Source: Roseburia sp.
Lineage (GTDB): Bacteria; Bacillota; Clostridia; Christensenellales; Pumilibacteraceae
Direction of reading: 5' to 3'
Assembly (NCBI GenBank): GCA_023665905.1
Contig: JAMPDA010000002.1
Location: 27,832 to 91,831, forward strand
Length of the DNA: 64,000 nt
Below the pieces are notes generated by a model, which saw only the letters and a list, made by a program, of their open reading frames with translations, had not been told where the DNA came from and made no database searches. This document shows, one piece after another, positions 1 through 64,000 of the stretch. Both the position numbers and the translations under genes were made by a program. Within the stretch, counting starts at the first letter, position 1; each line of letters begins with the position of its first letter.

Positions 1-174
1 AACGCCGAGCATAACAGCGATATGTCGGTCGCCGACCTGTTTGTTGCGGAAGCGTACGCGGACGGCGGTCCCACGCTCAAGCGTTATCAGCCGGTCAGCA
101 AGGGCAGAGCGCATCACATTTTGAAGCGCACCAGCCACATAACCGTTATTCTCGACACCAAGGAGGAGCAGTAA
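1..174 (+). CDS. rplV: 50S ribosomal protein L22, 3' part (truncated by window start)
   Basis: Manual frame-1 translation NAEHN...[30 protein letters not shown] matches the L22 C-terminus; lies directly before rpsC. Confidence 0.97.
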
Positions 175-176
175 TC

Positions 177-857
177 ATGGGACAGAAAGTCAATCCCCAC
201 GGTTTGCGCGTCGGCATTATCGAAAAATGGAATTCGCAGTGGTACGCCAATAAGCGCGAGTTTTCGGCGTTTATCATAGAAGATCACAAGATCCGCGAGC
301 ACATCGAAGCCAAGTACAAGAGCTGCGGCATATCCAAAGTGGTCATCGAGCGTCCGCAGGGCAAAGTGCAGGTTTCCATTCACGCGCAGTTCCCCGGCAA
401 GATCATCGGTCAAAAGCATGTCGGTATCGACGAGCTCAAGAAAAATCTCGAAAAGTACGTCGGCGGCAAAAAGCTGTACGTCAATATCATAGAAGTCAAG
501 CATCCCGATCTCAACGCCAAGCTTTTGGCGGAGAGCATTGCGGCGCAGCTCGAAAAACGCGCGTTCTTCCGCCGCACTATGAAGCAGGCGATGTCCAAAG
601 CCATGCATGCCGGAGCCAAGGGCGTAAAGGTCATGGTCGGCGGACGTTTGGACGGCGCGGAAATAGCGAGAGCGGAGCACTATCAGGAAGGCTCCATTCC
701 GCTGCAGACGCTTCGTGCCGACATAGATTACGGGTTCTGCATCGCGCACACCACCTTCGGCGTTTTGGGCGTAAAGGTGTGGATATACAAAGGCGACGTT
801 TTGGGCGCGCAGCAAGCGACGGCCGAAAAGACAGCCGATTTTAAGGAGGGCGAATAA
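177..857 (+). CDS. rpsC: 30S ribosomal protein S3
   Basis: [13 protein letters not shown] start, [12 protein letters not shown] motif, S10 operon order. Confidence 0.99.
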
Positions 858-1333
858 TGCTCAGTCCCAACAAAGTCAAACACCGCAGAGTCCAGCGCGG
901 CAGAATGAAAGGCAAAGCGGCTCGCGGCAATAAGATAGCATACGGCGAGTACGCGCTCGTCAGCGAAGATCCGGGCAGGATCACCTCCAACCAGATAGAG
1001 GCGGCGCGTGTCGCGATGACGCGATACACCAAGCGCGGCGGCAAGGTTTGGATATGCATATTCCCCCACAAACCGTATTCCAAAAAGCCCGCCGACACCC
1101 GTATGGGTAGCGGTAAGGGCGCGCCGGAATACTGGGCGGCTGTTGTAAAGCCGGGCACGGTGATGTTCGAAATGGCAGGCGTAGCCGAGCCGATCGCGCG
1201 TGAGGCGCTCCGCCTTGCGTCGTACAAACTCCCCGTGCGTTGCAAGATCGCCAAGAAGGGCGAGCCGGGCTACGAGGACGACAACACGGCGGACGCAAGC
1301 GCCGCAGAGCCGTCCGAGGCTAAGGAGGTTTAA
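857..1333 (+). CDS. rplP: 50S ribosomal protein L16 with acidic C-terminal extension
   Basis: [11 protein letters not shown]..., [12 protein letters not shown] motif. Confidence 0.99.
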
Positions 1334-1335
1334 CG

Positions 1336-1542
1336 ATGAAAGAAAAAGTTCATGAGCTGAGAGACGACGAATTGCAGCAGAAGCTCGCGTCGCTTAAGAC
1401 CGAGCTGTTCAATCTTCGGTTTTCCCACGCGACGGGTCAGCTTGCAAATCCTTTGCAGATACAAAACGTCAGACGCGACATAGCGCGCGTAAAAACGGTC
1501 ATAAGAGAGCGCGAGCTGCGCGCCGACAAGGAGGCGAAGTAA
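1336..1542 (+). CDS. rpmC: 50S ribosomal protein L29
   Basis: ELFNLRF...GQLANP...RRDIARVKT motif. Confidence 0.98.
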
Positions 1543-1796
1543 TGGAACGCAACGACAGAAAGACCCGCGAAGGTTTGGTCGTATCGAACAAAATGGATAA
1601 AACGGTAGTCGTCTCCGTCACCGAAAAGTACAAGCATCCGCTGTACAAAAAGACGGTCACGCGCCTCAAACGCTTTAAGGCGCACGACGAAAACAACGAG
1701 TGCGGAGTGGGCGACAGAGTGGAGATAATCGAGACCCGTCCCATTTCCAAGGACAAGTGCTGGCGGGTAAACCGCATAGTCGAAAAGGCAAAATAA
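1542..1796 (+). CDS. rpsQ: 30S ribosomal protein S17
   Basis: [27 protein letters not shown] motifs. Confidence 0.99.
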
Positions 1797-1940
1797 TAGG
1801 CTACCGCGGAACGCGCGGCGAAACATTTTCGTCGCCTTGCGCAAGAGCCGTGCGTCACGAGCCGCGTTGCGGCAAAAGTACGGACGCATACAGAATACAA
1901 GCAAACGCGCTTAAACCATTTGCGCGTCAAGGAGTAAATC

Positions 1941-2309
1941 ATGATACAGCCTCAATCGTATCTTAAGGTTGCCGACAACACAGGCGCCAAAGAGATAATG
2001 TGTATACAGGTTATGGGCGGGTCCTTCCGTCGGAGCGGAAACATCGGCGACATCATTACTGCGTCGGTCAAGTCCGCGCAGCCGGGCGGCACCGTTAAGA
2101 AGGGCGACGTCGTAAAGGCGGTCATCGTGCGCACCCATCAGGGCGTAAACCGTCCCGACGGCTCGCACATTCGTTTCGACGACAACGCCGCAGTTATAAT
2201 AGACAACCAAAAGCAGCCGCGCGGCACCCGTATATTCGGACCGATCGCGCGCGAACTGCGCGACCGCGACTTCACAAAGATCATATCTTTGGCGCCCGAA
2301 GTACTTTAA
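1941..2309 (+). CDS. rplN: 50S ribosomal protein L14
   Basis: [18 protein letters not shown]...IISLAPEVL. Confidence 0.99.
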
Positions 2310-2324
2310 ACGGAGGATCGGCAA

Positions 2325-2870
2325 ATGAATCTCAACGTCAGAAAAGGCGACAACGTAAAAGTTTTGACGGGCAAAGACCGCGGCAAGACAGGCAAAGTAT
2401 TGGCGACCGATCCCAAGACCGGCAAGGTGTTGGTGGAAGGCGTCAATTACGCCACGCACCATTTAAAAGCGCGTTCGGCGACCGAGCAGGGCGGTAAGAA
2501 AAAGGTAGAAGCTCCCCTCGACGTCAGCAATGTGCAGATCATATGCCCGTCGTGCGGTCAGAACGTGCGCGTGCGCCATCAGAAGATCGACGGCAAAAAC
2601 GCGCGCATATGCGTCAAATGCGGAGCGAGCTTGGACGCGGCGTTAAAGGCGGACAAGAGCAAAAAGAAGGCGGACAAAAAAGCCAAAAAGGCAAAAACCG
2701 CCGAGCAGGCAGCCGAAGCTGCCGAGGCGACGCAGAACGAAGCGCCTGCCGAGGAAGTGAAAAAGCCGACCGCAAAAAAGACCGCGGCAAAGAAGCCCGC
2801 GGCTAAGAAAGCGGCAGAAAAAGAAGTTCCCGTCGGCGAAGCGTCGGACGGTAAAACAAGTAAGGAGTAA
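2325..2870 (+). CDS. rplX: 50S ribosomal protein L24 with long Lys/Ala/Glu-rich C-terminal tail
   Basis: [22 protein letters not shown] motif, EAPLDVSNV; low-complexity tail follows. Confidence 0.98.
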
Positions 2871-2875
2871 CGGTA

Positions 2876-3499
2876 ATGGCAGAAAAAGCGACCAAAGCCA
2901 AGGCTAAGGCGGACACCGCCGTCAAAGCCGGCAGACCCGAAAAATCGACTAATCCGGAGCGTTACAGGCTTCGCAAGCGTTATAAAGCGGAGATCGTTCC
3001 GCAGCTCATGAAAGAGCGCGGTTACAAGAACGTCAACGAAGTCCCCAAGATCGAGAAAATAGTTCTCAACATGCGTTTGGGCGACATCAAAGACAATTCC
3101 AAGAGCATACAGCTCGCACAGGCGGAGTTAGAGGCTATAGCCGGACAGAAGTGCGTGCTCGTAAAAGCCAAGAAGTCGGTCAGTAACTTCAAGCTTCGCG
3201 AAGGTCAGTCCATAGCGATAAAAGCGACGTTGCGCGGCGAAATGGCGTACGAGTTCTTCGACAGGCTCGTGTCGATAGCGCTTCCGCGCGTGCGCGACTT
3301 CCGCGGAATTTCGGGCAAGTCGTTCGACGGCCGCGGCAACTATGCCGTCGGCGTCAAGGACCAGACGATATTCCCCGAGATATCGTACGAACTTATAGAA
3401 AAGGTGCGCGGCTTCGACGTGGATATCGTCACGACCGCCCGCACCGACGAAGAAGCAAAATTACTGCTGACGAAGCTCGGCATGCCGTTCAAAAATTAA
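2876..3499 (+). CDS. rplE: 50S ribosomal protein L5 with N-terminal extension
   Basis: [27 protein letters not shown] motifs. Confidence 0.99.
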
Positions 3500-3509
3500 G
3501 GAGTGAATT

Positions 3510-3695
3510 ATGGCTAAAAAAGCGATGATCAACAAACAGCAAAGAGTGCCGAAGTACAAGACGCGCGCTTACACGCGTTGCAGTATCTGCGGCCGTCCGC
3601 ATTCGGTGCTCAAAAAGTACGGCGTATGCAGAATTTGCTTTCGCGAGCTTGCGTATAAGGGAGAGATCCCCGGCGTAAAGAAGTCGAGCTGGTAA
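3510..3695 (+). CDS. rpsN: 30S ribosomal protein S14, Zn-binding (type Z) form
   Basis: 61 aa with CSIC...CRIC zinc motifs. Confidence 0.98.
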
Positions 3696-3708
3696 GGAGG
3701 TATAAGTT

Positions 3709-4104
3709 ATGGTAACAACAGATCCTATCGCGGATTTGCTTACGAGAATCCGAAACGCTATCACCGCGCGGCACGAAACCGTATTGATACCCAATTCCAA
3801 GATGAAAAAATCGATCGTCGATATTCTCGTCAACGAAGGGTTTGTGTCGTCGTGCGAAATAACGGAAGAAAACGGTCACAGCAATATCAAAGCCGTGCTC
3901 AAGTACGACGGCAAAAGAAATGCAATTACCAATCTCAAGCGCATATCGAAGCCCGGTCTTCGCGTGTACTGCGGATGTGAAGACCTGCCCAAGGTACTCG
4001 GCGGCTACGGTATCGCCATCATATCCACATCGCGCGGCGTCATGACCGACAAAAAAGCGCGCGAGCTCAAGGTGGGCGGCGAAGTGCTCGCCTACGTGTG
4101 GTAG
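3709..4104 (+). CDS. rpsH: 30S ribosomal protein S8
   Basis: [31 protein letters not shown]. Confidence 0.99.
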
Positions 4105-4113
4105 GAGGTAGGT

Positions 4114-4659
4114 ATGTCGCGTATAGGCAGAAAACATATCGATGTGCCGGCGGACGTAACGGTTTCGTTTGCGGACGGCGTAGTCACAGTCAAGGGCAAG
4201 CTCGGCGAGCTTAAGCAGGAGATAAAATCTCCCGACATAAAAGTCGTCATCGGCTCGGGCGTGGTAAACGTAGAGCGCGCCAACGACGACAAGCAGACCC
4301 GTGCGTACCACGGTCTTTACCGCCAGCTTATAGCCAACATGGTATCCGGCGTACAAAAGCCGTTCACCAAAACGCTCATCGTAGCCGGCGTAGGTTACAA
4401 AGTAGCGGTCAACGGAAACAAGCTCGTCATGAACATCGGCTATTCCAAGCCTGTGGAATACATCATTCCCGAGGGCATTACGGTCGCATGTCCCGATCCG
4501 CTTACGATAGCGGTGAGCGGCATCAACAAGGAATTCGTCGGCGAGGTCGCGGCTCAGATAAAAGCCAAACGTCCGGTCGAGCCGTATCACGGCTACGGCT
4601 TGCACTACAGCGACGAAGTCGTAGTCCGCAAGGAAGCCAAGACGGCAGGTAAGAAATAG
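4114..4659 (+). CDS. rplF: 50S ribosomal protein L6
   Basis: MSRIGRK start, [13 protein letters not shown]. Confidence 0.99.
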
Positions 4660-4670
4660 GAGAACGGGTT

Positions 4671-5033
4671 ATGATCAAAAAGATAGATAAAAACAAAGTT
4701 CGCGCAAAGCGTCACGAGCGGTTGCGTCACAACCTCAAGGGCACGGCGCAGCGTCCGCGCCTTGCGGTCTACCGCTCTACGAGCCATATATACGTGCAGG
4801 TCATCGACGACGACAAGGGCGTGACCCTCGTATCGAGCAGCACGCTCGTCAAGGGCGCCGATCTGTCCGGCAAGACCAAAACGCAGCAGGCGGAGTTTGT
4901 CGGCAAGGATATTGCCGCCAAAGCCAAAAAGAAAGGCATAACCGAAGTGGTTTTCGACCGCGGCGGATATCTGTACACAGGCAGAGTGAAAGCGCTCGCC
5001 GACGCGGCAAGAGCCGCCGGACTCACATTCTAG
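4671..5033 (+). CDS. rplR: 50S ribosomal protein L18
   Basis: [31 protein letters not shown]. Confidence 0.99.
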
Positions 5034-5043
5034 GAGCTTAATC

Positions 5044-5568
5044 ATGGCACGCGAAGATTTCAGAAAGAAAAGAGATAAGGACGTCGTAGACGACGGCATC
5101 AAGACCAAGCTCGTCGCCACTCGGCGCGTATGCAAGGTCGTTAAGGGCGGTCGCAACAGCAGCTTTGCCGCGCTTGTAGTCGCAGGCGACGGCAAGGGCA
5201 GAGTGGGCGTCGGCATGGGCAAAGCGACGGAAGTTCCCGAAGCCATCAAAAAGGCGGAACAGGCGGCGCGGCGCAACATGAAAACCATTTCGCTCAACGG
5301 CACGTCCATTCCGCACGAAGCGCTCGGCAAGTTCGCATGCAGCAAAGTTCTGTTGCGTCCGGCAGCCGAAGGTCGAGGCGTCATAGCCGGCGGCAGCGTC
5401 CGCGCGGTGCTCGAGCTGTGCGGCATAAACAACATCACGACCAAGTGCTACGGCTCGCGCAACCCCATCAACGTGGTCAAAGCTACGATGAACGCGCTCA
5501 CCTCGCTGCGCACTCTCGATCAGGTCGCCGCTCTGCGCGGAAAGACCGTAGACGAGATCCTCGGCTGA
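5044..5568 (+). CDS. rpsE: 30S ribosomal protein S5
   Basis: KVVKGGR...FAALVVAGDGKGRVG, GVIAGG. Confidence 0.99.
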   Translation: MAREDFRKKRDKDVVDDGIKTKLVATRRVCKVVKGGRNSSFAALVVAGDGKGRVGVGMGKATEVPEAIKKAEQAARRNMKTISLNGTSIPHEALGKFACSKVLLRPAAEGRGVIAGGSVRAVLELCGINNITTKCYGSRNPINVVKATMNALTSLRTLDQVAALRGKTVDEILG

Positions 5569-5635
5569 TAGCGCCGTACAAGACGGCAAACAACAACGAC
5601 GGCAAGCGTCCGGCGACACAGGAGGTCATTGTAAA

Positions 5636-5836
5636 ATGGCGAAAAAGACTGAAAACAAAAAGCTAAACGTCACGCTCGTAAAAAGCACTGCGGGACGTCT
5701 GGAAAAACAGCAGCGCACGGTTGAGGCGCTCGGGCTTAAAAAGATACACCAAACGGTGACCGTTCAGGACACGCCGGCTATGCGCGGCATGATAAGAACG
5801 GTATGTCACCTCGTTACGGTGACCGAAGCGGAGTAA
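5636..5836 (+). CDS. rpmD: 50S ribosomal protein L30
   Basis: TLVKS...TVEALGLKK...TPAMRGMI. Confidence 0.97.
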   Translation: MAKKTENKKLNVTLVKSTAGRLEKQQRTVEALGLKKIHQTVTVQDTPAMRGMIRTVCHLVTVTEAE

Positions 5837-5921
5837 CCGTACGGCGCGCCCTTGCGCGGCGAGGGCAAACGGCTCGGCATAAAACGCAATCGTCGAGCGT
5901 CAATAGGAGGAACAGCAAATC

Positions 5922-6371
5922 ATGAAAATGCATGCATTGATGCCGGCGGACGGCGCAAATACCAAGAAGAAACGCTTGGGTCGCGGTACCGGCTCCGGTC
6001 TCGGCAAGACGTCCGGCAAGGGACATAAAGGTCAGTGGGCGCGCAGCGGCGGCGGCGTACGTCCCGGCTTCGAGGGCGGTCAGATAACGCTCATGCGCAG
6101 ACTGCCCAAGCGCGGTTTCAACAACAAATTCCAAAAGGAATTTTCGGTCGTCAACGTTGACAAGCTCAATGCTTTTGCCGACGGCACGGTCGTGGACCTC
6201 AAGCTCTTGGTCGAAGCCGGCGTAGTCAAAAAGGTCGAAGCTTACGGGCTTAAAATACTCGGCGACGGCGAGCTCACCAAAAAGCTCACGGTCAAAGCGG
6301 CTAAGTTCACCGCTTCCGCCAAAGAAAAAATAGAAAAAGCGGGTGGAAAGGCAGAGGTCGTAAATGTTTGA
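5922..6371 (+). CDS. rplO: 50S ribosomal protein L15
   Basis: [27 protein letters not shown]. Confidence 0.99.
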
Positions 6372-7665
6372 AACGCTTAAAAATGCTTTCAAAAACAAAG
6401 AGGTCCGCACAAAGCTTTTAATAACCATCGGACTTCTGTTTATATACCGCCTCGGCTGCTGGATCCCCGTACCGGGCATAGCTGCGTCCGTTTATGCGGA
6501 CAGCGTTACGTCCGACTCGCTGCTCGGGCTCTTGAGCGGCATCACGGGTAGCGCGTTGCAAAACGGCGCGTTGTTTGCCATAGGTATAACGCCGTACATC
6601 AACGCCTCGATTATTTTGCAACTGCTCACCGTCGCCATTCCGCGCCTGCAGGAATATCAAAAGCAGGGCGACGACGGCAAAAAGAAGATCACTCAGATCA
6701 CGCGATATATAACGATCGTTCTCGCGCTGGCGCAGTCCATCGGCATTACCGTTTCTTACGGCCGCGCAGGCGCGCTGTCCAACGACGTGTTCGGTCCGAT
6801 GACGCAGGAATGGCTGATAGGCATGTTCGTATGCGTACTGCTCGTCGCCGGCTCGATGTTCACCATGTGGCTGGGCGAGCGCATTACGGACTACGGCGTA
6901 GGCAACGGCATAAGCCTGCTTATATTCGTAGGTATCGTCGCGACCGCCGGTCTTTCGATAGTCAGCAAATTCCAAGAAGCTTTCGGCGGAAATCAGATGG
7001 CGATTTGGGAGCTTATCGGCTTTGCGATAATGGTGACGCTTGTATTCCTCCTTATAGTCTTTGTGGATCTTGCGGAGCGCCGCGTGCCCGTTCAGTACGC
7101 CAAGCAGATCAAGGGCAGAAAGCAGTACGGCGGACAGAGCACGTTCATTCCCGTAAAAGTCAATGCGAGCGGCGTTCTGCCCATAATCTTCGCAACGGCT
7201 ATAATAACTTTCCCTCAAATGATAGCGCAGCTCGTCGCGCCCAACAGCGGTTTTTACGCCTGGTGGATGAAGTGGCTGGGCGCGGGAAGCTGGATATACT
7301 CCATACTCGTCGCGCTGCTGATACTGTTCTTCTCGTACTTTTACGCACAAATACAGTTCAATCCCGAGGACATCTCGCGAAACATACAGCAGTACGGCGG
7401 ATTTATCAACGGCATACGTCCGGGCAAGCCGACTACCGAGTACCTCTCGCGTATATCCAAAAGATTGACGCTATTCGGCGCGATATATCTCGCGTTCATA
7501 GCGCTCGTTCCGTCGGTCATTTTCGCGGCGGTGCTGAGCGACGCGACGCTCGTCAACGCGTTCTCCGCAACGGGAATGCTCATCGTTGTGTCCGTCGCAT
7601 TGGAGTTCGACAAACAGCTTCAGAGCCTTATGATGATGAAGCAGTACAAGGGCTTTTTAAAGTAA
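6364..7665 (+). CDS. secY: preprotein translocase subunit SecY
   Basis: Multi-TM; [34 protein letters not shown] motifs. Confidence 0.99.
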
Positions 7666-7726
7666 GTCCCGAGCGGGTATCCCGCAAAATTCGGTCGCGT
7701 GCGATGTCGCACCGCAAGGAGGCAGC

Positions 7727-8344
7727 ATGAACATCATAATAATGGGCGCGCCCGGGTCGGGCAAAGGCACGCAAGCCGCGCTTATCTGCAAAGCGCACGA
7801 CATTCCGCACATCTCGACGGGCGATCTTCTCCGCAAGAACATAGCGGACGGCACCGAGCTCGGCAAACAGGCAAAGGCGTTCATGGACGCCGGAAAGCTC
7901 GTTCCCGACGAACTCGTCATCGCGCTGTTAAAGGCGCGGCTGTCCGAGGCGGACTGCAAAAACGGGTTCCTGCTCGACGGGTTTCCGAGAAACGAAGCGC
8001 AAGCCGACGAGCTTGCCAAAGTGACGAAGATAGACGTCGCGCTGAACCTTGAAACAGACCTCGATAAGCTCGCGGACCGCATGGCAAGCCGCAGGACTTG
8101 CACTAAGTGCGGTTTCACCACGAGCGCATCCGCCGCTCCCGACGGCAAGTGCAAGCAGTGCGGCGCAGACCTCGTCATTCGCGACGACGACAAGCGCGAA
8201 GTCGTGGAGAACAGACTTAAGGTCTATGCGGAAAACACCGCGCCGCTCGTCGGGTACTACAAAAAAGCCGGCGTGCTCAAAAACATCGACGGCATGGCTT
8301 CGATAGAAGCGGTAAACGCGGATATCGAAAAAGCTCTCCGATGA
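7727..8344 (+). CDS. adk: adenylate kinase (Zn-lid type)
   Basis: GAPGSGKGTQA P-loop, LDGFPR, CxxC lid motifs. Confidence 0.99.
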   Translation: MNIIIMGAPGSGKGTQAALICKAHDIPHISTGDLLRKNIADGTELGKQAKAFMDAGKLVPDELVIALLKARLSEADCKNGFLLDGFPRNEAQADELAKVTKIDVALNLETDLDKLADRMASRRTCTKCGFTTSASAAPDGKCKQCGADLVIRDDDKREVVENRLKVYAENTAPLVGYYKKAGVLKNIDGMASIEAVNADIEKALR

Positions 8345-9081
8345 TAGTCAAGACCGAAGCCGAACGCAACGGCATGCGCGCCGCCGGTCGCGTCGTCAAA
8401 GCGGCGCTCGACGCGGCGGAAAAGTTCATTAAGGTCGGTGTCACCACCCTCGAGATCGACGCGGTCGTCGAGGAAACGATACGCAGTATGGGCGCTATCC
8501 CGTCGTCCAAAGGCTTTCAGGGCTACCCCAACGCGTCGTGCATATCGGTAAACGACGTAGTGGTCCACGGGATACCGTCTTTGGCGGTCGTTAAAGACGG
8601 AGACATAGTGTCTGTAGACATTACCGCACTTTTAAACGGATATCAAAGCGACGCCGCGCGCACCTTTGCGGTCGGCAACGTGTCCGCGCAGGACCGCGCG
8701 CTCATCGGCGCGGCGGAAGCGGCGTTCGCCGCCGGCATAGAGTATGCCGTTTCGGGCAATCGCGTGGGCGACGTGTCGAGCGCCATACAGCTCTATTCCG
8801 AGCTGCACGGTTATGGAGTAGTTCGCGCGCTCACCGGTCACGGCATAGGCAGAAGGATGCACGAGCCGCCCGAGGTGCCCAACTTCGGCAAGCGCCGCAC
8901 GGGCGCACCGCTCAAAGCCGGCATGTGCTTGGCTATCGAGCCGATGATAACGCGAGGTGATTGGCGCGTGTACTGCGAGCGCGACGGCTGGACGGTCCGC
9001 ACAGCGGACGGAAGCAACGCGGCGCACTACGAAAACACGGTCATCGTCACCGACGGCGCGCCCGAAATTCTCACTCTTTAG
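8341..9081 (+). CDS. map: type I methionine aminopeptidase
   Basis: CISVNDVVVHGIP, GHGIGRRMHE, AIEPMI, AAHYENT. Confidence 0.98.
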   Translation: MIVKTEAERNGMRAAGRVVKAALDAAEKFIKVGVTTLEIDAVVEETIRSMGAIPSSKGFQGYPNASCISVNDVVVHGIPSLAVVKDGDIVSVDITALLNGYQSDAARTFAVGNVSAQDRALIGAAEAAFAAGIEYAVSGNRVGDVSSAIQLYSELHGYGVVRALTGHGIGRRMHEPPEVPNFGKRRTGAPLKAGMCLAIEPMITRGDWRVYCERDGWTVRTADGSNAAHYENTVIVTDGAPEILTL

Positions 9082-9090
9082 CGAGGGGTC

Positions 9091-9345
9091 ATGGAAACGG
9101 GCGACATAGTTATCAGTCTGGCGGGACACGACCGCGGCAAGCCGTTTGTCATAGTCGCACAGGTGAGCGAAAAGTTTGCGCTCATCGCCGACGGGCAGAC
9201 GCGGAGCTTGGAAAACCCAAAGCTCAAACGAACCAAGCATTTACGGGCAGTCGAAAAAAGCGGACTGGAAAACCCGTCGAACGCATCGCTGAAAAAGCGA
9301 TTGAAAAAATTTATCTCGGAAAGGAGGGTATATGCCGAGAAGTGA
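9091..9345 (+). CDS. KOW-domain RNA-binding protein (L14e-like)
   Basis: [17 protein letters not shown] motif; usual position between map and infA in Clostridia. Confidence 0.9.
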
Positions 9346-9553
9346 CAATATCGAAGCCGAAGGCACCGTCGAAGAATGTTTGCCGGGGACCAAGTTCAAG
9401 GTAAAGCTCGACAACGGCGCAACGGTACTGTGTACGATAGCAGGCAAAATGCGTGTCAACTACATCAAGGTACTGCTGGGCGACAGAGTTAAAGTAGCGA
9501 TATCGCCCTACGACATCACAAAAGGCATAATCACGTTCCGCAGCAAAAATTAG
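9332..9553 (+). CDS. infA: translation initiation factor IF-1
   Basis: EGTVEECLP...[17 protein letters not shown]...SPYD. Confidence 0.98.
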
Positions 9554-9599
9554 CTTTGGCAACGAAGCTCCGATCCAAAACCTCAATAGGAGAAACATC

Positions 9600-9716
9600 A
9601 TGAAAGTCAGATCTTCCGTAAAACCCATGTGCGACAAGTGCAAAGTGATCCGCCGTCACGGCAAGGTCATGGTCATTTGCAGCAAAAACCCCAGCCATAA
9701 ACAGCGTCAGGGCTAA
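9600..9716 (+). CDS. rpmJ: 50S ribosomal protein L36 (below ORF-track cutoff)
   Basis: Manual translation [38 protein letters not shown]; RBS AGGAG upstream. Confidence 0.99.
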
Positions 9717-9813
9717 GCCGAAATCAACCGCGCGCGCTTTTTCCGCGACATTCCACACGGCAGAAGCGCACACGAACCAAATAAACAAACAAATCATTTA
9801 AGGAGTCATCAAA

Positions 9814-10191
9814 GTGGCAAGAATTGCAGGTATAGATTTGCCCAAAGAAAAACGCGTCGAAATCGGACTTACTTATATTTACGGTATCGGCCGCCCTACG
9901 GCAAATAAAATTCTGAAAGCGACGGGCATCGACCCGAACGTACGCGTCAAAGACTTGACCGGCGAGCAGGAAAACGCGCTTCGTACCTATATAGACAAAA
10001 ACGTCAAGGTGGAAGGCGATCTTCACCGCGAAGTCGAGCTCAACATCAAACGCCTCAAGGATATAGGCTGCTATCGCGGCGTAAGACACCGCAAAAATCT
10101 GCCCGTTCGCGGACAGAACACCAAGCAGAACGCGCGCACGCGGAAAGGTCCGAAGCGCACGGTATCGCGCAGCAAGAAGAAGGAGCGCTAA
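9814..10191 (+). CDS. rpsM: 30S ribosomal protein S13
   Basis: [25 protein letters not shown]. Confidence 0.99.
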
Positions 10192-10194
10192 ACC

Positions 10195-10584
10195 ATGGCA
10201 GGCAAAAAGACAACGACAAGAAAAAAGATAACCAAAAATATCGACAAGGGCTGCGTCCACATTCATGCGTCGTTCAACAACACCATCGTCACGGTAACGG
10301 ACGAGCAGGGCAACGTTTTGACGCAGTGCTCCGCCGGCGCGCTCAAGTTCAGCGGATCGCGTAAGTCCACGCCGTATGCGGCGCAGATGGCGGCGGAAGA
10401 AGCCGGACGTCGCGCCATGGAGCACGGACTGCGTTCCGTCAAAGTATTCGTAAAAGGACCGGGCTCGGGCAGAGAGTCCGCTATTCGCGCGATGGAAGTC
10501 GTGGGCTTGCAGGTCACGGAGATCAACGACGTGTCGCCCATTCCGCACAACGGCTGCCGTCCGCCCAAACGTCGGAGAGTGTAA
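10195..10584 (+). CDS. rpsK: 30S ribosomal protein S11
   Basis: [33 protein letters not shown]. Confidence 0.99.
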
Positions 10585-10599
10585 GGAGCGATATAGATC

Positions 10600-11220
10600 A
10601 TGGCAAGAAACATTTGTGCAGATTGCAGACAGTGCCGCCGCGAAGGACAGAAACTGTTTTTAAAGGGCGAGCGCTGCGTATCCAAAAAGTGCGCGATGGA
10701 GCGCCGTCCCGTTCCCCCGGGACCGCACGCCGCCACTCGGCGTAAAAACAGCGAGTACAACACGCAGTTGCGCGAAAAGCAAAAGGTAAAGCGCGCGTAC
10801 GGCGTTTTGGAAAAGCAGTTCAGAATGTACTACGAAAGAGCAGAAGCGCAAAAGGGCGTAACGGGTGAAAACATGCTCGCCATGCTCGAAAAGCGCCTTG
10901 ACAACGTGGTGTTCCGCATGGGCATCGGCGCGTCGCGCAAAATGGCGCGTCAGATAGTCAACCACGGCCACATTCTCGTAAACGGCAAGCGCGTAGACAT
11001 TCCGTCGTATCAGGTAAAGCTCGGCGACGAAATAACCGTAAGAGAAACGAGCCGCGACAACGCGCTCTTCAAAGAGCTGCGCGGCGCGAAGGTAATAATG
11101 CCCAAATGGGTAACGTTCGATACGGAAAACTTCGTCGGTAAAATAGTGGATAACCCCAAGCGCGACGATATCGATCTCAACATCAACGAGCAGCTCATCG
11201 TCGAGTTGTATTCCAAGTAA
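10600..11220 (+). CDS. rpsD: 30S ribosomal protein S4
   Basis: CRQCRREG, LEKRLDNVVFR, HGHILVNG. Confidence 0.99.
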   Translation: MARNICADCRQCRREGQKLFLKGERCVSKKCAMERRPVPPGPHAATRRKNSEYNTQLREKQKVKRAYGVLEKQFRMYYERAEAQKGVTGENMLAMLEKRLDNVVFRMGIGASRKMARQIVNHGHILVNGKRVDIPSYQVKLGDEITVRETSRDNALFKELRGAKVIMPKWVTFDTENFVGKIVDNPKRDDIDLNINEQLIVELYSK

Positions 11221-11234
11221 GGAGATAGCGCACT

Positions 11235-12188
11235 ATGATGGAAATAGAAATGCCGAGGATCACGCTGGAGGAAAGCGACAGCTACCGCACGGGCAAGTTT
11301 GTCGTCGAGCCGCTCGACCGCGGATACGGTCACACGCTCGGCAACGCGTTGCGCCGCGTGCTGCTTTCCAACCTCCCCGGCGCGGCAGTCATCGGTATCA
11401 TGATAGAGGGCGTCGATCACGAGTTTTCGACGGTCAAGGGCGTCAAAGAGGACGTGACGGAGCTTATCCTCAACCTCAAGTCGCTCAACCTCAAGGCTAA
11501 CTACACCGACAAGACGCTCGTAAAGGAGCTCCATATCCAAAAGAGCACTCCCGGCGCAGTCACCGCGGCGGATATAGACGTCGATCCCGAGATAGACATA
11601 CTCAACCCCGACCTGTATCTGTGCACGCTCGACGCCGGAGCGAAGCTCGACATGACGCTTTTCGTCGGCAAGGGCAGAGGCTATGTCGTTGCGGACGAGC
11701 TTAAAGACCCGTCCCGCCCGATAGGCTATATCCCGATCGACGCGATCTTCACTCCCGTCAAGTTCGCGGCGTACTCGGTAGAGCCGACGCGCGTCGGGCA
11801 GTCGATGGACTACGACAAGCTCACGCTCAACGTCAAGACCGACGGCTCGCTTTCCGCAAAGGACGTATTGAGCCTCGCGGCAAAAGCGCTCGAAGACCAC
11901 GTAAAGCTGTTCGTGGCGCTTTCGGACACTATTTCCGGCATGGATATACTCGTGTCGCGTTCGGAGGACAGACAGCAAAAGGTTCTCGAAATGAGCGTGG
12001 AAGAAATGGATCTGTCCGTCCGCAGCTACAACTGCTTAAAGCGCGCCGGAATACACACTGTGGCAGACCTCACGCGCAAGACGGAAGAAGACATGCTCAA
12101 GGTTCGCAACCTCGGCAGGAAATCGCTCGACGAGGTCATAGCGAAACTGCGCAACTTCGGGCTCGACCTCAAGGCCTCGGAAGATTAA
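11235..12188 (+). CDS. rpoA: RNA polymerase alpha subunit
   Basis: EPLDRGYGHTLGNALRRVLLS, LSVRSYNCLKRAG, RNLGRKS. Confidence 0.99.
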   Translation: MMEIEMPRITLEESDSYRTGKFVVEPLDRGYGHTLGNALRRVLLSNLPGAAVIGIMIEGVDHEFSTVKGVKEDVTELILNLKSLNLKANYTDKTLVKELHIQKSTPGAVTAADIDVDPEIDILNPDLYLCTLDAGAKLDMTLFVGKGRGYVVADELKDPSRPIGYIPIDAIFTPVKFAAYSVEPTRVGQSMDYDKLTLNVKTDGSLSAKDVLSLAAKALEDHVKLFVALSDTISGMDILVSRSEDRQQKVLEMSVEEMDLSVRSYNCLKRAGIHTVADLTRKTEEDMLKVRNLGRKSLDEVIAKLRNFGLDLKASED

Positions 12189-12273
12189 TCGATGCTTTAG
12201 AGCGCGATATGGGACATCCCCGTCGCCGCGCTCGAAAAGCAGATACAATTCGTGATAGGAGAAACAAACAACC

Positions 12274-12783
12274 ATGGAACAGAGAAAACTTTCCCTGCCG
12301 ACAGACCGTCGTAAAGCGTTACTGCGCAGTCAAGTGACTGCGCTGTTGTGGAACGAAAAGATCACCACTACGTACGCGCGCGCAAAGGAAGTGTCGCGCA
12401 TTGCCGACGGACTTATACAGCTCGCCGTCGATACCGTTCTCGACGTCAAGAAAGAGATCAAGCACGGCGTAGATAAAAAGGGCAAGCCCATCGATATAGA
12501 AACCATCGTAGACGGCGAAAAGCGCCTTGCCGCACGCCGCAAGATAATGGAGTTCGTGTACGATCCGCCCGAAACTCGCAAGCCCGACGAAACAGCTGTC
12601 GCTTTCCGCGAGCGCACAAAGGACATTCGTCATCCGCTCGTCGAAAAGATCTTCAACGTCTACGCGATACGCTATTCCCAGCGCAATCGCGACAACAACA
12701 GCAGCGGCGGATATACGCGCGTGCTCAAGCTCGGCGCACGCCGCGGCGACGCTGCCGAGGAAGCGATCATCGAGTTGGTGTAA
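12274..12783 (+). CDS. rplQ: 50S ribosomal protein L17 with internal insertion
   Basis: ITTTYARAKE, GGYTRVLKLGARRGDAA..AIIELV; longer than a typical L17. Confidence 0.97.
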   Translation: MEQRKLSLPTDRRKALLRSQVTALLWNEKITTTYARAKEVSRIADGLIQLAVDTVLDVKKEIKHGVDKKGKPIDIETIVDGEKRLAARRKIMEFVYDPPETRKPDETAVAFRERTKDIRHPLVEKIFNVYAIRYSQRNRDNNSSGGYTRVLKLGARRGDAAEEAIIELV

Positions 12784-12816
12784 CAACTCGTATATCGAAG
12801 TATACAAAAGATAAAT

Positions 12817-12856
12817 AAAAGCGCACCTTTTCCGAATCGGGAAGGCGCGCTTTTTT
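12817..12856 (+). terminator. intrinsic terminator of the ribosomal operon
   Basis: AAAAGCGCACCTTT...GAAGGCGCGCTTTTTT imperfect stem with T-tract after rplQ. Confidence 0.75.
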
Positions 12857-12904
12857 ATTGCTGTGTGCGGCATTGAGAGAAGCGGCAAAACGAACAGCTT
12901 TACC

Positions 12905-13670
12905 ATAACCATGCGGCGCTAACGCGCCTGGATTTCTCCGCTCCGCTCGCTGTCGCTCGCTCCGGTCGAAATGACATCGGGAAGAAAAGACTTCCGTCGC
13001 ATAGGTCGAAATGACAAAACGGTGGTTTGGCTTATCTGCTTATAATAAAGCAAAGCATGCTTTTATCAATCATGCCTCGCCCATACCCATGTCATTTCGA
13101 GCGCAGTTGAGAAATCCAGGCGATCCGCCGCAGAAAGTAAAAGCCGCACAATAATCATGCGCGGCTGCGCCGCTGGATTTCTCCGCTCCGCTCGCTGTCG
13201 CTCGCTCCGGTCGAAATGACATCGGGAAGAAAAGGCTTTCGTCGCATAGGTCGAAATGACAAGGAGTTGGTTGGAGTGTTCGGCGTAAGTATGATAAAAC
13301 AGTTATTGGGCTTTGTCGAAAGTCGCGCGGTCAAACAAACGTCATGTCATCTCGACCAAGCATTGCGGAGCAATGCGCGTGGAGAGATCCAGGCGAACCG
13401 CCGCAAAGTAGGGAAGCTGTATACATACTTTACAATAACCATGCGGCGCTAACGCGCCTGGATTTCTCCGCTCCGCTCACTGCGTTCGCTTCGGTCGAAA
13501 TGACAAGACGGTGGTTGGCGTGTTCGGCATTGAGTGAAGCGGCAAAACAAACGTTATGTCATCTCGACCAAGCATTGCGCAAGCAATGCGCGCGGAGAGA
13601 TCCAGGCGATCCGCCGCAGAACCGCACACCCAAACCACCGTTTTGTCACCTCGAGCGCAGTCGAGAGGGC
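12905..13670. repeat. REP/BIME-like array of alternating inverted palindromic units
   Basis: GGATTTCTCC...GTCGAAATGACA units at 12930, 13175, 13460; opposite-orientation TGTCAT(C/T)TCGA...GAGA(A/G)ATCC units at 13090, 13345, 13557 and partial at 13644; units at 12930-12976 and 13175-13221 are identical. Confidence 0.85.
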
Positions 13671-13810
13671 TTTGACGTATTTTTAAAGCAGTTACTTCTT
13701 GCGGTTTGATATGAAATAGCGAATACCGACAATTAAAAATATTACCAATAGTAAACCAGCAAATCCCATGCGTGTATTTTATACTATAAAGATGGGAAAG
13801 TCAAGTATTA

Positions 13811-14728
13811 TTATAAACCAGCGTTTGTGGTACAGTCTTCACTCATCTCCGCGGTGCGTATCTTGCTTTCCGCGGCGGCGTAGTAGCGCGCGTATGCCTT
13901 GGCACAGTATTTTGCGTGCTTGTCGGGCGGGTCGGGCTCGATCGGCGCGTCAAACGAATACGCGCCGTTGACCTTCCATTTTTTAAAAAGTCCGATCTCT
14001 ACGGCGTTCTTCGGACAGCCCATCGAACAGCGCATGCACATCATGCATTTGCCGCCGAACTTGATCTTGCCCTTTTTGTTGACGCGAATATTATCGGCAG
14101 GGCAGGCTTTGACGCACAGTCCGCATTTGACGCACCGCTTGTTCGCTCGGAAAAATACGCCGTTTATCCGCGCGCCGCCGTGCTCTATGCGCAGGACCCA
14201 AGCGAGGAAGCCGCCCATAAACATGCGCTTGGGCAGCGCCGATTTTTCGCTTGCTATCTCGCGGACGTCGATAGGCACGAGCGCTTTGGCGGTCTGCCAC
14301 ATCTTGTATGCCGCGGCATCGCTGTGTCTGAAAATTATGTTGTACGGCATTACGTACTGATACTCGTTGCGGACGTCATAGCCGCGGCGCTTTAGTATCG
14401 CGCGCATCTTCAAAGACGACACGTCGCTCATGCGCACCGGCTCGCCCGACGTCTTGAATATAAACACGCATTTTTTGGGCGCGTTTTTCGGGCGCTTGGG
14501 GAAGCGCTTGCACAGATCGAGAATTATTTTAGGCGCGTTGAATGAGTGTATCGGATATCCGATGCCGATAAGATCGTACCCGTCGATGTCTGACGTTTGC
14601 GCGGCGTCGCTCGGCGGCAGTGCGCATACGTCCACGGCGTTGCCGTCGGCTTCAAACGCCGCGCGATACTCGTCGGCTATTTTTTGGGTGTTGCCCGTGC
14701 CCGAAAAGTAGAAAATACGTATCTTCAT
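13811..14728 (-). CDS. EFR1-family flavodoxin/4Fe-4S ferredoxin fusion
   Basis: YFSGTGNT flavodoxin motif, two CxxCxxCxxxCP clusters. Confidence 0.9.
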   Translation of the reverse strand: MKIRIFYFSGTGNTQKIADEYRAAFEADGNAVDVCALPPSDAAQTSDIDGYDLIGIGYPIHSFNAPKIILDLCKRFPKRPKNAPKKCVFIFKTSGEPVRMSDVSSLKMRAILKRRGYDVRNEYQYVMPYNIIFRHSDAAAYKMWQTAKALVPIDVREIASEKSALPKRMFMGGFLAWVLRIEHGGARINGVFFRANKRCVKCGLCVKACPADNIRVNKKGKIKFGGKCMMCMRCSMGCPKNAVEIGLFKKWKVNGAYSFDAPIEPDPPDKHAKYCAKAYARYYAAAESKIRTAEMSEDCTTNAGL

Positions 14729-14737
14729 GATCTGCCG

Positions 14738-16264
14738 TCAATCGAGTTTTTGCGCGTGAGCGTTCAAGTCGTCGTCGAGAAAATAGCGAACGTCCTCGTC
14801 CTCGGCGTGCGAGTCGTACCATATCGACGCGAAAACTTTGTCTTTTTTTGCGAGCCTGTCGAAATCCCAGACGTATTCGTCGTATATGGAGCTGTGCCAG
14901 TGCCCTGCGCGGAGCACGGTGTACGGCCGCGCGAAAAAGCGCTCGCCGTCCTGCGTTTCCCATTCGACGGCAGTATACATGTCGCCCGTGCGGAACTGCT
15001 CGGTCACGAGCCTGCCGCCGTGCGCCGCCGCGACGCTTTCGAGGTCGGCTTTGTCGATCTCGCTATCGGGCTTGTCGAAGTCGAAGCCGTAGAACACGGG
15101 CGAGGCGTTGCCTTCTATCTCGGATATACGTTCGCCGTCGGGAACGGGGAAGTCGCTCCAATCGGTATTTTGCAGTTTTTCGTACTGCGCTCTGCCGCCG
15201 AAGTACGCGGTCAGCCGCGCGTCGTCGCCGTGCTTTGCCCAATAGTGCGGAGCGGTGCGGCTCTTTTTGAGTCGGTCTATGAGCAAGCGGCGTATAAGTC
15301 GCTTGGGCACGATCTTTCCTATTTTGAATATGGGGTGAGCGGCGTACACTCCGCGCCAATAGTCGGTCACGCTCTGCGTCTGATAGTCGAACATGGCGTT
15401 GAGCTTCTCGTCGGCGTACCACACGCCGTGAAAATTGCGCGTAACGTTGTCGCCCGGGCGAAACAGCATTTTCGTTTTTGCGCCGATGGGCGCAAACCCG
15501 TCGTCGTAAGAGCCGATGCCGTAGCGACGGTTGGCTTTTCCGCCCGTGATGTCGTAGCACTTGTTCCAAAACCCGTCGGGCAGGCAGTCGCTCGCGAACG
15601 CTTCCGCGATGTTGCGCATCAAAAGCCCGCTGTCGTGCGCCGTCACCCATTCGAGCGGCGCGTCGAATACGGTGTGGAACATGAGCCCGTCGTGAAGGTT
15701 GTCGTTAAACATCTTGGAATGGAGCATGGCGGTCTGGCGCAGTATCGCCCATTTTTCTATTTTGCTCTCGAGAATACGGAACTCGCCGCGCAGTTTCGTC
15801 GCCGAATACACGTCGAACGGACTGACCAAAAGCGGATCGCCGACGCGCGCAAAGCGGTGCGCGCCCGTGCGGTTGCCGTACAGCGCGACCGTGGATATAT
15901 GTATGAGCGCAGGCTGATCGGTTTCCGTGTTTTCTATTACTTCAGCCAATACGTTCGCGCCGACTTCGTTGCAACTTTGAGCGGCGCGCGGTGCGGCGTC
16001 GGACTTCGGCGGAATGACCGCCGCCATGTTTATTACGAGCTGTGCGCCGCGCACGAGTTCTGTCACCGCCGAGCGGTCGGACATCTCACCGAGCACGATC
16101 TCCGTTTTGTCGCGCAGCGCCTTATGCTTTTTCAAAAGCTTGCGCGCGCGCTTCTCGCTGCGGCACAGCAGTTTTATCTTATCTATGTGTTCGGCGGTTT
16201 CGAGCATGGCGAATGTCGCCGCGCCCATGTTACCCGTCGCACCCGTTATCGCTATAGTTGTCAT
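14738..16264 (-). CDS. NAD-dependent epimerase/dehydratase family protein
   Basis: Start re-called at MTTIAITGATGNMG (ATGA overlap with upstream stop); YSATK catalytic motif. Confidence 0.85.
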   Translation of the reverse strand: MTTIAITGATGNMGAATFAMLETAEHIDKIKLLCRSEKRARKLLKKHKALRDKTEIVLGEMSDRSAVTELVRGAQLVINMAAVIPPKSDAAPRAAQSCNEVGANVLAEVIENTETDQPALIHISTVALYGNRTGAHRFARVGDPLLVSPFDVYSATKLRGEFRILESKIEKWAILRQTAMLHSKMFNDNLHDGLMFHTVFDAPLEWVTAHDSGLLMRNIAEAFASDCLPDGFWNKCYDITGGKANRRYGIGSYDDGFAPIGAKTKMLFRPGDNVTRNFHGVWYADEKLNAMFDYQTQSVTDYWRGVYAAHPIFKIGKIVPKRLIRRLLIDRLKKSRTAPHYWAKHGDDARLTAYFGGRAQYEKLQNTDWSDFPVPDGERISEIEGNASPVFYGFDFDKPDSEIDKADLESVAAAHGGRLVTEQFRTGDMYTAVEWETQDGERFFARPYTVLRAGHWHSSIYDEYVWDFDRLAKKDKVFASIWYDSHAEDEDVRYFLDDDLNAHAQKLD

Positions 16265-17883
16265 GATGGCCTCCCGTTGTCGCCGGTCGTATCCGACGGT
16301 TCGACTTGTACTTCTATGTATTCGCGCATTTGCTCGCGGAACTTCGCCTCGTCCACGCGGTCGGCGCGGACGGTGAGCCGGTCGCCTGCGCGCAAAACGG
16401 TTTCGCCGTCGGGCACGATGTCCGTGCCGTCGCGGTCGAGCCCTATGACGAGCGAGTTGTACGGCCACAGGATATCGCGTATGCGCTTGCCGTCTGCGGC
16501 GGAGCGATCCGTCACGACGCCGTGCAGTGTCGGATTGACGCCGCCGAAAGTCCCTGCCGATCTTTGCAGGTCCTCCATCATGCGTTCGTACAGCGGCGCC
16601 GTCCTCGTAAAGTCGGCGAGTATCATCGCCGCCGCTACTGCGATAGCGCACGGCAGCAGATTGGCAAAGCTCGCCGTCAGCTCCAGCGTAAGCGCGACGG
16701 CGCTTATCGGCGCGCGCACGGACGCCGCGAAGAAAGCGGCAATGCACAGCATTGTTATATTCGGCGCGTACGCCTCGGGCAGTCCGCACATAACGCAGAT
16801 CTTGGCGGCTATCGCGCCGAGCAGCCCGCCTATGGCGATCATGGGCAGAAACAGCCCGCCCGTGACCCCTGCGCCGCTCGCGCACACGGTCGTAATGAGC
16901 CGCGCCGCGAAAAGCGCAAAGAGCAGCCAAAACGCCGTGTTTTGAGAGATGGCTTCCAGCATCGCCTCGCCGCTGCCCACCGAAAGCTTAAGCGAAAGCG
17001 CAATGACGGCGGTAAGAACGAATGTCGGCAATAGGCGCAGAAGCGCGTTGTTTACGCGCTTGAATACGTCGGACAGCGCGAATATCGCTCGATTAAAAGC
17101 GAGCGCAATGCCGCCGCATGTCGCGCCGCACAGCAGCGCGATCGCGCAGAGCTTGAAAAATTCGGTCACGTTCGCCGCACGCGTTTGAGCTAAGTAGGGG
17201 AGTACGGTGAAGCCTGCGCGTATGCCGAGCCCGTTCAAGTATTCGATCCGGCCGAAGCCATAGAATATCGCCTGCGATACCAGCACCGCGGAAACGACGG
17301 ACGAGCACGCGGCGAGCAGTATGTCCGGCGAGAACCGCCTGTGCGTTTCTTCGAGCGCAAAGGTTATGCCGGTCAGCGGCGCATTGAACGCTACGGCAAG
17401 TCCGGAGCTCGCGCCGCCCGTTATCAGGTGGCGGCGGAGTTCGTCCGATGTCTTTGCAGCTCTCCCCACGCCGTCGCCTATAAGTCCGCCCACGCCGACG
17501 GACGGGCCTTCGCTACCCACGGACATTCCGCACAGAAAGGACAAAAGACTGCCGCCGACGAGCGCCGCCGCGGCGGAGAACGGGTTGGTGCGGAGCATGC
17601 CGCGCGCGCAACATTCCGCGAGGGGTATGCCGCTACCTTTGCCGATAGGAAACAGCGTTTGCAGTACCGCCGCCGCAAAGCAGCACAGCAGGACGAGCGT
17701 CAAAAGGCACACAACGGCGAGCGGCGTGTCCGCCGCGGCGTACAGTCCGAAGGTGTACGACAGCACGACGCGCGCGCAAGTCAAAAACAGCGCGAGAACG
17801 CCGCCGCATATCGCGCCCGTCAAGCACCCGAACACAAGCGTGCGAATGCGTCGAAGATCGTATTTTTTGTGTCGTGTTTTCAT
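16261..17883 (-). CDS. ClC-family H+/Cl- transporter with C-terminal TrkA-C-like domain
   Basis: GSGIP, GSEGPSV, AFNAPLTG, GGLFLP signature motifs. Confidence 0.92.
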   Translation of the reverse strand: MKTRHKKYDLRRIRTLVFGCLTGAICGGVLALFLTCARVVLSYTFGLYAAADTPLAVVCLLTLVLLCCFAAAVLQTLFPIGKGSGIPLAECCARGMLRTNPFSAAAALVGGSLLSFLCGMSVGSEGPSVGVGGLIGDGVGRAAKTSDELRRHLITGGASSGLAVAFNAPLTGITFALEETHRRFSPDILLAACSSVVSAVLVSQAIFYGFGRIEYLNGLGIRAGFTVLPYLAQTRAANVTEFFKLCAIALLCGATCGGIALAFNRAIFALSDVFKRVNNALLRLLPTFVLTAVIALSLKLSVGSGEAMLEAISQNTAFWLLFALFAARLITTVCASGAGVTGGLFLPMIAIGGLLGAIAAKICVMCGLPEAYAPNITMLCIAAFFAASVRAPISAVALTLELTASFANLLPCAIAVAAAMILADFTRTAPLYERMMEDLQRSAGTFGGVNPTLHGVVTDRSAADGKRIRDILWPYNSLVIGLDRDGTDIVPDGETVLRAGDRLTVRADRVDEAKFREQMREYIEVQVEPSDTTGDNGRPS

Positions 17884-17901
17884 ACTCTGCCGTATGAACC
17901 G

Positions 17902-18678
17902 TCAGTTATTTCGTTTTTTGCCGTTCGAGACTTTTGCGGTCTTTTCGGTGTTTGCGCTTTTTTCGAGGGCGGTTTCCGCAGTGTCTTTTTTCTGCGTTTT
18001 GGAAGCTTTCGGTTTTTCGGTTTCCGTCTTTTTTGCGGCGGCGCTCGCCGTTTGCTTTATGCCGTCCGTCTTCTGTGCGGAGCGTTTTGTCGCCGTCGGC
18101 GTTTTTTCGGCGGTCGGTGTGTCCGCGGCTTTTGTCGCCGCCGTGCGCGCTTTGGGCTTTTGCGCGGCGGTTGGAATGGACGGAATATACACCGTGGGAA
18201 CGTTGCCGAAAATGTTGTTATCGGTTGCGCCGCCGTCGGCGGATTTTGCCGCCTGCGATCTCGAGCGCGATTTTTTTGCCGTGGCTTCTGTGGCGGCGGT
18301 TTCGGTCGCCGTCGTCAAAGCTCCGTCGAGCGGCACCGTCGGCACGGGATCGCGATAGCGCGGCGTGCGCCTTACGGGTTTCTTTTCGGGCGTTTCCTGC
18401 GTTTCCTGCGTTTCGGGCGCGGAAGATCGCGCCGCGCGCGGCGCGGCTTTTTTATCGGGTTTTTCCGACTTTTCCTGCTTATTCCGCTCGTCTTTCTCCG
18501 GCTTTTCTTTGCTGTCGAAAAGGAAGCGTCTAAAGCCCTCCGACAGGAAAATGACGAGGATAAACAGCGTCAGCAGAACTATGATCGCCGCAAACAGCGT
18601 TATTATAACGACAGCGGCAGTTTCGGATATACCGAGAAAAGCGGGATTTGCTTTTAAAGCGGAAATAAGTTTTACCAT
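17902..18678 (-). CDS. hypothetical single-TM protein with Thr/Ala/Lys-rich low-complexity tail
   Basis: N-terminal hydrophobic segment; sits in a same-strand gene run. Confidence 0.65.
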   Translation of the reverse strand: MVKLISALKANPAFLGISETAAVVIITLFAAIIVLLTLFILVIFLSEGFRRFLFDSKEKPEKDERNKQEKSEKPDKKAAPRAARSSAPETQETQETPEKKPVRRTPRYRDPVPTVPLDGALTTATETAATEATAKKSRSRSQAAKSADGGATDNNIFGNVPTVYIPSIPTAAQKPKARTAATKAADTPTAEKTPTATKRSAQKTDGIKQTASAAAKKTETEKPKASKTQKKDTAETALEKSANTEKTAKVSNGKKRNN

Positions 18679-18701
18679 CGATACGCTCCGAATAATTTAT
18701 G

Positions 18702-20762
18702 TCAGGACGCGGCAGGCAAGCCCTCGCGATTGACCTCGCGCAGTCGCGAGTAGAATTCTTCTTCGCGGCCGTTAAAGTAATCGCTCGCGAAGAGGCGGTT
18801 TACGTGAGATATCTTGTCCAAAAGCACGAGCGCTTTGCGCCGTATCTCCTCTATATATGCGTCGTCTGCGTCGGCTGCCTTGTAATTGATATTGCTCATG
18901 GAGTTGAAATATATCTTATCCGTCAAAAATTTATCGTACGCGCGCGAATACAGCACCGACGACTGCTCCGAAAACGCGCTCACGCCGTATGTCAGGTTGG
19001 AGAACGTCGTTATGCCGAGCAGGTCGAGTATGGTGGGATAGATGTCCGCGATGCAGGTGAACTTTTCTATTTGGCGCATGCCGTTCGGCACGGACGCGTT
19101 GCCGATCTTTATCATTACTGGCGTGCGATACAGCTCGGTGTAGTTTTCCGCCGATGTCGAAATTATGTTTTTGACGTAGTTGCTTACGCCCTGATAATAG
19201 ACGTTGTGATCGCCGAACAGAGTGATGAGCGTCTTGTCGGCGAGCCCGTTGGCTTCGAGATAGTCGAGCATTATTCCTATCGCTTTGTCGAAATCCATGC
19301 CGGCGGCGCAGTAGAACCTCAGCGCGTTGCGGTCGTCGCTGTCCGAACCCGATTCGGCGTACGGCAGTATTCCGAGCGCGTCCATTCTGTCGTAATATTC
19401 CTGCAAGTTCTCTCTGTACGCGTACTGCCCGTGCTGGGTTATAGTCGTTACAAAGGTGTTGAAGCGCCTGTCGGTGGGGAACATAGCTTCTTTGCAGGAA
19501 TCGAACATCTGCGAGTCGAGGTTGCGCTCGCCGAGACCGGTGTCGTCGTCGTCGAAGTCCATATCTTCCGCCGAAGTAAAGCTGTTAAAGCCGAGCGCGT
19601 GCGTATGGTGGATGTTGCGGTTGTAGAATGTCTTATATCCGTTGTGGAAGGAGTTGCTCTCTACGCCGTACAGCGCGTTGAGTATGTTGGGAATACTGTA
19701 CGGCAGCGAGTTTTCGGGATACGCGTAATTGATGTATTCGTACATCGGATAATTGCCGATTATCGACTTGTTTTCGGAAATGTCCGTCTTTTCGAGCGCG
19801 TGCGAGTTGTTGAGAATGACGGTGGAGTCGCTCTCGTAAAATCTGTAGAGATTGGGGTACAGCATGTGCAGTTTTGCCTTGATCTCGTCCGCGCTCGTCC
19901 GCTCGTTGCCCGTCAAAAGCTTGGCGTAGCCGTTGGGATATCTGTCGGCGTCGTAAAGGAAGGTGAACCATTCAAAGCTCTCGCAAAGGACGGTGACGAC
20001 GTTGTAGTCCGTCGCCTTGCCGGTGAGCGGCGTCGGCGCGGTCAGGTCGGCATACACAAAGCTCTTGAGCTCGCGGAGATCGCTTATGTCTATCTCCGAA
20101 AACCACAGCCCGCGCGCGAGCTCGTTGTAAAAATTGCCGATTATGCCCTTGTTGGAATAAGTGCTCGTTTCGGTCTGATACAGTTTGTAACTGAGGTCGT
20201 TGGAGTCGTGCTTGTAGTTTGTAAAGTAAACGAGCAACCCGTTCGTCATTATGCTCAGGGAAAGCAACGACGTGGTTATCGAAACGGCAAGCCTTGTCGT
20301 TTCCGGCTTGGGCATGCGGCTTTTCAGCTTGTAGCCCAGCGTGCAGTACAGCGCCATGATGACGCCCGATACGAACACGAAAGTAAAGCTGACGGGCACG
20401 CTTTCGACTATCATCATCGCGTCGTTGCGCAGGCTTATCATTGCATAGTCGAAAACGGTGTTTGTGCTGTCGAAGATGATGATAAACGCTATATCGAGTA
20501 TAAAGTTGGCGGCGAGCGCCACGGTAAACAGGATATATCGCGGAGTATGCCCGGGCAGATACAGCGACACGAAGCATATCAGCGCGACAAATGTGATGTA
20601 CAGCCAGGGCTCGGTCATGTAGAACTTGCCGGCGGTCACGGCTATCCCCGTAAGCTCCGTCAGGAACGCCGCAATGATATACCCCACCATGAGGTAATTT
20701 GTCTTTATAAAGCGCAGAATGTTTGCGCCTGTTTTTTTTGCGATCGTCTTTATATCTTTCAT
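18702..20762 (-). CDS. LTA-synthase/sulfatase-like membrane protein
   Basis: Start re-called at MKDIKTIAK (overlaps upstream TGA); N-terminal TMs, VLCESFE, ITQHGQY, FGDH, DIYPTILDLLG motifs. Confidence 0.8.
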   Translation of the reverse strand: MKDIKTIAKKTGANILRFIKTNYLMVGYIIAAFLTELTGIAVTAGKFYMTEPWLYITFVALICFVSLYLPGHTPRYILFTVALAANFILDIAFIIIFDSTNTVFDYAMISLRNDAMMIVESVPVSFTFVFVSGVIMALYCTLGYKLKSRMPKPETTRLAVSITTSLLSLSIMTNGLLVYFTNYKHDSNDLSYKLYQTETSTYSNKGIIGNFYNELARGLWFSEIDISDLRELKSFVYADLTAPTPLTGKATDYNVVTVLCESFEWFTFLYDADRYPNGYAKLLTGNERTSADEIKAKLHMLYPNLYRFYESDSTVILNNSHALEKTDISENKSIIGNYPMYEYINYAYPENSLPYSIPNILNALYGVESNSFHNGYKTFYNRNIHHTHALGFNSFTSAEDMDFDDDDTGLGERNLDSQMFDSCKEAMFPTDRRFNTFVTTITQHGQYAYRENLQEYYDRMDALGILPYAESGSDSDDRNALRFYCAAGMDFDKAIGIMLDYLEANGLADKTLITLFGDHNVYYQGVSNYVKNIISTSAENYTELYRTPVMIKIGNASVPNGMRQIEKFTCIADIYPTILDLLGITTFSNLTYGVSAFSEQSSVLYSRAYDKFLTDKIYFNSMSNINYKAADADDAYIEEIRRKALVLLDKISHVNRLFASDYFNGREEEFYSRLREVNREGLPAAS

Positions 20763-21559
20763 CACAGCACCATCACAATGACGGACGCCCAATAGCTTAT
20801 GTGGAAGCGCCGTTCCGTAAGAGTGAATATCGCGCCGTACACAAATGTGTACAGGTAGTACAGCCAAGGGTATAGGTGCGAAGTGGTGTACAGCTCGAAA
20901 ATGAGTTCGACAAGCCCGAACACCGTCACGAGCGCGACGGCACCCCAGGGCACCGTGTATTTGGACGGAAAGAGCGTGCTCATGGCGTGCTGTAAGAGCA
21001 CGGCTATCGTAAACCCGAGCCACATGTGGAAAGCGTAGTAAAAGTATACGGAAATGTTGGTCAGCGCGGTCGCAAGAGTGACCCCTAAGCCCATTTCGGA
21101 CTGCATTTTAAGTTGAAAACCGAACACCGCGCCGGCTATGAATACGGCGACAGCCGAAACGGCGATCACGCCGAGCGCGCGCGGCAAAATTATCGGGTCT
21201 TTTTTTATCCCGAATATGTGCGCGTCGCAATGCTTTACGATAAATCTGTTGAGAAATACGATATAAATGGTAAACAGCACGCCGAGCGCGATGTAGTAGA
21301 CTATTTCGGAAAGAGTGCCGTAATATATCTTGTCGAGCAACGGCTCGAAAAGCCACAGCAGGCGCGACAGGAGAAGCACCGCAAGCGTGACCGCCGCCGC
21401 GCCGAGCATAATAAACGCGCGGCGTTTATCCTCTTTGCTTACGGAGCGGTATGCGGCGGACGCGCTCGAAAATTCGTGCCTGTCCGTGCCGCCGTCGCGC
21501 ACGCGCCGTCCGCACTCGGTCGGCTCATTCGATTGTGTCTGTGCTTCGTTTTTCGCCAT
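20762..21559 (-). CDS. hypothetical multi-pass membrane protein
   Basis: Several hydrophobic helices; start re-called at MAKNEAQ. Confidence 0.7.
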   Translation of the reverse strand: MAKNEAQTQSNEPTECGRRVRDGGTDRHEFSSASAAYRSVSKEDKRRAFIMLGAAAVTLAVLLLSRLLWLFEPLLDKIYYGTLSEIVYYIALGVLFTIYIVFLNRFIVKHCDAHIFGIKKDPIILPRALGVIAVSAVAVFIAGAVFGFQLKMQSEMGLGVTLATALTNISVYFYYAFHMWLGFTIAVLLQHAMSTLFPSKYTVPWGAVALVTVFGLVELIFELYTTSHLYPWLYYLYTFVYGAIFTLTERRFHISYWASVIVMVL

Positions 21560-21615
21560 GGTTTTTCCGCACAAATAGTTTGTGCAATATCGTCGGTAAA
21601 TGCGCGAGTGCGCCG

Positions 21616-22203
21616 TCAATCGCCCTCGAGTACAGCCAATACGTCGTGCATCGACTTTTCGTACTCCGCTTCGGACGAGTTGTAGAACAGCAGAAGGTCG
21701 TCTTTTACGTTGGGATCGTCGAGGCTGGTCGGGACGGAAAAGTCCACCGTTTTCACGTACTTATCCCAGTTGTTTATCTTGTACACGTCGCGATCGGAAT
21801 TGCGCTTTATCATGCGCGCTCTGCACACATCGGGCGTGGTCACCACCCATATCACGGTTAGCTTTGCTCCGTAGCTTTTCAGCTTAGCGCGCAGCGACGC
21901 CATGTAGTCCGTGTCGCGTATCTCGCGCGTAAACGGCGCGTTTATGAGCACCGTGTCGTCGTAGCGCAACGCCTCGAACCCGAGGTCGAGTATCACCTCG
22001 TACTCGTAGTCGCGGATATTCTCCTCGAAAAAGTCGGAACTGCGGTCGTACGGCTTTTTTGCGACGCGAAATATTTGTTTGGAAAGCGGAATAAGCGTAT
22101 CTTTGTCGAGATACACTACGTGCTTTAGGTTTTTTGCGAGCTGTTTGGATATGTAAGTCTTGCCGCACGCCGGCGGAGACGACACTAAGATCATTCTTTT
22201 CAT
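21616..22203 (-). CDS. AAA_33-like P-loop kinase/ATPase
   Basis: SSPPACGKT Walker A, VYLDKD; start at MKRMILV. Confidence 0.8.
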   Translation of the reverse strand: MKRMILVSSPPACGKTYISKQLAKNLKHVVYLDKDTLIPLSKQIFRVAKKPYDRSSDFFEENIRDYEYEVILDLGFEALRYDDTVLINAPFTREIRDTDYMASLRAKLKSYGAKLTVIWVVTTPDVCRARMIKRNSDRDVYKINNWDKYVKTVDFSVPTSLDDPNVKDDLLLFYNSSEAEYEKSMHDVLAVLEGD

Positions 22204-22264
22204 TAATATATATTCTATCAAACGCCACAGGGCATGTCAAGCAAAATGCCCGTCGGCGGCGCGT

Positions 22265-22615
22265 TTACGTACTTTTACGCCGTTTTTTGTCGCCGCCCGC
22301 GGCACTTTTTCCGCCCGTTGCGCGCCCGTCGCCGCCTTTTTCGGGCGTGCCCGACTGAACTTGTCGCCTTGTAAGCAGATACGTAATAAGGTAAGCGGCA
22401 AGTAGCGCCGTAAACATGTACGGCGCCGGCACGGTGTCCGTCAGTATTATGTACGCGGTAAGTCCGCCGCCGACCGCCGCGACGGTCATGATGTCGAGGA
22501 CTATCGTCACGGGCAGAATATTCGTGCGTTCGGCGAGCTTGGTCGTCGCCATGTATAAAAATCGCGCCGCTATCCCGAGCGCAAAGCAGAACAGAAAAGC
22601 GTATATCTCGCTCAT
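22265..22615 (-). CDS. yabQ: YabQ-like spore cortex membrane protein
   Basis: Start MSEIYAF overlaps the yabP stop; three hydrophobic segments; yabP-yabQ synteny. Confidence 0.6.
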   Translation of the reverse strand: MSEIYAFLFCFALGIAARFLYMATTKLAERTNILPVTIVLDIMTVAAVGGGLTAYIILTDTVPAPYMFTALLAAYLITYLLTRRQVQSGTPEKGGDGRATGGKSAAGGDKKRRKST

Positions 22616-22908
22616 TTGAACACGCGCTTGAAAAACGACTGCTTGGCTTGCGCATACTTGAGCGCGTCGATATTGCCGGTCAGCGAAAGATTGCCGTCGT
22701 CCACGTCGAACTTGGCTATTTTGAGCTCGCTGCCGCAGATAATAAGCCTGCCGAGGCAGGTCGTTATGTCTATCTGCGTGTCCGTCATGCCGTCCACCTT
22801 GCAAACGCCGGTGAACGACGCCTTTTTGCGGTCTGTCACCGTTATCGAGTGCGAGGTGAACTTGATTTTTTGCGCTGTCTGCGCGGTCTGTTGCGATATA
22901 TCTTTCAT
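22612..22908 (-). CDS. yabP: YabP/YqfC-family sporulation protein
   Basis: HSITVTDRKKASFTGV..V, LGRLIICGSELKI, GNIDALKY pattern. Confidence 0.85.
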   Translation of the reverse strand: MKDISQQTAQTAQKIKFTSHSITVTDRKKASFTGVCKVDGMTDTQIDITTCLGRLIICGSELKIAKFDVDDGNLSLTGNIDALKYAQAKQSFFKRVFK

Positions 22909-23033
22909 ACCGATATTGTATGCCCGTCGCAAACCCGAATAGAAGCGTTATTTGCGATAATCGGCAAAACGATTGATTTTATTTTTCGGGTGGTGTAAAA
23001 TAGATGCCGACAACAATTTTGTACGAGGAGCGT

Positions 23034-25520
23034 ATGGACGTAAAGAAACAGCTTGCCGAGGAATTCGGGCTCAAAGAGGAGCACTGCTCCAACATCGTGG
23101 ATCTGCTCGATCAGGGCGATACCGTTCCGTTTATCGCGCGCTATCGCAAGGAAATGCACGGCGCGACCGACGATCAGGTGATACGCGAGTTGTCCGAAAG
23201 ATACGATTATCTTAAGGGCTTGCAAAAGCGCAAGGAGGAAATACGCTCGGCGATAGAAGGTCAGGGCAAGTGGACGGACGAGCTTGCGTCGGCGCTCGAT
23301 GCGGCAAAGACGCTCACCGAAGCGGAGGACGTGTACAGACCGTTCAAGCAGAAGAAAAAGACGCGCGCGTCCGTGGCGATAGCGCGCGGACTCGAGCCGC
23401 TCGCAGATATAATAGAAGCGCAGGAGCTTGCGTCATACGACGAAGCGGAGCTTTGCGCGCCGTACATCGACGCGGAAAAGGAAGTGCCGGACGCCAAAAC
23501 GGCGCTCGACGGCGCGTGCGACATAATAGCCGAGCGCATATCCGACGACGCGGCGATAAGAAAAGCATTGCGCGCGCAGGCGTTTGAGTCGGGCAGGCTG
23601 ACCGCCGTTGCGGACGAGTCGTGCACGGACGGCGAAAAGAAAAAGGTGTACGAAACGTACTTCAAGTTCGACGAGGCGATCTCCACCGTGCCCAGTCACC
23701 GCGTGCTCGCCGTCAATCGCGGCGAAAAAGAGGGCTGCCTCAAAGCGGGCGTAGTTGTGGACGAGAGCAAGGCGATAGCGACTGTTGCCGCCGCAAAAAA
23801 GAAGCAGTCGGCGTTCGACGCGCTCATAGACAGAACGATAGAGGACGCGTACAAGCGTCTTATCGCGCCGTCGATAGAGCGCGAGGTGCGCGCAGAGCTT
23901 TTCGACCGCGCTTCCGAACAGGCGATAAAGACGTTCGAGCGCAACCTAAAGCCGCTGCTGTTGCAGCCGCCGCTCAAGGGCAAAGTAATACTCGGGCTCG
24001 ATCCGGCGTATCGCACGGGCTGTAAGATAGCGGTCATCGACGCGAGCGGCAAATTTTTGACGAGCGCGGTCATTTACCCCACGCCGCCGCAGAAAAAGAT
24101 CGAGGAAGCCAAAGCGGTGATGAAAAAGCTTATCGCCGACTACGGCGTGGACTGCATTTCCATAGGCAACGGCACGGCGTCCAAGGAATCGGAGATATTC
24201 GTAGCCGACTTGATAAAGGAACTCGACCGCCCTGTGTCGTACGCGGTGGTTTCGGAATCGGGCGCATCCGTATACAGCGCAGGCAAGCTGGGCGCGGAGG
24301 AATTCCCTCAGCTCGACCTCACCATAAGGAGCGCGATCTCCATAGCGCGACGCCTTCTCGACCCGCTCGCGGAGCTCATAAAAGTGGACGTGCGCTCGCT
24401 CGGCGTAGGGCAGTATCAGCACGACATGCCGCAAAAGCGGCTCGTCACTTCGCTCGAGGCGGCGGTCGAGGACTGCGTAAACAGCGTCGGCGTGGACCTC
24501 AACACCGCGTCGTACTCGTTGCTTTCGTACGTGTCCGGACTTAACATCGGCACGGCAAAGAGCATTGTGGAGTACCGCTCCAACAAGCCGTTCGCGTCGC
24601 GCAAAGAGCTGTTGAAAGTTCCCAAGCTGGGCGCAAAGGCGTTTGAACAGTGCGCCGGATTTTTGCGCATATCGGACGGCGAAAACGTTTTGGACAACAC
24701 GGCGGTGCACCCCGAGTCTTACGGCGCGGCTCAAAAACTTTTGGACAAGTTCGGCTATTCGGGCGACGACGTAAAAAACGAAAAACTCAAAGAGCTGCCG
24801 CAAAAGATAGCCGCCGTCGGCGAACAGGCCGTTGCGGACGAGATAGGCGTCGGCGTGCCCACTCTCAACGATATCGTGACCGAGCTGTTAAAGCCGGGCA
24901 GAGACATGCGCGACAGCCTGCCGCCGCCCGTACTGCGTTCCGACCTCATGGACATGAACGACCTCAAAGAGGGCATGAAGATATCCGGCGTGGTGCGCAA
25001 TGTAACCGATTTCGGCGCGTTCGTCGATATTTCGGTGCATCAGGACGGACTTTTGCACATTTCCGAAATGTCGGACGGCTTTGTAAAGAGCCCGTCGGAC
25101 ATACTTAAGGTGGGCGACAAACTGGACGTGTGGGTGCTTTCCGTCGATAAGGAAAAACACCGCATCGCGCTGACCGCGCTCGATCCCGCCCTGCGCGACA
25201 AGCGCAAAGCCGACCGCGAGCTCCAAAAACAACAGCGCGAGCAACAAAAGCAACAGCGCGAAAAAAATCGCGCGGAGTTCGATAAGTCGCGCTCCGACCG
25301 CCGCGACGGCGGACGGTTCGGCGACAGACCGCGTCGCGAGGGCGACAGACAGTTCGGCGACAGACCGCGTCGCGAGGGCGACAGACAGTTCGGCGATAAG
25401 CACATGCGCGCGGAGCGGCAGAGCGGCTATCGCGACAGAACGGAAGCCGCGCCGTCCACAGAGAACATGACGATGGACGAAAAGCTCGCCGCACTTCTCG
25501 GCAAGTTCAACGGCAAATAA
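23034..25520 (+). CDS. tex: Tex/YhgF-family S1-domain RNA-binding transcriptional accessory protein
   Basis: TVPFIARYRKE, LGLDPAYRTGCK, GVGQYQHD, HhH and S1 (NVTDFGAFVDI) motifs; start after GAGGAG. Confidence 0.95.
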   Translation: MDVKKQLAEEFGLKEEHCSNIVDLLDQGDTVPFIARYRKEMHGATDDQVIRELSERYDYLKGLQKRKEEIRSAIEGQGKWTDELASALDAAKTLTEAEDVYRPFKQKKKTRASVAIARGLEPLADIIEAQELASYDEAELCAPYIDAEKEVPDAKTALDGACDIIAERISDDAAIRKALRAQAFESGRLTAVADESCTDGEKKKVYETYFKFDEAISTVPSHRVLAVNRGEKEGCLKAGVVVDESKAIATVAAAKKKQSAFDALIDRTIEDAYKRLIAPSIEREVRAELFDRASEQAIKTFERNLKPLLLQPPLKGKVILGLDPAYRTGCKIAVIDASGKFLTSAVIYPTPPQKKIEEAKAVMKKLIADYGVDCISIGNGTASKESEIFVADLIKELDRPVSYAVVSESGASVYSAGKLGAEEFPQLDLTIRSAISIARRLLDPLAELIKVDVRSLGVGQYQHDMPQKRLVTSLEAAVEDCVNSVGVDLNTASYSLLSYVSGLNIGTAKSIVEYRSNKPFASRKELLKVPKLGAKAFEQCAGFLRISDGENVLDNTAVHPESYGAAQKLLDKFGYSGDDVKNEKLKELPQKIAAVGEQAVADEIGVGVPTLNDIVTELLKPGRDMRDSLPPPVLRSDLMDMNDLKEGMKISGVVRNVTDFGAFVDISVHQDGLLHISEMSDGFVKSPSDILKVGDKLDVWVLSVDKEKHRIALTALDPALRDKRKADRELQKQQREQQKQQREKNRAEFDKSRSDRRDGGRFGDRPRREGDRQFGDRPRREGDRQFGDKHMRAERQSGYRDRTEAAPSTENMTMDEKLAALLGKFNGK
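25316..25396 (+). repeat. 36-bp in-frame tandem repeat (about 2.25 copies) in the tex tail
   Basis: GTTCGGCGACAGACCGCGTCGCGAGGGCGACAGACA twice plus a partial copy, encoding FGDRPRREGDRQ. Confidence 0.9.
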
Positions 25521-25639
25521 ATTCGCGCGCACGCCGCGATACGAGCCGAAAAAATTTAATCCGATTATAATAAAACTCTAAGGCACATATAAAAATTTTA
25601 TCGTATGATATATGCGAATTTTATGTTAAGGAGTAAAAC

Positions 25640-26635
25640 ATGATACGCGCAAAGGAATGTCGGCGCAGGGCTTGGAACGCGTTTACGGGCGGTTCGGGCG
25701 CAAACTGCGGAATAATGATCGTCGCCATGCTCATATACGACGTGCTTGTTTCGATAGCGTCGATCATCGTTTCGGGCACGATGACGTTTGGCATAAGCAA
25801 ACTGTCGCTCGATATCGTCCGCGGCAAAAAAGTAAAGTTCGAAACGATGTTCGACGGATTTTACTGCTTTGCAAAGACGTTTGTGCTCGGGCTGCTTATC
25901 GGGCTGTTCACATTGCTTTGGGGATTGCTCCTAATTATCCCGGGCATAATCAAGTCGTATTCCTACAGCATGAGCTATTACATAAGCGTAGACGATCCCA
26001 AGCTCTCCGCCGAGGAAGCGCGCAAGAAGTCTATGGAACTGATGAAAGGGAACAAATGGCGGTATTTCTGCCTGCAGCTCAGCTTTATAGGCTGGATACT
26101 GCTCACTATCATCACTTTCGGGCTTGCGTCTATCTTTGTTGCGCCGTATATGCAGATAGCATATGCCGAATTTTATAACGACCTCGTCGGCGGCGAAAAG
26201 ACGTCCGCTGTGTCGGGCGGCGGCGCGAACGGCGCAGGCGGCGGCGAAGACGTGTTCTGCTCGAATTGCGGCGCGGCAAACCCCGACGGCTCGGCATTTT
26301 GCAGAAAGTGCGGAAACAAGATAGCGGTGCGGCGCGACGAGGCGCGCGTGTGTCCGCAGTGCGGCGCGGCGTGCAAAGAAGGCGCGGTGTTCTGCGGCAA
26401 GTGCGGTTGCAAGCTTGCGGACGCGGAAACGGCGGCAGGCGTGACCTGTCCGGCGTGCGGCGCGGTGTGCGACGCCGACGCGGTGGTGTGCACGCAGTGC
26501 GGCCGCAAATTCCCCATATCGCGAAATTGGAACGAGGACGAGCAAGAGCCCAAGCGCAACATCTGCCCGAACTGCGGCGAGGAGAACAGGGCAGAGGCGG
26601 CGTACTGCAAAAAATGCGGAGAAAGGTTGAAATAG
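25640..26635 (+). CDS. DUF975-like membrane protein fused to multiple zinc ribbons
   Basis: IIKSYSYSMSYYI..D, SMELMKGNKWRYF pattern; eight CxxC pairs arranged as four CxxC-x10-CxxC ribbons. Confidence 0.85.
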   Translation: MIRAKECRRRAWNAFTGGSGANCGIMIVAMLIYDVLVSIASIIVSGTMTFGISKLSLDIVRGKKVKFETMFDGFYCFAKTFVLGLLIGLFTLLWGLLLIIPGIIKSYSYSMSYYISVDDPKLSAEEARKKSMELMKGNKWRYFCLQLSFIGWILLTIITFGLASIFVAPYMQIAYAEFYNDLVGGEKTSAVSGGGANGAGGGEDVFCSNCGAANPDGSAFCRKCGNKIAVRRDEARVCPQCGAACKEGAVFCGKCGCKLADAETAAGVTCPACGAVCDADAVVCTQCGRKFPISRNWNEDEQEPKRNICPNCGEENRAEAAYCKKCGERLK

Positions 26636-26662
26636 ACTGTTCTTAAGATATCACTTCAAAAA

Positions 26663-26692
26663 ATCACCCCGTTATGAATGTAACGGGGTGAT
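26663..26692. terminator. hairpin between convergent DUF975 gene and dnaN
   Basis: ATCACCCCGTTA-tgaatg-TAACGGGGTGAT perfect 12-bp stem. Confidence 0.7.
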
Positions 26693-26795
26693 GCTTTATT
26701 GTATTGGGTTTTATTCGAGAAGCAATTTTGTCAACTGCTTTGTTACATAGTCTATTTTGTTGCGACGAAAATCGAGAAATCTTCGGTGTATGTGT

Positions 26796-27896
26796 TTACA
26801 CACTGCGCACGGGGAGCACGAGATATATGTACTCGTCAAGCCCGCCTGCCGGCGAAACCACGCACGCCGACGTCGCGTTGGTCATGTTGAGCACAACGGT
26901 GTCGCACGTCATATAGTGCAAAAACTCGGTAAAGTACCGCGCATTGAACGATATCGTTATGTCCGCGCCGTCCGTCTTTACGGGCAGGTTTTCCTCGACG
27001 TTGCCTGCGTCGCTGTGCGAGCGCACTGTCATGTTCGTCTGGGAAATATCGAAGCGGACGAGATTGTTGTTCTTTTCGGAGCGCGACATCAGCACCGCGC
27101 GGTCTATCGCGTCCTCGAACAGCGATTTGGGGATATATACCTGCGTGTCGAAGTGCTGCGGAATGATCTGGCGATAGTTGACGAAATCTCCGGCGAGCAG
27201 GCGCGTGGTGATAGTGGTGGCGTCTACGCGCACCATAAGGAAGTTTTTGTGCAGATAGAACTTGACCGTATCGTCGTTGTCTTGGATAAGTCGGGATATT
27301 TCGAGTATAGCGCGCGCCGGCACGACTATGCTCGTGGACGCGGTGGTGCGGACTATCGGCTTTACGCACTTTGCGAGGCGATATCCGTCGAGCGCCACGG
27401 CGACTATGCCGTTGTCGTCTATCTCCAGCCGCACGCCCTTGAGCACGGGACGGGTGTCGTCGGTGCACACCGAAAACGCGACCTTGTTGACGAGGTCTTT
27501 GAAATCGCTGTTTTTCATCTCGAAGTACTGCGTATCTTCTATGCGGTTGACTTCGGGGAAGCGATCGGTGTAGCAGCCGAACTCGCCCTCGCTGCGCTCG
27601 TACGATATCTTAAGGCGCGAGCCGGCGGCGGCGAGCACTATGTTCTGCGACGTCAGTTTTTTGACGAAGTCGCCGAACAGCTTGCCGGGGACCGCTACTT
27701 CGCCCGACTCGATAACGTCGGCGCGCACCATGTGCTCGATGGAAAGCTCGAGGTCGGTCGCGGTAAGTGTCAGCGTGCCGTCTTCCGCGCCGAGCTTGAT
27801 ACATTCGAGTATTGCGTTGGTCGAGCGCGTGGGCACGGCTTTTATTACTTTAGCCACCGCTTCGCACAGGTCGTTTCCGTTACATTCTACTTTCAT
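26796..27896 (-). CDS. dnaN: DNA polymerase III beta sliding clamp
   Basis: 366 aa; ATDLELSI, TRPVLKGV, VALDGYRLA, ISFNARY, YLVLPVR motifs. Confidence 0.95.
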   Translation of the reverse strand: MKVECNGNDLCEAVAKVIKAVPTRSTNAILECIKLGAEDGTLTLTATDLELSIEHMVRADVIESGEVAVPGKLFGDFVKKLTSQNIVLAAAGSRLKISYERSEGEFGCYTDRFPEVNRIEDTQYFEMKNSDFKDLVNKVAFSVCTDDTRPVLKGVRLEIDDNGIVAVALDGYRLAKCVKPIVRTTASTSIVVPARAILEISRLIQDNDDTVKFYLHKNFLMVRVDATTITTRLLAGDFVNYRQIIPQHFDTQVYIPKSLFEDAIDRAVLMSRSEKNNNLVRFDISQTNMTVRSHSDAGNVEENLPVKTDGADITISFNARYFTEFLHYMTCDTVVLNMTNATSACVVSPAGGLDEYIYLVLPVRSV

Positions 27897-28020
27897 TTGT
27901 TTTCTCCGTTTTTTGTTTATATCGCGATTATATCATATGCGGTGTCGATTGTCAATCTTTATGTCTGAAAATTTAAAAACCGCTTTACATGAGCCGAAGC
28001 TAATGATATAATATATATGT

Positions 28021-28395
28021 ATGAAAGACCACGAATCGGAAGAAATGTATCTCGAAACAATACTCGTCCTAAAGAACACGCGCCCTGCGGTGCGGTCTAT
28101 CGACATTGCGGAAAAACTCGGTTACGCCAAATCGAGCGTTTCGCGCGGCGTCAATCTTTTGCAGGACAGGGGATATATCACCATAGGCGACGACGGGTTT
28201 ATCGAGTTTACGCAAAAAGGCGCGGAAAAAGCGGGCAGCATATACGATAGGCACAATGTGCTTACCGCTCTTTTCGAGGAGCTCGGCGCGAGCGAGGAGC
28301 TTGCGGAAATAAACGCCTGCCGCATAGAGCACGTTTTGGACGACGAGATGTTCGAGCTCATTAAAAAGCGCGTACAGGCGCCGAATAAAGAATAA
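28021..28395 (+). CDS. DtxR/MntR-family metal-dependent transcriptional regulator (short form)
   Basis: ESEEMYLETI, IAEKLGYAKSSVSR HTH, RHNVL, ACRIEH. Confidence 0.9.
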   Translation: MKDHESEEMYLETILVLKNTRPAVRSIDIAEKLGYAKSSVSRGVNLLQDRGYITIGDDGFIEFTQKGAEKAGSIYDRHNVLTALFEELGASEELAEINACRIEHVLDDEMFELIKKRVQAPNKE

Positions 28396-28410
28396 ATCAG
28401 CACTAAAAAC

Positions 28411-28435
28411 AAAAAAGCCCTTTAGGGGCTTTTTT
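28411..28435. terminator. bidirectional intrinsic terminator
   Basis: AAAAAAGCCC-tttag-GGGCTTTTTT between convergent genes. Confidence 0.8.
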
Positions 28436-28494
28436 GTGTTGCGGACATTAATGCGCCGCCTAAGATATGGTGTTATGACTTGCGCCTAAGATAA

Positions 28495-28725
28495 TTAATT
28501 GTCCGCGTCGTCGCCGTATCTGCCGCAGGATCCGCCGCAACGGTTTTCCGATCTGCGGTAGCCACGACAGCACAGGTTAAAGCATTGGCACCGACACGGT
28601 CTTTGCATGTTGCACCGCGGCTTTTCGCGGCAACATTCGCAGCAATGCCGCTCGTGCCGACAGCAGCAACGGCATTTGACGCATCGGTCGTTTCGATTGC
28701 AACAGGAACAGTTGTCTGAGAACAT
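28495..28725 (-). CDS. 76-aa cysteine-rich protein (20 Cys), metallothionein-like or spore-coat-like
   Basis: Strong RBS GGAGGTG before ATG; MFSDNCSCCNRNDRCVKCRCCCRHERHCCECC...; ends at a shared terminator. Confidence 0.7.
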   Translation of the reverse strand: MFSDNCSCCNRNDRCVKCRCCCRHERHCCECCREKPRCNMQRPCRCQCFNLCCRGYRRSENRCGGSCGRYGDDADN

Positions 28726-28864
28726 ATCACACCTCCGAATAGTATGTAGATGCAAATATGCGTCATGTCGCGGCTATATTTTCAGTTTATTCGGGCGGGC
28801 GGCGTCGCGTTACGGATTTTTTACGCCGAAAAAGCGGAAATATGCGATTGTTTTACGCGCATGC

Positions 28865-28893
28865 TTGACAAAGCGCACGGCAAAGAGTATAAT
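28865..28893 (+). promoter_or_regulatory. consensus sigma-A promoter for the GT2-glf-HD genes
   Basis: TTGACA-17 bp-TATAAT. Confidence 0.8.
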
Positions 28894-28966
28894 CAATAGA
28901 CCGTATATTTTGCTTTTGCATACTTTCGGAATAAAACCGTCGGCGCGGCGTGCCGATACGGACATC

Positions 28967-30472
28967 ATGGACAGATTTAACGAGATCCTATCTTTTATAA
29001 ACGACCAGGTCCTGCTTACGATAATAGGCATCGCTTTCGGCATACAGGTTTTCTATATTCTTTTGTTTTTCGTAAGGGCGAAAAAGTACCCCAAAGCCAA
29101 GGTCCAGCACCGCTTCGGGATAGTCATTCCGGCGCGCAACGAGGAAGACGTAATAGGCGATACGGTAAAGTGCCTGCTCGCTTCCGATTATCCGCGCGCG
29201 CTTTTCGACGTGTTCGTCGTCGCCGATAACTGCACGGACAGGACCGCGGAGATAGCGCGAAAGGCAGGCGCGATAGTCTACGAAAGGACGGATCCCGACC
29301 CCAAGCACCACAAAGCCGGCTACGCGCTCAAATTCCTTTTCGAGAAGATAGCGGAGGAGCACCCCGGGTACGAGGTCTTTATAAAGTTCGACGCGGACAA
29401 CCTCATGGAGCGCGACTATATTTCGCGCATGAACGACGCGTTCGACGCAGGCGTAAAATGCGCGCGCGGCTATTCCAACTCCAAAAATATCGACCAGAAC
29501 ATCGTTACGGGCATATCGGGACTGTGGTACATTCGCGATTGCCGCTTTGCGAGCAATTTCCGCTCCGCTATCGGGCAGGGCACGATGCTCGGCGGCGCCG
29601 GCATGATGTTTTCGGCGGAGATAATCGAAAAGCACGGTTGGGACTGTCTGACCGCTTCCGACGATACCGAGTTCACCATGCGTCGGCTCAATCAGGACAA
29701 GATAAAGACCATGTACGTCAAGGACGCGATAGTGTACGAGGATCAGCCGTCCACCATAAAAGACACGTTCCGCAGGTACAAGCGCATGTCGGGTGCGCTC
29801 AACAAGCTGTTTTACACGCAGGGCATAAAGTCGCTCGGGCTGTTCTTTGTGCGCTGGAAGTGGACGTACATCGACATGTTCATAACGCTGATGTTCATAC
29901 CTGTGTGCGTGCTCATGAGCACATGGTTGCCGATATATTACGGCTACGTGCTGATATATCACGGGATCATGGGGAATTGGTCGATATTCTGGACGTACTT
30001 TAACACGATCTGCTATTCGCTGGCGTTCGCCTTTGTTACGGCGTTCATATTGCAGGCGCTGCTCGCCGTCTTTCTCGAGCGCAAACGGCTCAAGACGACG
30101 GTCAAAAAGATGTTGCCGGCGGTGTTCCTGTTCCCCGCGTTCATGATAATTTACGCAGTCGCCATAACCCTCGGCGTTTTCACCAAGCCCAAATGGAAGC
30201 AGGTAAAGCGCAACTGCGTTTCGAGCGAGAGCGTCATCGGTAAGGTCGAAGACGTCGCGACCGATAGCGGCGCGCAAGAAGCGACGGAAGAAGGTGTGTC
30301 GGACGCGCCTGCGCAAAACGACGGCGCGGCGGAAGAAGTTGATGTCGGCGCGGCGGAGCAAAACGATGCGGCAGACGCCGACGGCGCGCAAGAAGCGGCG
30401 GTCGATAGCGGCGCGGACGCGGGTATTGCGGACGACGCATTATACATTGCGGATAAAAACGACGGCGAGTAA
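28967..30472 (+). CDS. family 2 glycosyltransferase (processive, membrane-bound) with acidic tail
   Basis: VIPARNEE, VVADNCTD, FDADN, SDD and RYKRM (QxxRW-like); start re-called at MDRFNEIL. Confidence 0.9.
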   Translation: MDRFNEILSFINDQVLLTIIGIAFGIQVFYILLFFVRAKKYPKAKVQHRFGIVIPARNEEDVIGDTVKCLLASDYPRALFDVFVVADNCTDRTAEIARKAGAIVYERTDPDPKHHKAGYALKFLFEKIAEEHPGYEVFIKFDADNLMERDYISRMNDAFDAGVKCARGYSNSKNIDQNIVTGISGLWYIRDCRFASNFRSAIGQGTMLGGAGMMFSAEIIEKHGWDCLTASDDTEFTMRRLNQDKIKTMYVKDAIVYEDQPSTIKDTFRRYKRMSGALNKLFYTQGIKSLGLFFVRWKWTYIDMFITLMFIPVCVLMSTWLPIYYGYVLIYHGIMGNWSIFWTYFNTICYSLAFAFVTAFILQALLAVFLERKRLKTTVKKMLPAVFLFPAFMIIYAVAITLGVFTKPKWKQVKRNCVSSESVIGKVEDVATDSGAQEATEEGVSDAPAQNDGAAEEVDVGAAEQNDAADADGAQEAAVDSGADAGIADDALYIADKNDGE

Positions 30473-30516
30473 GTAGTCGCCGCATTGCGATACATAAATA
30501 AGTTGCGGAGGGGAAA

Positions 30517-31632
30517 ATGCGCGACGGGTACGATTATTTGATAGTCGGAAGCGGATTGTTCGGCTCGTGTTTTGCGAGGATCATGACAGAGCGCGGCAAG
30601 CGCTGTGCGGTTTTGGAAAAGCGCGAACGCGTCGGCGGCAACATAGCGACGGAGCAGTGCGAAGGGATAACCGTGCACAAGTTCGGCGCGCATATTTTTC
30701 ACACGAGCGACAAGCGCGTGTGGGATTTCGTCAATCGGTTTGCCGAGTTCAATAATTTTATAAACAGTCCCATAGCGGACTACAAGGGCACGCTGTACAG
30801 CCTGCCTTTTAATATGTACACGTTCAACAGGCTGTGGGGTTGCAAAACGCCCAAAGAAGCGCGCGCCATAATAGACGGTCAGCGCGCGGCGGCGGTGGCG
30901 GCGCTCGGCGGAGAGGAGCCGAAAAACCTCGAAGAAAAAGCGCTGTCGTCCGTCGGCGAGGACGTTTACAGAACGCTCATCAAGGGATACACGGAAAAGC
31001 AGTGGGGAAGGGACTGCAAGTTTTTGCCGCCGTTCATAATCGGGCGCGTGCCGCTTCGGTTTACGTACGACAACAATTATTTCAACGACAGATATCAGGG
31101 CATTCCGATAGGCGGCTACACGCGCATGATAGAAAAAATGCTCGAGGGTGTAGACGTGACGACGGGCGTCGATTACTTTTCCGATAGGGAAAAATTCGAC
31201 GGCGCGGCGAAATGCGTTCTTTACACGGGCGCTATCGACAGATTTTTCGAGTACAGGTACGGCGAGCTGGAGTATCGCTCGTTGCGGTTTGAAACGGAAA
31301 CGCTCGACATGCCCGACTATCAGGGCAATGCGGTCGTCAATTACACCGAGTACGAGGTGCCGTATACGCGCATTATCGAGCACAGGCATTTCGACAAAAC
31401 GCAGCAGTCCGACAAGACGGTGATAACGCGCGAGTATCCCGAAAAGTTCGCGAGCGGTTGCGAGCCGTACTATCCCGTCAACGACGAAAAGAACACCGCG
31501 CTGTACGCTAAGTATGCCGCGGAAGCGAAAAAGACTAAAAATGTGCTGTTCGGCGGGCGGCTCGCCGATTACAAGTATTACGATATGGACGACACGGTGG
31601 CGGCAGTGTTCAAGCTTACCGACGCGCTGTAA
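30517..31632 (+). CDS. glf: UDP-galactopyranose mutase
   Basis: IVGSGLFG, HKFGAHIFHT, YFNDRYQGIP, EPYYP, GRLADYKYYDMD. Confidence 0.98.
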   Translation: MRDGYDYLIVGSGLFGSCFARIMTERGKRCAVLEKRERVGGNIATEQCEGITVHKFGAHIFHTSDKRVWDFVNRFAEFNNFINSPIADYKGTLYSLPFNMYTFNRLWGCKTPKEARAIIDGQRAAAVAALGGEEPKNLEEKALSSVGEDVYRTLIKGYTEKQWGRDCKFLPPFIIGRVPLRFTYDNNYFNDRYQGIPIGGYTRMIEKMLEGVDVTTGVDYFSDREKFDGAAKCVLYTGAIDRFFEYRYGELEYRSLRFETETLDMPDYQGNAVVNYTEYEVPYTRIIEHRHFDKTQQSDKTVITREYPEKFASGCEPYYPVNDEKNTALYAKYAAEAKKTKNVLFGGRLADYKYYDMDDTVAAVFKLTDAL

Positions 31633-31637
31633 ACGGC

Positions 31638-32315
31638 ATGGACAGAGAACTGTTTTCCGCGCTTGACGGATATATGCGGTCGTGCATGGGCGACTCCGCG
31701 CACGACGTGGAGCACGTGTATCGGGTGCTCTATTATGCGCTCGATATAGCCGAGCACGAGCAGGGCGTCGATCTCGACGTGCTTATTTGCGCGTGCATGC
31801 TTCACGATATCGGGCGCAAAGAACAGTTCGACGACCCGTCGCTCTGCCACGCGGAGGTCGGCGGCGACAAGGCGTACGCGTTTTTGACGGCGCGTGGCTT
31901 TCCCGAAAGCTTTGCGGAAAGCGTCCGCGCCTGCATACGCTCGCACAGGTTTCGGAAAGACAGAGCGCCTGCCGGCACGGAAGCGAAAATACTGTTCGAC
32001 GCGGACAAGCTGGACGTGACGGGCGCGGTCGGCATTGCGCGCACGCTCGTGTACAGGGGAGATGTCAACGAGCCGCTGTACACGCTCGACGAACAGGGAA
32101 TGCCGTCGAACGGCGTCGGCGATACGCGCCCGTCGTTCTTTTCCGAGTATCATTACAAGCTGGAAAAGCTCTACGATAAGTTTTACACCGAGCGCGGAAA
32201 GGAGCTTGCCGCACTGCGCAGACCCTGTGCGGCGGCGTTTTACGACAGTCTGTACGCCGAAGTGAGCTCCGCGTACTCGACGGGCAAAGCGCTTTTGAAA
32301 AAAGCTATCGAGTAG
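31638..32315 (+). CDS. HD-domain metal-dependent phosphohydrolase
   Basis: AHDVEHVYRV, MLHDIGR, FDADKLD motifs. Confidence 0.9.
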   Translation: MDRELFSALDGYMRSCMGDSAHDVEHVYRVLYYALDIAEHEQGVDLDVLICACMLHDIGRKEQFDDPSLCHAEVGGDKAYAFLTARGFPESFAESVRACIRSHRFRKDRAPAGTEAKILFDADKLDVTGAVGIARTLVYRGDVNEPLYTLDEQGMPSNGVGDTRPSFFSEYHYKLEKLYDKFYTERGKELAALRRPCAAAFYDSLYAEVSSAYSTGKALLKKAIE

Positions 32316-32423
32316 TGCAAGTGCGGCGTATCGGCGCCGCATTTTTGCGTTTTTTGCGGTTTTTCGGCGCGCAAAAAGGGATAAGAGCGCGCGATATGTT
32401 CTCTCTCAATATAATTTAAGTAC

Positions 32424-32452
32424 TTGACAAAATATGACATGACGTATATAAT
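32424..32452 (+). promoter_or_regulatory. consensus sigma-A promoter of the large surface protein gene
   Basis: TTGACA-17 bp-TATAAT, followed by a ~90-nt leader with a TGCCGTA/TACGGCA stem. Confidence 0.8.
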
Positions 32453-32543
32453 ATTATATACCGTTGCCGTATCTGTTCGACGGATATAAATATCGCGGTC
32501 AAAGTTACGGCATTTGTATTCATATGAAGACAAGGAGAAATGT

Positions 32544-35500
32544 ATGAGAACCAAATTGTTTTCGCGCCGACGCGTCTTAGCATTTTTTGCGATGACAATT
32601 TTACTGTGCGCCGCGGCGTTTTTCGCGCTGTTCGCTCCCGATAAAAAAGCGGAAGCGGCGGACAATCACACCACTATATTGGGTGCGAACACCGCGATTT
32701 CTTCGGGCGGCAGTTACTATCTCAACGCCGACATTACGCGGAACATCACGGTAAGCTCCGGCACGGTCAATATCTGCCTCAACGGGCACACGCTCACCGG
32801 CACGGGCACGTCGAGCGTTATTACCGTCGGCAGCGGTGCGACGCTCAATCTGTATGACTGCTCGGACGACCATACCGGCGAGATCACAGGCGGTCACGGC
32901 ACGGGCACGACTACAACGCTCGGCGGCGGCTTACACGTTACGGGCACGCTCAATATCTACGGCGGCAATATCACCGGAAATACCGCGTCGTACGGCGGCG
33001 GAATACAGGCCGATGACGGCGCAGTTATCACCATGTACGGCGGCACGATATCGGGAAATACGGCGACCGGCGACGGCGCGGGCGTAAACGCTTCCGGCGG
33101 CGGCACGGGCAGTACGTTCACTTTAAAGGACGGCGAAATAAGCGGCAATACGGCGACCGGCAACGGCGGCGGCATACATATGTCGTATAACGGAAAAGTC
33201 GTTCTTGAAGGCGGCACGATATCTGGCAACACCGCAGGCTCTAACGGCGGCGGCATAAATTACGCGTCTAATGATAGCGATTCGCTCAGCGTTAAAGGCG
33301 CGCCGGTCGTGTATGGGAACACCAATTCCACAGACTCCTCGGCAAGTAACGTATATATCGCGTCCGGCAAATACATAAAAGTCGCCGGCGCGCTTACTGC
33401 CGGCGCCAAGATCGGCGTTTCCGCGGCAGGCACGGGCGTAGCCACGGGATACAACACCTACAACAGCGGCGTTTCGCCGTCCGAGTATTTCTCGTCGGAC
33501 AGCTCGACGCTCGCAATAACGACGGCGTCGGGGAACGTCGTTCTTCAAACCGTGACGAGCACGGACGTTACGGCTTTCTCCAACCGCACTTGGCGCGCAA
33601 ACGGCGCGTCGAATCTCGCCGGCGGCACGTTGTATGTCTATGCGAACGGCAGTGACGAAAAGGTGTACACCGCGCAACAGGCTACCGCGCCTGCGGGATA
33701 CACATATTCGGGCACGCGTGCGGTCACGGCTTCGGCAGCGACATATACGGGCAGCGCGATCACGGTTGCCGTTGCGAGCAATGCCGCGCAGGACGCGTAT
33801 TATACGATAGGGACTTATTCGGGCAACACGGGAACGGAAGTAGGCAAGTACACTGCGACCGTCGTGCTTACCGCAAAGAGCGGAATGCAGTTTATCAACG
33901 GCGCGAACACCACTTCGCTCAACTATATCGATACGGCGAGCGGACTCAGCGTGGATATAGCTCCCGACCGACTGACCGCTACCGTCACAAAGGTTTGGTA
34001 CATCGTCGGGACTAGCGGCGAAAGCAACGCGCTTTTGGCGCCGACGAGCGCGTCGGGCGTCGCTACGGCTTACACCGTAGACGATTGGACGTACGGCGAT
34101 AACAGCGCGCCTGCCGTGCCGCGGCTCAAGTACGGCGACGACGGCGCGAGCTGGGATAGCGCGCAAAACGTACGCTTCTCGCTCAGGTACGGCTCGGACC
34201 CGATAGCCAGCACGTTCTATAAAGAAAACTTCACGTATTACATAAATAAATCCATGCCTGCCGGCACGTACACCTTGACGGTGAGCGCCGATGCGGTCAC
34301 GACCGCGTCCGGCACCGCTTGGTGGGGAGGCGCGGCGGCGGCGGTCGGCGTTTACAACGACGAGTACACGTTCACCGTAAATCCGGCGACGATTACGCTC
34401 GCACTCGGCACGCCGACGGCGGACGGATATATGAGCTGCTCCTGGCAGTACGACGCCGAAGATAAGGGTGCGTTCTTCGCCGAGTTTGAAACAAGGCTCA
34501 ATACGCCGGGCGTTCTGAGCTCCGTTTCGGTCACTCGCGAGGGATATTGGGCGACGTCCGTCGCCGACGGGTACTTCGGCGATTATGAATTTAAGTACAA
34601 TTTCACGCGCTTGCACAGCAGTGAATATTTGGCTTCGAGCTCGGGCGGGATCCGCGACAACATAACCTACGGCGCAAACGGAACGTATCGTGTGTACTTC
34701 CGCGTGGAAAAGCCCAATCATGCGCCGACGTCCACGGATAACTTCTACACCGTAACGGTGTACAAGTCGGTCAGCGCGCCCGTAGTGCCGGCGGTGGTGT
34801 ACACCGGTCAGCGCGTCACGCCCAACGTTCCCGCGGACGCAGACGCGGCGTGGACGGTAACCTACGACAGCGGCGACGCTTATACGATAGGCGGCACGCA
34901 CTACATAAGCGTCACTCTCAACGACAGCGAGCATTATCGCTGGGCGCAGGGCACGTCCGTGCTCCCCACGGACAGCGCGACGGCGCGCGTGACGTTCACG
35001 ATATCAAAAGCCGCGAACGTGTGGAAGCAGACGCCCAACATCGTCGGCTGGGACTACGGCACGTTCAAAAAGGACGTCAATAAGCTTCAGGGCGTTCCGC
35101 AATATCTCGACGACGGGCAGAGCGTGCATTTCGGCGTGGCGACAAACGCTAACGGCACGTCGTACGTACAGGGTCTTGACGACTTTACCGCGGTCGAAGG
35201 CGTCGTGTCGGATCAAATCGCGACGCTGTTGAACGGACTTAAGTCGGGCAAATACTATCTGATAACGCGCGTCATCGAAACCGCCAATTATCAGGGCATC
35301 TCGTCGCAGGCGGTGGAGTTTGAAGTATCGCCTGCCGCCAATTCCTGGAACACCCAGCCCACCATTGCGACCTGGGTAAAGGGCAGCTACGATTCGGAAA
35401 CCAATGCGGTCGTATTCGACGCGCGCTACGGCAACGACAATGTCATAATACTTATCAGGGACAACGACGGCAAGGTGTATTACAACTCCGTCACGGGAAC

Positions 35501-36506
35501 GAACGATCTCGATTCCGCGCCGGCAGGCTCGTACATTCTTATAGCGAATATCGCAGGCTGCGGCGATTACGAGGGATTGGATTACTCGATCTCCTTCCGC
35601 ATATTTGAAAAGCCGGGCTTGCCTTGGTGGGTGATACTGCTCATCGTTCTCGGCATACTGCTCGTCATATTCCTCGTAGTGCTTATACTCTATAAGAAGG
35701 GCGTGCTCCAGCTCGTCACCGAAAAAATGGTCGTCGCCATTCGCACTCGCGCCGATTCCGACGCGACAATTGCGGCGGTCAGGGCAGGCAAGATAGCCGC
35801 CGAGGCGGAACGCGCCGCCGAAGCCGCGCGTATTGCCGAAGCCGCGCTCGCCGTGGACGACGAAACGGCGGACGCCGAGGAGGCTCAGCCCGAAGTCGCC
35901 GACGAGAACGAGGAAACCGTGGCGTACGAAGCGGAGGAGGGCGACGCGGAAGTTCCCTCGTCCGAGGGCTTCAAAAAGGCGTTCGCGGCAGGCTCCGCCG
36001 GTCAAGTCAAGTACGGCAAAACCGTGCTGTCCAAGCTGATCGACGCGCCCGACGCAGTAAAGGTCAGATATTCCGACCTCAAGAACTACCTGCTTTCCTA
36101 CAAAAAGGCGCGCGCCAATATGAGCCGCGCTCGCGAAAGCTTCTATATCGGCAGAAAGTGCTATGCGCGCATAGTCATGCGCGGAAAGACGCTGTGCCTG
36201 TATCTCGCCGACGATCCGCAGAAGTACGAGGGCACGAAGTACAGCGTCGAGAACGCGTCCGCGGTCAAGACGTATGCGGACACTCCGTTGCTATTCCGTA
36301 TACGCAGCGGCAGAGCGCTCAAGTACGCAAAAGAGCTCGTAGACGAGCTCATGCCGACAATCGATGCAGTCAAGATCGAGCGCAAGCCCGAGGACTATGC
36401 GGCGCTGTTCCAGAGCATAGAATTGCTGCAAAAGAAAAAGCTCATAAGCTACGACGGCAAAAAACAACGGGCTGACGCGCCCAAAGGAGATGACGGCAAT
36501 GTCTAA
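32544..36506 (+). CDS. large cell-surface protein: signal peptide, beta-helix repeats, Ig-like stalk, TM helix, cytoplasmic domain
   Basis: Repeated GGxIxGNxA...GGG motifs; TM PWWVILLIVLGILLVIFLVVLILY; ~250 aa after the TM; start after AAGGAG. Confidence 0.85.
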   Translation: MRTKLFSRRRVLAFFAMTILLCAAAFFALFAPDKKAEAADNHTTILGANTAISSGGSYYLNADITRNITVSSGTVNICLNGHTLTGTGTSSVITVGSGATLNLYDCSDDHTGEITGGHGTGTTTTLGGGLHVTGTLNIYGGNITGNTASYGGGIQADDGAVITMYGGTISGNTATGDGAGVNASGGGTGSTFTLKDGEISGNTATGNGGGIHMSYNGKVVLEGGTISGNTAGSNGGGINYASNDSDSLSVKGAPVVYGNTNSTDSSASNVYIASGKYIKVAGALTAGAKIGVSAAGTGVATGYNTYNSGVSPSEYFSSDSSTLAITTASGNVVLQTVTSTDVTAFSNRTWRANGASNLAGGTLYVYANGSDEKVYTAQQATAPAGYTYSGTRAVTASAATYTGSAITVAVASNAAQDAYYTIGTYSGNTGTEVGKYTATVVLTAKSGMQFINGANTTSLNYIDTASGLSVDIAPDRLTATVTKVWYIVGTSGESNALLAPTSASGVATAYTVDDWTYGDNSAPAVPRLKYGDDGASWDSAQNVRFSLRYGSDPIASTFYKENFTYYINKSMPAGTYTLTVSADAVTTASGTAWWGGAAAAVGVYNDEYTFTVNPATITLALGTPTADGYMSCSWQYDAEDKGAFFAEFETRLNTPGVLSSVSVTREGYWATSVADGYFGDYEFKYNFTRLHSSEYLASSSGGIRDNITYGANGTYRVYFRVEKPNHAPTSTDNFYTVTVYKSVSAPVVPAVVYTGQRVTPNVPADADAAWTVTYDSGDAYTIGGTHYISVTLNDSEHYRWAQGTSVLPTDSATARVTFTISKAANVWKQTPNIVGWDYGTFKKDVNKLQGVPQYLDDGQSVHFGVATNANGTSYVQGLDDFTAVEGVVSDQIATLLNGLKSGKYYLITRVIETANYQGISSQAVEFEVSPAANSWNTQPTIATWVKGSYDSETNAVVFDARYGNDNVIILIRDNDGKVYYNSVTGTNDLDSAPAGSYILIANIAGCGDYEGLDYSISFRIFEKPGLPWWVILLIVLGILLVIFLVVLILYKKGVLQLVTEKMVVAIRTRADSDATIAAVRAGKIAAEAERAAEAARIAEAALAVDDETADAEEAQPEVADENEETVAYEAEEGDAEVPSSEGFKKAFAAGSAGQVKYGKTVLSKLIDAPDAVKVRYSDLKNYLLSYKKARANMSRARESFYIGRKCYARIVMRGKTLCLYLADDPQKYEGTKYSVENASAVKTYADTPLLFRIRSGRALKYAKELVDELMPTIDAVKIERKPEDYAALFQSIELLQKKKLISYDGKKQRADAPKGDDGNV

Positions 36507-36726
36507 AAAAAGAGAAATAGCAAAAGAACTGCGACTGATCGAGGAAGAGATTAAAAGCTTGGAAATAAAGCGGTCGCGGTCGCAGGCGGCGCTCATTGAA
36601 GCGCTCATCAGCAAGACCGAGCCCAATACGGACGACATCGCGTACTTCCGCGCCTTTACCGCGCAGATCGACGTCAAGCGCGATCAGCTTAAAAAGAAGA
36701 CAAGAGAGCTCGAAGACTTGATTTAA
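36499..36726 (+). CDS. small helical/coiled-coil hypothetical protein coupled to the surface protein gene
   Basis: AAAGGAG RBS, overlaps the end of the upstream gene, host-like codon usage. Confidence 0.7.
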   Translation: MSKKREIAKELRLIEEEIKSLEIKRSRSQAALIEALISKTEPNTDDIAYFRAFTAQIDVKRDQLKKKTRELEDLI

Positions 36727-36855
36727 CGCACGCGTCACTATCGGCGACGTATGCATCGCGTGACCAATAAAGCCGACAAGCGCTTATCGGCGCTTGTCGC
36801 TTTATCGCGTTTTGCGGAGGGTTTTTGCACAAAACGAGAAATCGCGCCAAAAGGT

Positions 36856-36884
36856 TTGACAAAGCTTTTCAATAATGCTATAAT
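36856..36884 (+). promoter_or_regulatory. sigma-A promoter of the tRNA-Gly/tRNA-Pro operon
   Basis: TTGACA-17 bp-TATAAT with extended TG. Confidence 0.85.
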
Positions 36885-36895
36885 TTGTTGGCATT

Positions 36896-36970
36896 GCGGA
36901 AATGGCTCAATGGTAGAGCAGTAGCTTCCCAAGCTGAAGGTTGCGGGTTCGATTCCCGTTTTCCGCTCCA
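36896..36970 (+). tRNA. tRNA-Gly(CCC)
   Basis: Acceptor GCGGAAA/TTTCCGC, anticodon loop TTCCCAA, GGTTCGATTCC T-arm, TCCA end. Confidence 0.97.
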
Positions 36971-36998
36971 AAAGGAAGTCGGAGTTCCGCTTCCGTAT

Positions 36999-37074
36999 CG
37001 AGGTGTAGCGCAGTTGGTAGCGCGCATGGTTCGGGACCATGAGGCCGCGAGTTCGAGTCTCGCCACTTCGACCA
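36999..37074 (+). tRNA. tRNA-Pro(CGG), integration target
   Basis: Acceptor CGAGGTG/CACTTCG, CATGG-TTCGGGA-CCATG anticodon arm, ACCA end. Confidence 0.97.
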
Positions 37075-37076
37075 CA
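37030..37076 (+). repeat. att core, left copy (3' part of tRNA-Pro from the anticodon loop)
   Basis: TTCGGGACCATGAGGCCGCGAGTTCGAGTCTCGCCACTTCGACCACA identical to 48010-48056. Confidence 0.95.
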
Positions 37077-37123
37077 TAGGGCGCTTGCCCGACCTAAGGA
37101 CCGTTCGACCGCGAACGGTCTTT

Positions 37124-38029
37124 TTAATTGCGCGGCTCGAGAACAGCATTGAGCTTTGCCGCTTCGCGCAGACTGTAGTCGATACTTACATCGCTGTATA
37201 TGTCCGCAGTGGTGGCGATCTCCGAATGTCCGAGCCAGGTCTGCACGACTTTCATCGGGATATCCGCCTCCAGGGCACGTGTCGCGAACGTATGTCGCAG
37301 GTCGTGCAGTGTATGGTTGGCGCAGTATTTTTTAAAGTTCTTTGATACGTAATCCGGTTGAAAGGGGAACAGCGCGCCGGTGTTCGGAAGCTCCGGCAAA
37401 AGCCGTTGTATGCCGTCGAATATCGGGATATACCGGTCGGATAGAACCGTCTTAGTGCCGCGAATGTGAATGACGTGCTTTTGCTCGTCGATGTCCTCGC
37501 GGTGAACGGCGAGCGCTTCGTTGCGGCGACATCCGGAATACAGGCAGAACAGATAATAATGCTCGAGCTTAGCTCCGTGTATCGCACGCATGAATTCGGA
37601 TTGTTCCTCGAGCGTCAGCGCTGTTCCTTTGTGTCGCTTCGCCTTGCAGCTCTTGATCTTCGACATCGGGTTATACTCGATCAACTGCTCTGCGACCGCT
37701 TGCCGGAACGCGCCGGAAAGCAAATTGTGCACACTTTCGCGCGTGCGCGGAGCCGGAATAGCGTTCAACACTTTCTGAATATCCATAGGTCGAACGTCCT
37801 TAAGCGGCAGGTCGTCGGGCAGGTTTGGAGCAATGTGCAGACGAATATTTCGCCTCATTTGCTTGAACGTTTCCGGCGCGACAGTGTTACTCTTGTAGAC
37901 GTCTATAAACGCACACAACCAGGCAAGCAGCGTCATTCCTTGCGTCGCCGGCTGTATGTCGGTGAGCCTGCCGAGCGCGCGTAGCGCTTCATCGAGCATA
38001 TGAAAAATGTCGGATAGTTCGTCGTTCAT
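37124..38029 (-). CDS. tyrosine recombinase (integrase)
   Basis: SGCRRNE (R), GTKT (K), HDLRH (HxxR), LGH and ADIY (Y) catalytic residues; adjacent to att. Confidence 0.96.
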   Translation of the reverse strand: MNDELSDIFHMLDEALRALGRLTDIQPATQGMTLLAWLCAFIDVYKSNTVAPETFKQMRRNIRLHIAPNLPDDLPLKDVRPMDIQKVLNAIPAPRTRESVHNLLSGAFRQAVAEQLIEYNPMSKIKSCKAKRHKGTALTLEEQSEFMRAIHGAKLEHYYLFCLYSGCRRNEALAVHREDIDEQKHVIHIRGTKTVLSDRYIPIFDGIQRLLPELPNTGALFPFQPDYVSKNFKKYCANHTLHDLRHTFATRALEADIPMKVVQTWLGHSEIATTADIYSDVSIDYSLREAAKLNAVLEPRN

Positions 38030-38037
38030 TACACACC

Positions 38038-38070
38038 ATTATATATAAGAATACTTATTTTGTCAATAAG
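38038..38070 (-). promoter_or_regulatory. consensus promoter of the integrase with overlapping palindromic operator
   Basis: Minus strand TTGACA(38066-38061)-17 bp-TATAAT(38043-38038), 8 nt before ATG; CTTATT-N5-AATAAG palindrome at 38054-38070. Confidence 0.75.
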
Positions 38071-38098
38071 TTTTCTTATAATTTGCTATAATTATATT

Positions 38099-38350
38099 AT
38101 GAATTTTGCTTGCAAAATAAAAGAGTTGCGGTTAGAGGCGCATATAACTCAAAAAGAACTTGCAAAACAACTCGGTTGTACTCAACCTATGATTACACTA
38201 TGGGAAAAAGGGGAATGTGAACCGACGGAAAGCGTAATACGAAAAACGGCTTTATTTTTCAACGTTTCCGCCGATTACTTACTCGGCCTTGAAGATGAAA
38301 ATGGTGTAAAGACCTATTGCAACATATACAACAATTACGGCACCCATTAG
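38099..38350 (+). CDS. XRE/Cro-C1-type HTH repressor
   Basis: IKELR...TQKELAKQLGCTQ..I..WEKG..EP...FNVSADYLLG; divergent from integrase; start re-called at MNFACK. Confidence 0.93.
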   Translation: MNFACKIKELRLEAHITQKELAKQLGCTQPMITLWEKGECEPTESVIRKTALFFNVSADYLLGLEDENGVKTYCNIYNNYGTH

Positions 38351-38383
38351 GGCGACGTAAAATTCTAACATCGGGAGAAGACT

Positions 38384-39496
38384 ATGGCATCCAAAACTTG
38401 TGCTATATGCGGAAAACCAAGCGGAATGTACCCATTGTGCAATAATTGTTTTAAACTTCGGGATGAAGGAAAAATAAAAAAATGTCCGAAATGTGGAACA
38501 TGGCATTTATCAGAAAATGAATGTACATGTGGATATAAAATATATCATACTGAATTTCCTAAACAAGGTTTTGATAACTGTGTAATATGTGGAAATAAAT
38601 CGAATGGATATGCATTCTGCAAAGATTGTTGGAACAAATTTTCTTTTGATGAGGATGGTTTATTAGATACTCTGAATAATTATGAAAACGAGAAGAACAC
38701 CGGCAATACTTCTAAAGAAAGTATTAGTCTGTCGCAAACTAAAGTAATGGAAAAATTTACTAATTGTATAGTCTGTAATGAAAACTCCAATGGATATTCG
38801 CAATGTAGAAATTGCTATAATGAAACATTAAATTTTAAAGATTCATTTGATAAAAACACTCGAGCTTTTGAATTTAGAGACTATTATTTCAATCTTAAAA
38901 GCAACATAATGAGAATACGGGAATTTATAAAAGTACAAGAAAACTGCAACAAACTGATGGCAATAGCTCTAATAAATGCAGAACAAAATAACGATAACAC
39001 ACTAAAAGATAGAGTAATTGAAGATATTCAAGATATAATAAAAAAAAGAAAACCCTTAACGACAGATAAAGTTTCAGAATACACACAAAAACAAGATTCA
39101 CAAAAAGAATATATTAAAAGGACTTTAGATGGTCATATTGTAAAAAGCGATGCCGAAGTAATCATTGACGATATTCTCTATAATTTAAGAATACCCCACT
39201 GTTATGAAAAAAGAGTAAGTGAAATAAATGATGAGGAACGAACCATAATGTGTGATTGGTTTATTCCCATTGAAAGTAATAGTAAAGGGATTTATATCGA
39301 GTATTGGGGAATGGACACAGACAAATATATTCAAAACAAAAAAGAAAAGAAAAATCTTTATAAAGTCAACGATATCCCGCTTTTAGAAATTGAAAAGGAT
39401 GAAATAAAATCCGATTCACAAGGATTGCAAGATAGAATACGAATCGAATTAAATAAAATCGCAAGAAAATATTACCGAATTAAAAATAAATTTTAA
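38384..39496 (+). CDS. AT-rich cargo protein: repeated Zn-finger modules plus putative PD-(D/E)XK/DUF559-like nuclease domain
   Basis: Three CxxC-x7-8-CxxC modules plus CPKC...CTC; C-terminal VKSDAE..IDDIL...YEK...CDW...IYIEYWG pattern. Confidence 0.7.
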   Translation: MASKTCAICGKPSGMYPLCNNCFKLRDEGKIKKCPKCGTWHLSENECTCGYKIYHTEFPKQGFDNCVICGNKSNGYAFCKDCWNKFSFDEDGLLDTLNNYENEKNTGNTSKESISLSQTKVMEKFTNCIVCNENSNGYSQCRNCYNETLNFKDSFDKNTRAFEFRDYYFNLKSNIMRIREFIKVQENCNKLMAIALINAEQNNDNTLKDRVIEDIQDIIKKRKPLTTDKVSEYTQKQDSQKEYIKRTLDGHIVKSDAEVIIDDILYNLRIPHCYEKRVSEINDEERTIMCDWFIPIESNSKGIYIEYWGMDTDKYIQNKKEKKNLYKVNDIPLLEIEKDEIKSDSQGLQDRIRIELNKIARKYYRIKNKF

Positions 39497-39570
39497 GCGA
39501 CGACTTATTCACTCCGGTAAATGACACCGTTTGATGTTGCGCATACTCGCCAACTATAACATAATCGCAC

Positions 39571-39599
39571 TTGACAGCCCGCAAATCCTATGCTATACT
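39571..39599 (+). promoter_or_regulatory. promoter of the Phd-YoeB operon
   Basis: TTGACA-17 bp-TATACT with extended TG; near-identical copy at 48263-48291. Confidence 0.85.
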
Positions 39600-39627
39600 T
39601 GCATATACTGTAAAGGAGATGAAAACC

Positions 39628-39885
39628 ATGCCTGTTGCAAGTAAAAAAGATTTTTCCAACAATCTGTCCGATTATCTTAGTGCAGTAATTTCGCGTGGCG
39701 AAAAAATCCAAGTAACGACCGATGAAGGCGGCGCGATCGTTATGTCGGCAGACGAATATAACAATTTAATGGAAACGCTATATCTATACAGTATCCCCGG
39801 CATGAAAGAAAAAATCGAGAACGGTATCAATACAGACTTATCCGACTGCGTTGACTTCGATTGGCGTAAGGAACTCAAAGACTGA
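39628..39885 (+). CDS. Phd/YefM-family antitoxin
   Basis: F..NLSDYL..V...E...VT...G.AIVMSADEYNNLMETLYL pattern; AAGGAG RBS; overlaps the toxin start. Confidence 0.9.
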   Translation: MPVASKKDFSNNLSDYLSAVISRGEKIQVTTDEGGAIVMSADEYNNLMETLYLYSIPGMKEKIENGINTDLSDCVDFDWRKELKD

Positions 39886-40142
39886 TGTATCGGATAGTAA
39901 GAACGCGCAAAGCGGAAAAGGATATCGAACTTCTGAAAAGTTCGCATTTGAACAATAAAGCTATGGCGTTATTGGAAATCATCGAGAGAAATCCGTACGA
40001 ACGTCCTGTAGAAAAGCTAATAAATTTAAACAACACATATTCAAAAAGGATCAACGGAAAACACCGGCTTGTATATGAAGTATTCGAAGATATAAAAACA
40101 ATTAAAGTAATAAGTTTATGGGGACACTACGACGATAATTAA
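39885..40142 (+). CDS. Txe/YoeB-family toxin
   Basis: YSKRINGKHRLVYEV...IKVISLWGHY. Confidence 0.93.
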   Translation: MYRIVRTRKAEKDIELLKSSHLNNKAMALLEIIERNPYERPVEKLINLNNTYSKRINGKHRLVYEVFEDIKTIKVISLWGHYDDN

Positions 40143-40147
40143 TAAAC

Positions 40148-40179
40148 AAAAAATCGCTCGAAATATCGGGCGATTTTTT
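40148..40179. terminator. bidirectional terminator between YoeB and Rep
   Basis: AAAAAATCGCTCG-aaatat-CGGGCGATTTTTT. Confidence 0.85.
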
Positions 40180-40241
40180 ATGTGTACTATGAGATAATAT
40201 TATTTTTTAATTTTGATCCCCGCACAGCTTATTAACCGGGA

Positions 40242-41585
40242 TCAGAAGGGAAGATCGTCATCATCATCGGATTGCAAACTCAAATCTAAGCGTAATTGTA
40301 TGAATTTCTTAACCGGACCGGGCTCTTTTGCGTCATCGGAAGATATCGGAGTGTCTTCATCGGGAACGCGTGCAGCCAAGTATTCTTGTACATACTTGTA
40401 TGCCTTTTTTCGAGATATGCATTTAAGCGATTTATTATGTAATCGTTCTTTCAGCTCGAGAAGCTTGAACGTAAACCCGACAGGATCTTCCACTTCTTTC
40501 AATCGACGTATAACATACTCATAAGCGGCGAGAATGTCCGAATCGATTTCCCATTCGTCTTTCGGCAGTTTGTACCAGGCGCCGTAGCCTTGCCCGAAGT
40601 GCATGTTTTTGATTAACGGCACAAGCACTTTAAACTGATAATACATCATCGGCGAGCCGTTTTTTGTGAGTTTCGTGACATACTTAAAAGCTTCGTGCCA
40701 AGACTGTCCCTCGATTTTGTCTATAACACAGCTATAACCTTGACGTCGAAATGAATTTAACATATGCATACTCACATTGTATTTACCGCACCACTTTTCG
40801 AGCTTGTTTTGATTAACGGCTATGCCGTTAAGAACATAATCGACGATTATTTTGTCGAGCCGTATGCGATTATACTTCAACGCGAGTATTTTCTGTATGA
40901 GTATCTCAAGATCGGAAAACTTGCGCGTAAATATTCCGCGACTGAAACTGTAATCGTTAGTAAATAACTTGTCTTCGGCGAGATCTTTCTTGAGCGCGAG
41001 TATGCAATGATAATGCGGGTGAAAACTATCCGGGTTTAAAACGATCTCTATGTTCCTATAACAGGCATAGAATCCGTAAGATGCAAAATCTATACCCGCG
41101 ACTTTAGAATTGCCGGTAAAATAGCGTATAACACTCTGAAATGCGCTCGACAAGCGATCGAGCGAATCTCGCAGACTGTCGATAGGACAGTTTGGAACGG
41201 TAAGCGTCATCATATAGAGGTCATGGTCTTTCACGACATCTTCGAATATTTTAGTAAAACGCTGTAATTGCGCTGCTTGTCGAAGATGTTGACAGTTGAC
41301 GCATAATCTGTCGTGGCATAGGAATATTTGCTGTACGTCAAAAACTTCCTGCATGTCATAATATTCACCACACCAGCGTTTATGGCAATTAAGCATGCGC
41401 TCCGCGTTCTTTTTGTACTGCTCGTCGTCGAGCTCGTCGGCGAGTTGACTGTAATATTCGGCATACACGTCGTTAAATGTAGTATTGTGATCGAGCTTGT
41501 CCACTTCGTCCGATGTTATTTCTATCGACGGCGGCGCTTCGAATACCGGGACAAGCTCCGGTTGTTTTTTCATCTTGTTACCCAT
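40242..41585 (-). CDS. HUH-superfamily rolling-circle replication initiator (Rep_1, pC194/pUB110-like)
   Basis: CHDRLCVNC, motif I MTLTVPN, motif II HPHYHCI, motif III EAFKYVTK, GYG near the end. Confidence 0.92.
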   Translation of the reverse strand: MGNKMKKQPELVPVFEAPPSIEITSDEVDKLDHNTTFNDVYAEYYSQLADELDDEQYKKNAERMLNCHKRWCGEYYDMQEVFDVQQIFLCHDRLCVNCQHLRQAAQLQRFTKIFEDVVKDHDLYMMTLTVPNCPIDSLRDSLDRLSSAFQSVIRYFTGNSKVAGIDFASYGFYACYRNIEIVLNPDSFHPHYHCILALKKDLAEDKLFTNDYSFSRGIFTRKFSDLEILIQKILALKYNRIRLDKIIVDYVLNGIAVNQNKLEKWCGKYNVSMHMLNSFRRQGYSCVIDKIEGQSWHEAFKYVTKLTKNGSPMMYYQFKVLVPLIKNMHFGQGYGAWYKLPKDEWEIDSDILAAYEYVIRRLKEVEDPVGFTFKLLELKERLHNKSLKCISRKKAYKYVQEYLAARVPDEDTPISSDDAKEPGPVKKFIQLRLDLSLQSDDDDDLPF

Positions 41586-41919
41586 ACGCTCCTCCCTTAA
41601 CGCGTAAGCTTATTTCTATATGTCAAGTGGTTGCCCTCGCGCCGCTGCGCGGCGCTCGTCAACCATCACCCGGGCACGGGCGCGGCGGCAAGCCACTCGC
41701 GCCCGTGCCCGGGGTTTTGTTTTTGCCGCTTCGCGGCAGGCGGGGAGTGGATAAGAGCGGGCCGTGCGGTGGCCCGGCTCGAGGGAGCGGCGGTCGTTGG
41801 GATTGCTCCTCGTCGCCGGCTTCCGTCGCGGCGCACGTCATAGCTCGCTTCGCTCGGACGTGCGGCTCTGCTTCTCGTTCCGTGTCCGCTCCGTCTGTTC
41901 GACTTTGCGGCTGTTCGGG
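41586..41919. other. putative replication origin region (dso/sso-like)
   Basis: Non-coding, GC-rich, upstream of rep; perfect 16-bp inverted repeat 41669-41684/41698-41713; minus-strand CTTGACATATAGAAATAA at ~41610-41627 resembles the pC194-family nick region. Confidence 0.6.
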
Positions 41920-42012
41920 CTAAAGTCCAAAACGGTGTATGAGATACACCGTAAGCAGCGACACGCCGATGTCGGCGGTCAAGCGAATGACCCATTTGAG
42001 AAATTCTCGCAT
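41920..42012 (-). CDS. 30-aa hydrophobic peptide (Fst/Ldr-like type I toxin or minor virion protein)
   Basis: Manual translation MREFLKWVIRLTADIGVSLLTVYLIHRFGL; AAAGGAG RBS 8 nt upstream. Confidence 0.7.
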   Translation of the reverse strand: MREFLKWVIRLTADIGVSLLTVYLIHRFGL

Positions 42013-42105
42013 GTTCTTTGCTCCTTTATTGTTGTTTTTCGCTCCGATCGTTGACCACGTTTGTCAACGCCGGAAAGATCTTTCGGGGAATTTATTGTAA
42101 AAGCC

Positions 42106-42239
42106 TTGACTTTCGTCTGTAGACGGAATATACTTGTAGACAAGGTAGCGAACTCAACCGGTCACGGTTGTTTATGTCGGAGTTCTGAAGAACGCCCGAC
42201 CCGCAGGCAAGAAGTGATAATATGTCACTTCTTTTTTTT
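42106..42239 (+). ncRNA. putative sRNA cassette (promoter 42106-42134, RNA ~42141-42239)
   Basis: TTGACT-17-TATACT; hairpins CAACCG/CGGTTG and GTCGG/CCGAC; terminator AAGAAGTGA/TCACTTCTT plus T-run; no ORF beyond MSEF. Confidence 0.6.
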
Positions 42240-42695
42240 GGGCTTTTTTAGCACCATCCCCGTATGAACGAGCGCATTATGTGTATCATTACTGCCTAAA
42301 GTAAACTGCTCTTTTCCCTCGGGAAACACGGTTTTGTCCTCTATATCCAGCGGCTTGCCGGATATGCGGTTTCTATCGAAACGCTGAAAGTCTACGCCCG
42401 TTCGGTTCGGAAGCCCGTATCGTTCGTGGTTGATCTCCACAAGCGCCGGATCGGCGTTCTTCCCGTTTGCGTCGAACTTCTTGACGGTCTTTAGCTTGGC
42501 GACGGTGACGTTTTTGCCTTTTTCTCGGACTACGACGTAATCGCGTTGCTTCTTGGGCTCGACGTCTATGTACTTTGTTTCACCGCGGTAAACCTTGCCG
42601 ACTTTGTTCTCTTTATCGGCGCGCTCCGCATAACTTCGGCGTATGGCGCGTTTCTGCGCTTCCGATTTGCAGTGGAATTTAGACTTCTTCGCCAT
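42225..42695 (-). CDS. basic hypothetical protein, possible PemK/MazF-like fold
   Basis: GGAGGA RBS; GKVY...KQRDYVVV...VTVAKL pattern loosely like PemK G.IY...RP.VVV...V.V. Confidence 0.7.
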   Translation of the reverse strand: MAKKSKFHCKSEAQKRAIRRSYAERADKENKVGKVYRGETKYIDVEPKKQRDYVVVREKGKNVTVAKLKTVKKFDANGKNADPALVEINHERYGLPNRTGVDFQRFDRNRISGKPLDIEDKTVFPEGKEQFTLGSNDTHNALVHTGMVLKKPKKKK

Positions 42696-42960
42696 GAGGA
42701 TCCTCCGAACAGGGCATTGTAGCTCCGGTCGTTGACACAGCTTGTCCGCACCGTAACCGTTTGCGCTGAAGTCGTCGATGTCGTTTATACCATTTATCGA
42801 TCAGTTTAAATGTCCTGCACATATTGCGTCGGACATACGATAAAAAGATATCCACGTCGGCTTCTGGCATGTAGTCTACGGTATCGTACACACAGCGATA
42901 CGTCTGTTTGTAGCGTTCGAATACCTCGTCAATAATGTCGTTCTTAGAGAGATCTATCAT
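42679..42960 (-). CDS. 93-aa hypothetical protein coupled to the ATPase gene
   Basis: Start MIDLSKND overlaps the ATPase stop; operon packing. Confidence 0.65.
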   Translation of the reverse strand: MIDLSKNDIIDEVFERYKQTYRCVYDTVDYMPEADVDIFLSYVRRNMCRTFKLIDKWYKRHRRLQRKRLRCGQAVSTTGATMPCSEDPHGEEV

Positions 42961-43778
42961 CGTTTTTGCTCCTTTTTGTAGAAACCGTCCGGAAGCTCGT
43001 CGTCGAAATCCGACAGCCATTTAATGTAGCCGTCAAAATTATCTTCGGTGAGCTCCGCAGCGGAGTAGTCTATATCGCTGTCCAAATGCCCTTTGTAAAA
43101 CTTCGGTTTACAGCTGTAACTGTCGTAAAAATCGAATATGGGCGCGTCGACCACAAACTCGCTCTCGGTGTAGCAGCTCGTGTCGCGCTTCCCGCTCGAG
43201 CAATACGCTTCGTATTGCTGTAAATTGTCCATATGCCGGAGCGTCCAGACGAACCGGCACGGACGGTTCCACCTGTCGTAACCGGCTATAACCAGCTTGA
43301 CAACCTCGATGAACTGCGCCAGCTCGCGGACATTAAGGTCGATCAACCCGACACGTTGTGTATCCAGGTATATATCTAACCAGTTATGTCCGTGCTGCTC
43401 ATACCAGCGACTTTGCCAATCGGGGTAATTAGCATTTCTGCGGCTGTTGAGATACTTCTGCGCTTCGGTTATGCAGATACACTCGTACGGCAGATTGAAA
43501 TGTGTATCAACATAAGCGTTGGCAAAGCCCAATCGGTACGGGTTTATCCGGCGTGTATAACGCGGGTAATATCCGAACCGGCGAAAAACCATGTCGTAAT
43601 TAGCGGACACGCAATGCTCGGGGATCGTCGTTATATTGGCAAACCCCGACGCCTGCTTCTGTAACAGCTCACGACGCATTGCGCGATTGCGGTCTTTATC
43701 GTACGCGGTCTTATACGCAATAGCGGTCAATAACGCTGTTTTTCCGGTTCGCGGCGGCGCAAAAATTATGGTTATCAT
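42957..43778 (-). CDS. Zot/pI-like (inovirus morphogenesis-type) P-loop ATPase
   Basis: Start MITIIF (ATGA overlap); Walker A APPRTGKT, Walker B-like CICITEAQKYLNSR, HGHNWLDIYLDTQRVGLIDLNVREL matching the Zot HxHxxxD...TQ....ID..xR motif. Confidence 0.85.
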   Translation of the reverse strand: MITIIFAPPRTGKTALLTAIAYKTAYDKDRNRAMRRELLQKQASGFANITTIPEHCVSANYDMVFRRFGYYPRYTRRINPYRLGFANAYVDTHFNLPYECICITEAQKYLNSRRNANYPDWQSRWYEQHGHNWLDIYLDTQRVGLIDLNVRELAQFIEVVKLVIAGYDRWNRPCRFVWTLRHMDNLQQYEAYCSSGKRDTSCYTESEFVVDAPIFDFYDSYSCKPKFYKGHLDSDIDYSAAELTEDNFDGYIKWLSDFDDELPDGFYKKEQKR

Positions 43779-45175
43779 GAATCTTTCCCTCGCCGGATAA
43801 TCGCCCGCACAAGCCGCACAGGAGCCATGATGAGCCATAGCAGACCTTTGCCGATCCACACCAGGCACTGTAGTAGCAATGGTCCGATAACCGGCAAAAA
43901 CAATAAAATTACAAATATAACGAAAATGACAACAACCCAGGACACCCAGCTGTATGAAGAACCGCCAAAAACTTTGTTAAAGAAACTTCCGATAACCCCC
44001 AAAACATCAGTAAAACCGTCCCAAAACTTTTGCCAGGCTGAACGAGAATCTGTGTCGTAAATTCGATCGTTTTGATTTGTATTATCGGGGATAAAACTTC
44101 CAAGATATGTATCGTTGACAACACCCAGCTCATATACCATTTCCTCGCTTACAAATTTAAGAGATACCATTGTAACGGCGGTGACAATAGTATGCCGTAA
44201 AGTTCCCACCGGATAATTTAATGCTACATAAGGTTCCGTTAAATATCTCAAAACCCACTGTTTATCAATTATTTTAGCTTTGGCGCTGTCCTCCAATTGC
44301 TCCGTATCGAGAAAATCGGCAACGGATTGTATGCAATTCCACGTGTATTTCACCGCATGCGTTCCGCCGGAAGTATTGGTGTCCACGTCTGTATAAGATA
44401 AATGCACAGTCTTAGATGCCGTATTTAATACCTTATCGACTACATAAGGATACGTAGCTGATGAAATCAAATGAGTTTCCGACTCATAATACACGTCCGC
44501 TTCAATGAGATTATCTATTTTATAGTAGGTGGAAAAAGCAACGAAATTATTATCTACAGAAGTTAAAAGACCGGACGCATAACGGACAAGCCCGATATAC
44601 TCGTCCGTTATAGTTATGACTTCTACATCATGCCTGTTATAGCTGGTGTTATCGATTACCCACTCCGCACCGACAGGGTAAGCTATTTCGGTTATGGGAG
44701 TTGAGCCGTTCTGAGCACCGTCGATATCCGGCTCCCATGCTCGATAAATAGACGTAATATCATAACGCCGCACAGAATTATAGGATACAGCGACGCCTTG
44801 AACCTTATACTTGAACAACGTGTTATAATTTCCCAAATATGTCAAATCATAACGCTGTCGTTTGACATTATCTGTTGCAAGATTAATGCCGGTTGCTCGC
44901 ACATCATTTTTCCCGGACGGTTGATATACGTATACAACAATGCCTTGCGTATCTGTTTCCGCGATCTGTATTATTTGTAAAGAATAATCGCCGGACTTTA
45001 CGGGATAATCGGCTATATTTAAACCTGTATTGGAAAAATCGTCAAGGACAGTGACGATATCTTCTTCCGCATGCGCGCTCGGTAGAACCGGCACGGCGAG
45101 CAAGAACATCATAAGCAGTACTGCGCACAATATTGCGGTCAGGATCTTACGTAAGTTTGTCTTTATTGAGATCAT
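43775..45175 (-). CDS. 466-aa membrane-anchored protein (signal peptide, ectodomain, C-terminal TMs and basic tail)
   Basis: Signal ...LLAVPVLPSAHA; C-terminal WVVVIFVIFVILLFLPVIGPLLL..., RLVRAIIRRGK; GAGGTG RBS. Confidence 0.85.
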   Translation of the reverse strand: MISIKTNLRKILTAILCAVLLMMFLLAVPVLPSAHAEEDIVTVLDDFSNTGLNIADYPVKSGDYSLQIIQIAETDTQGIVVYVYQPSGKNDVRATGINLATDNVKRQRYDLTYLGNYNTLFKYKVQGVAVSYNSVRRYDITSIYRAWEPDIDGAQNGSTPITEIAYPVGAEWVIDNTSYNRHDVEVITITDEYIGLVRYASGLLTSVDNNFVAFSTYYKIDNLIEADVYYESETHLISSATYPYVVDKVLNTASKTVHLSYTDVDTNTSGGTHAVKYTWNCIQSVADFLDTEQLEDSAKAKIIDKQWVLRYLTEPYVALNYPVGTLRHTIVTAVTMVSLKFVSEEMVYELGVVNDTYLGSFIPDNTNQNDRIYDTDSRSAWQKFWDGFTDVLGVIGSFFNKVFGGSSYSWVSWVVVIFVIFVILLFLPVIGPLLLQCLVWIGKGLLWLIMAPVRLVRAIIRRGKDS

Positions 45176-45240
45176 AGTATCACCTCGAGAGAAACGGCAA
45201 AGGTCGAGAGCTTAAAACTCTCGACCACACCGGTTGTTGA

Positions 45241-46875
45241 CTATCTGTTTTTGCGTTTCCGGACAACGGCGGCTACAATCGCTATTACGACTAAGCCGGC
45301 GACGGCAAAGCACGGGATCAACACGTACTACTTATAATGATCCCACCAGGTTACACGACGTTCCGTCACCTCGAGATCGGACAACCGCGCGTATAGCGTC
45401 ACGTCGCCGGTAAGCTCGTCGGATCTAACAGCTTCTCTGCTGAAGCCGGTATCGTAATACCAGCCGCCGAAAGCCTTACCCTCTACGTCCACGTCGTACA
45501 GGTACGAGGACAGGGTACTGCCGTACGGCACGAGCTTGGACACGACGTCGCCGTCAACGTTAAAATTGACGAGCACCATGCGCGTTATTGTCGTGCCGGC
45601 ATTGAACGCGGACACGTCTATGGACATCTCGTGCGTTGCGAGAGCTTGTCCGACATTGCCCAGGGCGCGAACGCGCACCGTGTATTCGCCGGTAACGTGT
45701 ATGTACGCCGAGGCGTCGAACGTCGGCTCGTCTACGACAAAGTCGCTCGTGTGTCCGCGATCGTCTATAGACACAAAATATCCGCATGCGCCGTCCACTT
45801 CCGCCCAGCTCAACACTCCGGACGAGAACGTTATATCTGTTGGAGCCGCAAGACGAGATATGGAGAAGTAGACAGGCGGAACGGACAGAGCGACGGCGTA
45901 AGTAATGCCGGCTTGGTTTTGCATTGTGCCAAAGGAATACGGTTCAAAAGTAATCGTATAATCGCCCAGAACGTCAACGAAAGTCAGCTGTGTCAGATCG
46001 ATAAAGAGATATTCGCCGTCAATAGTGCCGAGCGAATCATTGTGGGTATTGTAGCAATTATGCCCCGCGCCGGTAGTGTAGCAGTCGGTATATCCGTTTC
46101 CGGACACTTCGACATAATAGCCGATATGCCCACCGTATGGATATGACTCGTTCAAGAACGGATTAGAAAAATACGGCTCGCCGTAAAAACTGTTAATGCG
46201 CAGAGTAGTGTCTGTAAACTCGACTTCGACGTCTGTAGTCGGGAAGTAGATCGGGTTAGAATAAGCCGTATCGCTGTTGACGTATTGATTGGAACCGGAG
46301 CCGCCGGACATAAAGTTGTACACCGAAAGAACCGGGCACAAGCCTGTATGGAACGAACCGTACGTATCGTTTGCGGCGAGATAATCGGCGTAAGGCTTTA
46401 AAGCGCTGTACGATACAAAAATACGCCATGTGGAGAGACCGCCTTGTGTTTGAATCGTCGACGTAAATAAAGACAAAGGACGGGTAATTTTGTCATCGAT
46501 ATTGTTCCGCCACCCGTCCAGAATAGTCAGCTGACACACGGTGCCGATTGGCGGATAACCGGTTGTGACGATATACACGCCGGTGTCGGTATACTCGAAT
46601 GTCGGGGTCGGGAGCTTTGTCACGGCGAAAACGGCAGAGCTGTCCTCGCTGTCGTACAAAAGTCCGGCGTTTGCAGCAGATCTGTTCATGCCGGTTTCGG
46701 ACGGCTCGGCTTCCGTGTCGGTCGGAACGGCGACGGCTGATCCTTTACCCCAACAGTTGAACCAGGCAGAAGGATCCCACGTTCGGAAGCCGGACGTCGC
46801 CCAGGCGAGAATGCCGAACAGCGCCGCCACGAATACGATCATGATGATCCAATTATTCCTCGATTGTCTTGTCAT
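45241..46875 (-). pseudogene. surface/attachment-like protein interrupted by an in-frame TAG just before its C-terminal TM anchor
   Basis: 515 aa from MTRQSR (N-terminal TM, FN3-like LAAPT..LSW..V.GA.GY, Flg_new-like FGGWYYD...TLYA), TAG at 45328-45330, then in-frame YVLIPCFAVAGLVVIAIVAAVVRKRKNR to 45241. Confidence 0.75.
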
Positions 46876-46972
46876 AAAAAATCCCCACCGCTTCATGGCA
46901 TACGGCACGCCATTATAATTAGATGGGGTCTTACTTATATACCGCCGATACCCCGTCACTGCGGTCAAGAAA

Positions 46973-47443
46973 TTACAAGCCGATATCGTCTTCATCCGAC
47001 GCGATAGGAACGTCATCATCGACTATACTGGTTATGCCGAGCAGCGGATTAGCAAGATCGCGAAATACCGAAGAAAACCGTTCTTTAACAGCAAATTCTA
47101 TTTCGTAATCAGGCGCAAACGGAGATTTCGCAAACACGCCGGCATAAGTAACATCGCGCTTCTTTTTCTTCGAATAATACGTTACGGCACGGATTTCGAC
47201 ATTAAATTCGACCTCAGGCACAGTTCGTAACGCCTTTTTACCATAATAGTCGATGTGTCCCTTAACGCTGTCCCAACGCGGCGAAATGCCGACGTTAATG
47301 AAATCGGGGTCGCCGAACGGGTCGAGAATGACGGTTGATATTGCACTCCGCTTTTGCCCGTCGTCGGCTTTAAATTCGAACAGCCTCATTACAGCCGTAG
47401 CGGTAAGGACTTCCGCCGGTTCTTGCACTTGTTTCTTTTCCAT
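46973..47443 (-). CDS. putative ssDNA-binding protein
   Basis: Start MEKKQV after AAAGGAG; beta-strand/aromatic pattern, acidic tail DDDVPIASDEDDIGL; located in an RCR element. Confidence 0.55.
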   Translation of the reverse strand: MEKKQVQEPAEVLTATAVMRLFEFKADDGQKRSAISTVILDPFGDPDFINVGISPRWDSVKGHIDYYGKKALRTVPEVEFNVEIRAVTYYSKKKKRDVTYAGVFAKSPFAPDYEIEFAVKERFSSVFRDLANPLLGITSIVDDDVPIASDEDDIGL

Positions 47444-47505
47444 AATTACTCCTTTGCCGATACATACCCTCGGTCGCGGGTTTATGTATTTTTTGCCTTT
47501 ACGGC

Positions 47506-47550
47506 TGGAGGCGCGGGCGGGAGTTGAACCCGCCATGTCCCGGTCGCGCC
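47506..47550 (-). ncRNA. 45-nt tRNA-like minihelix (acceptor plus T arm, tRNA-Cys-like end)
   Basis: GGCGCG-ACCGGGACAT-GGCGGG-TTCAACT-CCCGCC-CGCGCC-TCCA: 6+6 bp stems, consensus T-loop, U discriminator, CCA. Confidence 0.6.
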
Positions 47551-47634
47551 ATGACCATGCCCGCAAGGAGGAGCAGGCACGGTACAGAGGGAAGATGAGA
47601 GCCCGTCATGCCGATAGCCCAGCAAGAAAAACTA

Positions 47635-47940
47635 TTAAAGACGTTGAGCACGTTCAACGCCGGCACGGAACGATCTTTTATTCTCGTCGCGCACGGGAAC
47701 GCGCTTGCCGGACTTTGCCGCGCCATACCCGACACCGGCATGAAACGCCGCTTTTTGACTGTCGGTGTGTTGCGACACACTGCGCGCCGGGGAACGTTTA
47801 CCGCCGGCACATAACGAATTTAACCGTTCCTGCGCGTACCGACGTTGTCCGTCCGTCAACTTCGGATCGTTCACGCGTCGCTCGTAATACGCGCATTTCT
47901 GTTGAACGGAGTATGTCTTATCCGCTTTTTTATTTGCCAT
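47635..47940 (-). CDS. 101-aa basic hypothetical protein, first gene of the minus-strand operon
   Basis: AAAGGA RBS; Arg/Lys-rich; fills the space next to the right att. Confidence 0.7.
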   Translation of the reverse strand: MANKKADKTYSVQQKCAYYERRVNDPKLTDGQRRYAQERLNSLCAGGKRSPARSVSQHTDSQKAAFHAGVGYGAAKSGKRVPVRDENKRSFRAGVERAQRL

Positions 47941-48009
47941 AATTAGTCCTTTGCCCTTAACCCCATTGGGCGCGAGGTGATTATCATTAACAGCTTAAGC
48001 CGGTTATTT

Positions 48010-48056
48010 TTCGGGACCATGAGGCCGCGAGTTCGAGTCTCGCCACTTCGACCACA
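48010..48056 (+). repeat. att core, right copy
   Basis: Identical to 37030-37076. Confidence 0.95.
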
Positions 48057-48103
48057 CAGGGCCGTTAGCCCGACCTAAGACCGTTCGACCGCGAACGGTC
48101 TTT

Positions 48104-48235
48104 TTAATTGTGCGGCTCGAGAACAGCATTGAGCTTTGCCGCTTCGCGCAGACTGTAGTCGATACTTACATCGCTGTATATGTCCGCAGTGGTGGCAATC
48201 TCCGAATGCCCGAGCCAGGTCTGCACGACCTTCAT
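48104..48235 (-). pseudogene. integrase C-terminal fragment (43 aa)
   Basis: MKVVQTWLGHSEIATTADIY...LEPHN versus ...LEPRN in the intact copy; three differences are synonymous. Confidence 0.9.
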
Positions 48236-48319
48236 TGCTCGCCAATTATAACATAATCGCACTTGACAGCCCGCAAATCTTATGCTATACTTGCATATAC
48301 TGTAAAGGAGATGAAAACC

Positions 48320-48565
48320 ATGTGCGTTACGACCGCCAACAAATTTATAAAAAACGCCGGCGCGTACTTGAACGACGTACTTTCGGGCGAACAAAATGTT
48401 ACCGTTGCAACCGAAAACGGCAACGCTGTTCTTTTATCCGAAGAGGAGTACAACAGCTTAAAAGAAACGTTGTATCTTTTAAGTGTTCCCGGAATGCGTG
48501 AAAAACTGCTTGAAGCACAAGCCCAATCCCCCGAAACGTGCAGGGTGTGGAATGGCGAACTTTAA
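48320..48565 (+). CDS. second Phd/YefM-family antitoxin
   Basis: NAVLLSEEEYNSLKETLYLLSVPGMREKL; same promoter and RBS as the first copy. Confidence 0.9.
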   Translation: MCVTTANKFIKNAGAYLNDVLSGEQNVTVATENGNAVLLSEEEYNSLKETLYLLSVPGMREKLLEAQAQSPETCRVWNGEL

Positions 48566-48821
48566 GATAATTATCACGGCGCAAGCTGATAAGGACTTAA
48601 TAAAGCTCAGACAATATCCGGCGCTTGTAAAAAAAGCCAATACGATTCTTACCGAGTTATCCGAAAATCCGTTTGTTCCGCCGCTCGAGAAGCTTTGCGG
48701 GGAATTATGTAACATGTATTCCAAAAGATTAAATAAACAGCATAGACTTGTCTATTCGGTAGACAAAGAAAATAAAACAATTAAAATATTGTCTTTATGG
48801 ACACATTACGAAAATATATAA
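48552..48821 (+). CDS. second Txe/YoeB-family toxin
   Basis: Start re-called at MANFKI; YSKRLNKQHRLVY..., IKILSLWTHYE; terminator AAGGACTG/CAGTCCTT follows. Confidence 0.92.
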   Translation: MANFKIIITAQADKDLIKLRQYPALVKKANTILTELSENPFVPPLEKLCGELCNMYSKRLNKQHRLVYSVDKENKTIKILSLWTHYENI

Positions 48822-48858
48822 AGGACTGCCGAAACAGTCCTTTTTTTATGAAATAGTA

Positions 48859-48971
48859 TTTATTCGAGGAGCAAATTTGCCCGTTAGCGCAATCACAGAT
48901 TGAGTTGTTTTTATTACGTATTATTGCAAAGCGAGAACGCAAGCAATGTTTCGTGTAACATTCGGCTGCCG
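48859..48971 (+). repeat. ~113-bp dispersed intergenic repeat, copy 1
   Basis: TTTATTCGAGGAGCA...GCGCAATCACAGATTGA...AAGCAAT...GGCTGCCG aligns by eye with the reverse complement of 59786-59899. Confidence 0.8.
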
Positions 48972-49028
48972 TGCGGGTTCTGGATTTGCCCGGGGGGGGG
49001 GTATAATACCTAATTTATTGTAAATGCC

Positions 49029-49131
49029 TTGACTTTCGTCTGTGGACGGAATATACTGTAAGCAAGTAACGACAGTTCCGCAGGGACGGTGCTAATGCTC
49101 ATGGAGTGTTTGGCGGTTCGTTACTTTTTTT
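49029..49131 (+). ncRNA. second putative sRNA cassette (promoter 49029-49057)
   Basis: Same TTGACT-17-TATACT promoter as 42106; the transcript is closed by an AAGTAACGA/TCGTTACTT stem plus T-run. Confidence 0.5.
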
Positions 49132-49302
49132 ATTCCGTTGTCCGATGTATTTTTGTTTGGTCTTTTCGCCGTATTCTTTAGCCTTTGCATAGCTTTTCGG
49201 GCATAGCGTTTGACGGGTGGGCGGCGGTTACGAAATGCGAATACGGAAATAATATATAAAGCGCCGCGAGGCTTTGCGGCGAAAAATCGCGGGAGGCATA
49301 TT

Positions 49303-49944
49303 ATGGATATAACAACAGCGCAGAAATTATCGTACGGCGTGTACGTAGTATCGGCGTGGCACGACGGCAAGGCGGCGGGCTGCATAGCCAATGCTGTCAT
49401 GCAGGTGACTGCCGATCCGCCGACGCTCGCCGTCAGCATCAATCGCGACAATTACACCAACGAGTGCATAAAGGGCACGGGCAAGTTCGCCGTGTCCATA
49501 CTTGCGGAGGACTGCGACCCGTCGGTCATAGGCACATTCGGCTTTAAGTCGGGACGGACGGTGGACAAGTTCGCAAGCGTAAAGAGCCTTGTGGAAGCCA
49601 ATATGCCCGTGCTCGCGGACAGTTGCGGATATCTCGTTTGCGACCTTAAGGACGCTATGGAAACTTCCACGCACACCGTGTTTCTGGGCGAGATAACGGA
49701 CTGCGCCAAGCTCGGCGACCGCAAGCCCATGACATATGACTATTATCACAACGTGATAAAGGGCAAGAGCCCGAAGACCGCGCCGACGTATGTCGAGGAG
49801 GCCGCCGCGCCCGAGCAAAAGCGCGTGCGCAAGTTCAGGTGCAAGCTATGCGGCTATGTTTACGAGGGTGAAAGCCTGCCGCCCGACATAGCGTGCCCGA
49901 TATGCGGCGTGGGCGCCGACGAGTTCGAGGAGATGGCGGGCTGA
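49303..49944 (+). CDS. flavin reductase family protein with C-terminal rubredoxin-like domain
   Basis: YGVYVVS, THTVFLG, CKLCGYVY...CPICG; GGGAGG RBS. Confidence 0.9.
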   Translation: MDITTAQKLSYGVYVVSAWHDGKAAGCIANAVMQVTADPPTLAVSINRDNYTNECIKGTGKFAVSILAEDCDPSVIGTFGFKSGRTVDKFASVKSLVEANMPVLADSCGYLVCDLKDAMETSTHTVFLGEITDCAKLGDRKPMTYDYYHNVIKGKSPKTAPTYVEEAAAPEQKRVRKFRCKLCGYVYEGESLPPDIACPICGVGADEFEEMAG

Positions 49945-50032
49945 AGTATTTTGCTCGGCGCGGCGACGTATTTTTTGCGGCGCGCATAAAAATCGCAGCA
50001 TTGTGGGATACATCTAAAGAGAGGTATTTGCA

Positions 50033-50737
50033 ATGTTCGGGATAAAACCTATTTTCTGGGTGCTAATCAACTCCGTAGTCGCGTTCGTGTATCTGTTCAT
50101 AATATCGAAGCTTTTGGGCAAAAAGCAGATCGCTCAGCTCGAGTTTATCGACTACGCCGGGGGCATTTCGCTCGGCTCTATCGCCGCCGAGTTCGCCACC
50201 AACACCGAAACGCCGTTCTATTTCTTCCTAATAGCCATGACGATCTTCTTTGTTCTGGCGTTTCTGGTCGCGGTCTTGGGACGGAAAAGCACGTTTTTGA
50301 AGCGCGTGCTCAAGGGCAAGCCGGCGACGCTCATTTACGACGGCAAGATCAATTATAAAGAGCTCAAAAAGAGCAAGATCGACGTGAACGACTTGCTGTC
50401 TATGCTCCGCGAAAAGGGATATTTCGATATCGCGGACGTTGCGTACGCCATATTCGAACCGAGCGGCGATCTTTCGGTGCTGCCCGTCGGCGCGCAAAAG
50501 CCGCTTGTTATGGAGGACTTGGACAAAGAGCGCATCGAGCCTGCGGAGCTGAGCAACGTCATCGTGGCTGACGGCACGGTTTCGCACTCCGGTCTTGCGG
50601 AGCTCGGCAAGGACGTCGATTGGCTGTTCGGGCGGCTGGGCATAAAGACTAAAGACGAGCTCGATAACATTTTGCTCGCGGTCTACGACGAAAAAAGCGA
50701 CGAATTCAACATTCACACCAAAAGCGGATCGAAGTAA
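50033..50737 (+). CDS. DUF421/YetF-family membrane protein
   Basis: KLLGKKQIAQL, LREKGYFDIADV..AIFEPSGDLSVL. Confidence 0.9.
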   Translation: MFGIKPIFWVLINSVVAFVYLFIISKLLGKKQIAQLEFIDYAGGISLGSIAAEFATNTETPFYFFLIAMTIFFVLAFLVAVLGRKSTFLKRVLKGKPATLIYDGKINYKELKKSKIDVNDLLSMLREKGYFDIADVAYAIFEPSGDLSVLPVGAQKPLVMEDLDKERIEPAELSNVIVADGTVSHSGLAELGKDVDWLFGRLGIKTKDELDNILLAVYDEKSDEFNIHTKSGSK

Positions 50738-50984
50738 ATTTAAGGTGACGGCGCGCCTTGCACGGGAAAGTGCGAGGCGCTTTTGTAATAGCGTCGTTGC
50801 GTTGTATGCGGCGCGCACTCGTGCGGAGCGATAAGTGCGAAAGCGACGGAGAAAGCATTTTTTCGTCGCTTTTTTCGCGCGCTTTTTTCGCCAAAGAAAA
50901 TTGGTAAAAGGCTTGATATTTATATGCGAATGTTGTATAATCGTAGATGTGAGAGAGTCACAAAAAGTATAAGGGAGATAATTC

Positions 50985-53057
50985 ATGGATAATCAGTTGC
51001 TCGACGCGTATCATCATGGAGACATGTATGACGCTTACAGGTTTTTGGGCTGCCACTTCGACAAAAATACGGGGACGGCGGTTTTTCGCGTGTGGTCTAC
51101 GCGCGCCACTACGATATCGGTCATCGGCGATTTTAACGGTTGGGATATAAACGCCAACCGCATGACAAAGATCACGGAAGCCGGTCTTTGGGAGGCGACT
51201 GTCTCCGGCGTCAAGCAGTTTGACAACTACAAGTTTTATATAGAGAACGGTTTTTCTCATCCTATATACAAGTGCGATCCGTTTGCCTTCCACAGAGAAA
51301 CTTTCGAGGGCACAAACGCAAAGGTCGTGGATATAGATCACTTTAAATGGACGGACGCGGACTATCTCGCCAACAAAGTCGATCCGTATTCCGCGCCGAT
51401 GAGCATTTACGAGGCGCACATTGCGTCCTGGCGCAAGTATGCGGACGGCAACAACTTCGACTATCGCAAGTTCGCCGACGAGATGAGCGACTACCTCAAA
51501 GAGCTCGGCTATACGCACCTCGAGCTCATGGGCGTCGCGGAGTACCCGTTCGACGGATCTTGGGGATATCAGGTGACGGGCTATTACGCGCCGACGTCCC
51601 GTTACGGCACGCCCGAGGACTTTGCGTACCTCGTGGACAAGATGCACTCTTGCGGCATAGGCGTCATACTCGATTGGGTGCCCGGGCACTTCCCCAAAAA
51701 CGGCGACGGGCTTTACGAGTTTGACGGCGGCCCGCTGTACGAACACAGCGATCCGCTCAAAATGGAGCATAAAGAGTGGGGGACGCGCTGCTTCGACTAC
51801 GGCCGTACCGAAGTGCGCAACTTCCTCATTTCCAACGCGTTTTATTGGCTGGACAAGTACCACATCGACGGACTGCGCGTAGACGCGGTGGCGAGCATGC
51901 TGTATCTCGATTACGGCAGATACGAATGGCGTCCCAACATTTACGGCGGCAACGAAAACCTCGAAGCCGTGGACTTTTTGCGCCGTCTTAATACTGCGGT
52001 GTTCGCGAAATACCCGAAAGCGCTCATGATAGCCGAGGAATCGACGGCGTGGGGTGGGGTGTCCCGTCCAGTGGACATGGGCGGTCTCGGATTCAACTTC
52101 AAGTGGAATATGGGCTGGATGAACGACACGCTCACTTACATCAAGACCGATCCCGTATTCCGCAAGTATCATCACAACACGATCACATTCTCGATGATCT
52201 ACGCCTTTACCGAAAACTTCATTCTGCCCATTTCGCACGACGAAGTGGTGTACGGCAAGGGCTCGCTCATAAACAAGATGCCCGGCAATTACGACATGAA
52301 GTTCGCCGGCATACGGAACTTCCTTACATACATGTTCTCGCACCCCGGCAAAAAGCTGCTGTTCATGGGCGCCGAGCTCGGTCAGTTCAACGAATGGAAC
52401 TTCTCCAAAGAACTCGATTGGAACCTGTTGGAGTATCCTGCGCATGCCGACCTTAAAAAGTTCGTTTCCACGCTCAACGGCATATACAAGAACTATCCGG
52501 CGATGCACGAGATAGACTACGATTGGCGCGGCTTCGAATGGCTCGTTTCGGATGACTTCCAGCAGAACATTCTCGTGTACGAGCGCCGCGACAGCGACGA
52601 GAATCGCATGGTCGCAATAATCAACTATTCACCCGTTCCGCACGACGGATATCGCTTCGGCGCGCACGAGGGCGAGTACACCGAGCTTTTGCGCACCGAA
52701 ATCTACAAGTGGAGCCAATCGGGCGATAAATACAAGACCGAAAAGATAGCGAGCCACGGCAAGGAAGATTCGCTGGCTATAGATATCCCTCCGCTCGGCG
52801 GAATACTGCTCTATTGCCCGAGCGGCAAGTCTGCGGCAAAAAAGCCGGAAGCAAACCGCGTCGAGAAGAAAGCCGCCGAAAAACCCGTTGCCGAAAAGAA
52901 GCCTGCGGCGGCGAAGAAGCCGACTGCCGAAAAGAAACTGGCAACTGCAAAAAAACCGACGGCGGCAAAGCCTGCAGCAACAAAATCGGTTGCGGCAAAG
53001 CCCGCGGCGGCGAAAAAACCTGCCGCGGCTAAGAAGCCGGCTTCGGCAAAAAAATAA
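50985..53057 (+). CDS. glgB: 1,4-alpha-glucan branching enzyme with Lys/Ala/Pro-rich tail
   Basis: SWGYQ, DWVPGHF, DGLRVDAVASM, IAEEST, LPISHDEVV. Confidence 0.97.
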   Translation: MDNQLLDAYHHGDMYDAYRFLGCHFDKNTGTAVFRVWSTRATTISVIGDFNGWDINANRMTKITEAGLWEATVSGVKQFDNYKFYIENGFSHPIYKCDPFAFHRETFEGTNAKVVDIDHFKWTDADYLANKVDPYSAPMSIYEAHIASWRKYADGNNFDYRKFADEMSDYLKELGYTHLELMGVAEYPFDGSWGYQVTGYYAPTSRYGTPEDFAYLVDKMHSCGIGVILDWVPGHFPKNGDGLYEFDGGPLYEHSDPLKMEHKEWGTRCFDYGRTEVRNFLISNAFYWLDKYHIDGLRVDAVASMLYLDYGRYEWRPNIYGGNENLEAVDFLRRLNTAVFAKYPKALMIAEESTAWGGVSRPVDMGGLGFNFKWNMGWMNDTLTYIKTDPVFRKYHHNTITFSMIYAFTENFILPISHDEVVYGKGSLINKMPGNYDMKFAGIRNFLTYMFSHPGKKLLFMGAELGQFNEWNFSKELDWNLLEYPAHADLKKFVSTLNGIYKNYPAMHEIDYDWRGFEWLVSDDFQQNILVYERRDSDENRMVAIINYSPVPHDGYRFGAHEGEYTELLRTEIYKWSQSGDKYKTEKIASHGKEDSLAIDIPPLGGILLYCPSGKSAAKKPEANRVEKKAAEKPVAEKKPAAAKKPTAEKKLATAKKPTAAKPAATKSVAAKPAAAKKPAAAKKPASAKK

Positions 53058-53169
53058 ACGACAAAAAAACAATCATTTCCGCCGATTGCACGAATATTCA
53101 CGGAATAATTCTGCAAGCTTGTTTACTCGCATGTGATAAAATTAAGTGAGTCGGCTTAAGGAGTATAGA

Positions 53170-54633
53170 ATGGCTAAGACAAAGATCAACAACGTACTTT
53201 TCGTCACTACGGAAGCCGCGCCTTTTGCGGCGACGGGAGGAATGGGCGAGGTGTGCTCGGCGTTGCCGCGCGCGCTTAACAAGACGAAAAAGACGGACGC
53301 GCGAGTTATGCTTCCCATGTACGAGGACGTCGCTTCACGGTTCAAAGAATCGATGACCTTTGTGTGCAACATCACCGTCGGGCTGTCCTGGCGCAATCAG
53401 TACTGCGGACTTTTCCGTTACGAGTACGACGGCGTAACTTATTACTTTGTGGACAACGAGTATTACTTTAAGCGTCCGAGCATTTACGGCTACTACGACG
53501 ATGCCGAGCGGTTTGCGTTCTTTTCGCGCGCGGCGCTCGAGCTTTTGCCGTATCTCGATTTCAAACCGGACGTGCTTCATTCCAACGACCATCTGACGGC
53601 GCTCGTGCCTATCTATTACGCGCTCGAGTATAAAGATCGCGACGGATATCAAGGTATCAAGAACGTATTTACCATTCACAACATAAATTATCAGGGCGTG
53701 TATCCGCTCGTGATCGCCGGTGACGTGTTCGGCATTTCCAACGAGGACTTGCACGTCGTGGAATTCAACGGCAAGATAAATCTCGACAAGGGTGCGATAG
53801 CGACGTGCGACGCCATAACGACCATGTCGCCGCAGTACGCGCGCGAAATTCGCCTGCCCGAATATTCGGGCGGCTTGGACGGCGTTCTCATCGAGTATCG
53901 CGACAAGCTCGTCGGCATACTCAACGGCATAGACACCGACGCGCAGGACCCTGCCAAATCGAGCTCGCTGTTTGCCAACTACGATGTGAACTCGCTCGAT
54001 AAAAAAGTCGAAAACAAGCTCGGGTTGCAGCGCATGCTCTCGCTTCCCGAAGACCCCGATGTGCCGCTCGTGTGCATGATAGCGCACATAGTGCCGCACA
54101 AGGGCTTCGACCTGCTCAGAAAATCGATAAACAAAGTCGGACCGGACGGCAATATCCTCGACACCAACATTCAGCTCGTCATTCAGGGTCAGGGCGATCC
54201 CGATATCGAGGGTTATCTCACCTTTGTGCAAAACATGTACGACCGCCGCGTGCGCGCGCTCATCACGTACAACAAGGACTTGGCGCAAAAGGTCATGGCT
54301 GCCGCCGATATGTGCCTCGTGCCGTCGCGCACTGAGCCGTGCGGTCTTACGCAGATGACGGCGTGCCGTTTCGGCACCATTCCGATCGTCCGTGCGACGG
54401 GCGGACTTATAGATTCCATTACCGACTGCGAGAAAAACGCGGACGGCAACGGCTTTATGTTCGAGGAGTACGATTCGGACGTCATGGACAAAACCATCAC
54501 GCGCGCCGTTTCCATGTATTACTATCACAAGGACGAGTGGCGCGCACTGCAAAAACGCGCAATGTCGTGCGACTTCTCGTGGAATAGCGCCGCGAAGAAG
54601 TACAACGAGCTCTACCGCTCGCAAATCGGCTGA
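53170..54633 (+). CDS. glgA: glycogen synthase
   Basis: EAAPFAATGGMG, HSND, FTIHNINYQG, PSRTEPCGLTQM; start re-called at MAKTK. Confidence 0.93.
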   Translation: MAKTKINNVLFVTTEAAPFAATGGMGEVCSALPRALNKTKKTDARVMLPMYEDVASRFKESMTFVCNITVGLSWRNQYCGLFRYEYDGVTYYFVDNEYYFKRPSIYGYYDDAERFAFFSRAALELLPYLDFKPDVLHSNDHLTALVPIYYALEYKDRDGYQGIKNVFTIHNINYQGVYPLVIAGDVFGISNEDLHVVEFNGKINLDKGAIATCDAITTMSPQYAREIRLPEYSGGLDGVLIEYRDKLVGILNGIDTDAQDPAKSSSLFANYDVNSLDKKVENKLGLQRMLSLPEDPDVPLVCMIAHIVPHKGFDLLRKSINKVGPDGNILDTNIQLVIQGQGDPDIEGYLTFVQNMYDRRVRALITYNKDLAQKVMAAADMCLVPSRTEPCGLTQMTACRFGTIPIVRATGGLIDSITDCEKNADGNGFMFEEYDSDVMDKTITRAVSMYYYHKDEWRALQKRAMSCDFSWNSAAKKYNELYRSQIG

Positions 54634-54665
54634 TCTTAATTTACAATAACAGCAACGGAGGAGAC

Positions 54666-57095
54666 ATGAACAAAACAACCAATGAAGTGCAGGAGCTTAT
54701 TCTCGACAAGCTCGCTCGCTATTTCGCGATCACGCCCGAGCAGGCGAACGAGGATCAGATCTACAAAGCCGTATCTTTGGTCGTGCGCGATATATTGCTA
54801 CAGAAGAAACAGGAAAACAATGCACGTATTGCCAACGGCAAGTATAAACGCGTGTATTATATATGTATGGAATTCCTCATCGGCCGGTCGCTCAAGAACA
54901 ATCTGTTCAACCTCGGCTTGACGGAGCAGTTCGATAAATGCCTCAAAAAGATGAATTTCTCGCTCGACAGCATTTTCGAGCGCGAGTCCGACGCAGGGCT
55001 CGGCAACGGCGGTCTCGGCAGGCTCGCGTCGTGCTTTATGGACAGTCTTGCGACGCTCAATTATCCGGCAATGGGCTTTACCATAAGATATCAGTACGGC
55101 TTGTTCCGTCAGCGCATAGTGGATAACCAACAGGTCGAGCTGCCCGACATGTGGCTGCCGAGCGGCGAAGTGTGGATGATGCCGCGCTCCGACAAGCGCT
55201 TTACCGTCAATCTCGGCGGCAGAGTGGAGGAGTACGAGGAGGACGGCAAACTGCGCGTGCGCTATGTGGACAGCGAACGTGTGGACGCGCTCGCAAACGA
55301 CGTTATGATCTCCGGTTACGGCGACAACGCCGGCATAAGCGTTCTCCGCCTGTGGTCGGCGACTTCGACGACGCAGTTCGATATGCGGTCTTTCTCTCAG
55401 GGCGACTACGAAAAGGCGATGCTGCGCGAAACGGAAGCCGAGCTTATTTCCAAGGTCCTGTATCCGTCCGACGACCACAGCCAAGGCAAGCAGCTTCGAC
55501 TCCAGCAGGAATACTTCCTCGTGTCCGCGTCGCTCCAGAGCATACTCAAGGACCATTTGCGCCTTTATAAGAGCCTTAAAAACCTGCCCGACAAGGCGGT
55601 CATTCACGCCAACGATACGCACCCTGCGCTCGCCATTCCCGAGCTCATGCGGCTGCTTATGGACGAACACGATTTCTCCTGGGACGAGGCGTGGGACATC
55701 ACCTGCCGCACCGTCAACTACACCAACCACACGGTCATGGCGGAAGCGCTCGAAAAGTGGGACGAAAACACGTTCAGGACCGTTCTGCCGCGCATATACG
55801 CTATTGTCTGCGAGATCAACCGCCGCTTTGTCAACGCGATGAACGAGAGCGAAGTGGAAGGTCAGAAAATAGCCAACATGCAGATCATCAACAACAATCA
55901 GGTCAAAATGGCTAACCTCTGCGTCATAGGCTCGCAACGCGTCAACGGCGTTTCCGCACTGCACAGCGAGATCATAAAGGACACCATTTTCAGCGATTTC
56001 AACGAGATTTATCCCGACAGGTTCACCAACGTCACAAACGGCATAACGCACCGCCGCTGGCTCATACAGTCCAATCCGCACCTTTCGTCGCTCATTTCCG
56101 AGCTCATCGGTTCGGACTTTTACACCAAGCCCGAGGCGCTCTGCCACCTGCTCAAGTTCGCGGCGGATAAGACCGTGCTCGAGCGCATAGGCAAGATCAA
56201 GCAGCAGAACAAGACGGAGTACGCCGACTACATCAAAAAGACCACCGGCTTTGCGCTCAATCCCGAATCGCGTTTCGATACGCAGATCAAGCGCCTACAC
56301 GAGTATAAGCGCCAGCTCATGAACGTGCTCAAGATAGTGCATTACTATCTCGACCTGCTCGACGATCCCAACAAAAAGGTCACGCCGCAGACGTTCATAT
56401 TCGGCGCAAAAGCCGCCGGCAGCTATATGCACGCCAAGCGGATAATCCAGCTCATAAACTGCCTGTCGCAGGAAATACAGAAAAATCCCAAAGTCAAGCA
56501 GAAGTTAGACGTCATGTTCGTCGAAAACTACAACGTCACTCAAGCCGAGCACCTCATTCCGGCGTCGGAAGTCAGCGAGCAGATATCGCTCGCCGGCAAG
56601 GAAGCGTCGGGCACGTCCAACATGAAGTTCATGATAAACGGCGCGGTGACGCTCGGCACCTGGGACGGCGCAAACGTCGAGATAGGCGAGCGCGTCGGCG
56701 ACGACAATATCTTCGTTTTCGGCCTGCGCACCGAGGAAGTGGAACGCGCCTGGCGCGCCGGATATAATTCGTCCACTATCTACACGCACAACGACGAGAT
56801 AAAGCGCGTCGTAGACAGACTGCGCGTCGGCTTCGGCGGCGAGAGCTTCTCCGACATAGCGGACTATCTGATCGCCGGCAACTATCAGGTCGCCGACCCG
56901 TATATGTGCCTGCTCGACTTCGACGACTACGTAAAGGCGGCACAGCGCATGGACGAAGCGTACGCGGATAAACCGCACTGGAACAAAATGGCGCTCGTCA
57001 ACATCGCGCAGGCAGGTATCTTCTCGTCCGACCGCTCGATCTGCGATTACGCAAAGCACATTTGGAACTTGAAACGCGTCAAAAACCCGAAGTAA
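54666..57095 (+). CDS. glgP: glycogen/starch phosphorylase
   Basis: GLGNGGLGRLA, NDTHP, KRLHEYKRQ, EASGTSNMK PLP motif. Confidence 0.98.
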   Translation: MNKTTNEVQELILDKLARYFAITPEQANEDQIYKAVSLVVRDILLQKKQENNARIANGKYKRVYYICMEFLIGRSLKNNLFNLGLTEQFDKCLKKMNFSLDSIFERESDAGLGNGGLGRLASCFMDSLATLNYPAMGFTIRYQYGLFRQRIVDNQQVELPDMWLPSGEVWMMPRSDKRFTVNLGGRVEEYEEDGKLRVRYVDSERVDALANDVMISGYGDNAGISVLRLWSATSTTQFDMRSFSQGDYEKAMLRETEAELISKVLYPSDDHSQGKQLRLQQEYFLVSASLQSILKDHLRLYKSLKNLPDKAVIHANDTHPALAIPELMRLLMDEHDFSWDEAWDITCRTVNYTNHTVMAEALEKWDENTFRTVLPRIYAIVCEINRRFVNAMNESEVEGQKIANMQIINNNQVKMANLCVIGSQRVNGVSALHSEIIKDTIFSDFNEIYPDRFTNVTNGITHRRWLIQSNPHLSSLISELIGSDFYTKPEALCHLLKFAADKTVLERIGKIKQQNKTEYADYIKKTTGFALNPESRFDTQIKRLHEYKRQLMNVLKIVHYYLDLLDDPNKKVTPQTFIFGAKAAGSYMHAKRIIQLINCLSQEIQKNPKVKQKLDVMFVENYNVTQAEHLIPASEVSEQISLAGKEASGTSNMKFMINGAVTLGTWDGANVEIGERVGDDNIFVFGLRTEEVERAWRAGYNSSTIYTHNDEIKRVVDRLRVGFGGESFSDIADYLIAGNYQVADPYMCLLDFDDYVKAAQRMDEAYADKPHWNKMALVNIAQAGIFSSDRSICDYAKHIWNLKRVKNPK

Positions 57096-57227
57096 GGCGC
57101 GGATGTTTCCACAGTAAACGCTCTTTTACCGCGCCGCGCAAGATATTTGCCGCGGCGCGCGGTATTTAGAGAAAATATGGCGGCACCCCGCTTAAAGCAT
57201 GATTATAACCCGAAAGGAGATGGATAT

Positions 57228-59105
57228 ATGAGCAAGACAGTAACGTTTTCCCCCAACTGCACGGAGTGTAAAACACCTATCGGCGCGGCGACGGTCAACG
57301 AGCCGATAAGTTTGACGCTGCGCTTTACGCGGCCGCAGAACCCGTCGGAAGTGTTTTTGGTGCTGACCAAGGACGGCGAGGATCCGGTCAGATACGGCAT
57401 GGGCCTCGTAAAAGACGAGGACGGCGAGTACACGTATTCGCTTACCGTCAAGGTGACGACCGCAGGACTGTATTTCTATCATTTCGATATCCAAAACGAG
57501 GAGCAGTGCTACCGCGTCGGCGGCGACGCGGATCTATCCGCATTGCTCGGCAAGGGCGCCGATTGGCAGCTTACGGTCGTCGAGGAAACATACAAGCCGA
57601 CGGCGCTCGACGGCGGCGTCATGTACGAGATAATGCCGGACAGATTCTTCTGCGGCGGCGAGCGGCTCAAAACCAAGCCGTACGCTGTGTACCGCGACGA
57701 TTGGAACGGCGTGCCGGAATTTCGCGCCGACGAAAACGGCAAGATCCGCAACGAGGACTTTTTCGGCGGCAATCTTAAGGGCATAGCGAAAAAGCTGACG
57801 TACATAAAAAACCTCGGCGTTACATGCATATACTTGACGCCCATATTCGAGGCGCACTCCAACCATAAGTACGACATCGGCAACTATATGCGCGTGGACA
57901 GCGACTTTGGCACTATCGAGGACCTCAAGGACCTCATTGTCAAAGCGCGTCGGCGCGGCATAAGCGTCATACTCGACGGCGTGTTTTCGCACACGGGCGA
58001 CGACAGTATATATTTCAACAAGTACGGCACGTACGAGAGCTGCGGCGCGTTCCAATCGGTGAAGTCGCCGTACTATTCCTGGTATAAATTCCGTAATTGG
58101 CCCGACGAGTACGATTGCCGCTACAACATCAGCATCATGCCCGATACCGACGCCGACAACGTTCTGTTCGACGAGTACGTGAACGGCGCGGAAGGCGTTG
58201 TGCGGTATTGGACGCGCATGGGCTTAGGCGGCTGGCGGCTGGACGTCTGCGAGCAACTCCCCGATCAGTTCATAGCGCACTGCGTCGGCGCGGCGAAACG
58301 CGAAAACCCCGACGCCGTCGTCTACGGCGAAGTGTTCATGGACGCGTCCAATATGAGCACCGGCTATGGGCATAGGAACTTTTTGGGCAACGGTATGCTC
58401 GACAGCGTCACCAACTATCCGTTCAAAGAGGATATACTCAATTTTGTGCGTTGCGGCGACAGCAACCGCCTCAACAACACCGTCGCGGTGGTCGTCAATA
58501 ACTACCCCAAGCGCGCGCTCGACTGCGTAATGAACGTGCTCGACAATCACGACACCGCAAGGCTTTTGACCGTTCTCGGCGACAACGGCTATATCGGCAG
58601 CAGGGAAGACAAGGCGACCGCGAGCGTTAAGAACAGACCGGAAGCAGTAAAGCTCGTCAAGCTCGCGTCGGCGTTGCAGTACACGCTTCCCGGCGTGCCG
58701 TGTGTGTATTACGGCGACGAAGCCGGCATGGAGGGCTTCGAGGACCCGTTCAACAGAAAATGCTATCCGTGGGGTGAAGCGGATAAAGACCTTCTTAAGT
58801 GGTATAAGCGTCTGGGCGCCGTGCGCGCGAACGAGCGCGAGGTGTTCGCTCACGGACACTACCGCGGTATAGATACCGACCACGGCGTCATGTTCTTCGA
58901 GCGCAAGTCGGGCAAGGACACGGTGTACGTAATAGTCAACAATTCGGGCAGCGCGTATACGCCGGAACTGCCGAACGCCGAGTACACCGACCTCACCACG
59001 TATACGCCGTTCAAAGGCACAGTTGCCGACAAGAGCGTGGCGATAGTAAAAGCGACGAAGCAAACGGTAATACCCGAAAAACCGCAGAAGAAAAAAAGCA
59101 AGTGA
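57228..59105 (+). CDS. GH13 neopullulanase/amylopullulanase-like glycoside hydrolase
   Basis: SNHKYD, LDGVFSHTG, GWRLDV, GEV, DNHDT, PCVYYGDE; start after AAAGGAG. Confidence 0.93.
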   Translation: MSKTVTFSPNCTECKTPIGAATVNEPISLTLRFTRPQNPSEVFLVLTKDGEDPVRYGMGLVKDEDGEYTYSLTVKVTTAGLYFYHFDIQNEEQCYRVGGDADLSALLGKGADWQLTVVEETYKPTALDGGVMYEIMPDRFFCGGERLKTKPYAVYRDDWNGVPEFRADENGKIRNEDFFGGNLKGIAKKLTYIKNLGVTCIYLTPIFEAHSNHKYDIGNYMRVDSDFGTIEDLKDLIVKARRRGISVILDGVFSHTGDDSIYFNKYGTYESCGAFQSVKSPYYSWYKFRNWPDEYDCRYNISIMPDTDADNVLFDEYVNGAEGVVRYWTRMGLGGWRLDVCEQLPDQFIAHCVGAAKRENPDAVVYGEVFMDASNMSTGYGHRNFLGNGMLDSVTNYPFKEDILNFVRCGDSNRLNNTVAVVVNNYPKRALDCVMNVLDNHDTARLLTVLGDNGYIGSREDKATASVKNRPEAVKLVKLASALQYTLPGVPCVYYGDEAGMEGFEDPFNRKCYPWGEADKDLLKWYKRLGAVRANEREVFAHGHYRGIDTDHGVMFFERKSGKDTVYVIVNNSGSAYTPELPNAEYTDLTTYTPFKGTVADKSVAIVKATKQTVIPEKPQKKKSK

Positions 59106-59134
59106 TATACTTTTAACGACGGAGGGAAACGATT

Positions 59135-59683
59135 ATGAGAAAACGTTTGTTAATAGGGACCGCGGCAGTCGCGGTTTGCCTGTCGGCGGGGATCGCGTTG
59201 ATCGGTTGCGGCGGGAACGGCGACTGCGGCGAGAACGGAAACGACGGCGCGTCGGCGGATACGGTCGGAAGCGGCGTGCAGTCGACCGCGTCCACGCTTC
59301 GGTTTGACTCCAAGTACTATACGGATATGGACGGAACTGCCGAAGAGCGCGGCTATTTTACTTTTAGCGAGAACGGCATGGGGAAGTATTATTATTACTA
59401 TTCCTATTACGATAGTTACGATAAAATTTCGGAGATATCAAATTATACGATATCGTTCAAGTATATCTTTACGAATGCGGAAAAAACGCAGGTAGCGTGT
59501 TTTTACGACGGCGTGACGTATACCGCAAAGGATAACCAAAAGGACGCGCGGACGGATTGGGATAGAATATTCGACGTGTCGGAAGAGCTTTTGATTTCGG
59601 AAGGTATGTACGGACGCTATATAGCGGCGATAAACGAAGATTTTCAAAAGCAGATCCCCAACTACGGCGTAACAGCCGACTAA
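59135..59683 (+). CDS. hypothetical lipoprotein
   Basis: Signal with lipobox LIG-C; GGAGGG RBS. Confidence 0.75.
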   Translation: MRKRLLIGTAAVAVCLSAGIALIGCGGNGDCGENGNDGASADTVGSGVQSTASTLRFDSKYYTDMDGTAEERGYFTFSENGMGKYYYYYSYYDSYDKISEISNYTISFKYIFTNAEKTQVACFYDGVTYTAKDNQKDARTDWDRIFDVSEELLISEGMYGRYIAAINEDFQKQIPNYGVTAD

Positions 59684-59785
59684 ATAAATTAGGTATTATA
59701 CCACAGGGCAAGCCCTGAAACTTACACGCTACGCGTGCAAGTTTCGTTAGCCCCGCGGCGGGGAAAATACCAAATTTGTCGTCGT

Positions 59786-59899
59786 CGGCAGCCAAATGCT
59801 GCGCGACCTATTGCTTACTCACTCACTTTGATAGAATGCGTAATAAATAACTATTCAATCTGTGATTGCGCAATCGGGCAAAAATGCTCCTCGAATAAA
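59786..59899 (-). repeat. ~114-bp dispersed intergenic repeat, copy 2 (inverted relative to copy 1)
   Basis: Reverse complement aligns with 48859-48971. Confidence 0.8.
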
Positions 59900-60009
59900 C
59901 CGTAAAGTATTTCAAACGATCGATTTCGCTTGCCTTTTCGTCAAACTAATGCTAATATAATAATACTGTAAGTAGTTAAAACCCCTCTATATAAAGCAGA
60001 GGGGAATAA

Positions 60010-60086
60010 GCACCCGTAGCTCAGCTGGATAGAGTATCAGATTCCGATTCTGAGGGTCGCAAGTTCGAATCTTGTCGGGTGTACCA
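60010..60086 (+). tRNA. tRNA-Arg(CCG)
   Basis: GCACCCG acceptor, TCAGA-TTCCGAT-TCTGA anticodon arm, GTTCGAATC, ACCA end, hairpin terminator after. Confidence 0.97.
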
Positions 60087-60252
60087 AACATATGCCACAG
60101 CTAAAGCTGTGGCTTTATGTTTGGTACAAATGAAAAACGGATATGCCCGTATTAAGAACCCGCGATCTGGCAATAATCGTTTGCGGAGACAAAAATTAAA
60201 GGAGCAGGGCGCGGATAACGGTCTCCTGTCGATTTCGCGCCGATCTGATATA

Positions 60253-60708
60253 ATGAAACTCAATCAAAAGGAAACGCAGTTGATCACGGAACTGAAGACG
60301 CAGGAGCAGCTTTGCGTGCAAAAGTACGATTTCTATGCCGCGCAGGCGAAGGACCCCGAGCTTAAAAGCCTTTTTAAGCAGATATCCAAGCACGAACAGA
60401 ACCATTTCGACATGCTCGACAGCCTCATGAACGGGGTCGTGCCGCAGATAAAGCACAAGGCGCCGCTCGCCGCCAACTACAATCCGCAGGCGACAAACAC
60501 GGGCGACAAGGCGAGCAAGGATTTCGACAAGTTCCTCTGCACAGACATCATCGCCACCGAAAAATATGTCGCCACCGCCTACAACGACGATCTGTTCTAC
60601 TTCGCCTCGACGGACGTTCGCAACATTCTCAACGCCATCATGACCGACGAGCAGAACCACGCCGAAATGATCTGGAAGTACAAGGTCGCCAACAAGATGG
60701 CGGCGTGA
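60253..60708 (+). CDS. ferritin-like / spore coat (CotF-like) four-helix protein
   Basis: Two ExxH motifs (EQNH twice), ELKTQEQLCVQKY, DIIATEK; start uncertain, no clear RBS. Confidence 0.7.
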   Translation: MKLNQKETQLITELKTQEQLCVQKYDFYAAQAKDPELKSLFKQISKHEQNHFDMLDSLMNGVVPQIKHKAPLAANYNPQATNTGDKASKDFDKFLCTDIIATEKYVATAYNDDLFYFASTDVRNILNAIMTDEQNHAEMIWKYKVANKMAA

Positions 60709-60860
60709 TCCGATCGAACCCGATAAACATTGCAACGCACGGCACTAAAGCCGTGCGTTTTTCCGTGCCTACTATTTAGGCACGCGCGTAATTCATACGT
60801 TTCTTGTCTTTGCCGCGCGTGCAAACGGTAGACAAAATATTCGAAATGCCGATACGGGAT

Positions 60861-60910
60861 CCAACAAAAACCAACGAAAAGCAACGAAAAGCAACACCAT
60901 AAAGCAACAT
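60861..60910 (+). repeat. 10-bp-period direct repeat array upstream of the HlyD gene
   Basis: CCAACAAAAA CCAACGAAAA GCAACGAAAA GCAACACCAT AAAGCAACAT, then TGGTAAAAT (extended -10-like). Confidence 0.7.
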
Positions 60911-61056
60911 TTTTTAAAATTGTTATATGGTAAAATGAGTGTATGCGAAAGCACGCATAAAAGTTCCGCTCTATTCTTATTATCTATAGATAACCCAATA
61001 TGCGGATTTTATCAACGCTTTTGCACAGCAAAAATTTAAATATTCGGAGTAGTGAA

Positions 61057-62166
61057 ATGGGTAGACTTTATACTTATTCGGAGCTAAAAGAAAGCCGGCT
61101 TATTTATGATAGGAAGCCGCCTATGTTCGGTATTGTCATGACGGCGCTCAGTCTCGCTTTTGTGGTGGGCGTGTTGTTGTGGGCAGGACTTTCTACAAAG
61201 ACGTACGTTGTAAGAGCGACGGGCGTTGTTACGGCAAGCAATAAAATCAACATAATGAATTATGCGTCGGGCGCGATAGAAAGTATCGAAGTGTCCGAGG
61301 GCGAAACCGTGACCGAAGGAGATACATTGCTCGTGATCGACAGTTTTCAGGCGGAATTACAGATAGAGCAGGTAAGATCGGTCGTGAAACTGTATCAAGA
61401 TAAGATAGAATGCTTGTCGCGTCTAATCTCTTTTGTAAACGATTATTCTTTAAACGATGCAAACACTCATGCCAATCCGTTTGATAAAAACAACATCGAT
61501 ACGGCTAAGGAGTATTCGGACGCGGAATATTTTATAGCATATGTCGAGAGTAGCGTTGAACAAGCAGAAGGCTCCGATCGAGAGTTTACTCAAGCAGAGT
61601 TGGACAACATGAAAACGGCATATCTGACACAGCAATCGGTTTACAGTAGCTTGGACCAAAACATCGCAGAAAAGGCGCGTCAGGAAAGTCAGTTGAAAAT
61701 GTATGAGGACAGTTTGGTCGAGTATACGATAAAAGCCGCCGGAAGCGGCGTGGTACACTTTAATTCCGGCTTGACGATAGGGACGGTACTGCAGTCCGGA
61801 ACTCTACTCGGAAACATATCGAGCGCAGCAAGCGATGACCTATATTTTTCATTGGCTGTGAGTGCGACCGAGCGCAGTAAGCTATCCGTCGGGACTTCGA
61901 CCGAAATCGCGGTCAGCGGCGCTATGCAAACCGAGTTCGGCACGCTCGAAGGCGTTGTTGCCGCTATAGACAGTGACAGCACGCAAACCGATGACGGACA
62001 AGTATATTACATAGTTAAGATCAAGCCGAGCGCCGCCGAGCTTTCGGACAAGAGCGGCAGAACGGTTGAGTTGAAGCCCGGTATGATAGGAGAATGTCGT
62101 ATAAAGTATGCCGAAACGACATATCTGAAATGGGCGGTGGAGCAGATAGTCGGGAAGCTCCGTTAA
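61057..62166 (+). CDS. HlyD/LcnD-like membrane-fusion accessory protein of a peptide exporter
   Basis: N-terminal TM, VSEGETVTEGDTL lipoyl-like half, coiled coil, IKAAGSGVV, LKPGMIGECRI. Confidence 0.9.
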   Translation: MGRLYTYSELKESRLIYDRKPPMFGIVMTALSLAFVVGVLLWAGLSTKTYVVRATGVVTASNKINIMNYASGAIESIEVSEGETVTEGDTLLVIDSFQAELQIEQVRSVVKLYQDKIECLSRLISFVNDYSLNDANTHANPFDKNNIDTAKEYSDAEYFIAYVESSVEQAEGSDREFTQAELDNMKTAYLTQQSVYSSLDQNIAEKARQESQLKMYEDSLVEYTIKAAGSGVVHFNSGLTIGTVLQSGTLLGNISSAASDDLYFSLAVSATERSKLSVGTSTEIAVSGAMQTEFGTLEGVVAAIDSDSTQTDDGQVYYIVKIKPSAAELSDKSGRTVELKPGMIGECRIKYAETTYLKWAVEQIVGKLR

Positions 62167-62223
62167 TTTTGTTAAGTCTGCATGGGCTGAAAATAAAAAA
62201 CTTTATGGAGGTAAAAAAGTACT

Positions 62224-62679
62224 ATGACAAATACAAATGTCATGAAAAGGGCAAGCGGCTTGGTAATGCCTACGCACTACGTCGAACTCGATGCGGACGA
62301 AATGTCTTACGTTGACGGCGGAGATTTCTTTGTCGGCATAAACCTTTCCGCTTCTTTTTGCGGCGCATTGGCTAGCTATGTTCCGATGTCTATGAAAACC
62401 GGCGGTGTCGGGTTAGGCTCGTTTTTTAGTGTTGCCATGTCGATTCCGCAAGTGAACGCCGTGGTTGCGCCTATTTTAGCGGGCGTTAAAGCCGGACTTG
62501 CGGCAATCCCCATAATAGGCTGGATTGCTATAGGCGTTTTAGCGGCGGCAACGATAACTGTTTTAGCCACTGCACTGTATGCTGGAACACAGGGTAAAGG
62601 CTTTAAATTTGGGTTCAATGTACGAACCGGCTGGTTCGGAATTCCAAAAGGTGCTAATTTTGTCTGTGAAATAAAGTGA
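62224..62679 (+). CDS. bacteriocin-like precursor 1 (33-aa double-glycine leader, 118-aa hydrophobic core)
   Basis: Leader ...LVMPTHYVELDADEMSYVDGG; Gly/Ala-rich hydrophobic core; GGAGG RBS. Confidence 0.8.
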   Translation: MTNTNVMKRASGLVMPTHYVELDADEMSYVDGGDFFVGINLSASFCGALASYVPMSMKTGGVGLGSFFSVAMSIPQVNAVVAPILAGVKAGLAAIPIIGWIAIGVLAAATITVLATALYAGTQGKGFKFGFNVRTGWFGIPKGANFVCEIK

Positions 62680-63170
62680 GAATTATGGACGACAAAGAAT
62701 ACAAAGAAACATCGTATATATGTGTAGCTATGCTGATAGCTTTTGTGTTATTTCCGGCATTTTGTTTTATCACGATAATTTTCGGGTATGAATGGAATGC
62801 TTTTATAATCACGGAATGCATATTGGCGGCGCTGATAATACCTTGTTTTATTCTTCGTACCATATTTTTGCTTAAATACAGGCAATACACATCTAAAAAA
62901 CGCTTCTTGTTCGAAACGATCGCATATATAGCTTGTTTGGCTTTTGCGTTCGGCACGGGATTTGCGGTACACGAAAGCGACGGGGTGTTTACATATTACT
63001 TGCTCAACATTTATATCCAGCCGGTGTTTATTATCTTTACTCTGGTAGTGATGGGATATCATGTAGCAACCGCTAAAAAAGTGGCAAAAGCGAGCCTTGC
63101 CGAGGACAAGCGAAGAAAGAACGAGCATTATAAATCGTTATATCCGAGCGATTCGGATCCGGACGAGTAA
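62676..63170 (+). CDS. putative immunity membrane protein (about 4 TM)
   Basis: Overlaps the precursor stop (GTGA); hydrophobic, AT-rich, basic tail. Confidence 0.6.
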   Translation: MRIMDDKEYKETSYICVAMLIAFVLFPAFCFITIIFGYEWNAFIITECILAALIIPCFILRTIFLLKYRQYTSKKRFLFETIAYIACLAFAFGTGFAVHESDGVFTYYLLNIYIQPVFIIFTLVVMGYHVATAKKVAKASLAEDKRRKNEHYKSLYPSDSDPDE

Positions 63171-63213
63171 GCAGACCGGCTCATGCAGGCTTATATTTTT
63201 TAAGGAGGTCTTT

Positions 63214-63705
63214 ATGCCTAAGATAGAATTCAGGGAAAACAAAACACTCAAACTCACAAACGTGCTATCTCGCAAGGTGCCCGAAAAGGAAATCTTCAAT
63301 CAGGACAAGCAGATAAGCATGCTCATGAATTGGATCAAAGCCAAGGGACATGAATCGTTCGGCCCGTTGATCATATACAGCTCCGGTATAAAGGGAGCGG
63401 ACGCGGAGGGTGAGCCCATCATTGATTCGAGGATCATGATCCAGCTCAAAGCATCAAATGTTCGTATCGAAATGCCGTATCGTTTCGAACGCGAAATGCG
63501 CGTGCCGAGCTGCCTGCTTGCGCGGTTCGACGGCGATGGGGATAAGATACAGCACGCCGTTAATAAGCTTACGCTGTACGCTTATGAGAACGACATAGAG
63601 CTCACGGGCGAAACTTACATAGTTTTGATGGAGCAACAGGAAAACAGGATATTTGCAGACGTGTTTATGCCTGTTATGACGGGTAATGAAGGCGGCTGTG
63701 AGTAA
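63214..63705 (+). CDS. DUF5085-like / GyrI-like effector-binding protein
   Basis: Start MPKIEF after AAGGAGG; FGPLII, CLLARF, YAYENDIEL.GETY pattern. Confidence 0.6.
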   Translation: MPKIEFRENKTLKLTNVLSRKVPEKEIFNQDKQISMLMNWIKAKGHESFGPLIIYSSGIKGADAEGEPIIDSRIMIQLKASNVRIEMPYRFEREMRVPSCLLARFDGDGDKIQHAVNKLTLYAYENDIELTGETYIVLMEQQENRIFADVFMPVMTGNEGGCE

Positions 63706-63806
63706 ATATATGCATTTGGAGGTGCCTCATGTACAAGTATATTCCACCGTAATTTTATGTAGATAAATAATACAAAACCGAAAAAATACCAAGGAGGTCT
63801 TTAAAG

Positions 63807-64000
63807 ATGACTGATAATGCGGTTTTAAATCATGTAAGCAATTTGGTTATGCCCACTCATTACGTAGAGCTTGACAGCGACGAAATGAGCTACGTTGACG
63901 GCGGGTGGATTGTTACCGTCAACCTGCACTTATACATATCGATGGGCGGACTAATTTCCGGATTGGCAAGCGGATTTATTACCGGTGCAATAACTGCTGC
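63807..64000 (+). CDS. bacteriocin-like precursor 2, truncated by the window end (not in ORF track)
   Basis: Manual translation MTDNAVLNHVSNLVMPTHYVELDSDEMSYVDGG-WIVTVNLHLYISMGGLISGLASGFITGAITA; AAGGAGG RBS. Confidence 0.85.
   Translation, partial: MTDNAVLNHVSNLVMPTHYVELDSDEMSYVDGGWIVTVNLHLYISMGGLISGLASGFITGAITA

Follow-up and report, generated by a model that had tools for sequence, protein, structure and literature searches.

The 64,000-nt window analysed here, from a gut Christensenellales bacterium, carries a real 11-kb integrated virus-like element. We read it as a temperate element related to filamentous phages, which replicates by rolling circle and is exported without lysis, and we put the probability of this reading at roughly 0.6. 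The core of an earlier note on this DNA, an integrated non-tailed element that joins a rolling-circle Rep with a Zot-type ATPase, is borne out by the analysis.

Integration into tRNA-Pro

The integration target is a tRNA-Pro(CGG) gene (36999–37074, plus strand; ARAGORN, Rfam tRNA 68 bits). Its 3′ part plus 2 nt makes up the 47-bp attL core (37030–37076, plus), which recurs exactly and in direct orientation as the attR core (48010–48056, plus), 10,980 bp away. The element's own tyrosine integrase took it into the 3′ end of the tRNA gene, duplicating the core. Two relatives, L084 (10.5 kb) and L087 (11.2 kb), are bounded by the same core, and their att-bounded contigs are as compatible with an integrated state as with a circle.

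The exact 47-bp core stands as the earlier note gave it, but the likeness extends further, because a decayed sibling element sits to the right of attR (48057–49066, plus). A variable stretch of ~25 nt lies directly past the core before matching blocks resume. Three collinear blocks match the element at 91–98%: 48060–48235 corresponds to 37079–37255, 48238–48322 to 39546–39630, and 49012–49066 to 42089–42144. Between them they hold an integrase 3′ stub, a toxin-antitoxin promoter and a further promoter block, and a second Phd/YoeB pair is also present (48314–48821, plus; Pfam 2.4e-12 and 1.9e-8). The blocks are the skeleton of an older sibling.

The integrase (301 aa; 37124–38029, minus) matches Pfam Phage_integrase (9e-16), a SAM-like N-domain and phrog_1 (4.7e-61), and its catalytic residues R..HxxR..H..Y are all intact. 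Directly upstream, inside the int/xre divergent region, lies a perfect predicted sigma-70 promoter, TTGACA-17-TATAAT (38038–38066, minus; 12/12 consensus matches). The Xre-type repressor follows at 38099–38350 (plus; HTH_3 5.8e-13). Both genes had been called before, and the family matches agree. Next to them is an AT-rich cargo gene (38384–39496, plus; GC 28–32%) with zinc ribbons (Pfam DZR_2 1.6e-7) and a PD-(D/E)xK-like C-terminal domain. Its PADLOC matches (PDC-S69 2.7e-22; HEAT_CxxC_PD-DEXK 5.4e-9) make it a candidate defence-like nuclease gene. The cargo continues with a Phd/YefM antitoxin (39622–39885, plus; Pfam 6.1e-12) and a YoeB toxin (39885–40142, plus; Pfam 5.1e-7), preceded by a predicted promoter (39571–39599; 11/12 consensus matches in the promoter scan).

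Rolling-circle replication module

The element encodes a 447-aa HUH rolling-circle initiator of the pC194/pUB110 type (40242–41585, minus). Its earlier assignment to Rep_1 is upheld by Pfam (6.6e-17), the HUH motif HPHYH at residue 189 and the FKYVTK motif with its Tyr at residue 302; the protein ends in DDDDDLPF. In some siblings that share the structural genes, the Rep is instead of the filamentous-phage G2P type (PF23343).

Upstream of rep lies a GC-rich, structured non-coding region (41600–41915, minus; single-stranded DNA fold z −5.1), which is probably the replication origin. Two hairpins, one of them perfect over 20 bp, are followed by CAACCACTTGACATAT just upstream of rep. Within this last stretch, CTTGACA (41621–41627) presumably echoes the CTTGATA nick site of pC194-type replicons. 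The region has 77% DNA identity to L084, and a CTTGA(C/G/T)ATAT block is kept in four loci.

The 30-aa peptide that the earlier note had found in place of a coat gene, MREFLKWVIRLTADIGVSLLTVYLIHRFGL (41920–42012, minus), is shared by the window, L084 and L004, and was absent when looked for in L001, L066 and L087. Its codon differences are mostly synonymous (10 synonymous and 3 non-synonymous against L084; 18 and 5 against L004) and its ribosome-binding site AAAGGAG is conserved; this is a real gene. Between it and the basic 156-aa gene, a predicted promoter (TTGACT-17-TATACT) with an intrinsic terminator behind it (42106–42233, plus; promoter and terminator scans) could give rise to a ~95-nt small RNA. 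The promoter block recurs in the sibling remnant at 49012–49066.

A coupled operon with a stand-alone Zot-type ATPase

The remaining genes form a single, translationally coupled minus-strand operon with ATGA gene overlaps. It begins with the basic 101-aa and the acidic 156-aa proteins, continues with two membrane proteins that bear signal peptides and with the Zot/pI-family ATPase, which has 273 aa and no anchor, and closes with a 93-aa product and the basic 156-aa protein. In the integrated arrangement, the promoter scan found no consensus promoter belonging to the operon itself.

The ATPase (42957–43778, minus) has an intact Walker A motif, a match to phrog_197 (4.8e-11) and, as noted earlier, no TM segment of its own. 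Because its start (MITIIF, 43778) sits in the ATGA overlap with the 466-aa gene, its length is 273 aa; an alternative of 303 aa was rejected. Pfam Zot is matched by 35 of 42 family members, and FtsK, VirB4, TraG or any other conjugative family by none of them; the ATPase matches no TraB or coupling-protein model either. The window protein itself falls under the Pfam Zot threshold (18.1 vs 20.3 bits), which counts against the filamentous-phage reading. The family profile reaches PDB 2R2A at 2e-7, and the AF2 model (pLDDT 82) has Inoviridae Zot proteins among its top fold matches (E 1e-9). Profile and predicted fold both place the ATPase with Zot/pI, away from the FtsK and conjugative ATPases, which was one of the comparisons on which the earlier proposal had been staked.

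Of the smaller products, both basic proteins are as described before: the 101-aa protein (47635–47940, minus; pI 10.4) is encoded first in the operon, 70 nt from attR, and has homologues with a G(I/V)GYGAAK motif in L084, L173 and L174; the basic 156-aa protein (42225–42695, minus; pI 10.0) is the module's most conserved protein, with 137 homologues at 55–77% identity, all unnamed, and no match in family (Pfam, PHROGs), PDB or PADLOC searches. The 93-aa gene (42679–42960, minus) is ATGA-coupled to the ATPase and has a homologue 3′ of it in 64 of 81 loci. The acidic 156-aa protein (46973–47443, minus) had been called SSB-like. That label finds no support in Pfam, PHROGs, NCBIfam or PDB profile searches, and its only basis is where the gene lies together with an acidic tail, D-D-I-G-L, that the alignment shows to be conserved.

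Two signal-peptide proteins, one truncated

The earlier note described two large proteins of 466 and 544 aa, each with an N-terminal signal and a C-terminal anchor. This holds for the first (43775–45175, minus; AF2 pLDDT 84, pTM 0.70), in which a signal peptide leads into a beta-sandwich ectodomain and the C-terminus carries TM helices with a basic tail. Homologues stand ahead of the ATPase in 25 loci, including bajarodino virus 12. The 544-aa length does not hold: the secreted surface protein is a 515-aa ORF (45331–46875, minus; Pfam Flg_new 4e-8, 33 homologues) with a conserved N-terminus, AxA|T(S/N)GF..W...WF.YWGKG, and a Listeria-Bacteroides repeat. It is closed by an in-frame TAG (45328–45330), unremarked in the earlier note, that orphans a 28-codon TM anchor with an RKRKNR tail (45241–45330, minus). 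All homologues have Trp at this codon and a contiguous anchor. TAG is a used stop codon in the window, where it terminates four further long ORFs. The TGG-to-TAG change strips the protein of its membrane anchor, and this copy of the element is probably impaired for that reason.

The missing coat gene and competing explanations

A small hydrophobic coat protein is a defining feature of inoviruses. No hydrophobic ORF of 45–80 aa lies between 41400 and 48100, and Pfam, PHROGs and PDB profile searches found no terminase, portal, capsid or lysin in the element; on both points we reach the same result as the earlier scan. Nor was the coat gene simply lost here, since window-type relatives, among them the complete L084, L087 and bajarodino virus 12, also lack one, which answers the earlier concern about local loss. 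This shared absence counts against the filamentous-phage reading. In a sister architecture, a conserved 52-aa product is a coat candidate.

The lack of a small coat gene in the window lineage would suit a plasmavirus-like virus whose particle, like that of Acholeplasma phage L2, is a membrane-bounded pleomorphic nucleoprotein and not a filament. In such a particle, the anchored signal-peptide proteins would sit in the envelope around DNA compacted by the basic proteins, and packaging or budding would be powered by the ATPase. L2 has a 12-kb genome, integrates into a tRNA, and shows a parallel gene order (ORF13/ORF14 – ORF1 – ORF2 – ORF3 – ORF4 – integrase), in which ORF13/ORF14 have a signal peptide, Ig-like repeats and a C-terminal TM with basic tail, and ORF3, a neighbour of ORF1, has a P-loop and no TM like the window ATPase. 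The 466-aa model finds its best BFVD fold match in L2 ORF1 (E 1.3e-5, prob 1.00), although with a TM-score of only about 0.2, and L2 ORF3 ranks sixth for the ATPase model (E 4.2e-6, prob 1.00, TM 0.44/0.39), which nevertheless fits Inoviridae Zot proteins better. The very long basic tail that closes the 466-aa homologue of bajarodino virus 12 would also fit. However, profile and BLAST comparisons with L2 show only the P-loop and a TM stretch, and L2 is a dsDNA virus with DnaA-box origins and no Rep, whereas the window element has a rolling-circle Rep. L2 also buds from a wall-less host, and we know of no precedent for budding through a cell wall. L2 is the sole enveloped-virus resemblance that we found, and only at the level of predicted fold; the suggested link to pleolipoviruses found no support, since none of their proteins ranks among the 50 best fold matches of the 466-aa or the ATPase model. 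We regard a plasmavirus-like particle as unlikely.

Less probable again is an integrative element, mobilisable or conjugative and without a capsid, in which Rep_1 would nick like a relaxase, the ATPase would pump DNA into a neighbouring cell and the surface proteins would act as contact adhesins. Actinomycete integrative conjugative elements likewise combine an integrase, a rolling-circle Rep, a P-loop ATPase and membrane proteins, a likeness that counts against our preferred reading; the toxin-antitoxin pair, the defence cargo, the adhesin-like Flg_new repeat and the absence of a coat gene would also fit. So would the near absence of the family from virus catalogues, which likewise tells against our preferred reading: in IMG/VR, ATPase relatives amount to one weak match, and the 156-aa protein has none. 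Against this, the ATPase belongs to the Zot family, nothing similar to it was found among 72,556 plasmids, and the element has no relaxase, VirB or Tra family match. Two core proteins moreover have homologues in a circular 9.8-kb genome from a faecal sample that is filed as a virus, and related stand-alone-Zot circles are CRISPR targets (PMC8530359).

Very improbable is a dead remnant, immobile and unproductive, retained only for its toxin-antitoxin pair and defence nuclease. In its favour, the surface protein carries a nonsense codon, a fully decayed sibling adjoins the element, and the window lacks the early genes that its closest relatives have between att and the 101-aa gene (in L173, genes for 72, 75 and 209 aa; in L084, for 80 and 209 aa). 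Against it, every other gene is open, the integrase, Rep and Walker A motifs are intact, the att cores are identical and the C-terminal anchor is naturally absent from some members of the family.

Proposed life cycle and the wider family

For the filamentous-phage-related element that we favour, we propose rolling-circle replication of the excised circle, with the acidic 156-aa protein and one or both basic proteins taking charge of the strand that is displaced. Only in this circle would the operon be joined to the perfect integrase promoter. The strand would then be exported without lysis at a membrane complex, where the 466-aa protein, whose gene immediately precedes that of the soluble ATPase, may offer the latter a docking site in its C-terminal TM helices and basic tail. 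Surface or adsorption roles would fall to both signal-peptide proteins. Without a pVIII-like coat in this sub-lineage, the particle may be a filament of atypical build or a nucleoprotein bounded by membrane.

"Undescribed", the earlier note's term, is too strong for such an element. Gut inoviruses with a stand-alone Zot, whose circular genomes are targeted by Clostridiales CRISPR, are already in print (PMC8530359), and a distant relative, bajarodino virus 12 (the 9.8-kb circular faecal genome), is filed under Inoviridae, with 28% identity to the window in the ATPase and 27% in the 466-aa protein. Genomes of more than 100 Christensenellales/Clostridia species hold relatives, with 111 loci counted among species representatives, and the ATPase family comprises 384 clusters at 50% identity, nearly all of about 260–300 aa. 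These 10–12-kb elements probably constitute a large and barely annotated family related to filamentous (Tubulavirales-type) phages.

Integration site and gene content

The element sits in a tRNA-Pro gene. ARAGORN predicts tRNA-Gly(CCC) at 36896-36970 and tRNA-Pro(CGG) at 36999-37074, and the segment 37030-37076, made up of the final 45 nt of tRNA-Pro and 2 further nt, has an exact second copy at 48010-48056. The earlier note had described these copies as a 47-bp att repeat. They are indeed exact, but the repeat does not end there, as homologous blocks continue to the right of attR. Blocks at 48060-48235, 48238-48322 and 49012-49066 match the 3' end of the element's integrase gene, its toxin-antitoxin promoter and a promoter block with 91-98% identity and in the same order, and a diverged second Phd/YoeB pair sits between them. 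These blocks are the skeleton of an older sibling element, beside which the present one has integrated. No empty site is provided by L093, the nearest genome with the downstream host gene, where no tRNA lies near that gene.

Between attL and attR, the element encodes a tyrosine integrase (37124-38029, minus strand; Pfam 9e-16, phrog_1 4.7e-61) with intact catalytic residues, an Xre repressor (HTH_3, 5.8e-13) and a Phd/YefM-YoeB toxin-antitoxin pair. It also carries a 370-aa zinc-ribbon cargo protein (38384-39496, plus strand), with matches to PDC-S69, a candidate defence family in PADLOC (2.7e-22), and to CxxC_PD-DEXK. The cargo gene has a GC content of 28-32%, and its product contains three CxxC zinc ribbons and a PD-(D/E)xK-like C-terminus. 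In the complete relative L084, the same slot holds a 74-aa zinc-ribbon gene.

The remaining genes form a minus-strand block that runs from 47940 down to 40242. Its order is a basic 101-aa protein, an acidic 156-aa protein (46973-47443), a secreted 515-aa protein (45331-46875), a 466-aa membrane protein (43775-45175), a 273-aa ATPase, a 93-aa protein and a basic 156-aa protein (42225-42695), followed by a 30-aa peptide, a 330-nt GC-rich structured region and Rep_1. ATGA overlaps join the genes for the 466-aa protein, the ATPase and the 93-aa protein, and the basic 156-aa gene overlaps the end of the 93-aa gene. Searches of the element against Pfam, PHROGs and NCBIfam matched no terminase, portal, capsid, tail or lysis family. 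The element combines integrase-mediated insertion into tRNA-Pro, a rolling-circle gene set and a coupled operon that ends in a Zot-type ATPase.

A compact Zot-family ATPase

The ATPase starts at MITIIFAPPRTGKT (43778), giving a protein of 273 aa. It matches phrog_197 'Zot-like' at 4.8e-11. Pfam Zot is matched by 35 of the 42 members of the ATPase family (best 4.2e-8), with the window's own ATPase falling just under the threshold; the only other Pfam match in the family is generic AAA, in a single member. The family profile also finds the N-domain structure of Neisseria Zot (2R2A, 2e-7), with an alignment over Walker B and the next helices. When the AF2 model of the ATPase (pLDDT 82, pTM 0.81) is compared with BFVD, Inoviridae Zot proteins rank among the best matches (E 1e-9).

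A grouping with conjugative or FtsK ATPases had been named in the earlier note as the outcome that would speak against its reading; the ATPase groups with Zot instead. The family-wide Pfam scans, together with a search of 72,556 plasmids that returned no homologue, lead us to reject a conjugative ATPase. In addition, relaxase, FtsK/TraB, VirB4 and coupling-protein families have no Pfam or NCBIfam match in the element. The earlier observation is largely right, and its general reading of a non-tailed, virus-like prophage with Rep_1 and a Zot ATPase is supported.

Classical pI has a transmembrane (TM) segment and a C-terminal domain, both of which are missing from the protein. When 1.84 billion cluster representatives were searched with a profile, 384 clusters were returned at E<=1e-3, and nearly all of the full-length clusters among those listed are 240-310 aa long, which identifies the ATPase as part of a compact, TM-less branch of the Zot family. 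Stand-alone Zot domains have been reported for gut inoviruses that target Firmicutes (PMC8530359).

In three related loci, a different P-loop protein of 254 aa occupies the ATPase slot (L085 5474-6238, L087 6422-7186 and L088 9038-9802). Its Walker A motif, GKKGSGKD, lies near residue 50, and neither the Zot family nor any PHROG shows detectable similarity to this protein. These siblings still carry homologues of the 515-aa, 466-aa and 156-aa proteins. The motor thus appears to have been replaced in them, or to have diverged past recognition.

Absence of a coat gene across the lineage

Seeded tblastn identified 111 related loci in species-representative genomes, nearly all of them in Christensenellales or uncultured gut Clostridia and including cultured Pumilibacter and Anaerocaecibacter strains. 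Two architectures occur upstream of the ATPase. In type A, to which the window belongs, one to three proteins share the N-terminus AxA|T(S/N)GF..W..WF; the next protein is 450-540 aa long and has a signal peptide and, towards its C-terminus, two or three TM segments. In type B, proteins of ~117, 52, ~450, ~172 and 600-1400 aa precede the ATPase. Among these type B proteins, the hydrophobic one of 52 aa shows strong conservation (28 loci) and is a candidate coat, since its gene directly follows the 117-aa gene, the canonical position of a coat gene. A short form of 33-38 aa is present in three type A loci.

HMM searches of all six frames found neither the 52-aa protein nor its short form in the window, and 41400-48100 holds no ORF for a small alpha-helical TM coat of the 30-90-aa class. 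This bears out the earlier observation that the element has no coat-like ORF. The same note had considered that a standard coat gene was simply lost here. Small hydrophobic coat ORFs are equally lacking in L084 (10.5 kb, with the Rep-(xre)-int layout of the window and the same att core at both ends), in L087, a complete relative of 11.2 kb, and in bajarodino virus 12, a circular faecal genome. As complete relatives also have no coat gene, its absence characterises the lineage and does not reflect a deletion in the window copy. Between att and the 101-aa gene, L173 and L084, the closest relatives, do have two or three further early genes; the window has none of these, and none encodes a hydrophobic protein. 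Circularity was considered for L084, L085 and L087. At each end, L084 and L087 stop 30 nt inside the att core, which a k=31 assembler would leave for either state, so that these ends are no evidence of a circle.

Two short ORFs were weighed, one as a separate coat gene and one as a universal coat, and both were rejected. The ORF of 27-28 aa that follows the 515-aa gene is the in-frame anchor of the 515-aa protein in all homologues. The 30-aa peptide, the only small ORF that the earlier note had found, is a real gene under purifying selection, as its ribosome-binding site is conserved and its codon differences are mostly synonymous (synonymous to non-synonymous 10:3 against L084 and 18:5 against L004). 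It is not a universal coat, being present in just three loci.

Siblings have swapped Rep types, including the G2P type of filamentous phages (PF23343), in line with published accounts of inoviruses exchanging modules (PMC6813254). Among the 2.9 million contigs of IMG/VR, the ATPase has one weak match and the basic 156-aa protein has no homologue. A related module is found in L086, a human faecal 'Bacteriophage sp.' scaffold (MT835493.1, 5740-12729). It consists of a 116-aa gene, three proteins with an N-terminal TM and a 474-aa homologue of the 466-aa protein (33% identity); a 47-aa TM peptide and a 714-aa polytopic protein follow in place of the Zot gene.

A nonsense codon in the 515-aa surface protein

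The 515-aa protein had been described as a 544-aa protein with a C-terminal anchor. However, an in-frame TAG at 45328-45330 interrupts this ORF where homologues have Trp. Three loci and six database proteins (33-36% identity) share this Trp within …TWW(D/E)xxxW(Y/F/Q)(V/I)…, and in all of them the TM segment and basic tail are contiguous with the rest of the protein. The homologue P0003 (45% identity) differs across the TAG stretch, yet its anchor is also contiguous. TAG terminates four other long ORFs in the window; it is thus an ordinary stop codon here, which speaks against decoding as a sense codon. The window copy therefore yields a secreted, unanchored protein of 515 aa. Given this nonsense mutation and the missing early genes of its closest relatives, the window copy of the element may be crippled.

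Replication region and small proteins

Rep_1, the family of pC194/pUB110-type initiators, is recognised by Pfam with 62.2 bits (cut-off 33.2; 6.6e-17), with the HUH motif HPHYH at residue 189 and the catalytic-Tyr motif YVTK at residue 302. The 640 nt that separate the rep gene from the basic 156-aa gene hold the 30-aa gene and a structured block. The non-coding block is 77% identical to that of L084, against just 45-72% for the proteins there. Beside rep, it contains a perfect 20-bp hairpin and a second hairpin. The motif CAACC(A/T)CTTGA(C/G/T)ATAT is conserved in four loci whose Reps share ~35% identity, and the would-be displaced strand folds far better than shuffled controls (z -5.1). We read the region beside rep as putative double-strand and single-strand origins. 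CTTGA.ATA, which resembles the nick site of pC194-type replicons, is the putative nick site. In L037, a 95-nt piece of the block (window 41808-41901) occurs twice, at 6421-6514 and 12048-12141, flanking the structural module on both sides.

On the plus strand, a near-consensus promoter (TTGACT-17-TATACT) and, ~70 nt later, a strong intrinsic terminator delimit a unit at 42106-42233, a possible small RNA of ~95 nt that adjoins the 30-aa peptide gene. The promoter block of this unit recurs in the decayed sibling at 49029-49066 (plus strand). The unit could be a type I toxin/antitoxin-like pair or an operon regulator.

The basic 156-aa protein has 137 database homologues at 55-77% identity, compared with 30-66% for the other proteins of these elements, and is thus by far the best conserved of them. 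Searches of Pfam, PHROGs, PADLOC and NCBIfam, and of the PDB by profile, found nothing similar to it. The acidic 156-aa protein had been labelled SSB-like, a label for which Pfam, PHROGs, NCBIfam and the PDB profile search gave no OB-fold or other homology match; what the protein has is an SSB-like gene position and a conserved acidic D-D-I-G-L tail. Acidic C-terminal tails are present in both Rep (DDDDDLPF; 40242-40310, minus strand) and the acidic 156-aa protein (DEDDIGL; 46973-47000, minus strand), where the tail is conserved in the family. Both resemble the C-terminal tip of bacterial SSB, which recruits host replication proteins.

Comparison with filamentous and other viruses

In common with the Ff-type and Gram-positive filamentous phages of the Tubulavirales (Inoviridae, Paulinoviridae and Plectroviridae), the element has rolling-circle replication, a single strand that carries all morphogenesis genes, and lysogeny with no genes for lysis. 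The gene order is also shared, with DNA-binding genes, signal-peptide proteins that end in a C-terminal anchor and basic tail (pIII-like), and a Zot/pI ATPase. In contrast to these phages, however, it has no pVIII-type coat and no pVII/pIX/pVI set, its ATPase lacks a TM segment and periplasmic domain, its surface proteins are very large, and it encodes two conserved basic soluble proteins.

The Clade-1 gut inoviruses (Ino-01 to Ino-06) of Sugimoto et al. 2021 were selected for encoding the Inoviridae major coat protein (PMC8530359). Like the element, they are small, reside in gut Clostridiales/Firmicutes and have a Zot domain with no membrane or periplasmic portion fused to it. They likewise have exchangeable Rep types and were missed by virus catalogues and VirSorter (PMC8530359). 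The claim that the element represents an undescribed class is therefore too strong, as gut Clostridia inoviruses with a stand-alone Zot are already published (PMC8530359). What sets the two apart, in a comparison with Clade-1 by description, is the major coat protein, which Clade-1 encodes and the window and its complete relatives do not.

Bajarodino virus 12 (PQ006185), a 9,828-bp circle from rodent faeces filed under Inoviridae, carries homologues of the ATPase and of the 466-aa protein, at 28% and 27% identity, and arranges them as the window does. Other shared traits are an upstream protein with an N-terminal TM, an integrase, a repressor and the lack of a small hydrophobic ORF. It differs in having no Rep_1 and, by tblastn, no homologues of the 101-aa, 156-aa or SSB-position proteins, and is only distantly related to the element.

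The IME1 elements of Dehalococcoides, which occur in integrated and episomal form and are proposed to be non-lytic filamentous or budding viruses (bioRxiv 10.64898/2026.09.15.751708), resemble the element in their pI-like ATPase and in lacking tailed-phage hallmarks. Unlike the element, they are 21-28 kb long, are proposed to have dsDNA, encode several small hydrophobic proteins and belong to Chloroflexota; no homology between the two was found. A link to pleolipoviruses can be set aside, with no pleolipovirus protein in the top 50 BFVD matches of the 466-aa or ATPase model and no PHROG or Pfam match in the element to a VP4-like spike, VP3-like membrane protein or VP8-like NTPase.

Structural resemblance to Acholeplasma phage L2

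The model of the 466-aa protein (pLDDT 84, pTM 0.70) shows beta-sandwich ectodomains followed by three C-terminal helices. Against the PDB it finds generic FnIII- or arrestin-like folds with TM-scores near 0.1. Its top match in BFVD is ORF1 (66.6 kDa) of Acholeplasma phage L2 (E 1.3e-5, probability 1.00, TM ~0.2). Independently, the ATPase model matches ORF3 (37.2 kDa) of the same virus at rank 6 (E 4.2e-6, probability 1.00, TM 0.44/0.39). L2 encodes two envelope proteins followed by ORF1-ORF2-ORF3, ORF4 and the integrase, and the envelope proteins have a signal peptide, Ig-like repeats, a C-terminal TM and a basic tail. The order of envelope-type proteins, ORF1 and ORF3 is the same in the window. 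That two matches to one 15-gene virus, among several hundred thousand models, arose by chance seems unlikely to us. By fold, L2 ORF3 (L092 2278-3216) itself falls among Inoviridae Zot-like ATPases, ahead of A32-like packaging ATPases in the matches of the window's ATPase model.

Further similarities are the size of L2 (12 kb), its tyrosine integrase directed to a tRNA, genes on one strand, anchored envelope-type proteins, a beta-rich ORF1-like protein with C-terminal TMs and a TM-less P-loop ATPase. In contrast, L2 has dsDNA with DnaA-box origins and no Rep, whereas the element encodes Rep_1, and L2 buds from a wall-less host. Neither hhalign nor BLASTP gave a sequence or profile signal between window proteins and L2, and searches for L2 homologues, in the phage collection and with seed patterns in genomes, were negative. 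With no sequence or profile support, and given the dsDNA genome without Rep and the wall-less budding host, we regard the modelled resemblance as a lead, not a finding. According to the 2018 ICTV profile, the plasmavirus L2 shares its integrase alone with other viruses.

We give a probability of roughly one in five to the reading that type A elements are relatives of the orphan, enveloped L2 in walled Firmicutes that kept rolling-circle replication and a Zot-type motor. Here, large type-I membrane proteins whose cytoplasmic tails are basic would make up the particle together with small basic DNA-condensing proteins, in place of a pVIII-like coat.

Proposed life cycle

In the proposed cycle, the excised circle would replicate by rolling circle, and the small acidic and/or basic proteins may bind the displaced strand. 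The strand would then be exported without lysis at a membrane complex in which the soluble ATPase meets the 466-aa protein, encoded directly upstream of it, at that protein's C-terminal helices and basic tail. The two signal-peptide proteins may act in surface or adsorption roles, as suggested by their pIII-like topology.

The only strong promoter near the operon, a perfect consensus (12/12), lies before the integrase gene. On the strand of that gene no terminator is predicted beyond its end, and the 70 nt before the 101-aa gene contain no consensus promoter. This arrangement suggests, with low confidence, that the operon may meet its promoter only in the excised circle.

Implications

Two observations are of real interest: the whole lineage lacks a coat gene, and a pair of its proteins resemble L2 proteins in fold. 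The ORF1/ORF3 matches are a lead to relatives of Plasmaviridae; if true, these would be the first beyond the integrase and would tie Plasmaviridae to the assembly ATPase of filamentous phages. Virus finders largely miss the small phages of gut Clostridia that do not lyse their hosts: the ATPase alone is present in more than 100 species-representative genomes, despite the near-absence of the core proteins from IMG/VR. With its candidate defence nuclease and toxin-antitoxin pair, the element may shape the phage resistance of its host. Finally, a filamentous-phage motor without a coat gene poses the question of what such a motor assembles when pVIII is absent, and cultured carriers of type A elements, Pumilibacter muris CLA-AA-M08 (L017) and P. 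intestinalis CLA-AA-M10 (L040), make this question testable at the bench.

Follow-up and report, generated by a model that had tools for sequence, protein, structure and literature searches.

When an in-frame amber codon separates a secreted protein from a membrane anchor encoded directly downstream of it, is the gene simply broken, or are a secreted and an anchored form both made from it? This question is raised by a minus-strand gene in a 64,000-nt stretch of DNA, hereafter the window, which covers positions 27,832-91,831 of the forward strand of contig JAMPDA010000002.1 in the Roseburia sp. assembly GCA_023665905.1. The host genome is a Christensenellales MAG of 49 contigs and 1.82 Mb that is 97.6% complete.

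An amber codon separates the gene from its membrane anchor

The open reading frame runs on the minus strand from 47019 to 45328 and ends in RRVTWWDHYK-TAG. Its probable true start is the ATG at 46875 (MTRQSRNN...), which is a start common to all homologs and has GGTGGGGA just before it; counting from this codon gives a truncated product of 515 aa, the same length as in the database's own gene call, compared to 544 aa if the stop is read through. We confirmed that the arrangement on the minus strand is exactly as originally noted, RRVTWWDHYK-TAG-YVLIPCFAVAGLVVIAIVAAVVRKRKNR-TAG, and the features around it are as follows:

45328..46875, minus strand: mutated gene in its current form, 515 codons plus the premature TAG
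45328..45330, minus strand: premature amber codon TAG, which is TGG (Trp) in homologs; the altered base is 45329, T on the plus strand and A on the coding strand
45244..45327, minus strand: orphaned 28 codons, YVLIPCFAVAGLVVIAIVAAVVRKRKNR, the family's C-terminal transmembrane (TM) anchor and basic cytoplasmic tail, intact
45241..45243, minus strand: original (ancestral) stop TAG, where homologs end
45202..45226, minus strand: GC-rich hairpin with a 9-bp stem, GGTCGAGAG-loop-CTCTCGACC, between the ancestral stop and the RBS and ATG (45175) of the next gene

Since the second TAG is followed directly by the hairpin and then by the RBS and ATG of the next gene, the second stop represents the ancestral gene end. 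The hairpin may serve as a terminator, an attenuator or an RNA stabiliser; it was not called by an intrinsic-terminator scan, as it has no clean T-run.

The claim that the codons after the first stop encode a TM helix with a positively charged tail is borne out by the sequence, in which 22 hydrophobic residues are followed by RKRKNR, and by a predicted helix at residues 526-549. An open extension of 28 codons is by itself not unusual; at least 28 open codons follow the stop in ~45% of long ORFs of the host genome (53% G+C), whichever stop is used. What sets the tail beyond chance is homology and not the length of the open frame, because it aligns column for column with the anchors of all 22 homologs that were recovered in a search of 5.8 billion proteins (29-45% identity). 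The 28 residues have a mean identity of 41% to these anchors, and identity to the homologs is about 48-55% in C-terminal residues 401-550 and 11-18% in N-terminal residues 101-300. By this comparison, the tail is about as conserved as the adjoining domain and shows no decay. Since the tail is undecayed, either the mutation would be recent or the tail would still be under some selection.

The encoded protein starts with a signal or TM segment and includes a variable ectodomain, an Fn3-like domain and, near the C-terminus, a Listeria-Bacteroides (InlB B; Flg_new) repeat. This repeat was the sole Pfam match, and PHROGs gave no match for the protein. A layout of N-terminal signal, extracellular domains, one C-terminal TM helix and a short basic tail is found in 22/22 homologs, and in the window gene if it is read through; cleavage of the signal sequence is predicted at AWA/TSG. 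An AlphaFold2 model (23-sequence alignment, mean pLDDT 68) consists of an N-terminal helix, a disordered linker, a beta-sandwich chain and the C-terminal helix. Foldseek matched this model to generic Fn3 tandems only in the PDB; its matches in BFVD were tailed-phage proteins with Fn3 domains, of the tail or host-specificity type. Since Pfam, PHROGs and Foldseek against PDB and BFVD revealed neither sequence nor fold similarity to inovirus g3p, we rejected membership of the g3p family.

On the other hand, the combination of a variable ectodomain, a conserved C-terminal part and a place upstream of a Zot gene forms a pIII-like pattern. Since N-terminal variability, type-I topology and gene position are all pIII-like, an adsorption or minor coat protein is a reasonable analogy, and on this analogy we find such a role somewhat likely. 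The earlier label of an attachment protein is therefore plausible and unproven: the position and architecture of the gene fit it, but a g3p match in sequence or fold was not found. Directly after the N-terminal hydrophobic segment is a strongly conserved aromatic motif, AWATSGFxNWNAxxWFxYWGKG (window 46740-46875, minus strand), which may represent a shared membrane-proximal assembly element.

The interrupted gene belongs to an integrated inovirus-like element

The gene lies within an element with the following features:

37030..48054, no strand assigned: integrated element of ~11 kb, bounded by the 3' part of a tRNA-Pro and its duplicate
37124-38029, minus strand: tyrosine integrase
40242..41585, minus strand: Rep_1 rolling-circle replication initiator (E 6.6e-17)
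42957..43778, minus strand: Zot/pI-like P-loop ATPase (phrog_197, E 4.8e-11; Pfam Zot 17.8 bits, under the 20.3 cut-off)
43775..45175, minus strand: secreted protein of 466 aa whose C-terminal part is multi-TM; bajarodino virus 12 has a full-length homolog, encoded upstream of its Zot gene

The boundaries are marked by a direct repeat (37030-37255 and 48010-48235, copies 10,980 bp apart) that contains the 3' part of the tRNA-Pro, and the element stands out as a block of lower G+C in the window. A candidate tmRNA at 47973-48054 (plus strand; 18.6 bits, below gathering) was rejected, as it is the duplicated 3' fragment of tRNA-Pro at the right attachment site. An inovirus-like identity is supported by the Zot-type ATPase, Rep_1, the integrase, the small size and the att repeats.

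The gene order o101 - o197 - mutated gene - p466 - Zot-like - o113 - o156 - Rep, with the integrase nearby, recurs in Christensenella/Clostridia MAGs (L004-L007), and the order o197 - mutated gene - p466 - Zot is kept in L004-L006. Alignments with these counterparts cover almost the whole of each remaining gene, and by this comparison the element looks otherwise intact. Two large secreted membrane proteins are encoded, the mutated gene being the first of them; no similarity was found between it and its 466-aa neighbour, and we rejected the two as paralogs on this basis. Among the ORFs inspected (41550-43050 and 47000-48000), we found no convincing candidate for a major coat gene, and the sole hydrophobic small-ORF candidate encodes 30 aa (41920-42012, minus strand). 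The ORF of the Zot-like ATPase has no TM segment.

Beyond the right att copy, positions 48010-49060 hold the remnant of a sibling element. It comprises the 3' end of an integrase that is 93% identical to 37030-37255, an 85-bp promoter/start block that is 98% identical to 39546-39630 and precedes a Phd/YefM-YoeB-like pair, and a 46-bp block that is 96% identical to 42089-42134.

Homologs carry a sense codon at the position of the stop

All 22 homologs run uninterrupted through a TM helix and a basic tail, to which the orphaned 28 residues align. The residue in the TAG column is Trp in 20 of them, and the two nearest homologs have Lys (P0003) and Ser (P0004). At the DNA level, the codon is TGG in each of six distinct homologous loci (L004/L024, L005/L021, L006/L023, L007, L020 and L022), so that L007 reads ...AAG TGG TAC GTG... 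where the window reads ...AAG TAG TAC GTG.... A stop codon at this position was found in 0/22 homologous proteins and 0/6 distinct DNA loci. We also searched 117 genomes of the same family and found the gene in six, this one included; the gene has no internal stop in the five other species of the genus, and only this genome has "1 TAG".

Since the homologs have TGG, the TAG is best read as a lineage-specific G-to-A nonsense mutation (C-to-T at position 45329 of the plus strand), one of the possibilities originally proposed and the one that the Trp column, the six loci and the five uninterrupted species support. Altogether, it is likely that a plain nonsense mutation (G to A), recent and confined to this lineage, turned a conserved juxtamembrane Trp codon into the in-frame TAG.

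Within the nearest clade, the TAG column has three states, Lys (P0003), Ser (P0004) and stop (window), where P0003 and P0004 were compared as proteins; a single base separates TAG from each of the codons AAG, TCG and TGG. Since the two nearest homologs have Lys or Ser, Trp does not appear to be strictly required, and any inserted residue might work.

Exact-pattern scans that allowed either TAG or TGG returned no near-identical copy from metagenome contigs or viral contigs, and hence no sibling of the same element with the ancestral allele. The family alignment found no relative among the viral contigs, nor did tblastn with the protein find a match among 50,697 phage records. This genome holds no second copy of the gene that could complement the first.

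The host reads TAG as a normal stop

TAG terminates 202 of 1031 long ORFs in the host genome (~20%), and the open extensions that follow TAG do not exceed in length those that follow TAA. RF1 is intact, with a score of 498 bits against a cut-off of 423. A CUA anticodon was present in 0 of 43 tRNA genes and PylS gave nothing above the cut-off, both in a genome that is 97.6% complete, so that absence is not absolute; pyrrolysine decoding was rejected on these two grounds. As far as this evidence goes, the host uses the standard code and decodes TAG as a normal stop.

Programmed read-through had been the other main proposal for this locus. It finds no support here, since the homologs have TGG, RF1 is present in the host, TAG is used there as an ordinary stop, and neither PylS nor a suppressor or Pyl tRNA turned up. 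As a conserved trait of the family, programmed read-through is refuted by the sequence comparison, on the criterion originally set, TGG in the homologs.

The same data bear on a leaky or newly evolved form of read-through, in which the product would be mostly a secreted ectodomain, a near-cognate tRNA (Gln, Tyr, Lys or Trp) would yield a few anchored copies, and the element would remain viable with two forms of the protein. The fully intact and conserved tail is what would be expected if it were still translated at some level; a recent mutation explains it equally well. The Lys and Ser of the two nearest homologs suggest a site that accepts other residues, and the element is intact in its remaining genes. 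A filamentous phage particle requires no more than about five copies of its tip protein, so that a low level of read-through could suffice.

A 7-bp inverted repeat, GGGATCA ... TGATCCC (45312-45344, minus strand), brackets the stop and puts the amber codon in a hairpin loop, and the RNA around it folds better than shuffled sequence (z = -4.0). However, this repeat is absent from the homolog sequences inspected, the stop is found in none of the 22 proteins and six loci, RF1 is present with no suppressor tRNA, and TAG is a normal stop genome-wide. We consider leaky read-through improbable. Similarly improbable is a newly arisen two-form arrangement, in which near-cognate read-through would supply a few anchored tip copies while the bulk of soluble, Fn3-rich ectodomain would occupy the receptor.

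The amber allele is the consensus in two samples

Independently assembled Logan contigs from two public runs are identical to the window over 44800-46200, with a word depth of 37-39 and no alternative letters. The two runs are two samples of one 2017 study, one of which may be the MAG's own source. What we inspected were assembled contigs, which hide minority variants, so that a minority TGG allele may also be present.

That TAG is the consensus in both samples and that the other genes of the element are all kept would fit an allele selected in the lysogen, either because it disarms particle production or because it frees an ectodomain that blocks the receptor against superinfection. On the other hand, this is one allele in one genome, and none of the 22 homologs is truncated, so there is no convergence within the family. 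A Trp codon also lies a single base from each of two stop codons, and juxtamembrane stretches are rich in Trp, so that chance alone would be expected to produce such mutations repeatedly. We regard adaptive truncation as quite improbable.

A sequencing error had also been allowed for originally, and the TAG could likewise be a consensus of mixed strains in which a functional TGG allele is also present, since the genome is a 49-contig MAG and contigs drop rare variants. Since the contigs of two runs are identical at ~38x, a one-off assembly or consensus error is unlikely, and a consensus substitution error in particular is very unlikely; taken as a whole, we give an artefact very little weight.

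Re-initiation at the GTG or TTG codons 4-9 nt past the TAG, which would split the gene functionally and yield a membrane peptide of 26-27 aa of the small hydrophobic kind that inoviruses typically have, is barely conceivable, as the GTG predates the stop (stop-free homologs read TAC GTG, Tyr-Val), no Shine-Dalgarno sequence lies at a proper distance and no homolog is split. Across these alternatives, the positive evidence consists of the tail, which is intact, and the 7-bp inverted repeat that brackets the stop and is not conserved.

Comparison with known systems

Under the preferred reading, a nonsense mutation, a G-to-A change would have converted the conserved juxtamembrane TGG to TAG in an inovirus-like integrated element, within its gene for a type-I membrane protein. 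The stop would be decoded normally and give a 515-aa product with neither the C-terminal TM helix nor the basic tail. By analogy with the filamentous phages of the Ff group, the truncated protein would be freed from the cell or kept by its N-terminal segment alone, and proper assembly would be lost. Whether it is shed or tethered depends on cleavage of the conserved N-terminal hydrophobic segment (AWA/TSG). On the same analogy, in which the protein has a role in the virion or in adsorption, this copy of the element probably has defective or strongly attenuated particle production or infectivity.

The closest parallel is with gene III ambers and pIII M-domain truncations of Ff (f1/fd/M13), where, as here, a secreted protein is encoded upstream of a pI/Zot-type ATPase gene and the stop removes a single C-terminal TM segment and basic tail. 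Before they are assembled, the capsid proteins of Ff are all located in the membrane, and pIII needs residues in its TM helix and the adjoining linker for incorporation into the virion (PMC10175506). Unlike Ff g3p, to which it has no detectable relationship, the window protein consists of Fn3/Ig-like beta-sandwiches in series together with an InlB B-repeat. The window gene also differs from the Ff mutants in that its host is a Christensenellales MAG (Clostridia), the mutation is natural and not from the laboratory, and the presence of its product in a virion is putative.

A second comparison is with bajarodino virus 12 (PQ006185.1), a distantly related Inoviridae genome (circular, 9.8 kb) from rodent faeces that has the same gene-slot layout as the element, together with an integrase. 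Its Zot-annotated ATPase is homologous to that of the window (28% identity, E 9e-19), and its 541-aa protein (L029 8035-9660), encoded at the same position, is a full-length homolog of the 466-aa neighbour (27% identity, E 4e-35). Homologs of both proteins in this virus support the inovirus-like reading of the element. The 466-aa protein is more widely conserved than the mutated gene, and it may be the real tip (pIII/pVI-like) protein of the group.

The 345-aa protein in the slot of the mutated gene, on the other hand, is not detectably homologous to the mutated protein; it has an N-terminal TM segment only and no C-terminal anchor. When we aligned the family with it by hhalign, the probability was 0.2, and only a 10-residue W-N/D-P-x-x-W motif after the N-terminal TM segment aligned. 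A G-C-W-N-P-x-x-W sequence after the N-terminal TM segment of this protein (L029 6991-8025) resembles the aromatic motif of the family. Anchoring by the C-terminus is thus not a general feature of the wider group, judging from these sequences, though it is found in 22/22 members of the mutated gene's family. Since the slot protein of bajarodino virus 12 has no C-terminal TM segment, the anchor may matter less here than in Ff.

The A1 protein of phage Qbeta is the product of UGA read-through. Programmed read-through of this type resembles the window gene in that a functional C-terminal extension lies in frame beyond a stop codon. However, in programmed read-through the stop is kept among relatives, whereas here every relative has a sense codon, and no decoding device was found.

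Implications for filamentous phages of gut Clostridia

The TAG looks like ordinary recent gene damage and not like a regulated read-through device, and the stop-then-anchor arrangement, read as a single-base nonsense mutation and not as recoding, gives a clean negative. Since the mutation is a nonsense mutation, annotation should mark the gene as disrupted and this prophage copy as probably defective. The analysis also outlines, in Christensenellales, a conserved family of inovirus-like elements of ~11 kb; the gene occurs in 6/117 genomes of the host's family, counting this one. The Fn3-rich type-I membrane protein of this family always has a C-terminal anchor in the homologs found, which is useful for characterising the filamentous phages of gut Clostridia. 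By analogy, the event would represent a natural counterpart of the classical gene III amber and C-terminal truncation mutants, in an uncharacterised inovirus-like family of gut Christensenellales.

Follow-up and report, generated by a model that had tools for sequence, protein, structure and literature searches.

The sequence analyzed here, referred to as the window, is a 64,000-nt stretch of contig JAMPDA010000002.1 (assembly GCA_023665905.1, Roseburia sp.; forward-strand positions 27,832 to 91,831). Within it lies an inovirus-like prophage of ~11 kb that is integrated in tRNA-Pro and encodes a Rep_1 rolling-circle initiator, a Zot/pI-like ATPase, and an integrase. Two co-oriented genes on the minus strand of this prophage are separated by a spacer of about 190 to 194 nt, which is highly structured along its whole length (z = -2.45), and the element that is the subject of this report sits inside that spacer. 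It has one copy, whether counted in the host genome or in the prophage. The features of the region, all on the minus strand and listed in the direction of transcription, are as follows.

47635-47940, minus strand: upstream cistron P0002, an open reading frame with a Shine-Dalgarno (SD) sequence, encoding a basic protein of 101 aa
47601-47626, minus strand: conserved block CUUGCUGGGCUAUCGGCAUGACGGGC, just past the upstream stop codon
47554-47583, minus strand: upstream GC-rich hairpin ACCGUGCCUGC-UCCUCCUU-GCGGGCAUGGU, from minimum free energy (MFE) folds
Between 47551 and 47550, minus strand: putative RNase P cut site (proposed)
47545-47550, minus strand: acceptor 5' strand GGCGCG, with A-2 and U-1 just before it at 47552-47551
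47550-47545 paired with 47515-47510, minus strand: acceptor-like stem of 6 bp, from reading of the sequence
47535-47544, minus strand: linker ACCGGGACAU, 10 nt, in place of the D and anticodon arms
47516-47534, minus strand: T-arm mimic, a 6-bp stem GGCGGG/CCCGCC with a 7-nt loop UUCAACU
47534-47529 paired with 47521-47516, minus strand: T-like stem pairing
47506-47515, minus strand: acceptor 3' strand CGCGCC, discriminator U (47509), and encoded CCA (47508-47506)
47495-47505, minus strand: short hairpin GCC-GUAAA-GGC right after the CCA, followed by an A-rich tract
47449-47480, minus strand: 5' leader of the downstream gene, its sequence kept across sibling prophages, including those that bear a hammerhead-like motif
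47455-47449, minus strand: strong SD sequence AAAGGAG, 62 nt downstream of the element
46973-47443, minus strand: downstream cistron P0001, encoding a protein of 156 aa with an SSB-like acidic C-terminal tip

Neither flanking protein is readily classified, with no Pfam or PHROG match for P0002 or for P0001. A gene of ~90 to 110 aa fills the P0002 slot in sibling prophages (individual loci are denoted by L numbers), and comparison of two such genes, taken from a sibling that bears the hammerhead-like motif and from one that bears the tRNA-like element, gave 53% identity. Their homology to P0002 itself is suggested by motifs shared with the L003 translation only. Blocks resembling the one past the upstream stop codon (GCUNNGCUAUCGGCANNACGGGC) were recognized, by eye only, in L011, L013, L363, L369, and L365. 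The AlphaFold2 model of P0001 has a pLDDT of 83.5 and gave no PDB or BFVD match at E <= 0.001, and identification of P0001 as an SSB is a guess from its acidic tail. In its leader, the pairings CCC(47480-78)/GGG(47469-67) and CCGA(47473-70)/UCGG(47460-57) would allow an H-type pseudoknot or alternative hairpins; the pseudoknot is a hand reading, and RNAfold gives only the hairpin alternatives.

On the minus strand, positions 47550-47506 read GGCGCG-ACCGGGACAU-GGCGGG-UUCAACU-CCCGCC-CGCGCC-U-CCA, exactly as given in the preliminary description, which had presented these 45 nt as a minihelix made of an acceptor and a T arm, without D or anticodon arms. Both the sequence and the comparative evidence given below bear this out. 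All 12 positions of the acceptor/T stack are paired in the window. The linker contains a GG at 47541-47540 that is invariant in an alignment of the five shortest family members (the mini-forms), and it may mimic the G18G19 of a D-loop, helping to form a tRNA elbow. As a lone fold the element is statistically unremarkable, with z = -1.3 in its 81-nt context.

Standard class assignments were tried and set aside. ARAGORN did not call the element, reporting only tRNA-Gly, tRNA-Pro, and tRNA-Arg in the window, and RF00005 gave no match to it at E <= 10. A canonical tRNA gene is out, since the acceptor 5' strand is separated from the T stem by only 10 nt, and what the element does have is one half of such a gene: the acceptor/T stack, the 7-nt T-loop, the discriminator, and CCA. 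Its best Rfam match, mascRNA-menRNA (RF01684), scored 19.6 bits with E = 3, below the gathering score of 42.5, and membership in that family was rejected. The tRNA-like domain of tmRNA, with G3-U70, A73, and a tag frame, is also out; the element has C3-G70 and U73. No tmRNA model matched the element, the match at 47973-48054 being the attR tRNA-Pro fragment, and the host tmRNA lies elsewhere. A scan found no intrinsic terminator on the minus strand between 46900 and 48100, the helix being followed by UCCAGCC with no U-tract, and no promoter on either strand. The sole terminator-like match, at 47403-47426, is on the plus strand within the 156-aa gene. A 36-codon ORF at 47609-47499, hydrophobic and then basic, runs over the element; its frame is not conserved, and in L018, L371, L372, and L013 the corresponding stretch is interrupted by stops in all of the forward frames or in most of them. 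No nested double pseudoknot of an HDV-like or theta ribozyme starting after the CCA could be drawn by eye.

The element was found at 15 further loci, of which 14 are in sibling prophages or contigs (mostly Christensenellaceae) and one is in a phage-like contig; the sibling elements share both the architecture and the intergenic position. A search with the single P0001 sequence gave no related loci in the genome or viral collections. A P0001 profile search recovered 62 homologues and, for related loci, only those already known. Pattern scans with the GC-rich leader motif CCCGCGACCGAGGN{1,8}ATCGGC were swamped by chance matches in high-GC genomes and gave one true locus among the matches listed.

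Across the 16 sequences, 95.5% of cells were paired, compared with 42 to 58% in slid controls. The pairing of the 16 sequences is inflated in the acceptor, where the 5' strands were partly picked by eye, and unaffected in the T stem. The preliminary description had pointed to covariation across siblings as a check on the element, and compensatory double changes were found in 9 of the 11 pairs. None of 500 shuffles reached the observed values, a statistic that overstates the significance because the 16 sequences are related. In the five-pair T helix that was tested, compensatory changes occurred at four pairs and 95% of cells were paired. For five of six independent loci found via the protein profile, a covariance model arrived at the same 5' ends, and RNAalifold, given the natural sequences of the five mini-forms, predicted the 6+6 helix independently. 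The 3' strand, made up of the T-stem 3' strand (47521-47516 in the window) and that of the acceptor, is 12 nt long in all members except L017, where it is 13 nt, and 10 to 12 of the 12 positions are paired. The junction between acceptor and T stem shifts among members (5+7, 6+6, or 7+5) while the stack stays at 12 bp. CCA is encoded in 10 members and C-N-A in 14, the six non-CCA cases including AAA, CCG, CGA, CUA, and CAA, and the T-loops of two members are off consensus (UCCGACU and UGCAACU). It is this comparative evidence, rather than the lone fold, that is decisive, and because of it we conclude from the sequences that the element is real and under structural selection.

The acceptor sequences and the discriminator, which may be U, G, or A, vary among the siblings. 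The end G1-G2-C3/U73, likened earlier to that of tRNA-Cys, is thus not a conserved identity set, and a decoy specific for CysRS is unlikely because of this variation.

The center of the element varies from the 10-nt linker up to D-arm-like remnants in the long forms L011, L013, and L017, and because these long forms keep such segments, a full tRNA is the probable ancestor of the family. The same long forms could be cited for the view that the element is the decaying remnant of what was once a phage tRNA gene or an att site and that it persists only through chance or hitch-hiking, and tRNA 3' fragments are indeed common at integration sites. Decay of this kind sits poorly with compensatory changes that hold both helices and the 12-bp total while the center decays, and an att-type fragment would lack the 5' acceptor strand. 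No host tRNA has the same 3' end, the nearest differing by 6 mismatches over 26 nt; no exact match of the element was found in the genome contig collection; and the copy in the genome is single. The real att repeats, each 226 nt, lie elsewhere, at 37030-37255 and 48010-48235, where they form the boundaries of the prophage; the statement in the preliminary description that the element is unrelated to the tRNA-Pro att therefore holds. Its further idea of an att relic finds no support in an element that has no host tRNA match, does not lie at such a boundary, and is structurally selected, and we regard a relic of any kind as barely credible. The term "collapsed tRNA" is probably apt as history, in view of the D-arm-like remnants, and is inapt if it means a dead relic.

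The minihelix is framed by two hairpins. The core of the upstream hairpin stops 3 nt before G+1, or 1 nt if two outer pairs are counted, and is without a U-tract; folds of the other loci revealed a counterpart 1 to 4 nt before G+1, giving 15 of 16 members in all. We propose that it stabilizes the 3' end of the upstream mRNA. On the other side, a GCC...GGC hairpin lies directly 3' of the terminal triplet in 14 of 16 members, mostly as GCC-GNRA-GGC in the siblings, with a weaker GCCU...AGGU pairing in L025 and none in L019. An identical downstream hairpin is also seen 3' of tRNA-like elements and of genuine tRNAs in other Clostridia and in phage contigs.

Hairpins composed of an acceptor stem, a T stem, and a T-loop are efficient model substrates of RNase P; the 12-bp acceptor/T stack serves as a ruler from the T-loop to the cleavage site, and the RCCA motif pairs with the P15 loop of the enzyme (PMC11143913). 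The features expected of an RNase P minihelix substrate are present in the element, namely, the 12-bp stack, UCCA, and a leader with U-1. U-1 is found in 15 of the 16 members, compared with 23 of 43 host tRNA genes, and A-2 in 13 of 16, compared with 17 of 43. An RNase P RNA is present in the host (122.9 bits), where CCA is encoded by every one of the 43 tRNA genes. An RNase Z equivalog was found neither in the host nor in eight congeners.

We consider the element most probably a cis-acting signal for RNase P cleavage, through which the flanking phage mRNAs acquire structured ends, with a probability of roughly 0.6. The cleavage, the enzyme, and the effects on mRNA stability are what we infer from the structure and its determinants. 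In the proposed mechanism, host RNase P would recognize the tRNA "top half" in a polycistronic phage transcript as a tRNA precursor and would cut between U-1 (47551) and G+1 (47550). The upstream message, carrying the 101-aa gene, would then end in the strong hairpin plus 1 to 3 nt and so be shielded from 3' exonucleases, and the downstream message, from the 156-aa gene onward, would start base-paired, with the minihelix and the GNRA-type hairpin shielding it from 5'-end-dependent decay.

Cleavage by RNase P is also compatible with excision of the element, which would then accumulate as a stable small RNA of ~45 nt with a CCA end and act in trans; this would be an addition to the cis-acting signal as much as a rival of it. 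The targets of such an RNA could be enzymes that sense or attack the acceptor end or the elbow, defense nucleases, or CCA-adding or aminoacylation enzymes. The encoded NCCA, the T-loop, and the possible GG elbow mimic would suit this role, a 3' end could be set or protected by the hairpin that immediately follows the CCA, and mascRNA and related tRNA-like RNAs are released by RNase P together with RNase Z. The host genus, however, appears to lack an RNase Z equivalog for the 3' cut, CCA is absent from six members, and an acceptor and discriminator that are free to vary keep no single synthetase identity. A hammerhead-like replacement at the same site, described next, fits cleavage in cis and not a trans-acting tRNA mimic. 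We judge a trans-acting product unlikely.

In L003, L005, and L361/L362, the slot of the element is occupied by a sequence in which a complete hammerhead core can be read, comprising CUGANGA, G10.1-C11.1, GAA, A15.1-U16.1, and GUC. These siblings have the same leader, and their flanking genes are orthologous, with identities of 81%, 53%, and 58%. The MFE fold of the motifs is exactly that of the hammerhead three-way junction, with z of -2.9 to -3.6, and stems II and III covary between L003 and L005. Rfam gave no hammerhead match for the sibling motifs, even at E <= 10 on 250-nt slices, and our hammerhead-like assignment is a hand reading combined with MFE folds of three sequences. For hammerheads that flank prophage genes, a proposed role is the cleavage of long phage transcripts (PMC3088659). 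If the cis-acting signal operates as proposed, the self-cleaving motif of the sibling phages would do the same job at the same site. Of the three roles offered by the preliminary description, an mRNA-processing signal, which it supposed might separate early from late cistrons, is the best fit to the 12-bp ruler, U-1 and A-2, NCCA, the hairpins, and this hammerhead-like swap.

The swap also bears on two further explanations. One is that the structure acts on the single-stranded DNA of a filamentous phage, either as a minus-strand (single-strand) origin or, on the packaged strand, as a packaging hairpin. An inovirus-like prophage with Rep_1, a Zot/pI-like ATPase, and an integrase is a natural setting for this, the minus-strand genes would place the element in sense on the packaged strand, and the strong structure of the entire spacer is in keeping with it. 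A DNA hairpin, however, has no need of the tRNA-specific traits (the T-loop sequence, the 12-bp ruler, NCCA, and U-1), and a hammerhead, such as the motif resembles in the siblings, works only as RNA. Similar elements, with CCA-hairpin-AAAUAAA, occur in viral contigs of 34 to 126 kb, far above the size of filamentous phages, and the closest mini-form lies after a genuine tRNA in a phage-like contig. Single-strand origins of the ssoA type have a conserved CS-6 box (TAGCGT) in a terminal loop, along with an RSB; the 194-nt spacer sequence contains no TAGCG and so lacks this box, although the test is a weak one. A function on DNA seems to us very improbable.

The other explanation is that the element is an uncleaved structural or regulatory part of the downstream leader, such as an insulator of folding, a site at which the 156-aa protein or the basic 101-aa protein binds to regulate its own expression, or a ribosome standby site. 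Its place upstream of the strong SD sequence, beside a conserved pseudoknot-like leader, would be consistent with this, and phage ssDNA-binding proteins often autoregulate via structured leaders, as do those of T4 gene 32 and Ff gene V. The SSB identity of the downstream protein is only putative, however, and in L025 it is a different gene that follows the element, the homologue of the 156-aa gene being preceded there by a hammerhead-like motif. Protein binding would also leave both the tRNA-specific determinants and the hammerhead swap unexplained, and we hold a leader role of this kind to be distinctly unlikely, if somewhat less so than one on ssDNA.

A broader proposal, which we put forward tentatively as a rather doubtful generalization, is that phages of gut Clostridia use interchangeable intercistronic "punctuation cassettes," either a hammerhead or a tRNA mimic that borrows RNase P, with the same end-protecting hairpins framing both. 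If so, the element would be a member of a modular, horizontally exchanged RNA-processing system, and there would be a first piece of natural evidence for the purpose of phage hammerheads. A released or 5'-attached minihelix could then double as an acceptor-end decoy against tRNA-targeting defense. The hammerhead-like swap at an orthologous site is a natural experiment on the role of self-cleaving ribozymes in prophages and makes that role testable. The element also indicates that tRNA finders and Rfam overlook a class of tRNA-derived elements in gut phages, and it would be a compact natural part for RNase-P-dependent transcript processing. Already known are tRNA-like processing signals in plant mitochondria and in eukaryotic lncRNAs, and the cutting of a few phage RNAs and operon mRNAs by RNase P; our literature search found no paper in which a phage operon is punctuated by a minihelix cassette of this kind, conserved, covarying, and lacking an anticodon.

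Among known systems, the t-elements of plant mitochondria (Forner et al. 2007, PMC1920247) are comparable in that they too are tRNA-like structures inside mRNA precursors, where they adjoin mRNA 5' or 3' termini and are proposed to act in cis as signals for endonucleolytic cleavage by RNase P and/or RNase Z. They are a form of tRNA punctuation without a functional tRNA, and the element has the corresponding arrangement of a tRNA-like fold between co-oriented cistrons. The t-elements are organellar and have mapped transcript ends, whereas the element belongs to a phage and is known here from sequence. It differs from them further in consisting of an acceptor and a T arm only, with a 10-nt linker, an encoded CCA, and two conserved framing hairpins, and in residing in a host that appears to be without RNase Z. 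The minihelix substrates of RNase P (McClain, Guerrier-Takada, Altman; PMC11143913) share with the element the 12-bp coaxial helix, the 7-nt T-loop, a 3' RCCA, and a single-stranded 5' leader with U-1. Those substrates are synthetic, whereas the element is natural, has a bulge-like 10-nt linker with a conserved GG, and runs 3' into an mRNA.

The mascRNA/MEN-beta family (RF01684) is alike in being the tRNA-like part of a longer transcript, and it is cut out by tRNA-processing enzymes, as the element might be. Unlike the element, mascRNA is eukaryotic, has an anticodon-arm-like hairpin, receives its CCA after RNase Z cleavage, and takes part in lncRNA 3'-end formation. Non-tRNA substrates of RNase P from phages include the precursor of the P1/P7 C4 antisense RNA and the M3 RNA of phi80 (PMC11143913), and the enzyme also cleaves polycistronic mRNAs (Li and Altman 2003, in PMC11143913). 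These resemble the proposed case as phage or operon RNAs processed by RNase P via tRNA-like features, but they come from E. coli systems and are either small regulatory RNAs or sites with a weak resemblance to tRNA, and the literature revealed no conserved acceptor/T-arm cassette with flanking hairpins for them. The hammerheads of prophages (Perreault et al. 2011, PMC3088659) are likewise intercistronic and have been proposed to shorten phage transcripts; the element, by comparison, has no ribozyme core and would instead borrow the RNase P of its host.

The tRNA-like element lies in a 190-nt spacer between two minus-strand genes of an inovirus-like prophage of ~11 kb, which also encodes large Flg_new-repeat and membrane proteins and is adjoined by the remnant of a second, related element.

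Features of the prophage
37030-37255 and 48010-48235, 226-nt boundary direct repeat, starting in the anticodon loop of tRNA-Pro(cgg)
37124-38029, minus, tyrosine integrase
40242-41585, minus, Rep_1 rolling-circle initiator
42957-43868, minus, Zot/pI-like ATPase
47443-46973, minus, gene of a 156-aa protein, downstream of the element
47550-47506, minus, element: GGCGCG ACCGGGACAU GGCGGG UUCAACU CCCGCC CGCGCC U CCA
47940-47635, minus, gene of a 101-aa basic protein, upstream of the element

Re-reading of the element reproduced exactly the sequence and layout of the preliminary description: two 6-bp helices, able to stack to 12 bp, with a 7-nt loop of T type and, at the 3' end, a discriminator and then an encoded CCA. 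Its single-sequence fold (z = -1.3) is ordinary for such a GC-rich sequence, ARAGORN did not call it, and the best Rfam match (mascRNA-menRNA, 19.6 bits, E = 3) is below the gathering score of 42.5, so the case for the element rests on its relatives. As a tRNA, tmRNA, or mascRNA it fails those families' defining tests. A 36-codon open reading frame over it was rejected as coding, the frame not being kept in relatives, as was a terminator, the minus strand showing no terminator-like site; a promoter scan around the element found no sigma-70-type promoter on either strand.

The 156-aa protein has no Pfam or PHROG match, but a profile search returned 62 homologues, a widespread phage family. Its confident AlphaFold2 model (pLDDT 83.5, pTM 0.74) consists mainly of beta strands with two helices and has no match in PDB or BFVD at E ≤ 0.001; the putative label "SSB-like" comes from the acidic C-terminal tip. 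The leader of the gene (47480-47449, minus) is conserved, and its CCC..CCGA..GGG..UCGG can form an H-type pseudoknot before the Shine-Dalgarno sequence (SD). A related box, GGUNUGNAUCGGCAAAGG, recurs at 43845-43862 upstream of the Zot-like gene (repeat D11), and the box upstream of these two genes may be a translational operator. A further block, CUUGCUGGGCUAUCGGCAUGACGGGC, lies just past the upstream stop codon (47601-47626, minus) and is common to loci L011, L013, L363, L369, and L365.

Homologues of the 156-aa protein were taken from nine further genomes within the genus and family, from three metagenome contigs (70-73% identity), and from the profile search. An element of the same design stands directly upstream of the homologue in 13 nonredundant loci (L019, L363, L369, L010, L012, L017, L018, L011, L013, L367, L371, L372, and L373). 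The element of L025, which shares a prophage with L005, is instead between a small basic-protein gene and the gene of a 456-aa membrane protein, and that of L097, a phage-like contig, is a 43-nt mini-form close to that of the window (GGCACG ACCGGAAAU UGUGG UUCGACU CCACA ACGUGCC A CCA), 3 nt past a genuine tRNA-Leu. Neither ARAGORN nor Rfam called any sibling a tRNA. Lengths run from 43 to 91 nt: the center is a linker of ~10 nt in the window, L019, L097, L363, and L369 and one or two irregular hairpins in the other members, with a D-arm-like center still visible in L011, L013, and L017. This pattern suggests that the ancestor of the family was probably a full tRNA and that only the top half has stayed under selection. 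About 40 nt downstream of the homologue in L013 is a tRNA-Arg(tct)-like gene (1328-1416, minus) with 22 nt in place of the 7-nt anticodon loop of the model; the gene may mark a prophage junction.

Covariation was assessed in a fixed-register alignment of 16 nonidentical members (7-nt 5' strand, 7 nt before the loop, loop, 12-nt 3' strand, discriminator, and last 3 nt). The 11 core pairs are paired in 95.5% of cells, compared to 42-58% with partners offset by 1-3 columns, and the compensatory changes sought across siblings are there: both sides have changed in 9/11 core pairs (36 cells). No shuffle among 500 matched these values, a significance that is overstated since the members are related. 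About 16 cells are G-U, which assigns the fold to the sense strand. RNAalifold, given the natural sequences of the five mini-forms, returned the same 6+6 helix with 7/13 pairs compensated. Several 5' strands were placed by eye, the T-stem register being free of any choice; against this caveat, covariance model R1, made from the first eight sequences, gave the same 5' ends in five of six independent profile-found loci.

What the members conserve are determinants of RNase P type. The 3' strand from loop to discriminator has 12 nt in 15/16 members, with 10 to 12 positions paired, while the junction of T stem and acceptor stem shifts (5+7, 6+6, or 7+5); the 12-bp length, not the position of the junction, is the conserved property. 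RNase P finds its cleavage site by a 12-bp ruler, acceptor/T-stem/T-loop hairpins are efficient substrates, and accurate cleavage needs the T-loop, with RCCA pairing with the P15 loop (PMC11143913). Before G+1 (47550), U is found at -1 in 15/16 members, compared to 23/43 host tRNA genes, and A at -2 in 13/16, compared to 17/43. The 3' triplet is CCA in 10/16 and C-N-A in 14/16. A GG in the linker, kept in all five mini-forms, could mimic G18-G19 of the D-loop and so complete the elbow. The host genome encodes an RNase P RNA, and each of the 43 host tRNA genes includes its CCA.

The element does not stand alone but forms a cassette with two flanking hairpins. In 15/16 members a GC-rich hairpin that lacks a U-tract lies upstream, its end 1-4 nt from G+1 (47583-47554 in the window); in L097 the genuine tRNA stands in its place. 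A cut between U-1 and G+1 would therefore leave an upstream RNA ending in a hairpin and a downstream RNA starting with a closed helix. Right after the 3' triplet, 14/16 members have a short hairpin, GCC-loop-GGC, whose loop is mostly GNRA (47505-47495 in the window), paired more weakly in L025 and absent from L019, and an A-rich stretch is next. The same hairpin, ACCA-GCCGAAAGGC-AAA, directly follows genuine tRNA genes in tRNA operons of Clostridia, and in L069 it is also found on a partial tandem copy of the 3' half of tRNA-Phe. In large IMG/VR phage contigs there are tRNA-like elements of excess length, or 3' fragments reduced to T arm and acceptor, none of which ARAGORN recognized as a tRNA (that of L104 was called "tmRNA"); each is followed by ACCA-GCCGAAAGGC-WAAUAAAUU, an SD, and ATG.

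Loci with the CCA-hairpin stretch
tRNA genes: L049 19-76; L085 4197-4254; L066 7938-7995; L069 3050-3183; L044 4440-4524; L053/L061/L086 (Mogibacterium tRNA-Ala)
IMG/VR elements or fragments: L102 6281-6374; L103 2606-2701; L104 7759-7870; L109 4644-4761; L110 11002-11073; L111 4312-4372

In L003, L005, and L361/L362, the slot before the same leader (CCCGYGACCGAGGG..AUCGG, then SD) holds a different motif, CCGGU-CUGANGAG-stem II-CGAAAC-stem III-GUC-ACCGG.

Hammerhead-like motifs
L003, G021:C8:28354-28432, minus
L005/L374, G013:C2:118948-119008
L361 and L362, about 1880-1965

All hammerhead core nucleotides are present (C3-A9; G10.1-C11.1; G12 A13 A14; A15.1-U16.1; C17), stems II and III differ in sequence between L003 and L005 with pairing kept, and the unconstrained minimum free energy fold is an exact type I three-way junction (z -2.9 to -3.6). 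Among 119 family genomes the pattern occurs at this site only, with zero matches in the reversed control. We call the motif hammerhead-like because Rfam 15 did not call a hammerhead in these siblings. The flanks of L361 (hammerhead-like) and L373 (tRNA-like) are orthologous, with 81%, 53%, and 58% protein identity. Refolding of the RNA past the GUC site can give a CCGG...CCGG hairpin at the 5' terminus, with AAUAA after it, which parallels the GCC-GNRA-GGC and AAAUAAA after the tRNA-like element. A third module type, a long hairpin with GCUA...UAGC-AAAUAAA that has no Rfam match, fills the slot in L365/L366 (about 1850-1960) and also lies upstream of the gene in L006, L008, L009, and L016.

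Taken together, the sequences indicate that the element would act in cis, at the RNA level, to signal cleavage, the strongest argument being that two unrelated, putative RNA-cleavage devices occupy one orthologous site. We infer a single RNase P cut, after which the downstream mRNA would retain the minihelix as its structured 5' terminus. It is doubtful that this host frees a separate 45-nt RNA through the usual combination of RNase P and RNase Z, since neither this host nor eight congeners have an RNase Z equivalog (best 38 bits, cut-off 293). A decoy specific for CysRS, as had been suggested, is not borne out, the G1-G2-C3/U73 set not being conserved across members. We also disfavor a single-stranded DNA origin or packaging signal: the conserved determinants are tRNA specific, the hammerhead-like motif can substitute for the element, similar elements with the same CCA-hairpin stretch occur in viral contigs of 34-126 kb, and genuine tRNAs have the same hairpin next.

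The element is not an att site, because the prophage boundaries are the repeats at 37030-37255 and 48010-48235; it is thus unrelated to the tRNA-Pro att, as first described. The proposal of an att relic fails on the same repeats and on sequence: the 29-nt stretch from T arm to CCA occurs once in the 1.82-Mb host genome, and the nearest host tRNA 3' end differs at 6/26 positions (host tRNA-Cys at 8). Among the species-representative genomes of the collection searched, the stretch has no exact match. On the phage side, the arm of attR (47973-48054, plus), which matches the tmRNA model with 18.6 bits (E = 2e-4), contains CGAGGUG, the complement of the 3' strand of the tRNA-Pro acceptor; after excision, the phage attP would thus resemble a pseudo-tRNA-Pro that is closed but has a foreign 5' body.

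Our literature searches turned up no account of a cassette like this in phages. For prophage hammerheads next to genes, Perreault et al. (PMC3088659) proposed a role in cutting long phage transcripts into gene-length mRNAs. The closest functional analogues of the tRNA-like element are the t-elements of plant mitochondria (PMC1920247), and the closest structural analogues are synthetic minihelix substrates of RNase P (PMC11143913).

Follow-up and report, generated by a model that had tools for sequence, protein, structure and literature searches.

What does a bacterium export, and to what end, when two precursors with almost the same double-glycine leader and unrelated, unusually large cores alternate with membrane genes beside an export apparatus? 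The question is raised by the last genes of a 64,000-nucleotide stretch of DNA (hereafter, the window) from Roseburia sp., a gut bacterium of the order Christensenellales, and by those that follow on the same contig. From sequence analysis, we consider it probable that this is a PCAT-dependent secretion locus for two unmodified, cationic and very hydrophobic 12 kDa proteins with GG leaders, most likely membrane-active bacteriocins. Coordinates are window positions unless prefixed by a contig (C14, C22, C46) or by a locus label (L001 and so on).

The genes form a single-strand string in the order hlyD, precursor 1, membrane gene 1, GyrI-like gene, precursor 2, membrane gene 2 and C39-peptidase ABC exporter (PCAT). 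The first-pass annotation had described HlyD, precursor 1, a ~4-TM gene that overlaps it, a DUF5085-like gene and precursor 2, all of which are located where it placed them, and it was also right that the transporter is absent from the window; the transporter gene was found downstream on the contig. The HlyD-family membrane-fusion/accessory protein of 369 aa (61057..62166, plus strand; Pfam HlyD_3, 46 bits) scores 114 bits against TIGR01843 and 71 bits against TIGR01000 (bacteriocin accessory), both below the cutoffs, and is 60-63% identical to its orthologs in the related loci L003, L005 and L006, which support the assigned start codon. The PCAT gene (C22:93340-95580, plus strand) is intact and begins about 1.2 kb past the window end. 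Its product reaches 610.6 bits with TIGR01193 (cutoff 523.85) and 118 bits with Peptidase_C39, aligns over the full length with PCAT1 (4ry2; E 6e-176), the closest solved structure, and retains the DCGAAC and HFVVV motifs, aligned to C21 and H99 of PCAT1 (the catalytic Cys/His context). This is the sole ABC protein with a C39 domain in the host genome, in which no further cassettes, leaders or C39 transporters were found elsewhere. The earlier proposal hinged on such a transporter being encoded in the genome, and its premise that GG-leader precursors are served by a C39-peptidase ABC exporter with an HlyD adaptor agrees with the presence of PCAT and hlyD in one locus. Modification enzymes were not detected in the locus by Pfam and NCBIfam profile searches. 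The PCAT would bind the leader, cleave it after GG and export the 118- and 127-aa cores, aided by the HlyD adaptor.

Both leaders are 33 aa long and are identical at 20 of the 21 positions of LVMPTHYVELD[A/S]DEMSYVDGG, exactly as reported from the first reading. Double-glycine leaders carry GG (or GA/GS) at -2/-1, hydrophobic residues at -4/-7/-12/-15 and, in most cases, an acidic residue at -8 (PMC7018657, PMC12184118); the leader of precursor 1 (62224..62322, plus strand) and that of precursor 2 follow this rule, with G-1, G-2, V-4, M-7, E-8, L-12 and Y-15, which are the residues that C39 peptidase domains use, all in place. P-18 is present as well. When a leader HMM, against which both copies score about 80 bits, was run as the first-pass annotation had suggested, it retrieved 151 clusters (at 50% identity) among 1.84 billion proteins at E<=1e-3, always at the N-terminus. 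These scores and the exclusively N-terminal location of so few matches in so large a set place the leader far beyond chance. The cores of the 151 clusters have a median length of 97 aa. The segment NLVMP occupies positions -22 to -18, alignment A4 shows no variation at P(-18), and at least one P(-18) GG-leader ORF is found in 34 of the 77 loci with a GyrI-like gene (50 matches compared with 0.4 in shuffles).

The core of precursor 1 (62323..62679, plus strand; the complete ORF, 62224-62679, encodes 151 aa) consists of 118 aa, with a mass of 12.0 kDa, a pI of 9.6 and a GRAVY of 0.99. Precursor 2 starts at 63807 on the plus strand and runs to the window end at 64000, so that the window holds its leader and the start of its core; the gene extends 289 nt beyond the window, as far as C22:92120, and the complete protein of 160 aa contains a core of 127 aa (12.5 kDa, pI 10.0, 13 GxxxG motifs). 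Both cores are Gly/Ala-rich and cationic, with GRAVY values of 0.9-1.0 and two long hydrophobic segments each. That they are unrelated was borne out by BLASTP, which yields no alignment of core 1 with core 2 even at E<=100. Precursor 1 has homologs in only three clusters among 5.8 billion sequences (62-74% identity) and matches none of the bacteriocin models in Pfam and NCBIfam; precursor 2 scores 28.2 bits against PF10439 (Bacteriocin_IIc; cutoff 27.1), over a stretch that includes the leader. Class II bacteriocins are small heat-stable peptides, with mature cores usually below 10 kDa (~25-70 aa). With 118 aa (12.0 kDa) and 127 aa (12.5 kDa), the cores described here lie outside this size range, being 2-3 times the typical class II length, which counts against the bacteriocin reading; their description as unusually large was apt, and in one survey, double-glycine bacteriocin cores are about 40 aa long (bioRxiv 10.1101/2024.07.15.603639).

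Each precursor is followed by a gene for a multi-TM protein. Membrane gene 1 (62676..63170, plus strand) overlaps the stop of precursor 1 by 4 nt and encodes a protein of 164 aa with four hydrophobic segments, the putative immunity protein for core 1; it matches no Pfam or NCBIfam family and has a single homolog (65% identity), located just after a 74%-identical precursor in L003. Precursor 2 is followed by a 6-TM gene (membrane gene 2), and in L005 a 74%-identical ortholog of this precursor is likewise followed by a 44%-identical homolog of membrane gene 2. There are no cross-matches. The flanking genes are conserved across these loci (PCAT 79-84%, GyrI-like 69-77% and HlyD 60-63% identity), and both core types are seen again in other metagenomes, each accompanied by its own membrane gene and set between the conserved export genes. 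Among the 20 precursors of related loci for which the next ORF could be assigned by script, that ORF has at least two hydrophobic segments in 15, and in the others it is another precursor or a single-segment ORF. The multi-TM genes after both precursors match no known immunity family. They co-vary with the core type across loci, and this behavior as cognate pairs supports a toxin/immunity reading in which each multi-TM protein would shield the producer from its own core. Of the polymorphic toxin/immunity array originally envisaged, the arrangement in precursor/membrane-gene cassettes with large cores stands; the GyrI-like gene falls outside the cassettes.

This soluble gene (63214..63705, plus strand) encodes a conserved protein of 163 aa. 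Its initial description as DUF5085-like finds little backing: the window protein has no Pfam match at E<=1, and of 40 family members only three touch DUF5085, the best of them at E 5e-4. Profile searches of NCBIfam, Pfam and PDB returned nothing significant for the 163-aa protein. An AlphaFold2 model built from a 40-sequence alignment (pLDDT 89; a single-sequence model with pLDDT 38 was discarded) gave 31 Foldseek matches in PDB at E<=1e-3, nearly all of them GyrI-like or SOUL-type, including STM3175 and Rob and, with TM ~0.6, CTR107, CtaZ, the C-terminal domains of EcmrR and BmrR, and SbmC/GyrI. The model predicts a GyrI-like fold, with a duplicated beta-alpha-beta-beta unit. The protein is 69-82% identical across loci with differing cores. 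A search with it recovered 77 genome loci, and in 57 of these, the MAM locus of Faecalibacterium among them, PCAT and HlyD are both encoded beside it. Judged by this context, the GyrI-like gene is a conserved component of the export gene set, not of a cassette. Its product would be a general cytoplasmic helper for this type of exporter, as opposed to an immunity protein tied to one cassette. Possible roles are binding of the extended box at the N-terminal side of the leader (NLVMP, -22 to -18) and holding of the oily cargo before export.

The higher AT content claimed for the region was confirmed, with a GC fraction of 0.41-0.51 over a block of ~8.6 kb (L001 ~1000-9600, from the GC profile) compared with 0.57-0.62 on both flanks. 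A tRNA-Arg(CCG) gene (60010..60086, plus strand; ARAGORN and Rfam) lies inside this block near its left edge, and the Rfam scan of the locus detected nothing beyond the tRNA. A CoatF-domain gene is adjacent, upstream of the locus. The GyrI-like marker is patchily distributed: within the order, only 9 of 301 genomes have it, and all other 13 sampled genomes of the host's family lack it. The low-GC block and this patchy occurrence support the reading of the secretion locus as a horizontally acquired, accessory one. We evaluated and rejected as attachment sites a direct repeat of ~200 nt that brackets the region from the tRNA-Arg through cassette 2: a BLAST search against the genome identified it as a dispersed element with dozens of copies, and it is therefore uninformative for the locus. 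A copy of the dispersed element sits between cassette 2 and the PCAT gene, making co-transcription of the two uncertain. Reading on along the contig gave an array of exactly two cassettes, which ends at the PCAT gene. Promoter-like sites are no more common in the promoter scan than in shuffled sequences, and the terminator scan did not find a strong plus-strand terminator between the locus genes.

An alternative is that the exported cores, like MAM of Faecalibacterium, stay in the envelope of the producer as structural or membrane-modulating proteins, with the membrane genes encoding insertion or anchoring partners. We consider this unlikely, if the best of the alternatives. It would account for the PCAT/GyrI-like/HlyD set and the leader type (MP..Y...EM.YV.GG) that are common to Faecalibacterium loci, and the CoatF-domain gene upstream has a counterpart there, where mam is likewise near sporulation genes (PMC8836110). 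The cores themselves argue against it: in a phmmer comparison of 21 MAM cores with 164 leader-family cores there was one marginal match (E 9e-5, 16 bits), on which result homology of the two kinds of core was rejected, and MAM is only mildly hydrophobic, with a GRAVY of 0.23, no predicted TM segment and no paired membrane gene, whereas the cores compared with it here have values of 0.82-0.99 and mostly 1-3 segments. Moreover, the hypervariability of the cores under a constant leader (151 clusters) and the swapping of core-plus-membrane-gene units fit antagonism better than structure, and the patchiness of the locus is unlike the distribution of an essential envelope component. MAM is near-universal in its genus.

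Genes for an AgrC-like kinase and a regulator of the Spo0A_C type adjoin hlyD in L003, L004, L005, L006 and L009. In the host, the orthologs (63% and 74% identity, respectively) are unlinked, on contig C14. Upstream of hlyD, tandem repeats of ~10 bp (TCCAACAAAAACCAACGAAAAGCAACGAAAAGCAAC; 60860..60895, plus strand) are a candidate operator for the Spo0A_C-type response regulator, and in the host genome the motif occurs only there and in the regulator-kinase gap on C14, in the latter inverted and twice; L003 and L006 have related motifs between the regulator gene and hlyD. The unlinked two-component system probably switches on expression through these repeats, the shared motif being the one link between the system and the locus in the host. 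The kinase/regulator module encloses a conserved micro-gene of 16 codons, a candidate new kind of peptide signal sensed by the membrane kinase. In L097, the same module lies beside a gene for a 301-aa secreted protein that to the eye ends in the C-terminal motif of precursor 1; with a BLASTP E of 3.3, we make no claim for it.

The regulator has a Spo0A_C DNA-binding domain (69 bits), which, together with the adjacent CoatF gene and the multi-TM partner genes, which we take to resemble SdpI-type membrane immunity in outline, could suggest toxins linked to sporulation or cannibalism, directed against non-induced siblings as with SdpC/SdpI and Skf of Bacillus subtilis and turned on by a paralog of the master sporulation regulator. 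This is a distinctly improbable scenario: the regulator is a paralog, the genuine Spo0A probably being the best second match, on C46, at only 27% identity, and the regulator is unlinked in the host genome. It is, besides, a sub-case of the bacteriocin reading, and the present data do not distinguish the target range. The suggestion in the first-pass annotation that the precursors are secreted signalling peptides, that is, pheromones processed by the PCAT, can be given very little credence, for although pheromone export is a function of some PCATs (PMC7018657) and the locus is accompanied in relatives by a two-component system, each core of 118-127 aa has two long hydrophobic segments, a locus encodes two cores that are unrelated and have their own membrane partners, and the kinase/regulator module has a much better candidate signal in the 16-codon gene.

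Beyond the preferred reading of the locus as a source of membrane-active bacteriocins, a broader scheme can be put forward, tentatively. In it, PCAT, HlyD and the cytoplasmic GyrI-like factor form a previously unrecognised three-part exporter specialised for GG cargo of ~100-130 aa, with the P(-18) box read by the GyrI-like protein; one branch exports MAM in Faecalibacterium, and in Christensenellales another has turned into an arsenal of giant, membrane-active bacteriocins that are shuffled, run by a new quorum circuit of a leaderless 16-aa aromatic peptide, the AgrC-like kinase and the Spo0A-paralog regulator. If true, these proposals would raise the size limit of unmodified double-glycine bacteriocins, so as to include hydrophobic proteins of 12 kDa. 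Mining tools in present use cap or down-weight such large cores, and at least 151 sequence clusters of one family, from Clostridia of the gut and rumen, would thus be going unannotated. MAM, which is among the most studied proteins of gut commensals, would be placed in an evolutionary frame, with the same leader type and export set carrying toxin/immunity-like cassettes in other Clostridia. The GyrI-like gene and the P(-18) box would also become a concrete hypothesis for the selection and handling of large cargo by PCATs; how these exporters select cargo is a question left by the work on pneumococcal RtgAB (PMC7018657).

Among known systems, class II GG bacteriocins (PF10439, LcnC/LcnD-type export) share with this locus the GG leader, the PCAT with an HlyD-type accessory protein, cationic Gly-rich hydrophobic cores with GxxxG motifs, an immunity-like gene directly downstream and the lack of modification enzymes; they differ in core size and do not have the 33-aa leader with an extra conserved N-terminal box and the additional GyrI-like gene. 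In PCAT1-CtA of Acetivibrio thermocellus the cargo is also a small protein and not a short peptide, but the CtA leader is 24 aa and the cargo 66 aa long (PMC6959990), and the genome scan found no GyrI-like homolog from this species. The PCAT1 cavity is estimated at ~15,000 cubic angstroms (PMC6959990); a cargo of 118-127 aa would be near or above this size, which counts against the bacteriocin and export reading.

The family is not as uncharacterised as first supposed, since its type of leader and its set of export genes have relatives in the Faecalibacterium MAM/PCAT locus (PMC8836110, PMC12184118) and resemble the pneumococcal rtg locus (PMC7018657). In the former, homologous PCAT, HlyD and GyrI-like genes are clustered, with the MAM gene located between the PCAT and GyrI-like/HlyD genes in many Faecalibacterium genomes. 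The GyrI-like gene is unnamed in both papers, the 2022 one describing a cluster of three hypothetical ORFs including HlyD (PMC8836110). The MAM cargo, at 113 aa, is similar in size to the cores described here, and its leader, MMMPANY..AENEMTYV.GG, has in common with LVMPTHYVELD.DEMSYVDGG the proline at -18, an aromatic residue at -15, E-M at -8/-7 and V at -4; the literal MAM pattern MMMPANx(8,11)VxGG (PMC12184118) is absent here and is matched only by Faecalibacterium-type loci. MAM, of all cargo carried by a homologous export gene set the best studied, is an abundant envelope lattice protein and not a known toxin (PMC12184118), which counts against the bacteriocin reading. The Streptococcus pneumoniae rtg locus, likened here by description, includes a PCAT with an accessory protein, several polymorphic GG peptides, most of them followed by immunity-like genes, and a "GyrI-like hypothetical protein", rtgX (PMC7018657). 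RtgAB secretes these peptides only if their leaders have a motif at -22 to -18 of which P(-18) is part (PMC7018657). The rtg peptides were suspected to be bacteriocin-like, but their function could not be determined (PMC7018657), and this also counts against the bacteriocin reading. Unlike the conserved GyrI-like gene here, rtgX is found in no more than 21% of the rtg loci (PMC7018657), which disfavours an indispensable role in pneumococcus. Control differs as well, with a cytoplasmic Rgg/SHP pair in rtg and a membrane kinase with a Spo0A_C-type regulator in the relatives of the locus described here.

From position 61057 to the window end, every gene lies on the plus strand. The series starts with an HlyD-family adaptor (61057-62166, 369 aa) and continues with precursor 1 (62224-62679, 151 aa), a double-glycine (GG) leader protein; membrane gene 1 (62676-63170; 164 aa with four hydrophobic segments), which overlaps the precursor 1 stop by 4 nt; a GyrI-like gene encoding a soluble 163-aa protein (63214-63705); and precursor 2 (63807 onward), which comprises 160 aa in full when read on the contig past the window end. 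The window corresponds to C22:27832-91831 in a genome of 1.82 Mb and 49 contigs, whose genes have their closest relatives in MAGs assigned to Christensenella, Ca. Coproplasma and Borkfalkiaceae. The gene survey included the 32.7 kb by which the contig, C22, extends past the window. There, precursor 2 is followed by membrane gene 2 (213 aa, six hydrophobic segments), a short ORF with one hydrophobic segment, a copy of a dispersed repeat and the gene for an ABC exporter of 746 aa that carries a C39 peptidase domain at its N-terminus (PCAT; C22:93340-95580), beyond which host replication genes occupy the opposite strand.

The PCAT scores 610.6 bits against TIGR01193, 'peptide cleavage/export ABC transporter' (curated cutoff 523.85), and can be aligned over its whole length to PCAT1 of A. 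thermocellus, with the contexts of the catalytic Cys and His retained; no other ABC protein with a C39 domain was found in the genome. The first-pass annotation, which saw no transporter in the window, held that the lack of a C39 transporter in the genome would speak against its reading, and this point is answered by the intact PCAT located about 1.2 kb outside the window. The locus is almost certainly a PCAT/GG-leader secretion locus.

The shared leader and unrelated cores described in that annotation both hold: the two leaders are 33 aa long and identical in 20 of the last 21 positions, and core 1 gives no BLASTP alignment with core 2. Upstream of the cut site, the leaders contain G-1, G-2, V-4, M-7, E-8, L-12 and Y-15, the pattern that is bound by C39 domains (PMC7018657; PMC12184118). 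No further genes with such a leader were detected in the genome. Both cores are Gly/Ala-rich and contain two long hydrophobic stretches apiece (core 1: 12.0 kDa, pI 9.6, GRAVY 0.99; core 2: 12.5 kDa, pI 10.0, GRAVY 0.89). Among 5.8 billion sequences, only three clusters are homologous to precursor 1 and about twenty to precursor 2, most of the latter having the leader alone in common with it. A 33-position profile of six leaders, run against 1.84 billion representatives, retrieved 151 clusters at E<=1e-3, always with an N-terminal match and each representing a core that is distinct at the 50% level. For 148 leader-profile sequences, the median leader is 32 aa and the median core 97 aa (maximum 132 aa; at least 90 aa in 95 of the 148), with a median core GRAVY of 0.82.

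Four related metagenomic loci, reached via the precursors themselves, have the same layout. In L003, a precursor 1 homolog (74% identical) is followed by a copy of membrane gene 1 (65%), and in L005, a precursor 2 homolog (74%) is followed by a copy of membrane gene 2 (44%); L006 contains two other cores, each accompanied by another membrane gene. No non-cognate matches were found among the membrane genes of the present locus, L003, L005 and L006. The export genes across these loci are 79-84% (exporter), 69-77% (GyrI-like) and 60-63% (HlyD) identical. In the wider set, 15 of the 20 precursors for which our script could assign a downstream ORF are followed by an ORF with at least two hydrophobic segments; in the remainder, a further precursor or an ORF with a single such segment comes next. 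Such swapping of a core together with its membrane gene between conserved export genes appears to be a signature, albeit an indirect one, of toxin/immunity modules. The earlier proposal of a polymorphic toxin/immunity array gains indirect support, mainly because each core type travels together with its own membrane gene; the cargo probably consists of bacteriocin-like toxins with membrane immunity.

The AT-richness noted previously is confirmed and delimited: a block of about 8.6 kb, which begins close to tRNA-Arg(CCG) and extends through the exporter gene, has a GC content of 0.41-0.51, compared to 0.57-0.62 in the flanks. Of 301 species genomes in the order, 9 contain the GyrI-like marker (6 of 150 genera); it is absent from all 13 other sampled genomes of the family, including the only one from the same genus. 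Because of this patchy distribution and the low GC, the locus bears the marks of an accessory, horizontally moving element. A modular intergenic repeat of about 170-290 nt, starting with AATAAATTAGGTATTATACC.CAGGGCA.GCCCTG, occurs at window 59683-59897 and C22:93004-93286, so that two copies bracket the stretch from tRNA-Arg through cassette 2 (precursor 2 and membrane gene 2); dozens more copies are scattered over most contigs, and the element is MITE- or REP-like. Since one copy is inserted directly upstream of the PCAT gene, co-transcription of the latter is uncertain in this strain. Between tRNA-Arg and hlyD, within the low-GC block, there is a CoatF/ferritin-like gene (window 60256-60708); the mam gene of Faecalibacterium has likewise been reported close to sporulation genes (PMC8836110).

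In five retrieved loci (L003, L004, L005, L006 and L009), a response regulator (receiver and Spo0A_C domains) and a multi-TM kinase of about 480 aa (HATPase_c_5) are encoded divergently from hlyD. The HATPase_c_5 family includes AgrC-type peptide sensors. The orthologs in the present genome (74% and 63% identical to the L005 regulator and kinase, respectively) are located on another contig, C14, with no export genes nearby. A run of repeats of about 10 bp (CCAACGAAAAG CAACGAAAAG CAAC; window 60860-60895), about 160-195 nt upstream of hlyD, recurs at only one other genomic site, the regulator-kinase gap on C14, where it is found twice in the opposite orientation. These shared repeats suggest that the hlyD operon could be controlled by the C14 kinase and regulator.

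The same gap contains a micro-gene of 15-19 codons (C14:17758-17808, minus strand; L007 7759-7809 in the retrieved region) that is antisense to both flanking genes and is present in 12 other loci (L003 6504-6554, L005 1767-1817, L006 6572-6622, L009 5010-5060 and further copies among L085-L097). Its aromatic-rich product follows the pattern MW..F[WF].W[FIL]...; the copy in this genome reads MWARFFNWFSSLFMFR, and others include MWKSFWSWFRSLWFIH and MWAEFIKWFRSFWYFG. A strong Shine-Dalgarno sequence precedes every copy, a hairpin follows the stop in most of the ten that were inspected closely, and codon variation in ten 16-codon copies is highest at the third position (0.59 vs 0.43 and 0.49). 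The micro-gene is a candidate for a leaderless pheromone or signal, or for a kinase-modulating peptide. The C14 repeats stand upstream of it in its own reading direction, as an auto-induction loop would need. In a Ca. Coproplasma MAG (L097 3569-5864), the regulator/micro-gene/kinase module is divergent from a different gene set, which encodes a subtilase, a secreted hydrophobic protein of 301 aa and a membrane protein of 168 aa and takes the place of the hlyD operon; a motif resembling the hlyD-upstream repeat separates the two. Secreted cargo of more than one kind may be under the control of this module.

The earlier assignment of the 163-aa protein as DUF5085-like finds little support: the window copy has no Pfam or NCBIfam match, and of 40 relatives just 3 have any match to DUF5085. 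An AlphaFold2 model (pLDDT 89, 40-sequence alignment) falls, in Foldseek, among GyrI-like proteins at a TM of about 0.6; the matches include CTR107, CtaZ (closthioamide self-resistance), STM3175 (albicidin resistance) and SbmC/GyrI as well as the effector domains of EcmrR, BmrR and Rob. The protein forms about 110 clusters, most 55-82% identical and almost all without a name. A scan of species-representative genomes located its gene in 77 loci, hosted by Christensenellales and termite-gut Clostridiales as well as by Butyrivibrio, a Clostridium and numerous Faecalibacterium species. PCAT and HlyD homologs both adjoin the gene in 57 of the 77 loci; the other 20 are mostly cut by a contig end or contain a gene fragment only. 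Gene order varies, and in most loci the GyrI-like gene and hlyD have stop-to-stop frames that abut or overlap. The gene, GyrI-like by its predicted fold, is a component of an export gene set that further comprises PCAT and HlyD. Because its product stays conserved while the cargo changes, it is not an immunity protein of any one cassette; its function most likely lies in export in general or is associated with the leader. Homologs of all three also occur on contigs from termite gut that were binned as Methanomassiliicoccaceae or Ca. Methanoplasma (L025, L030, L033 and L083). An additional ORF in L025 has the leader type described here (MPAKYVELSADEMEY.GG). This reflects either transfer into archaea or mis-binning.

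A close parallel in leader and gene neighborhood is MAM, a protein of 135 aa in which a GG leader precedes a 113-aa cargo; it is probably exported via the adjoining PCAT and, in F. duncaniae, no other envelope protein is as abundant (PMC12184118). The Faecalibacterium PCAT gene stays near a three-ORF cluster that includes HlyD (PMC8836110), and in at least 20 Faecalibacterium-type loci we find, flanked by the exporter on one side and the GyrI-like/HlyD pair on the other, an ORF whose leader fits the pattern published for MAM, MMMPANx8-11VxGG (PMC12184118); a GyrI-like protein is not mentioned in either report (PMC12184118; PMC8836110). The MAM leader shares P at -18, an aromatic residue at -15, E-M at -8/-7 and V at -4 with the leaders described here, and this layout is found also in GyrI-like-adjacent precursors of Butyrivibrio, Clostridium and Lachnospiraceae loci. 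A strict P(-18) GG leader pattern identifies 50 ORFs, each on the same strand as the GyrI-like gene, in 34 of the 77 GyrI-like loci, compared to 0.4 matches in shuffled sequences. The main rival interpretation, under which the cargo acts in the producer's own envelope in the manner of MAM, draws on this likeness of leaders. The MAM cores, however, lack meaningful similarity to the present ones, are only mildly hydrophobic (GRAVY 0.23) with zero hydrophobic segments, and come without a paired membrane gene. We consider a MAM-like role unlikely and favor bacteriocin-like toxins with membrane immunity. In an uncultured Faecalibacterium sp. (L028 6039-7644), four tandem small ORFs downstream of PCAT encode MAM-like or P(-18)-type GG leaders with differing cores, a cassette-like array inside Faecalibacterium itself. 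The second parallel is the rtg locus of S. pneumoniae, which lists rtgX, a 'GyrI-like hypothetical protein' (PMC7018657). Given that rtgX occurs at low frequency in pneumococcus, the GyrI-like protein is probably not indispensable everywhere. Secretion by RtgAB has been shown experimentally to require residues -22 to -18 of the leader, among them P(-18) (PMC7018657); judged by its published description, the rtg locus resembles the present one in its P(-18) leader and its GyrI-like gene.
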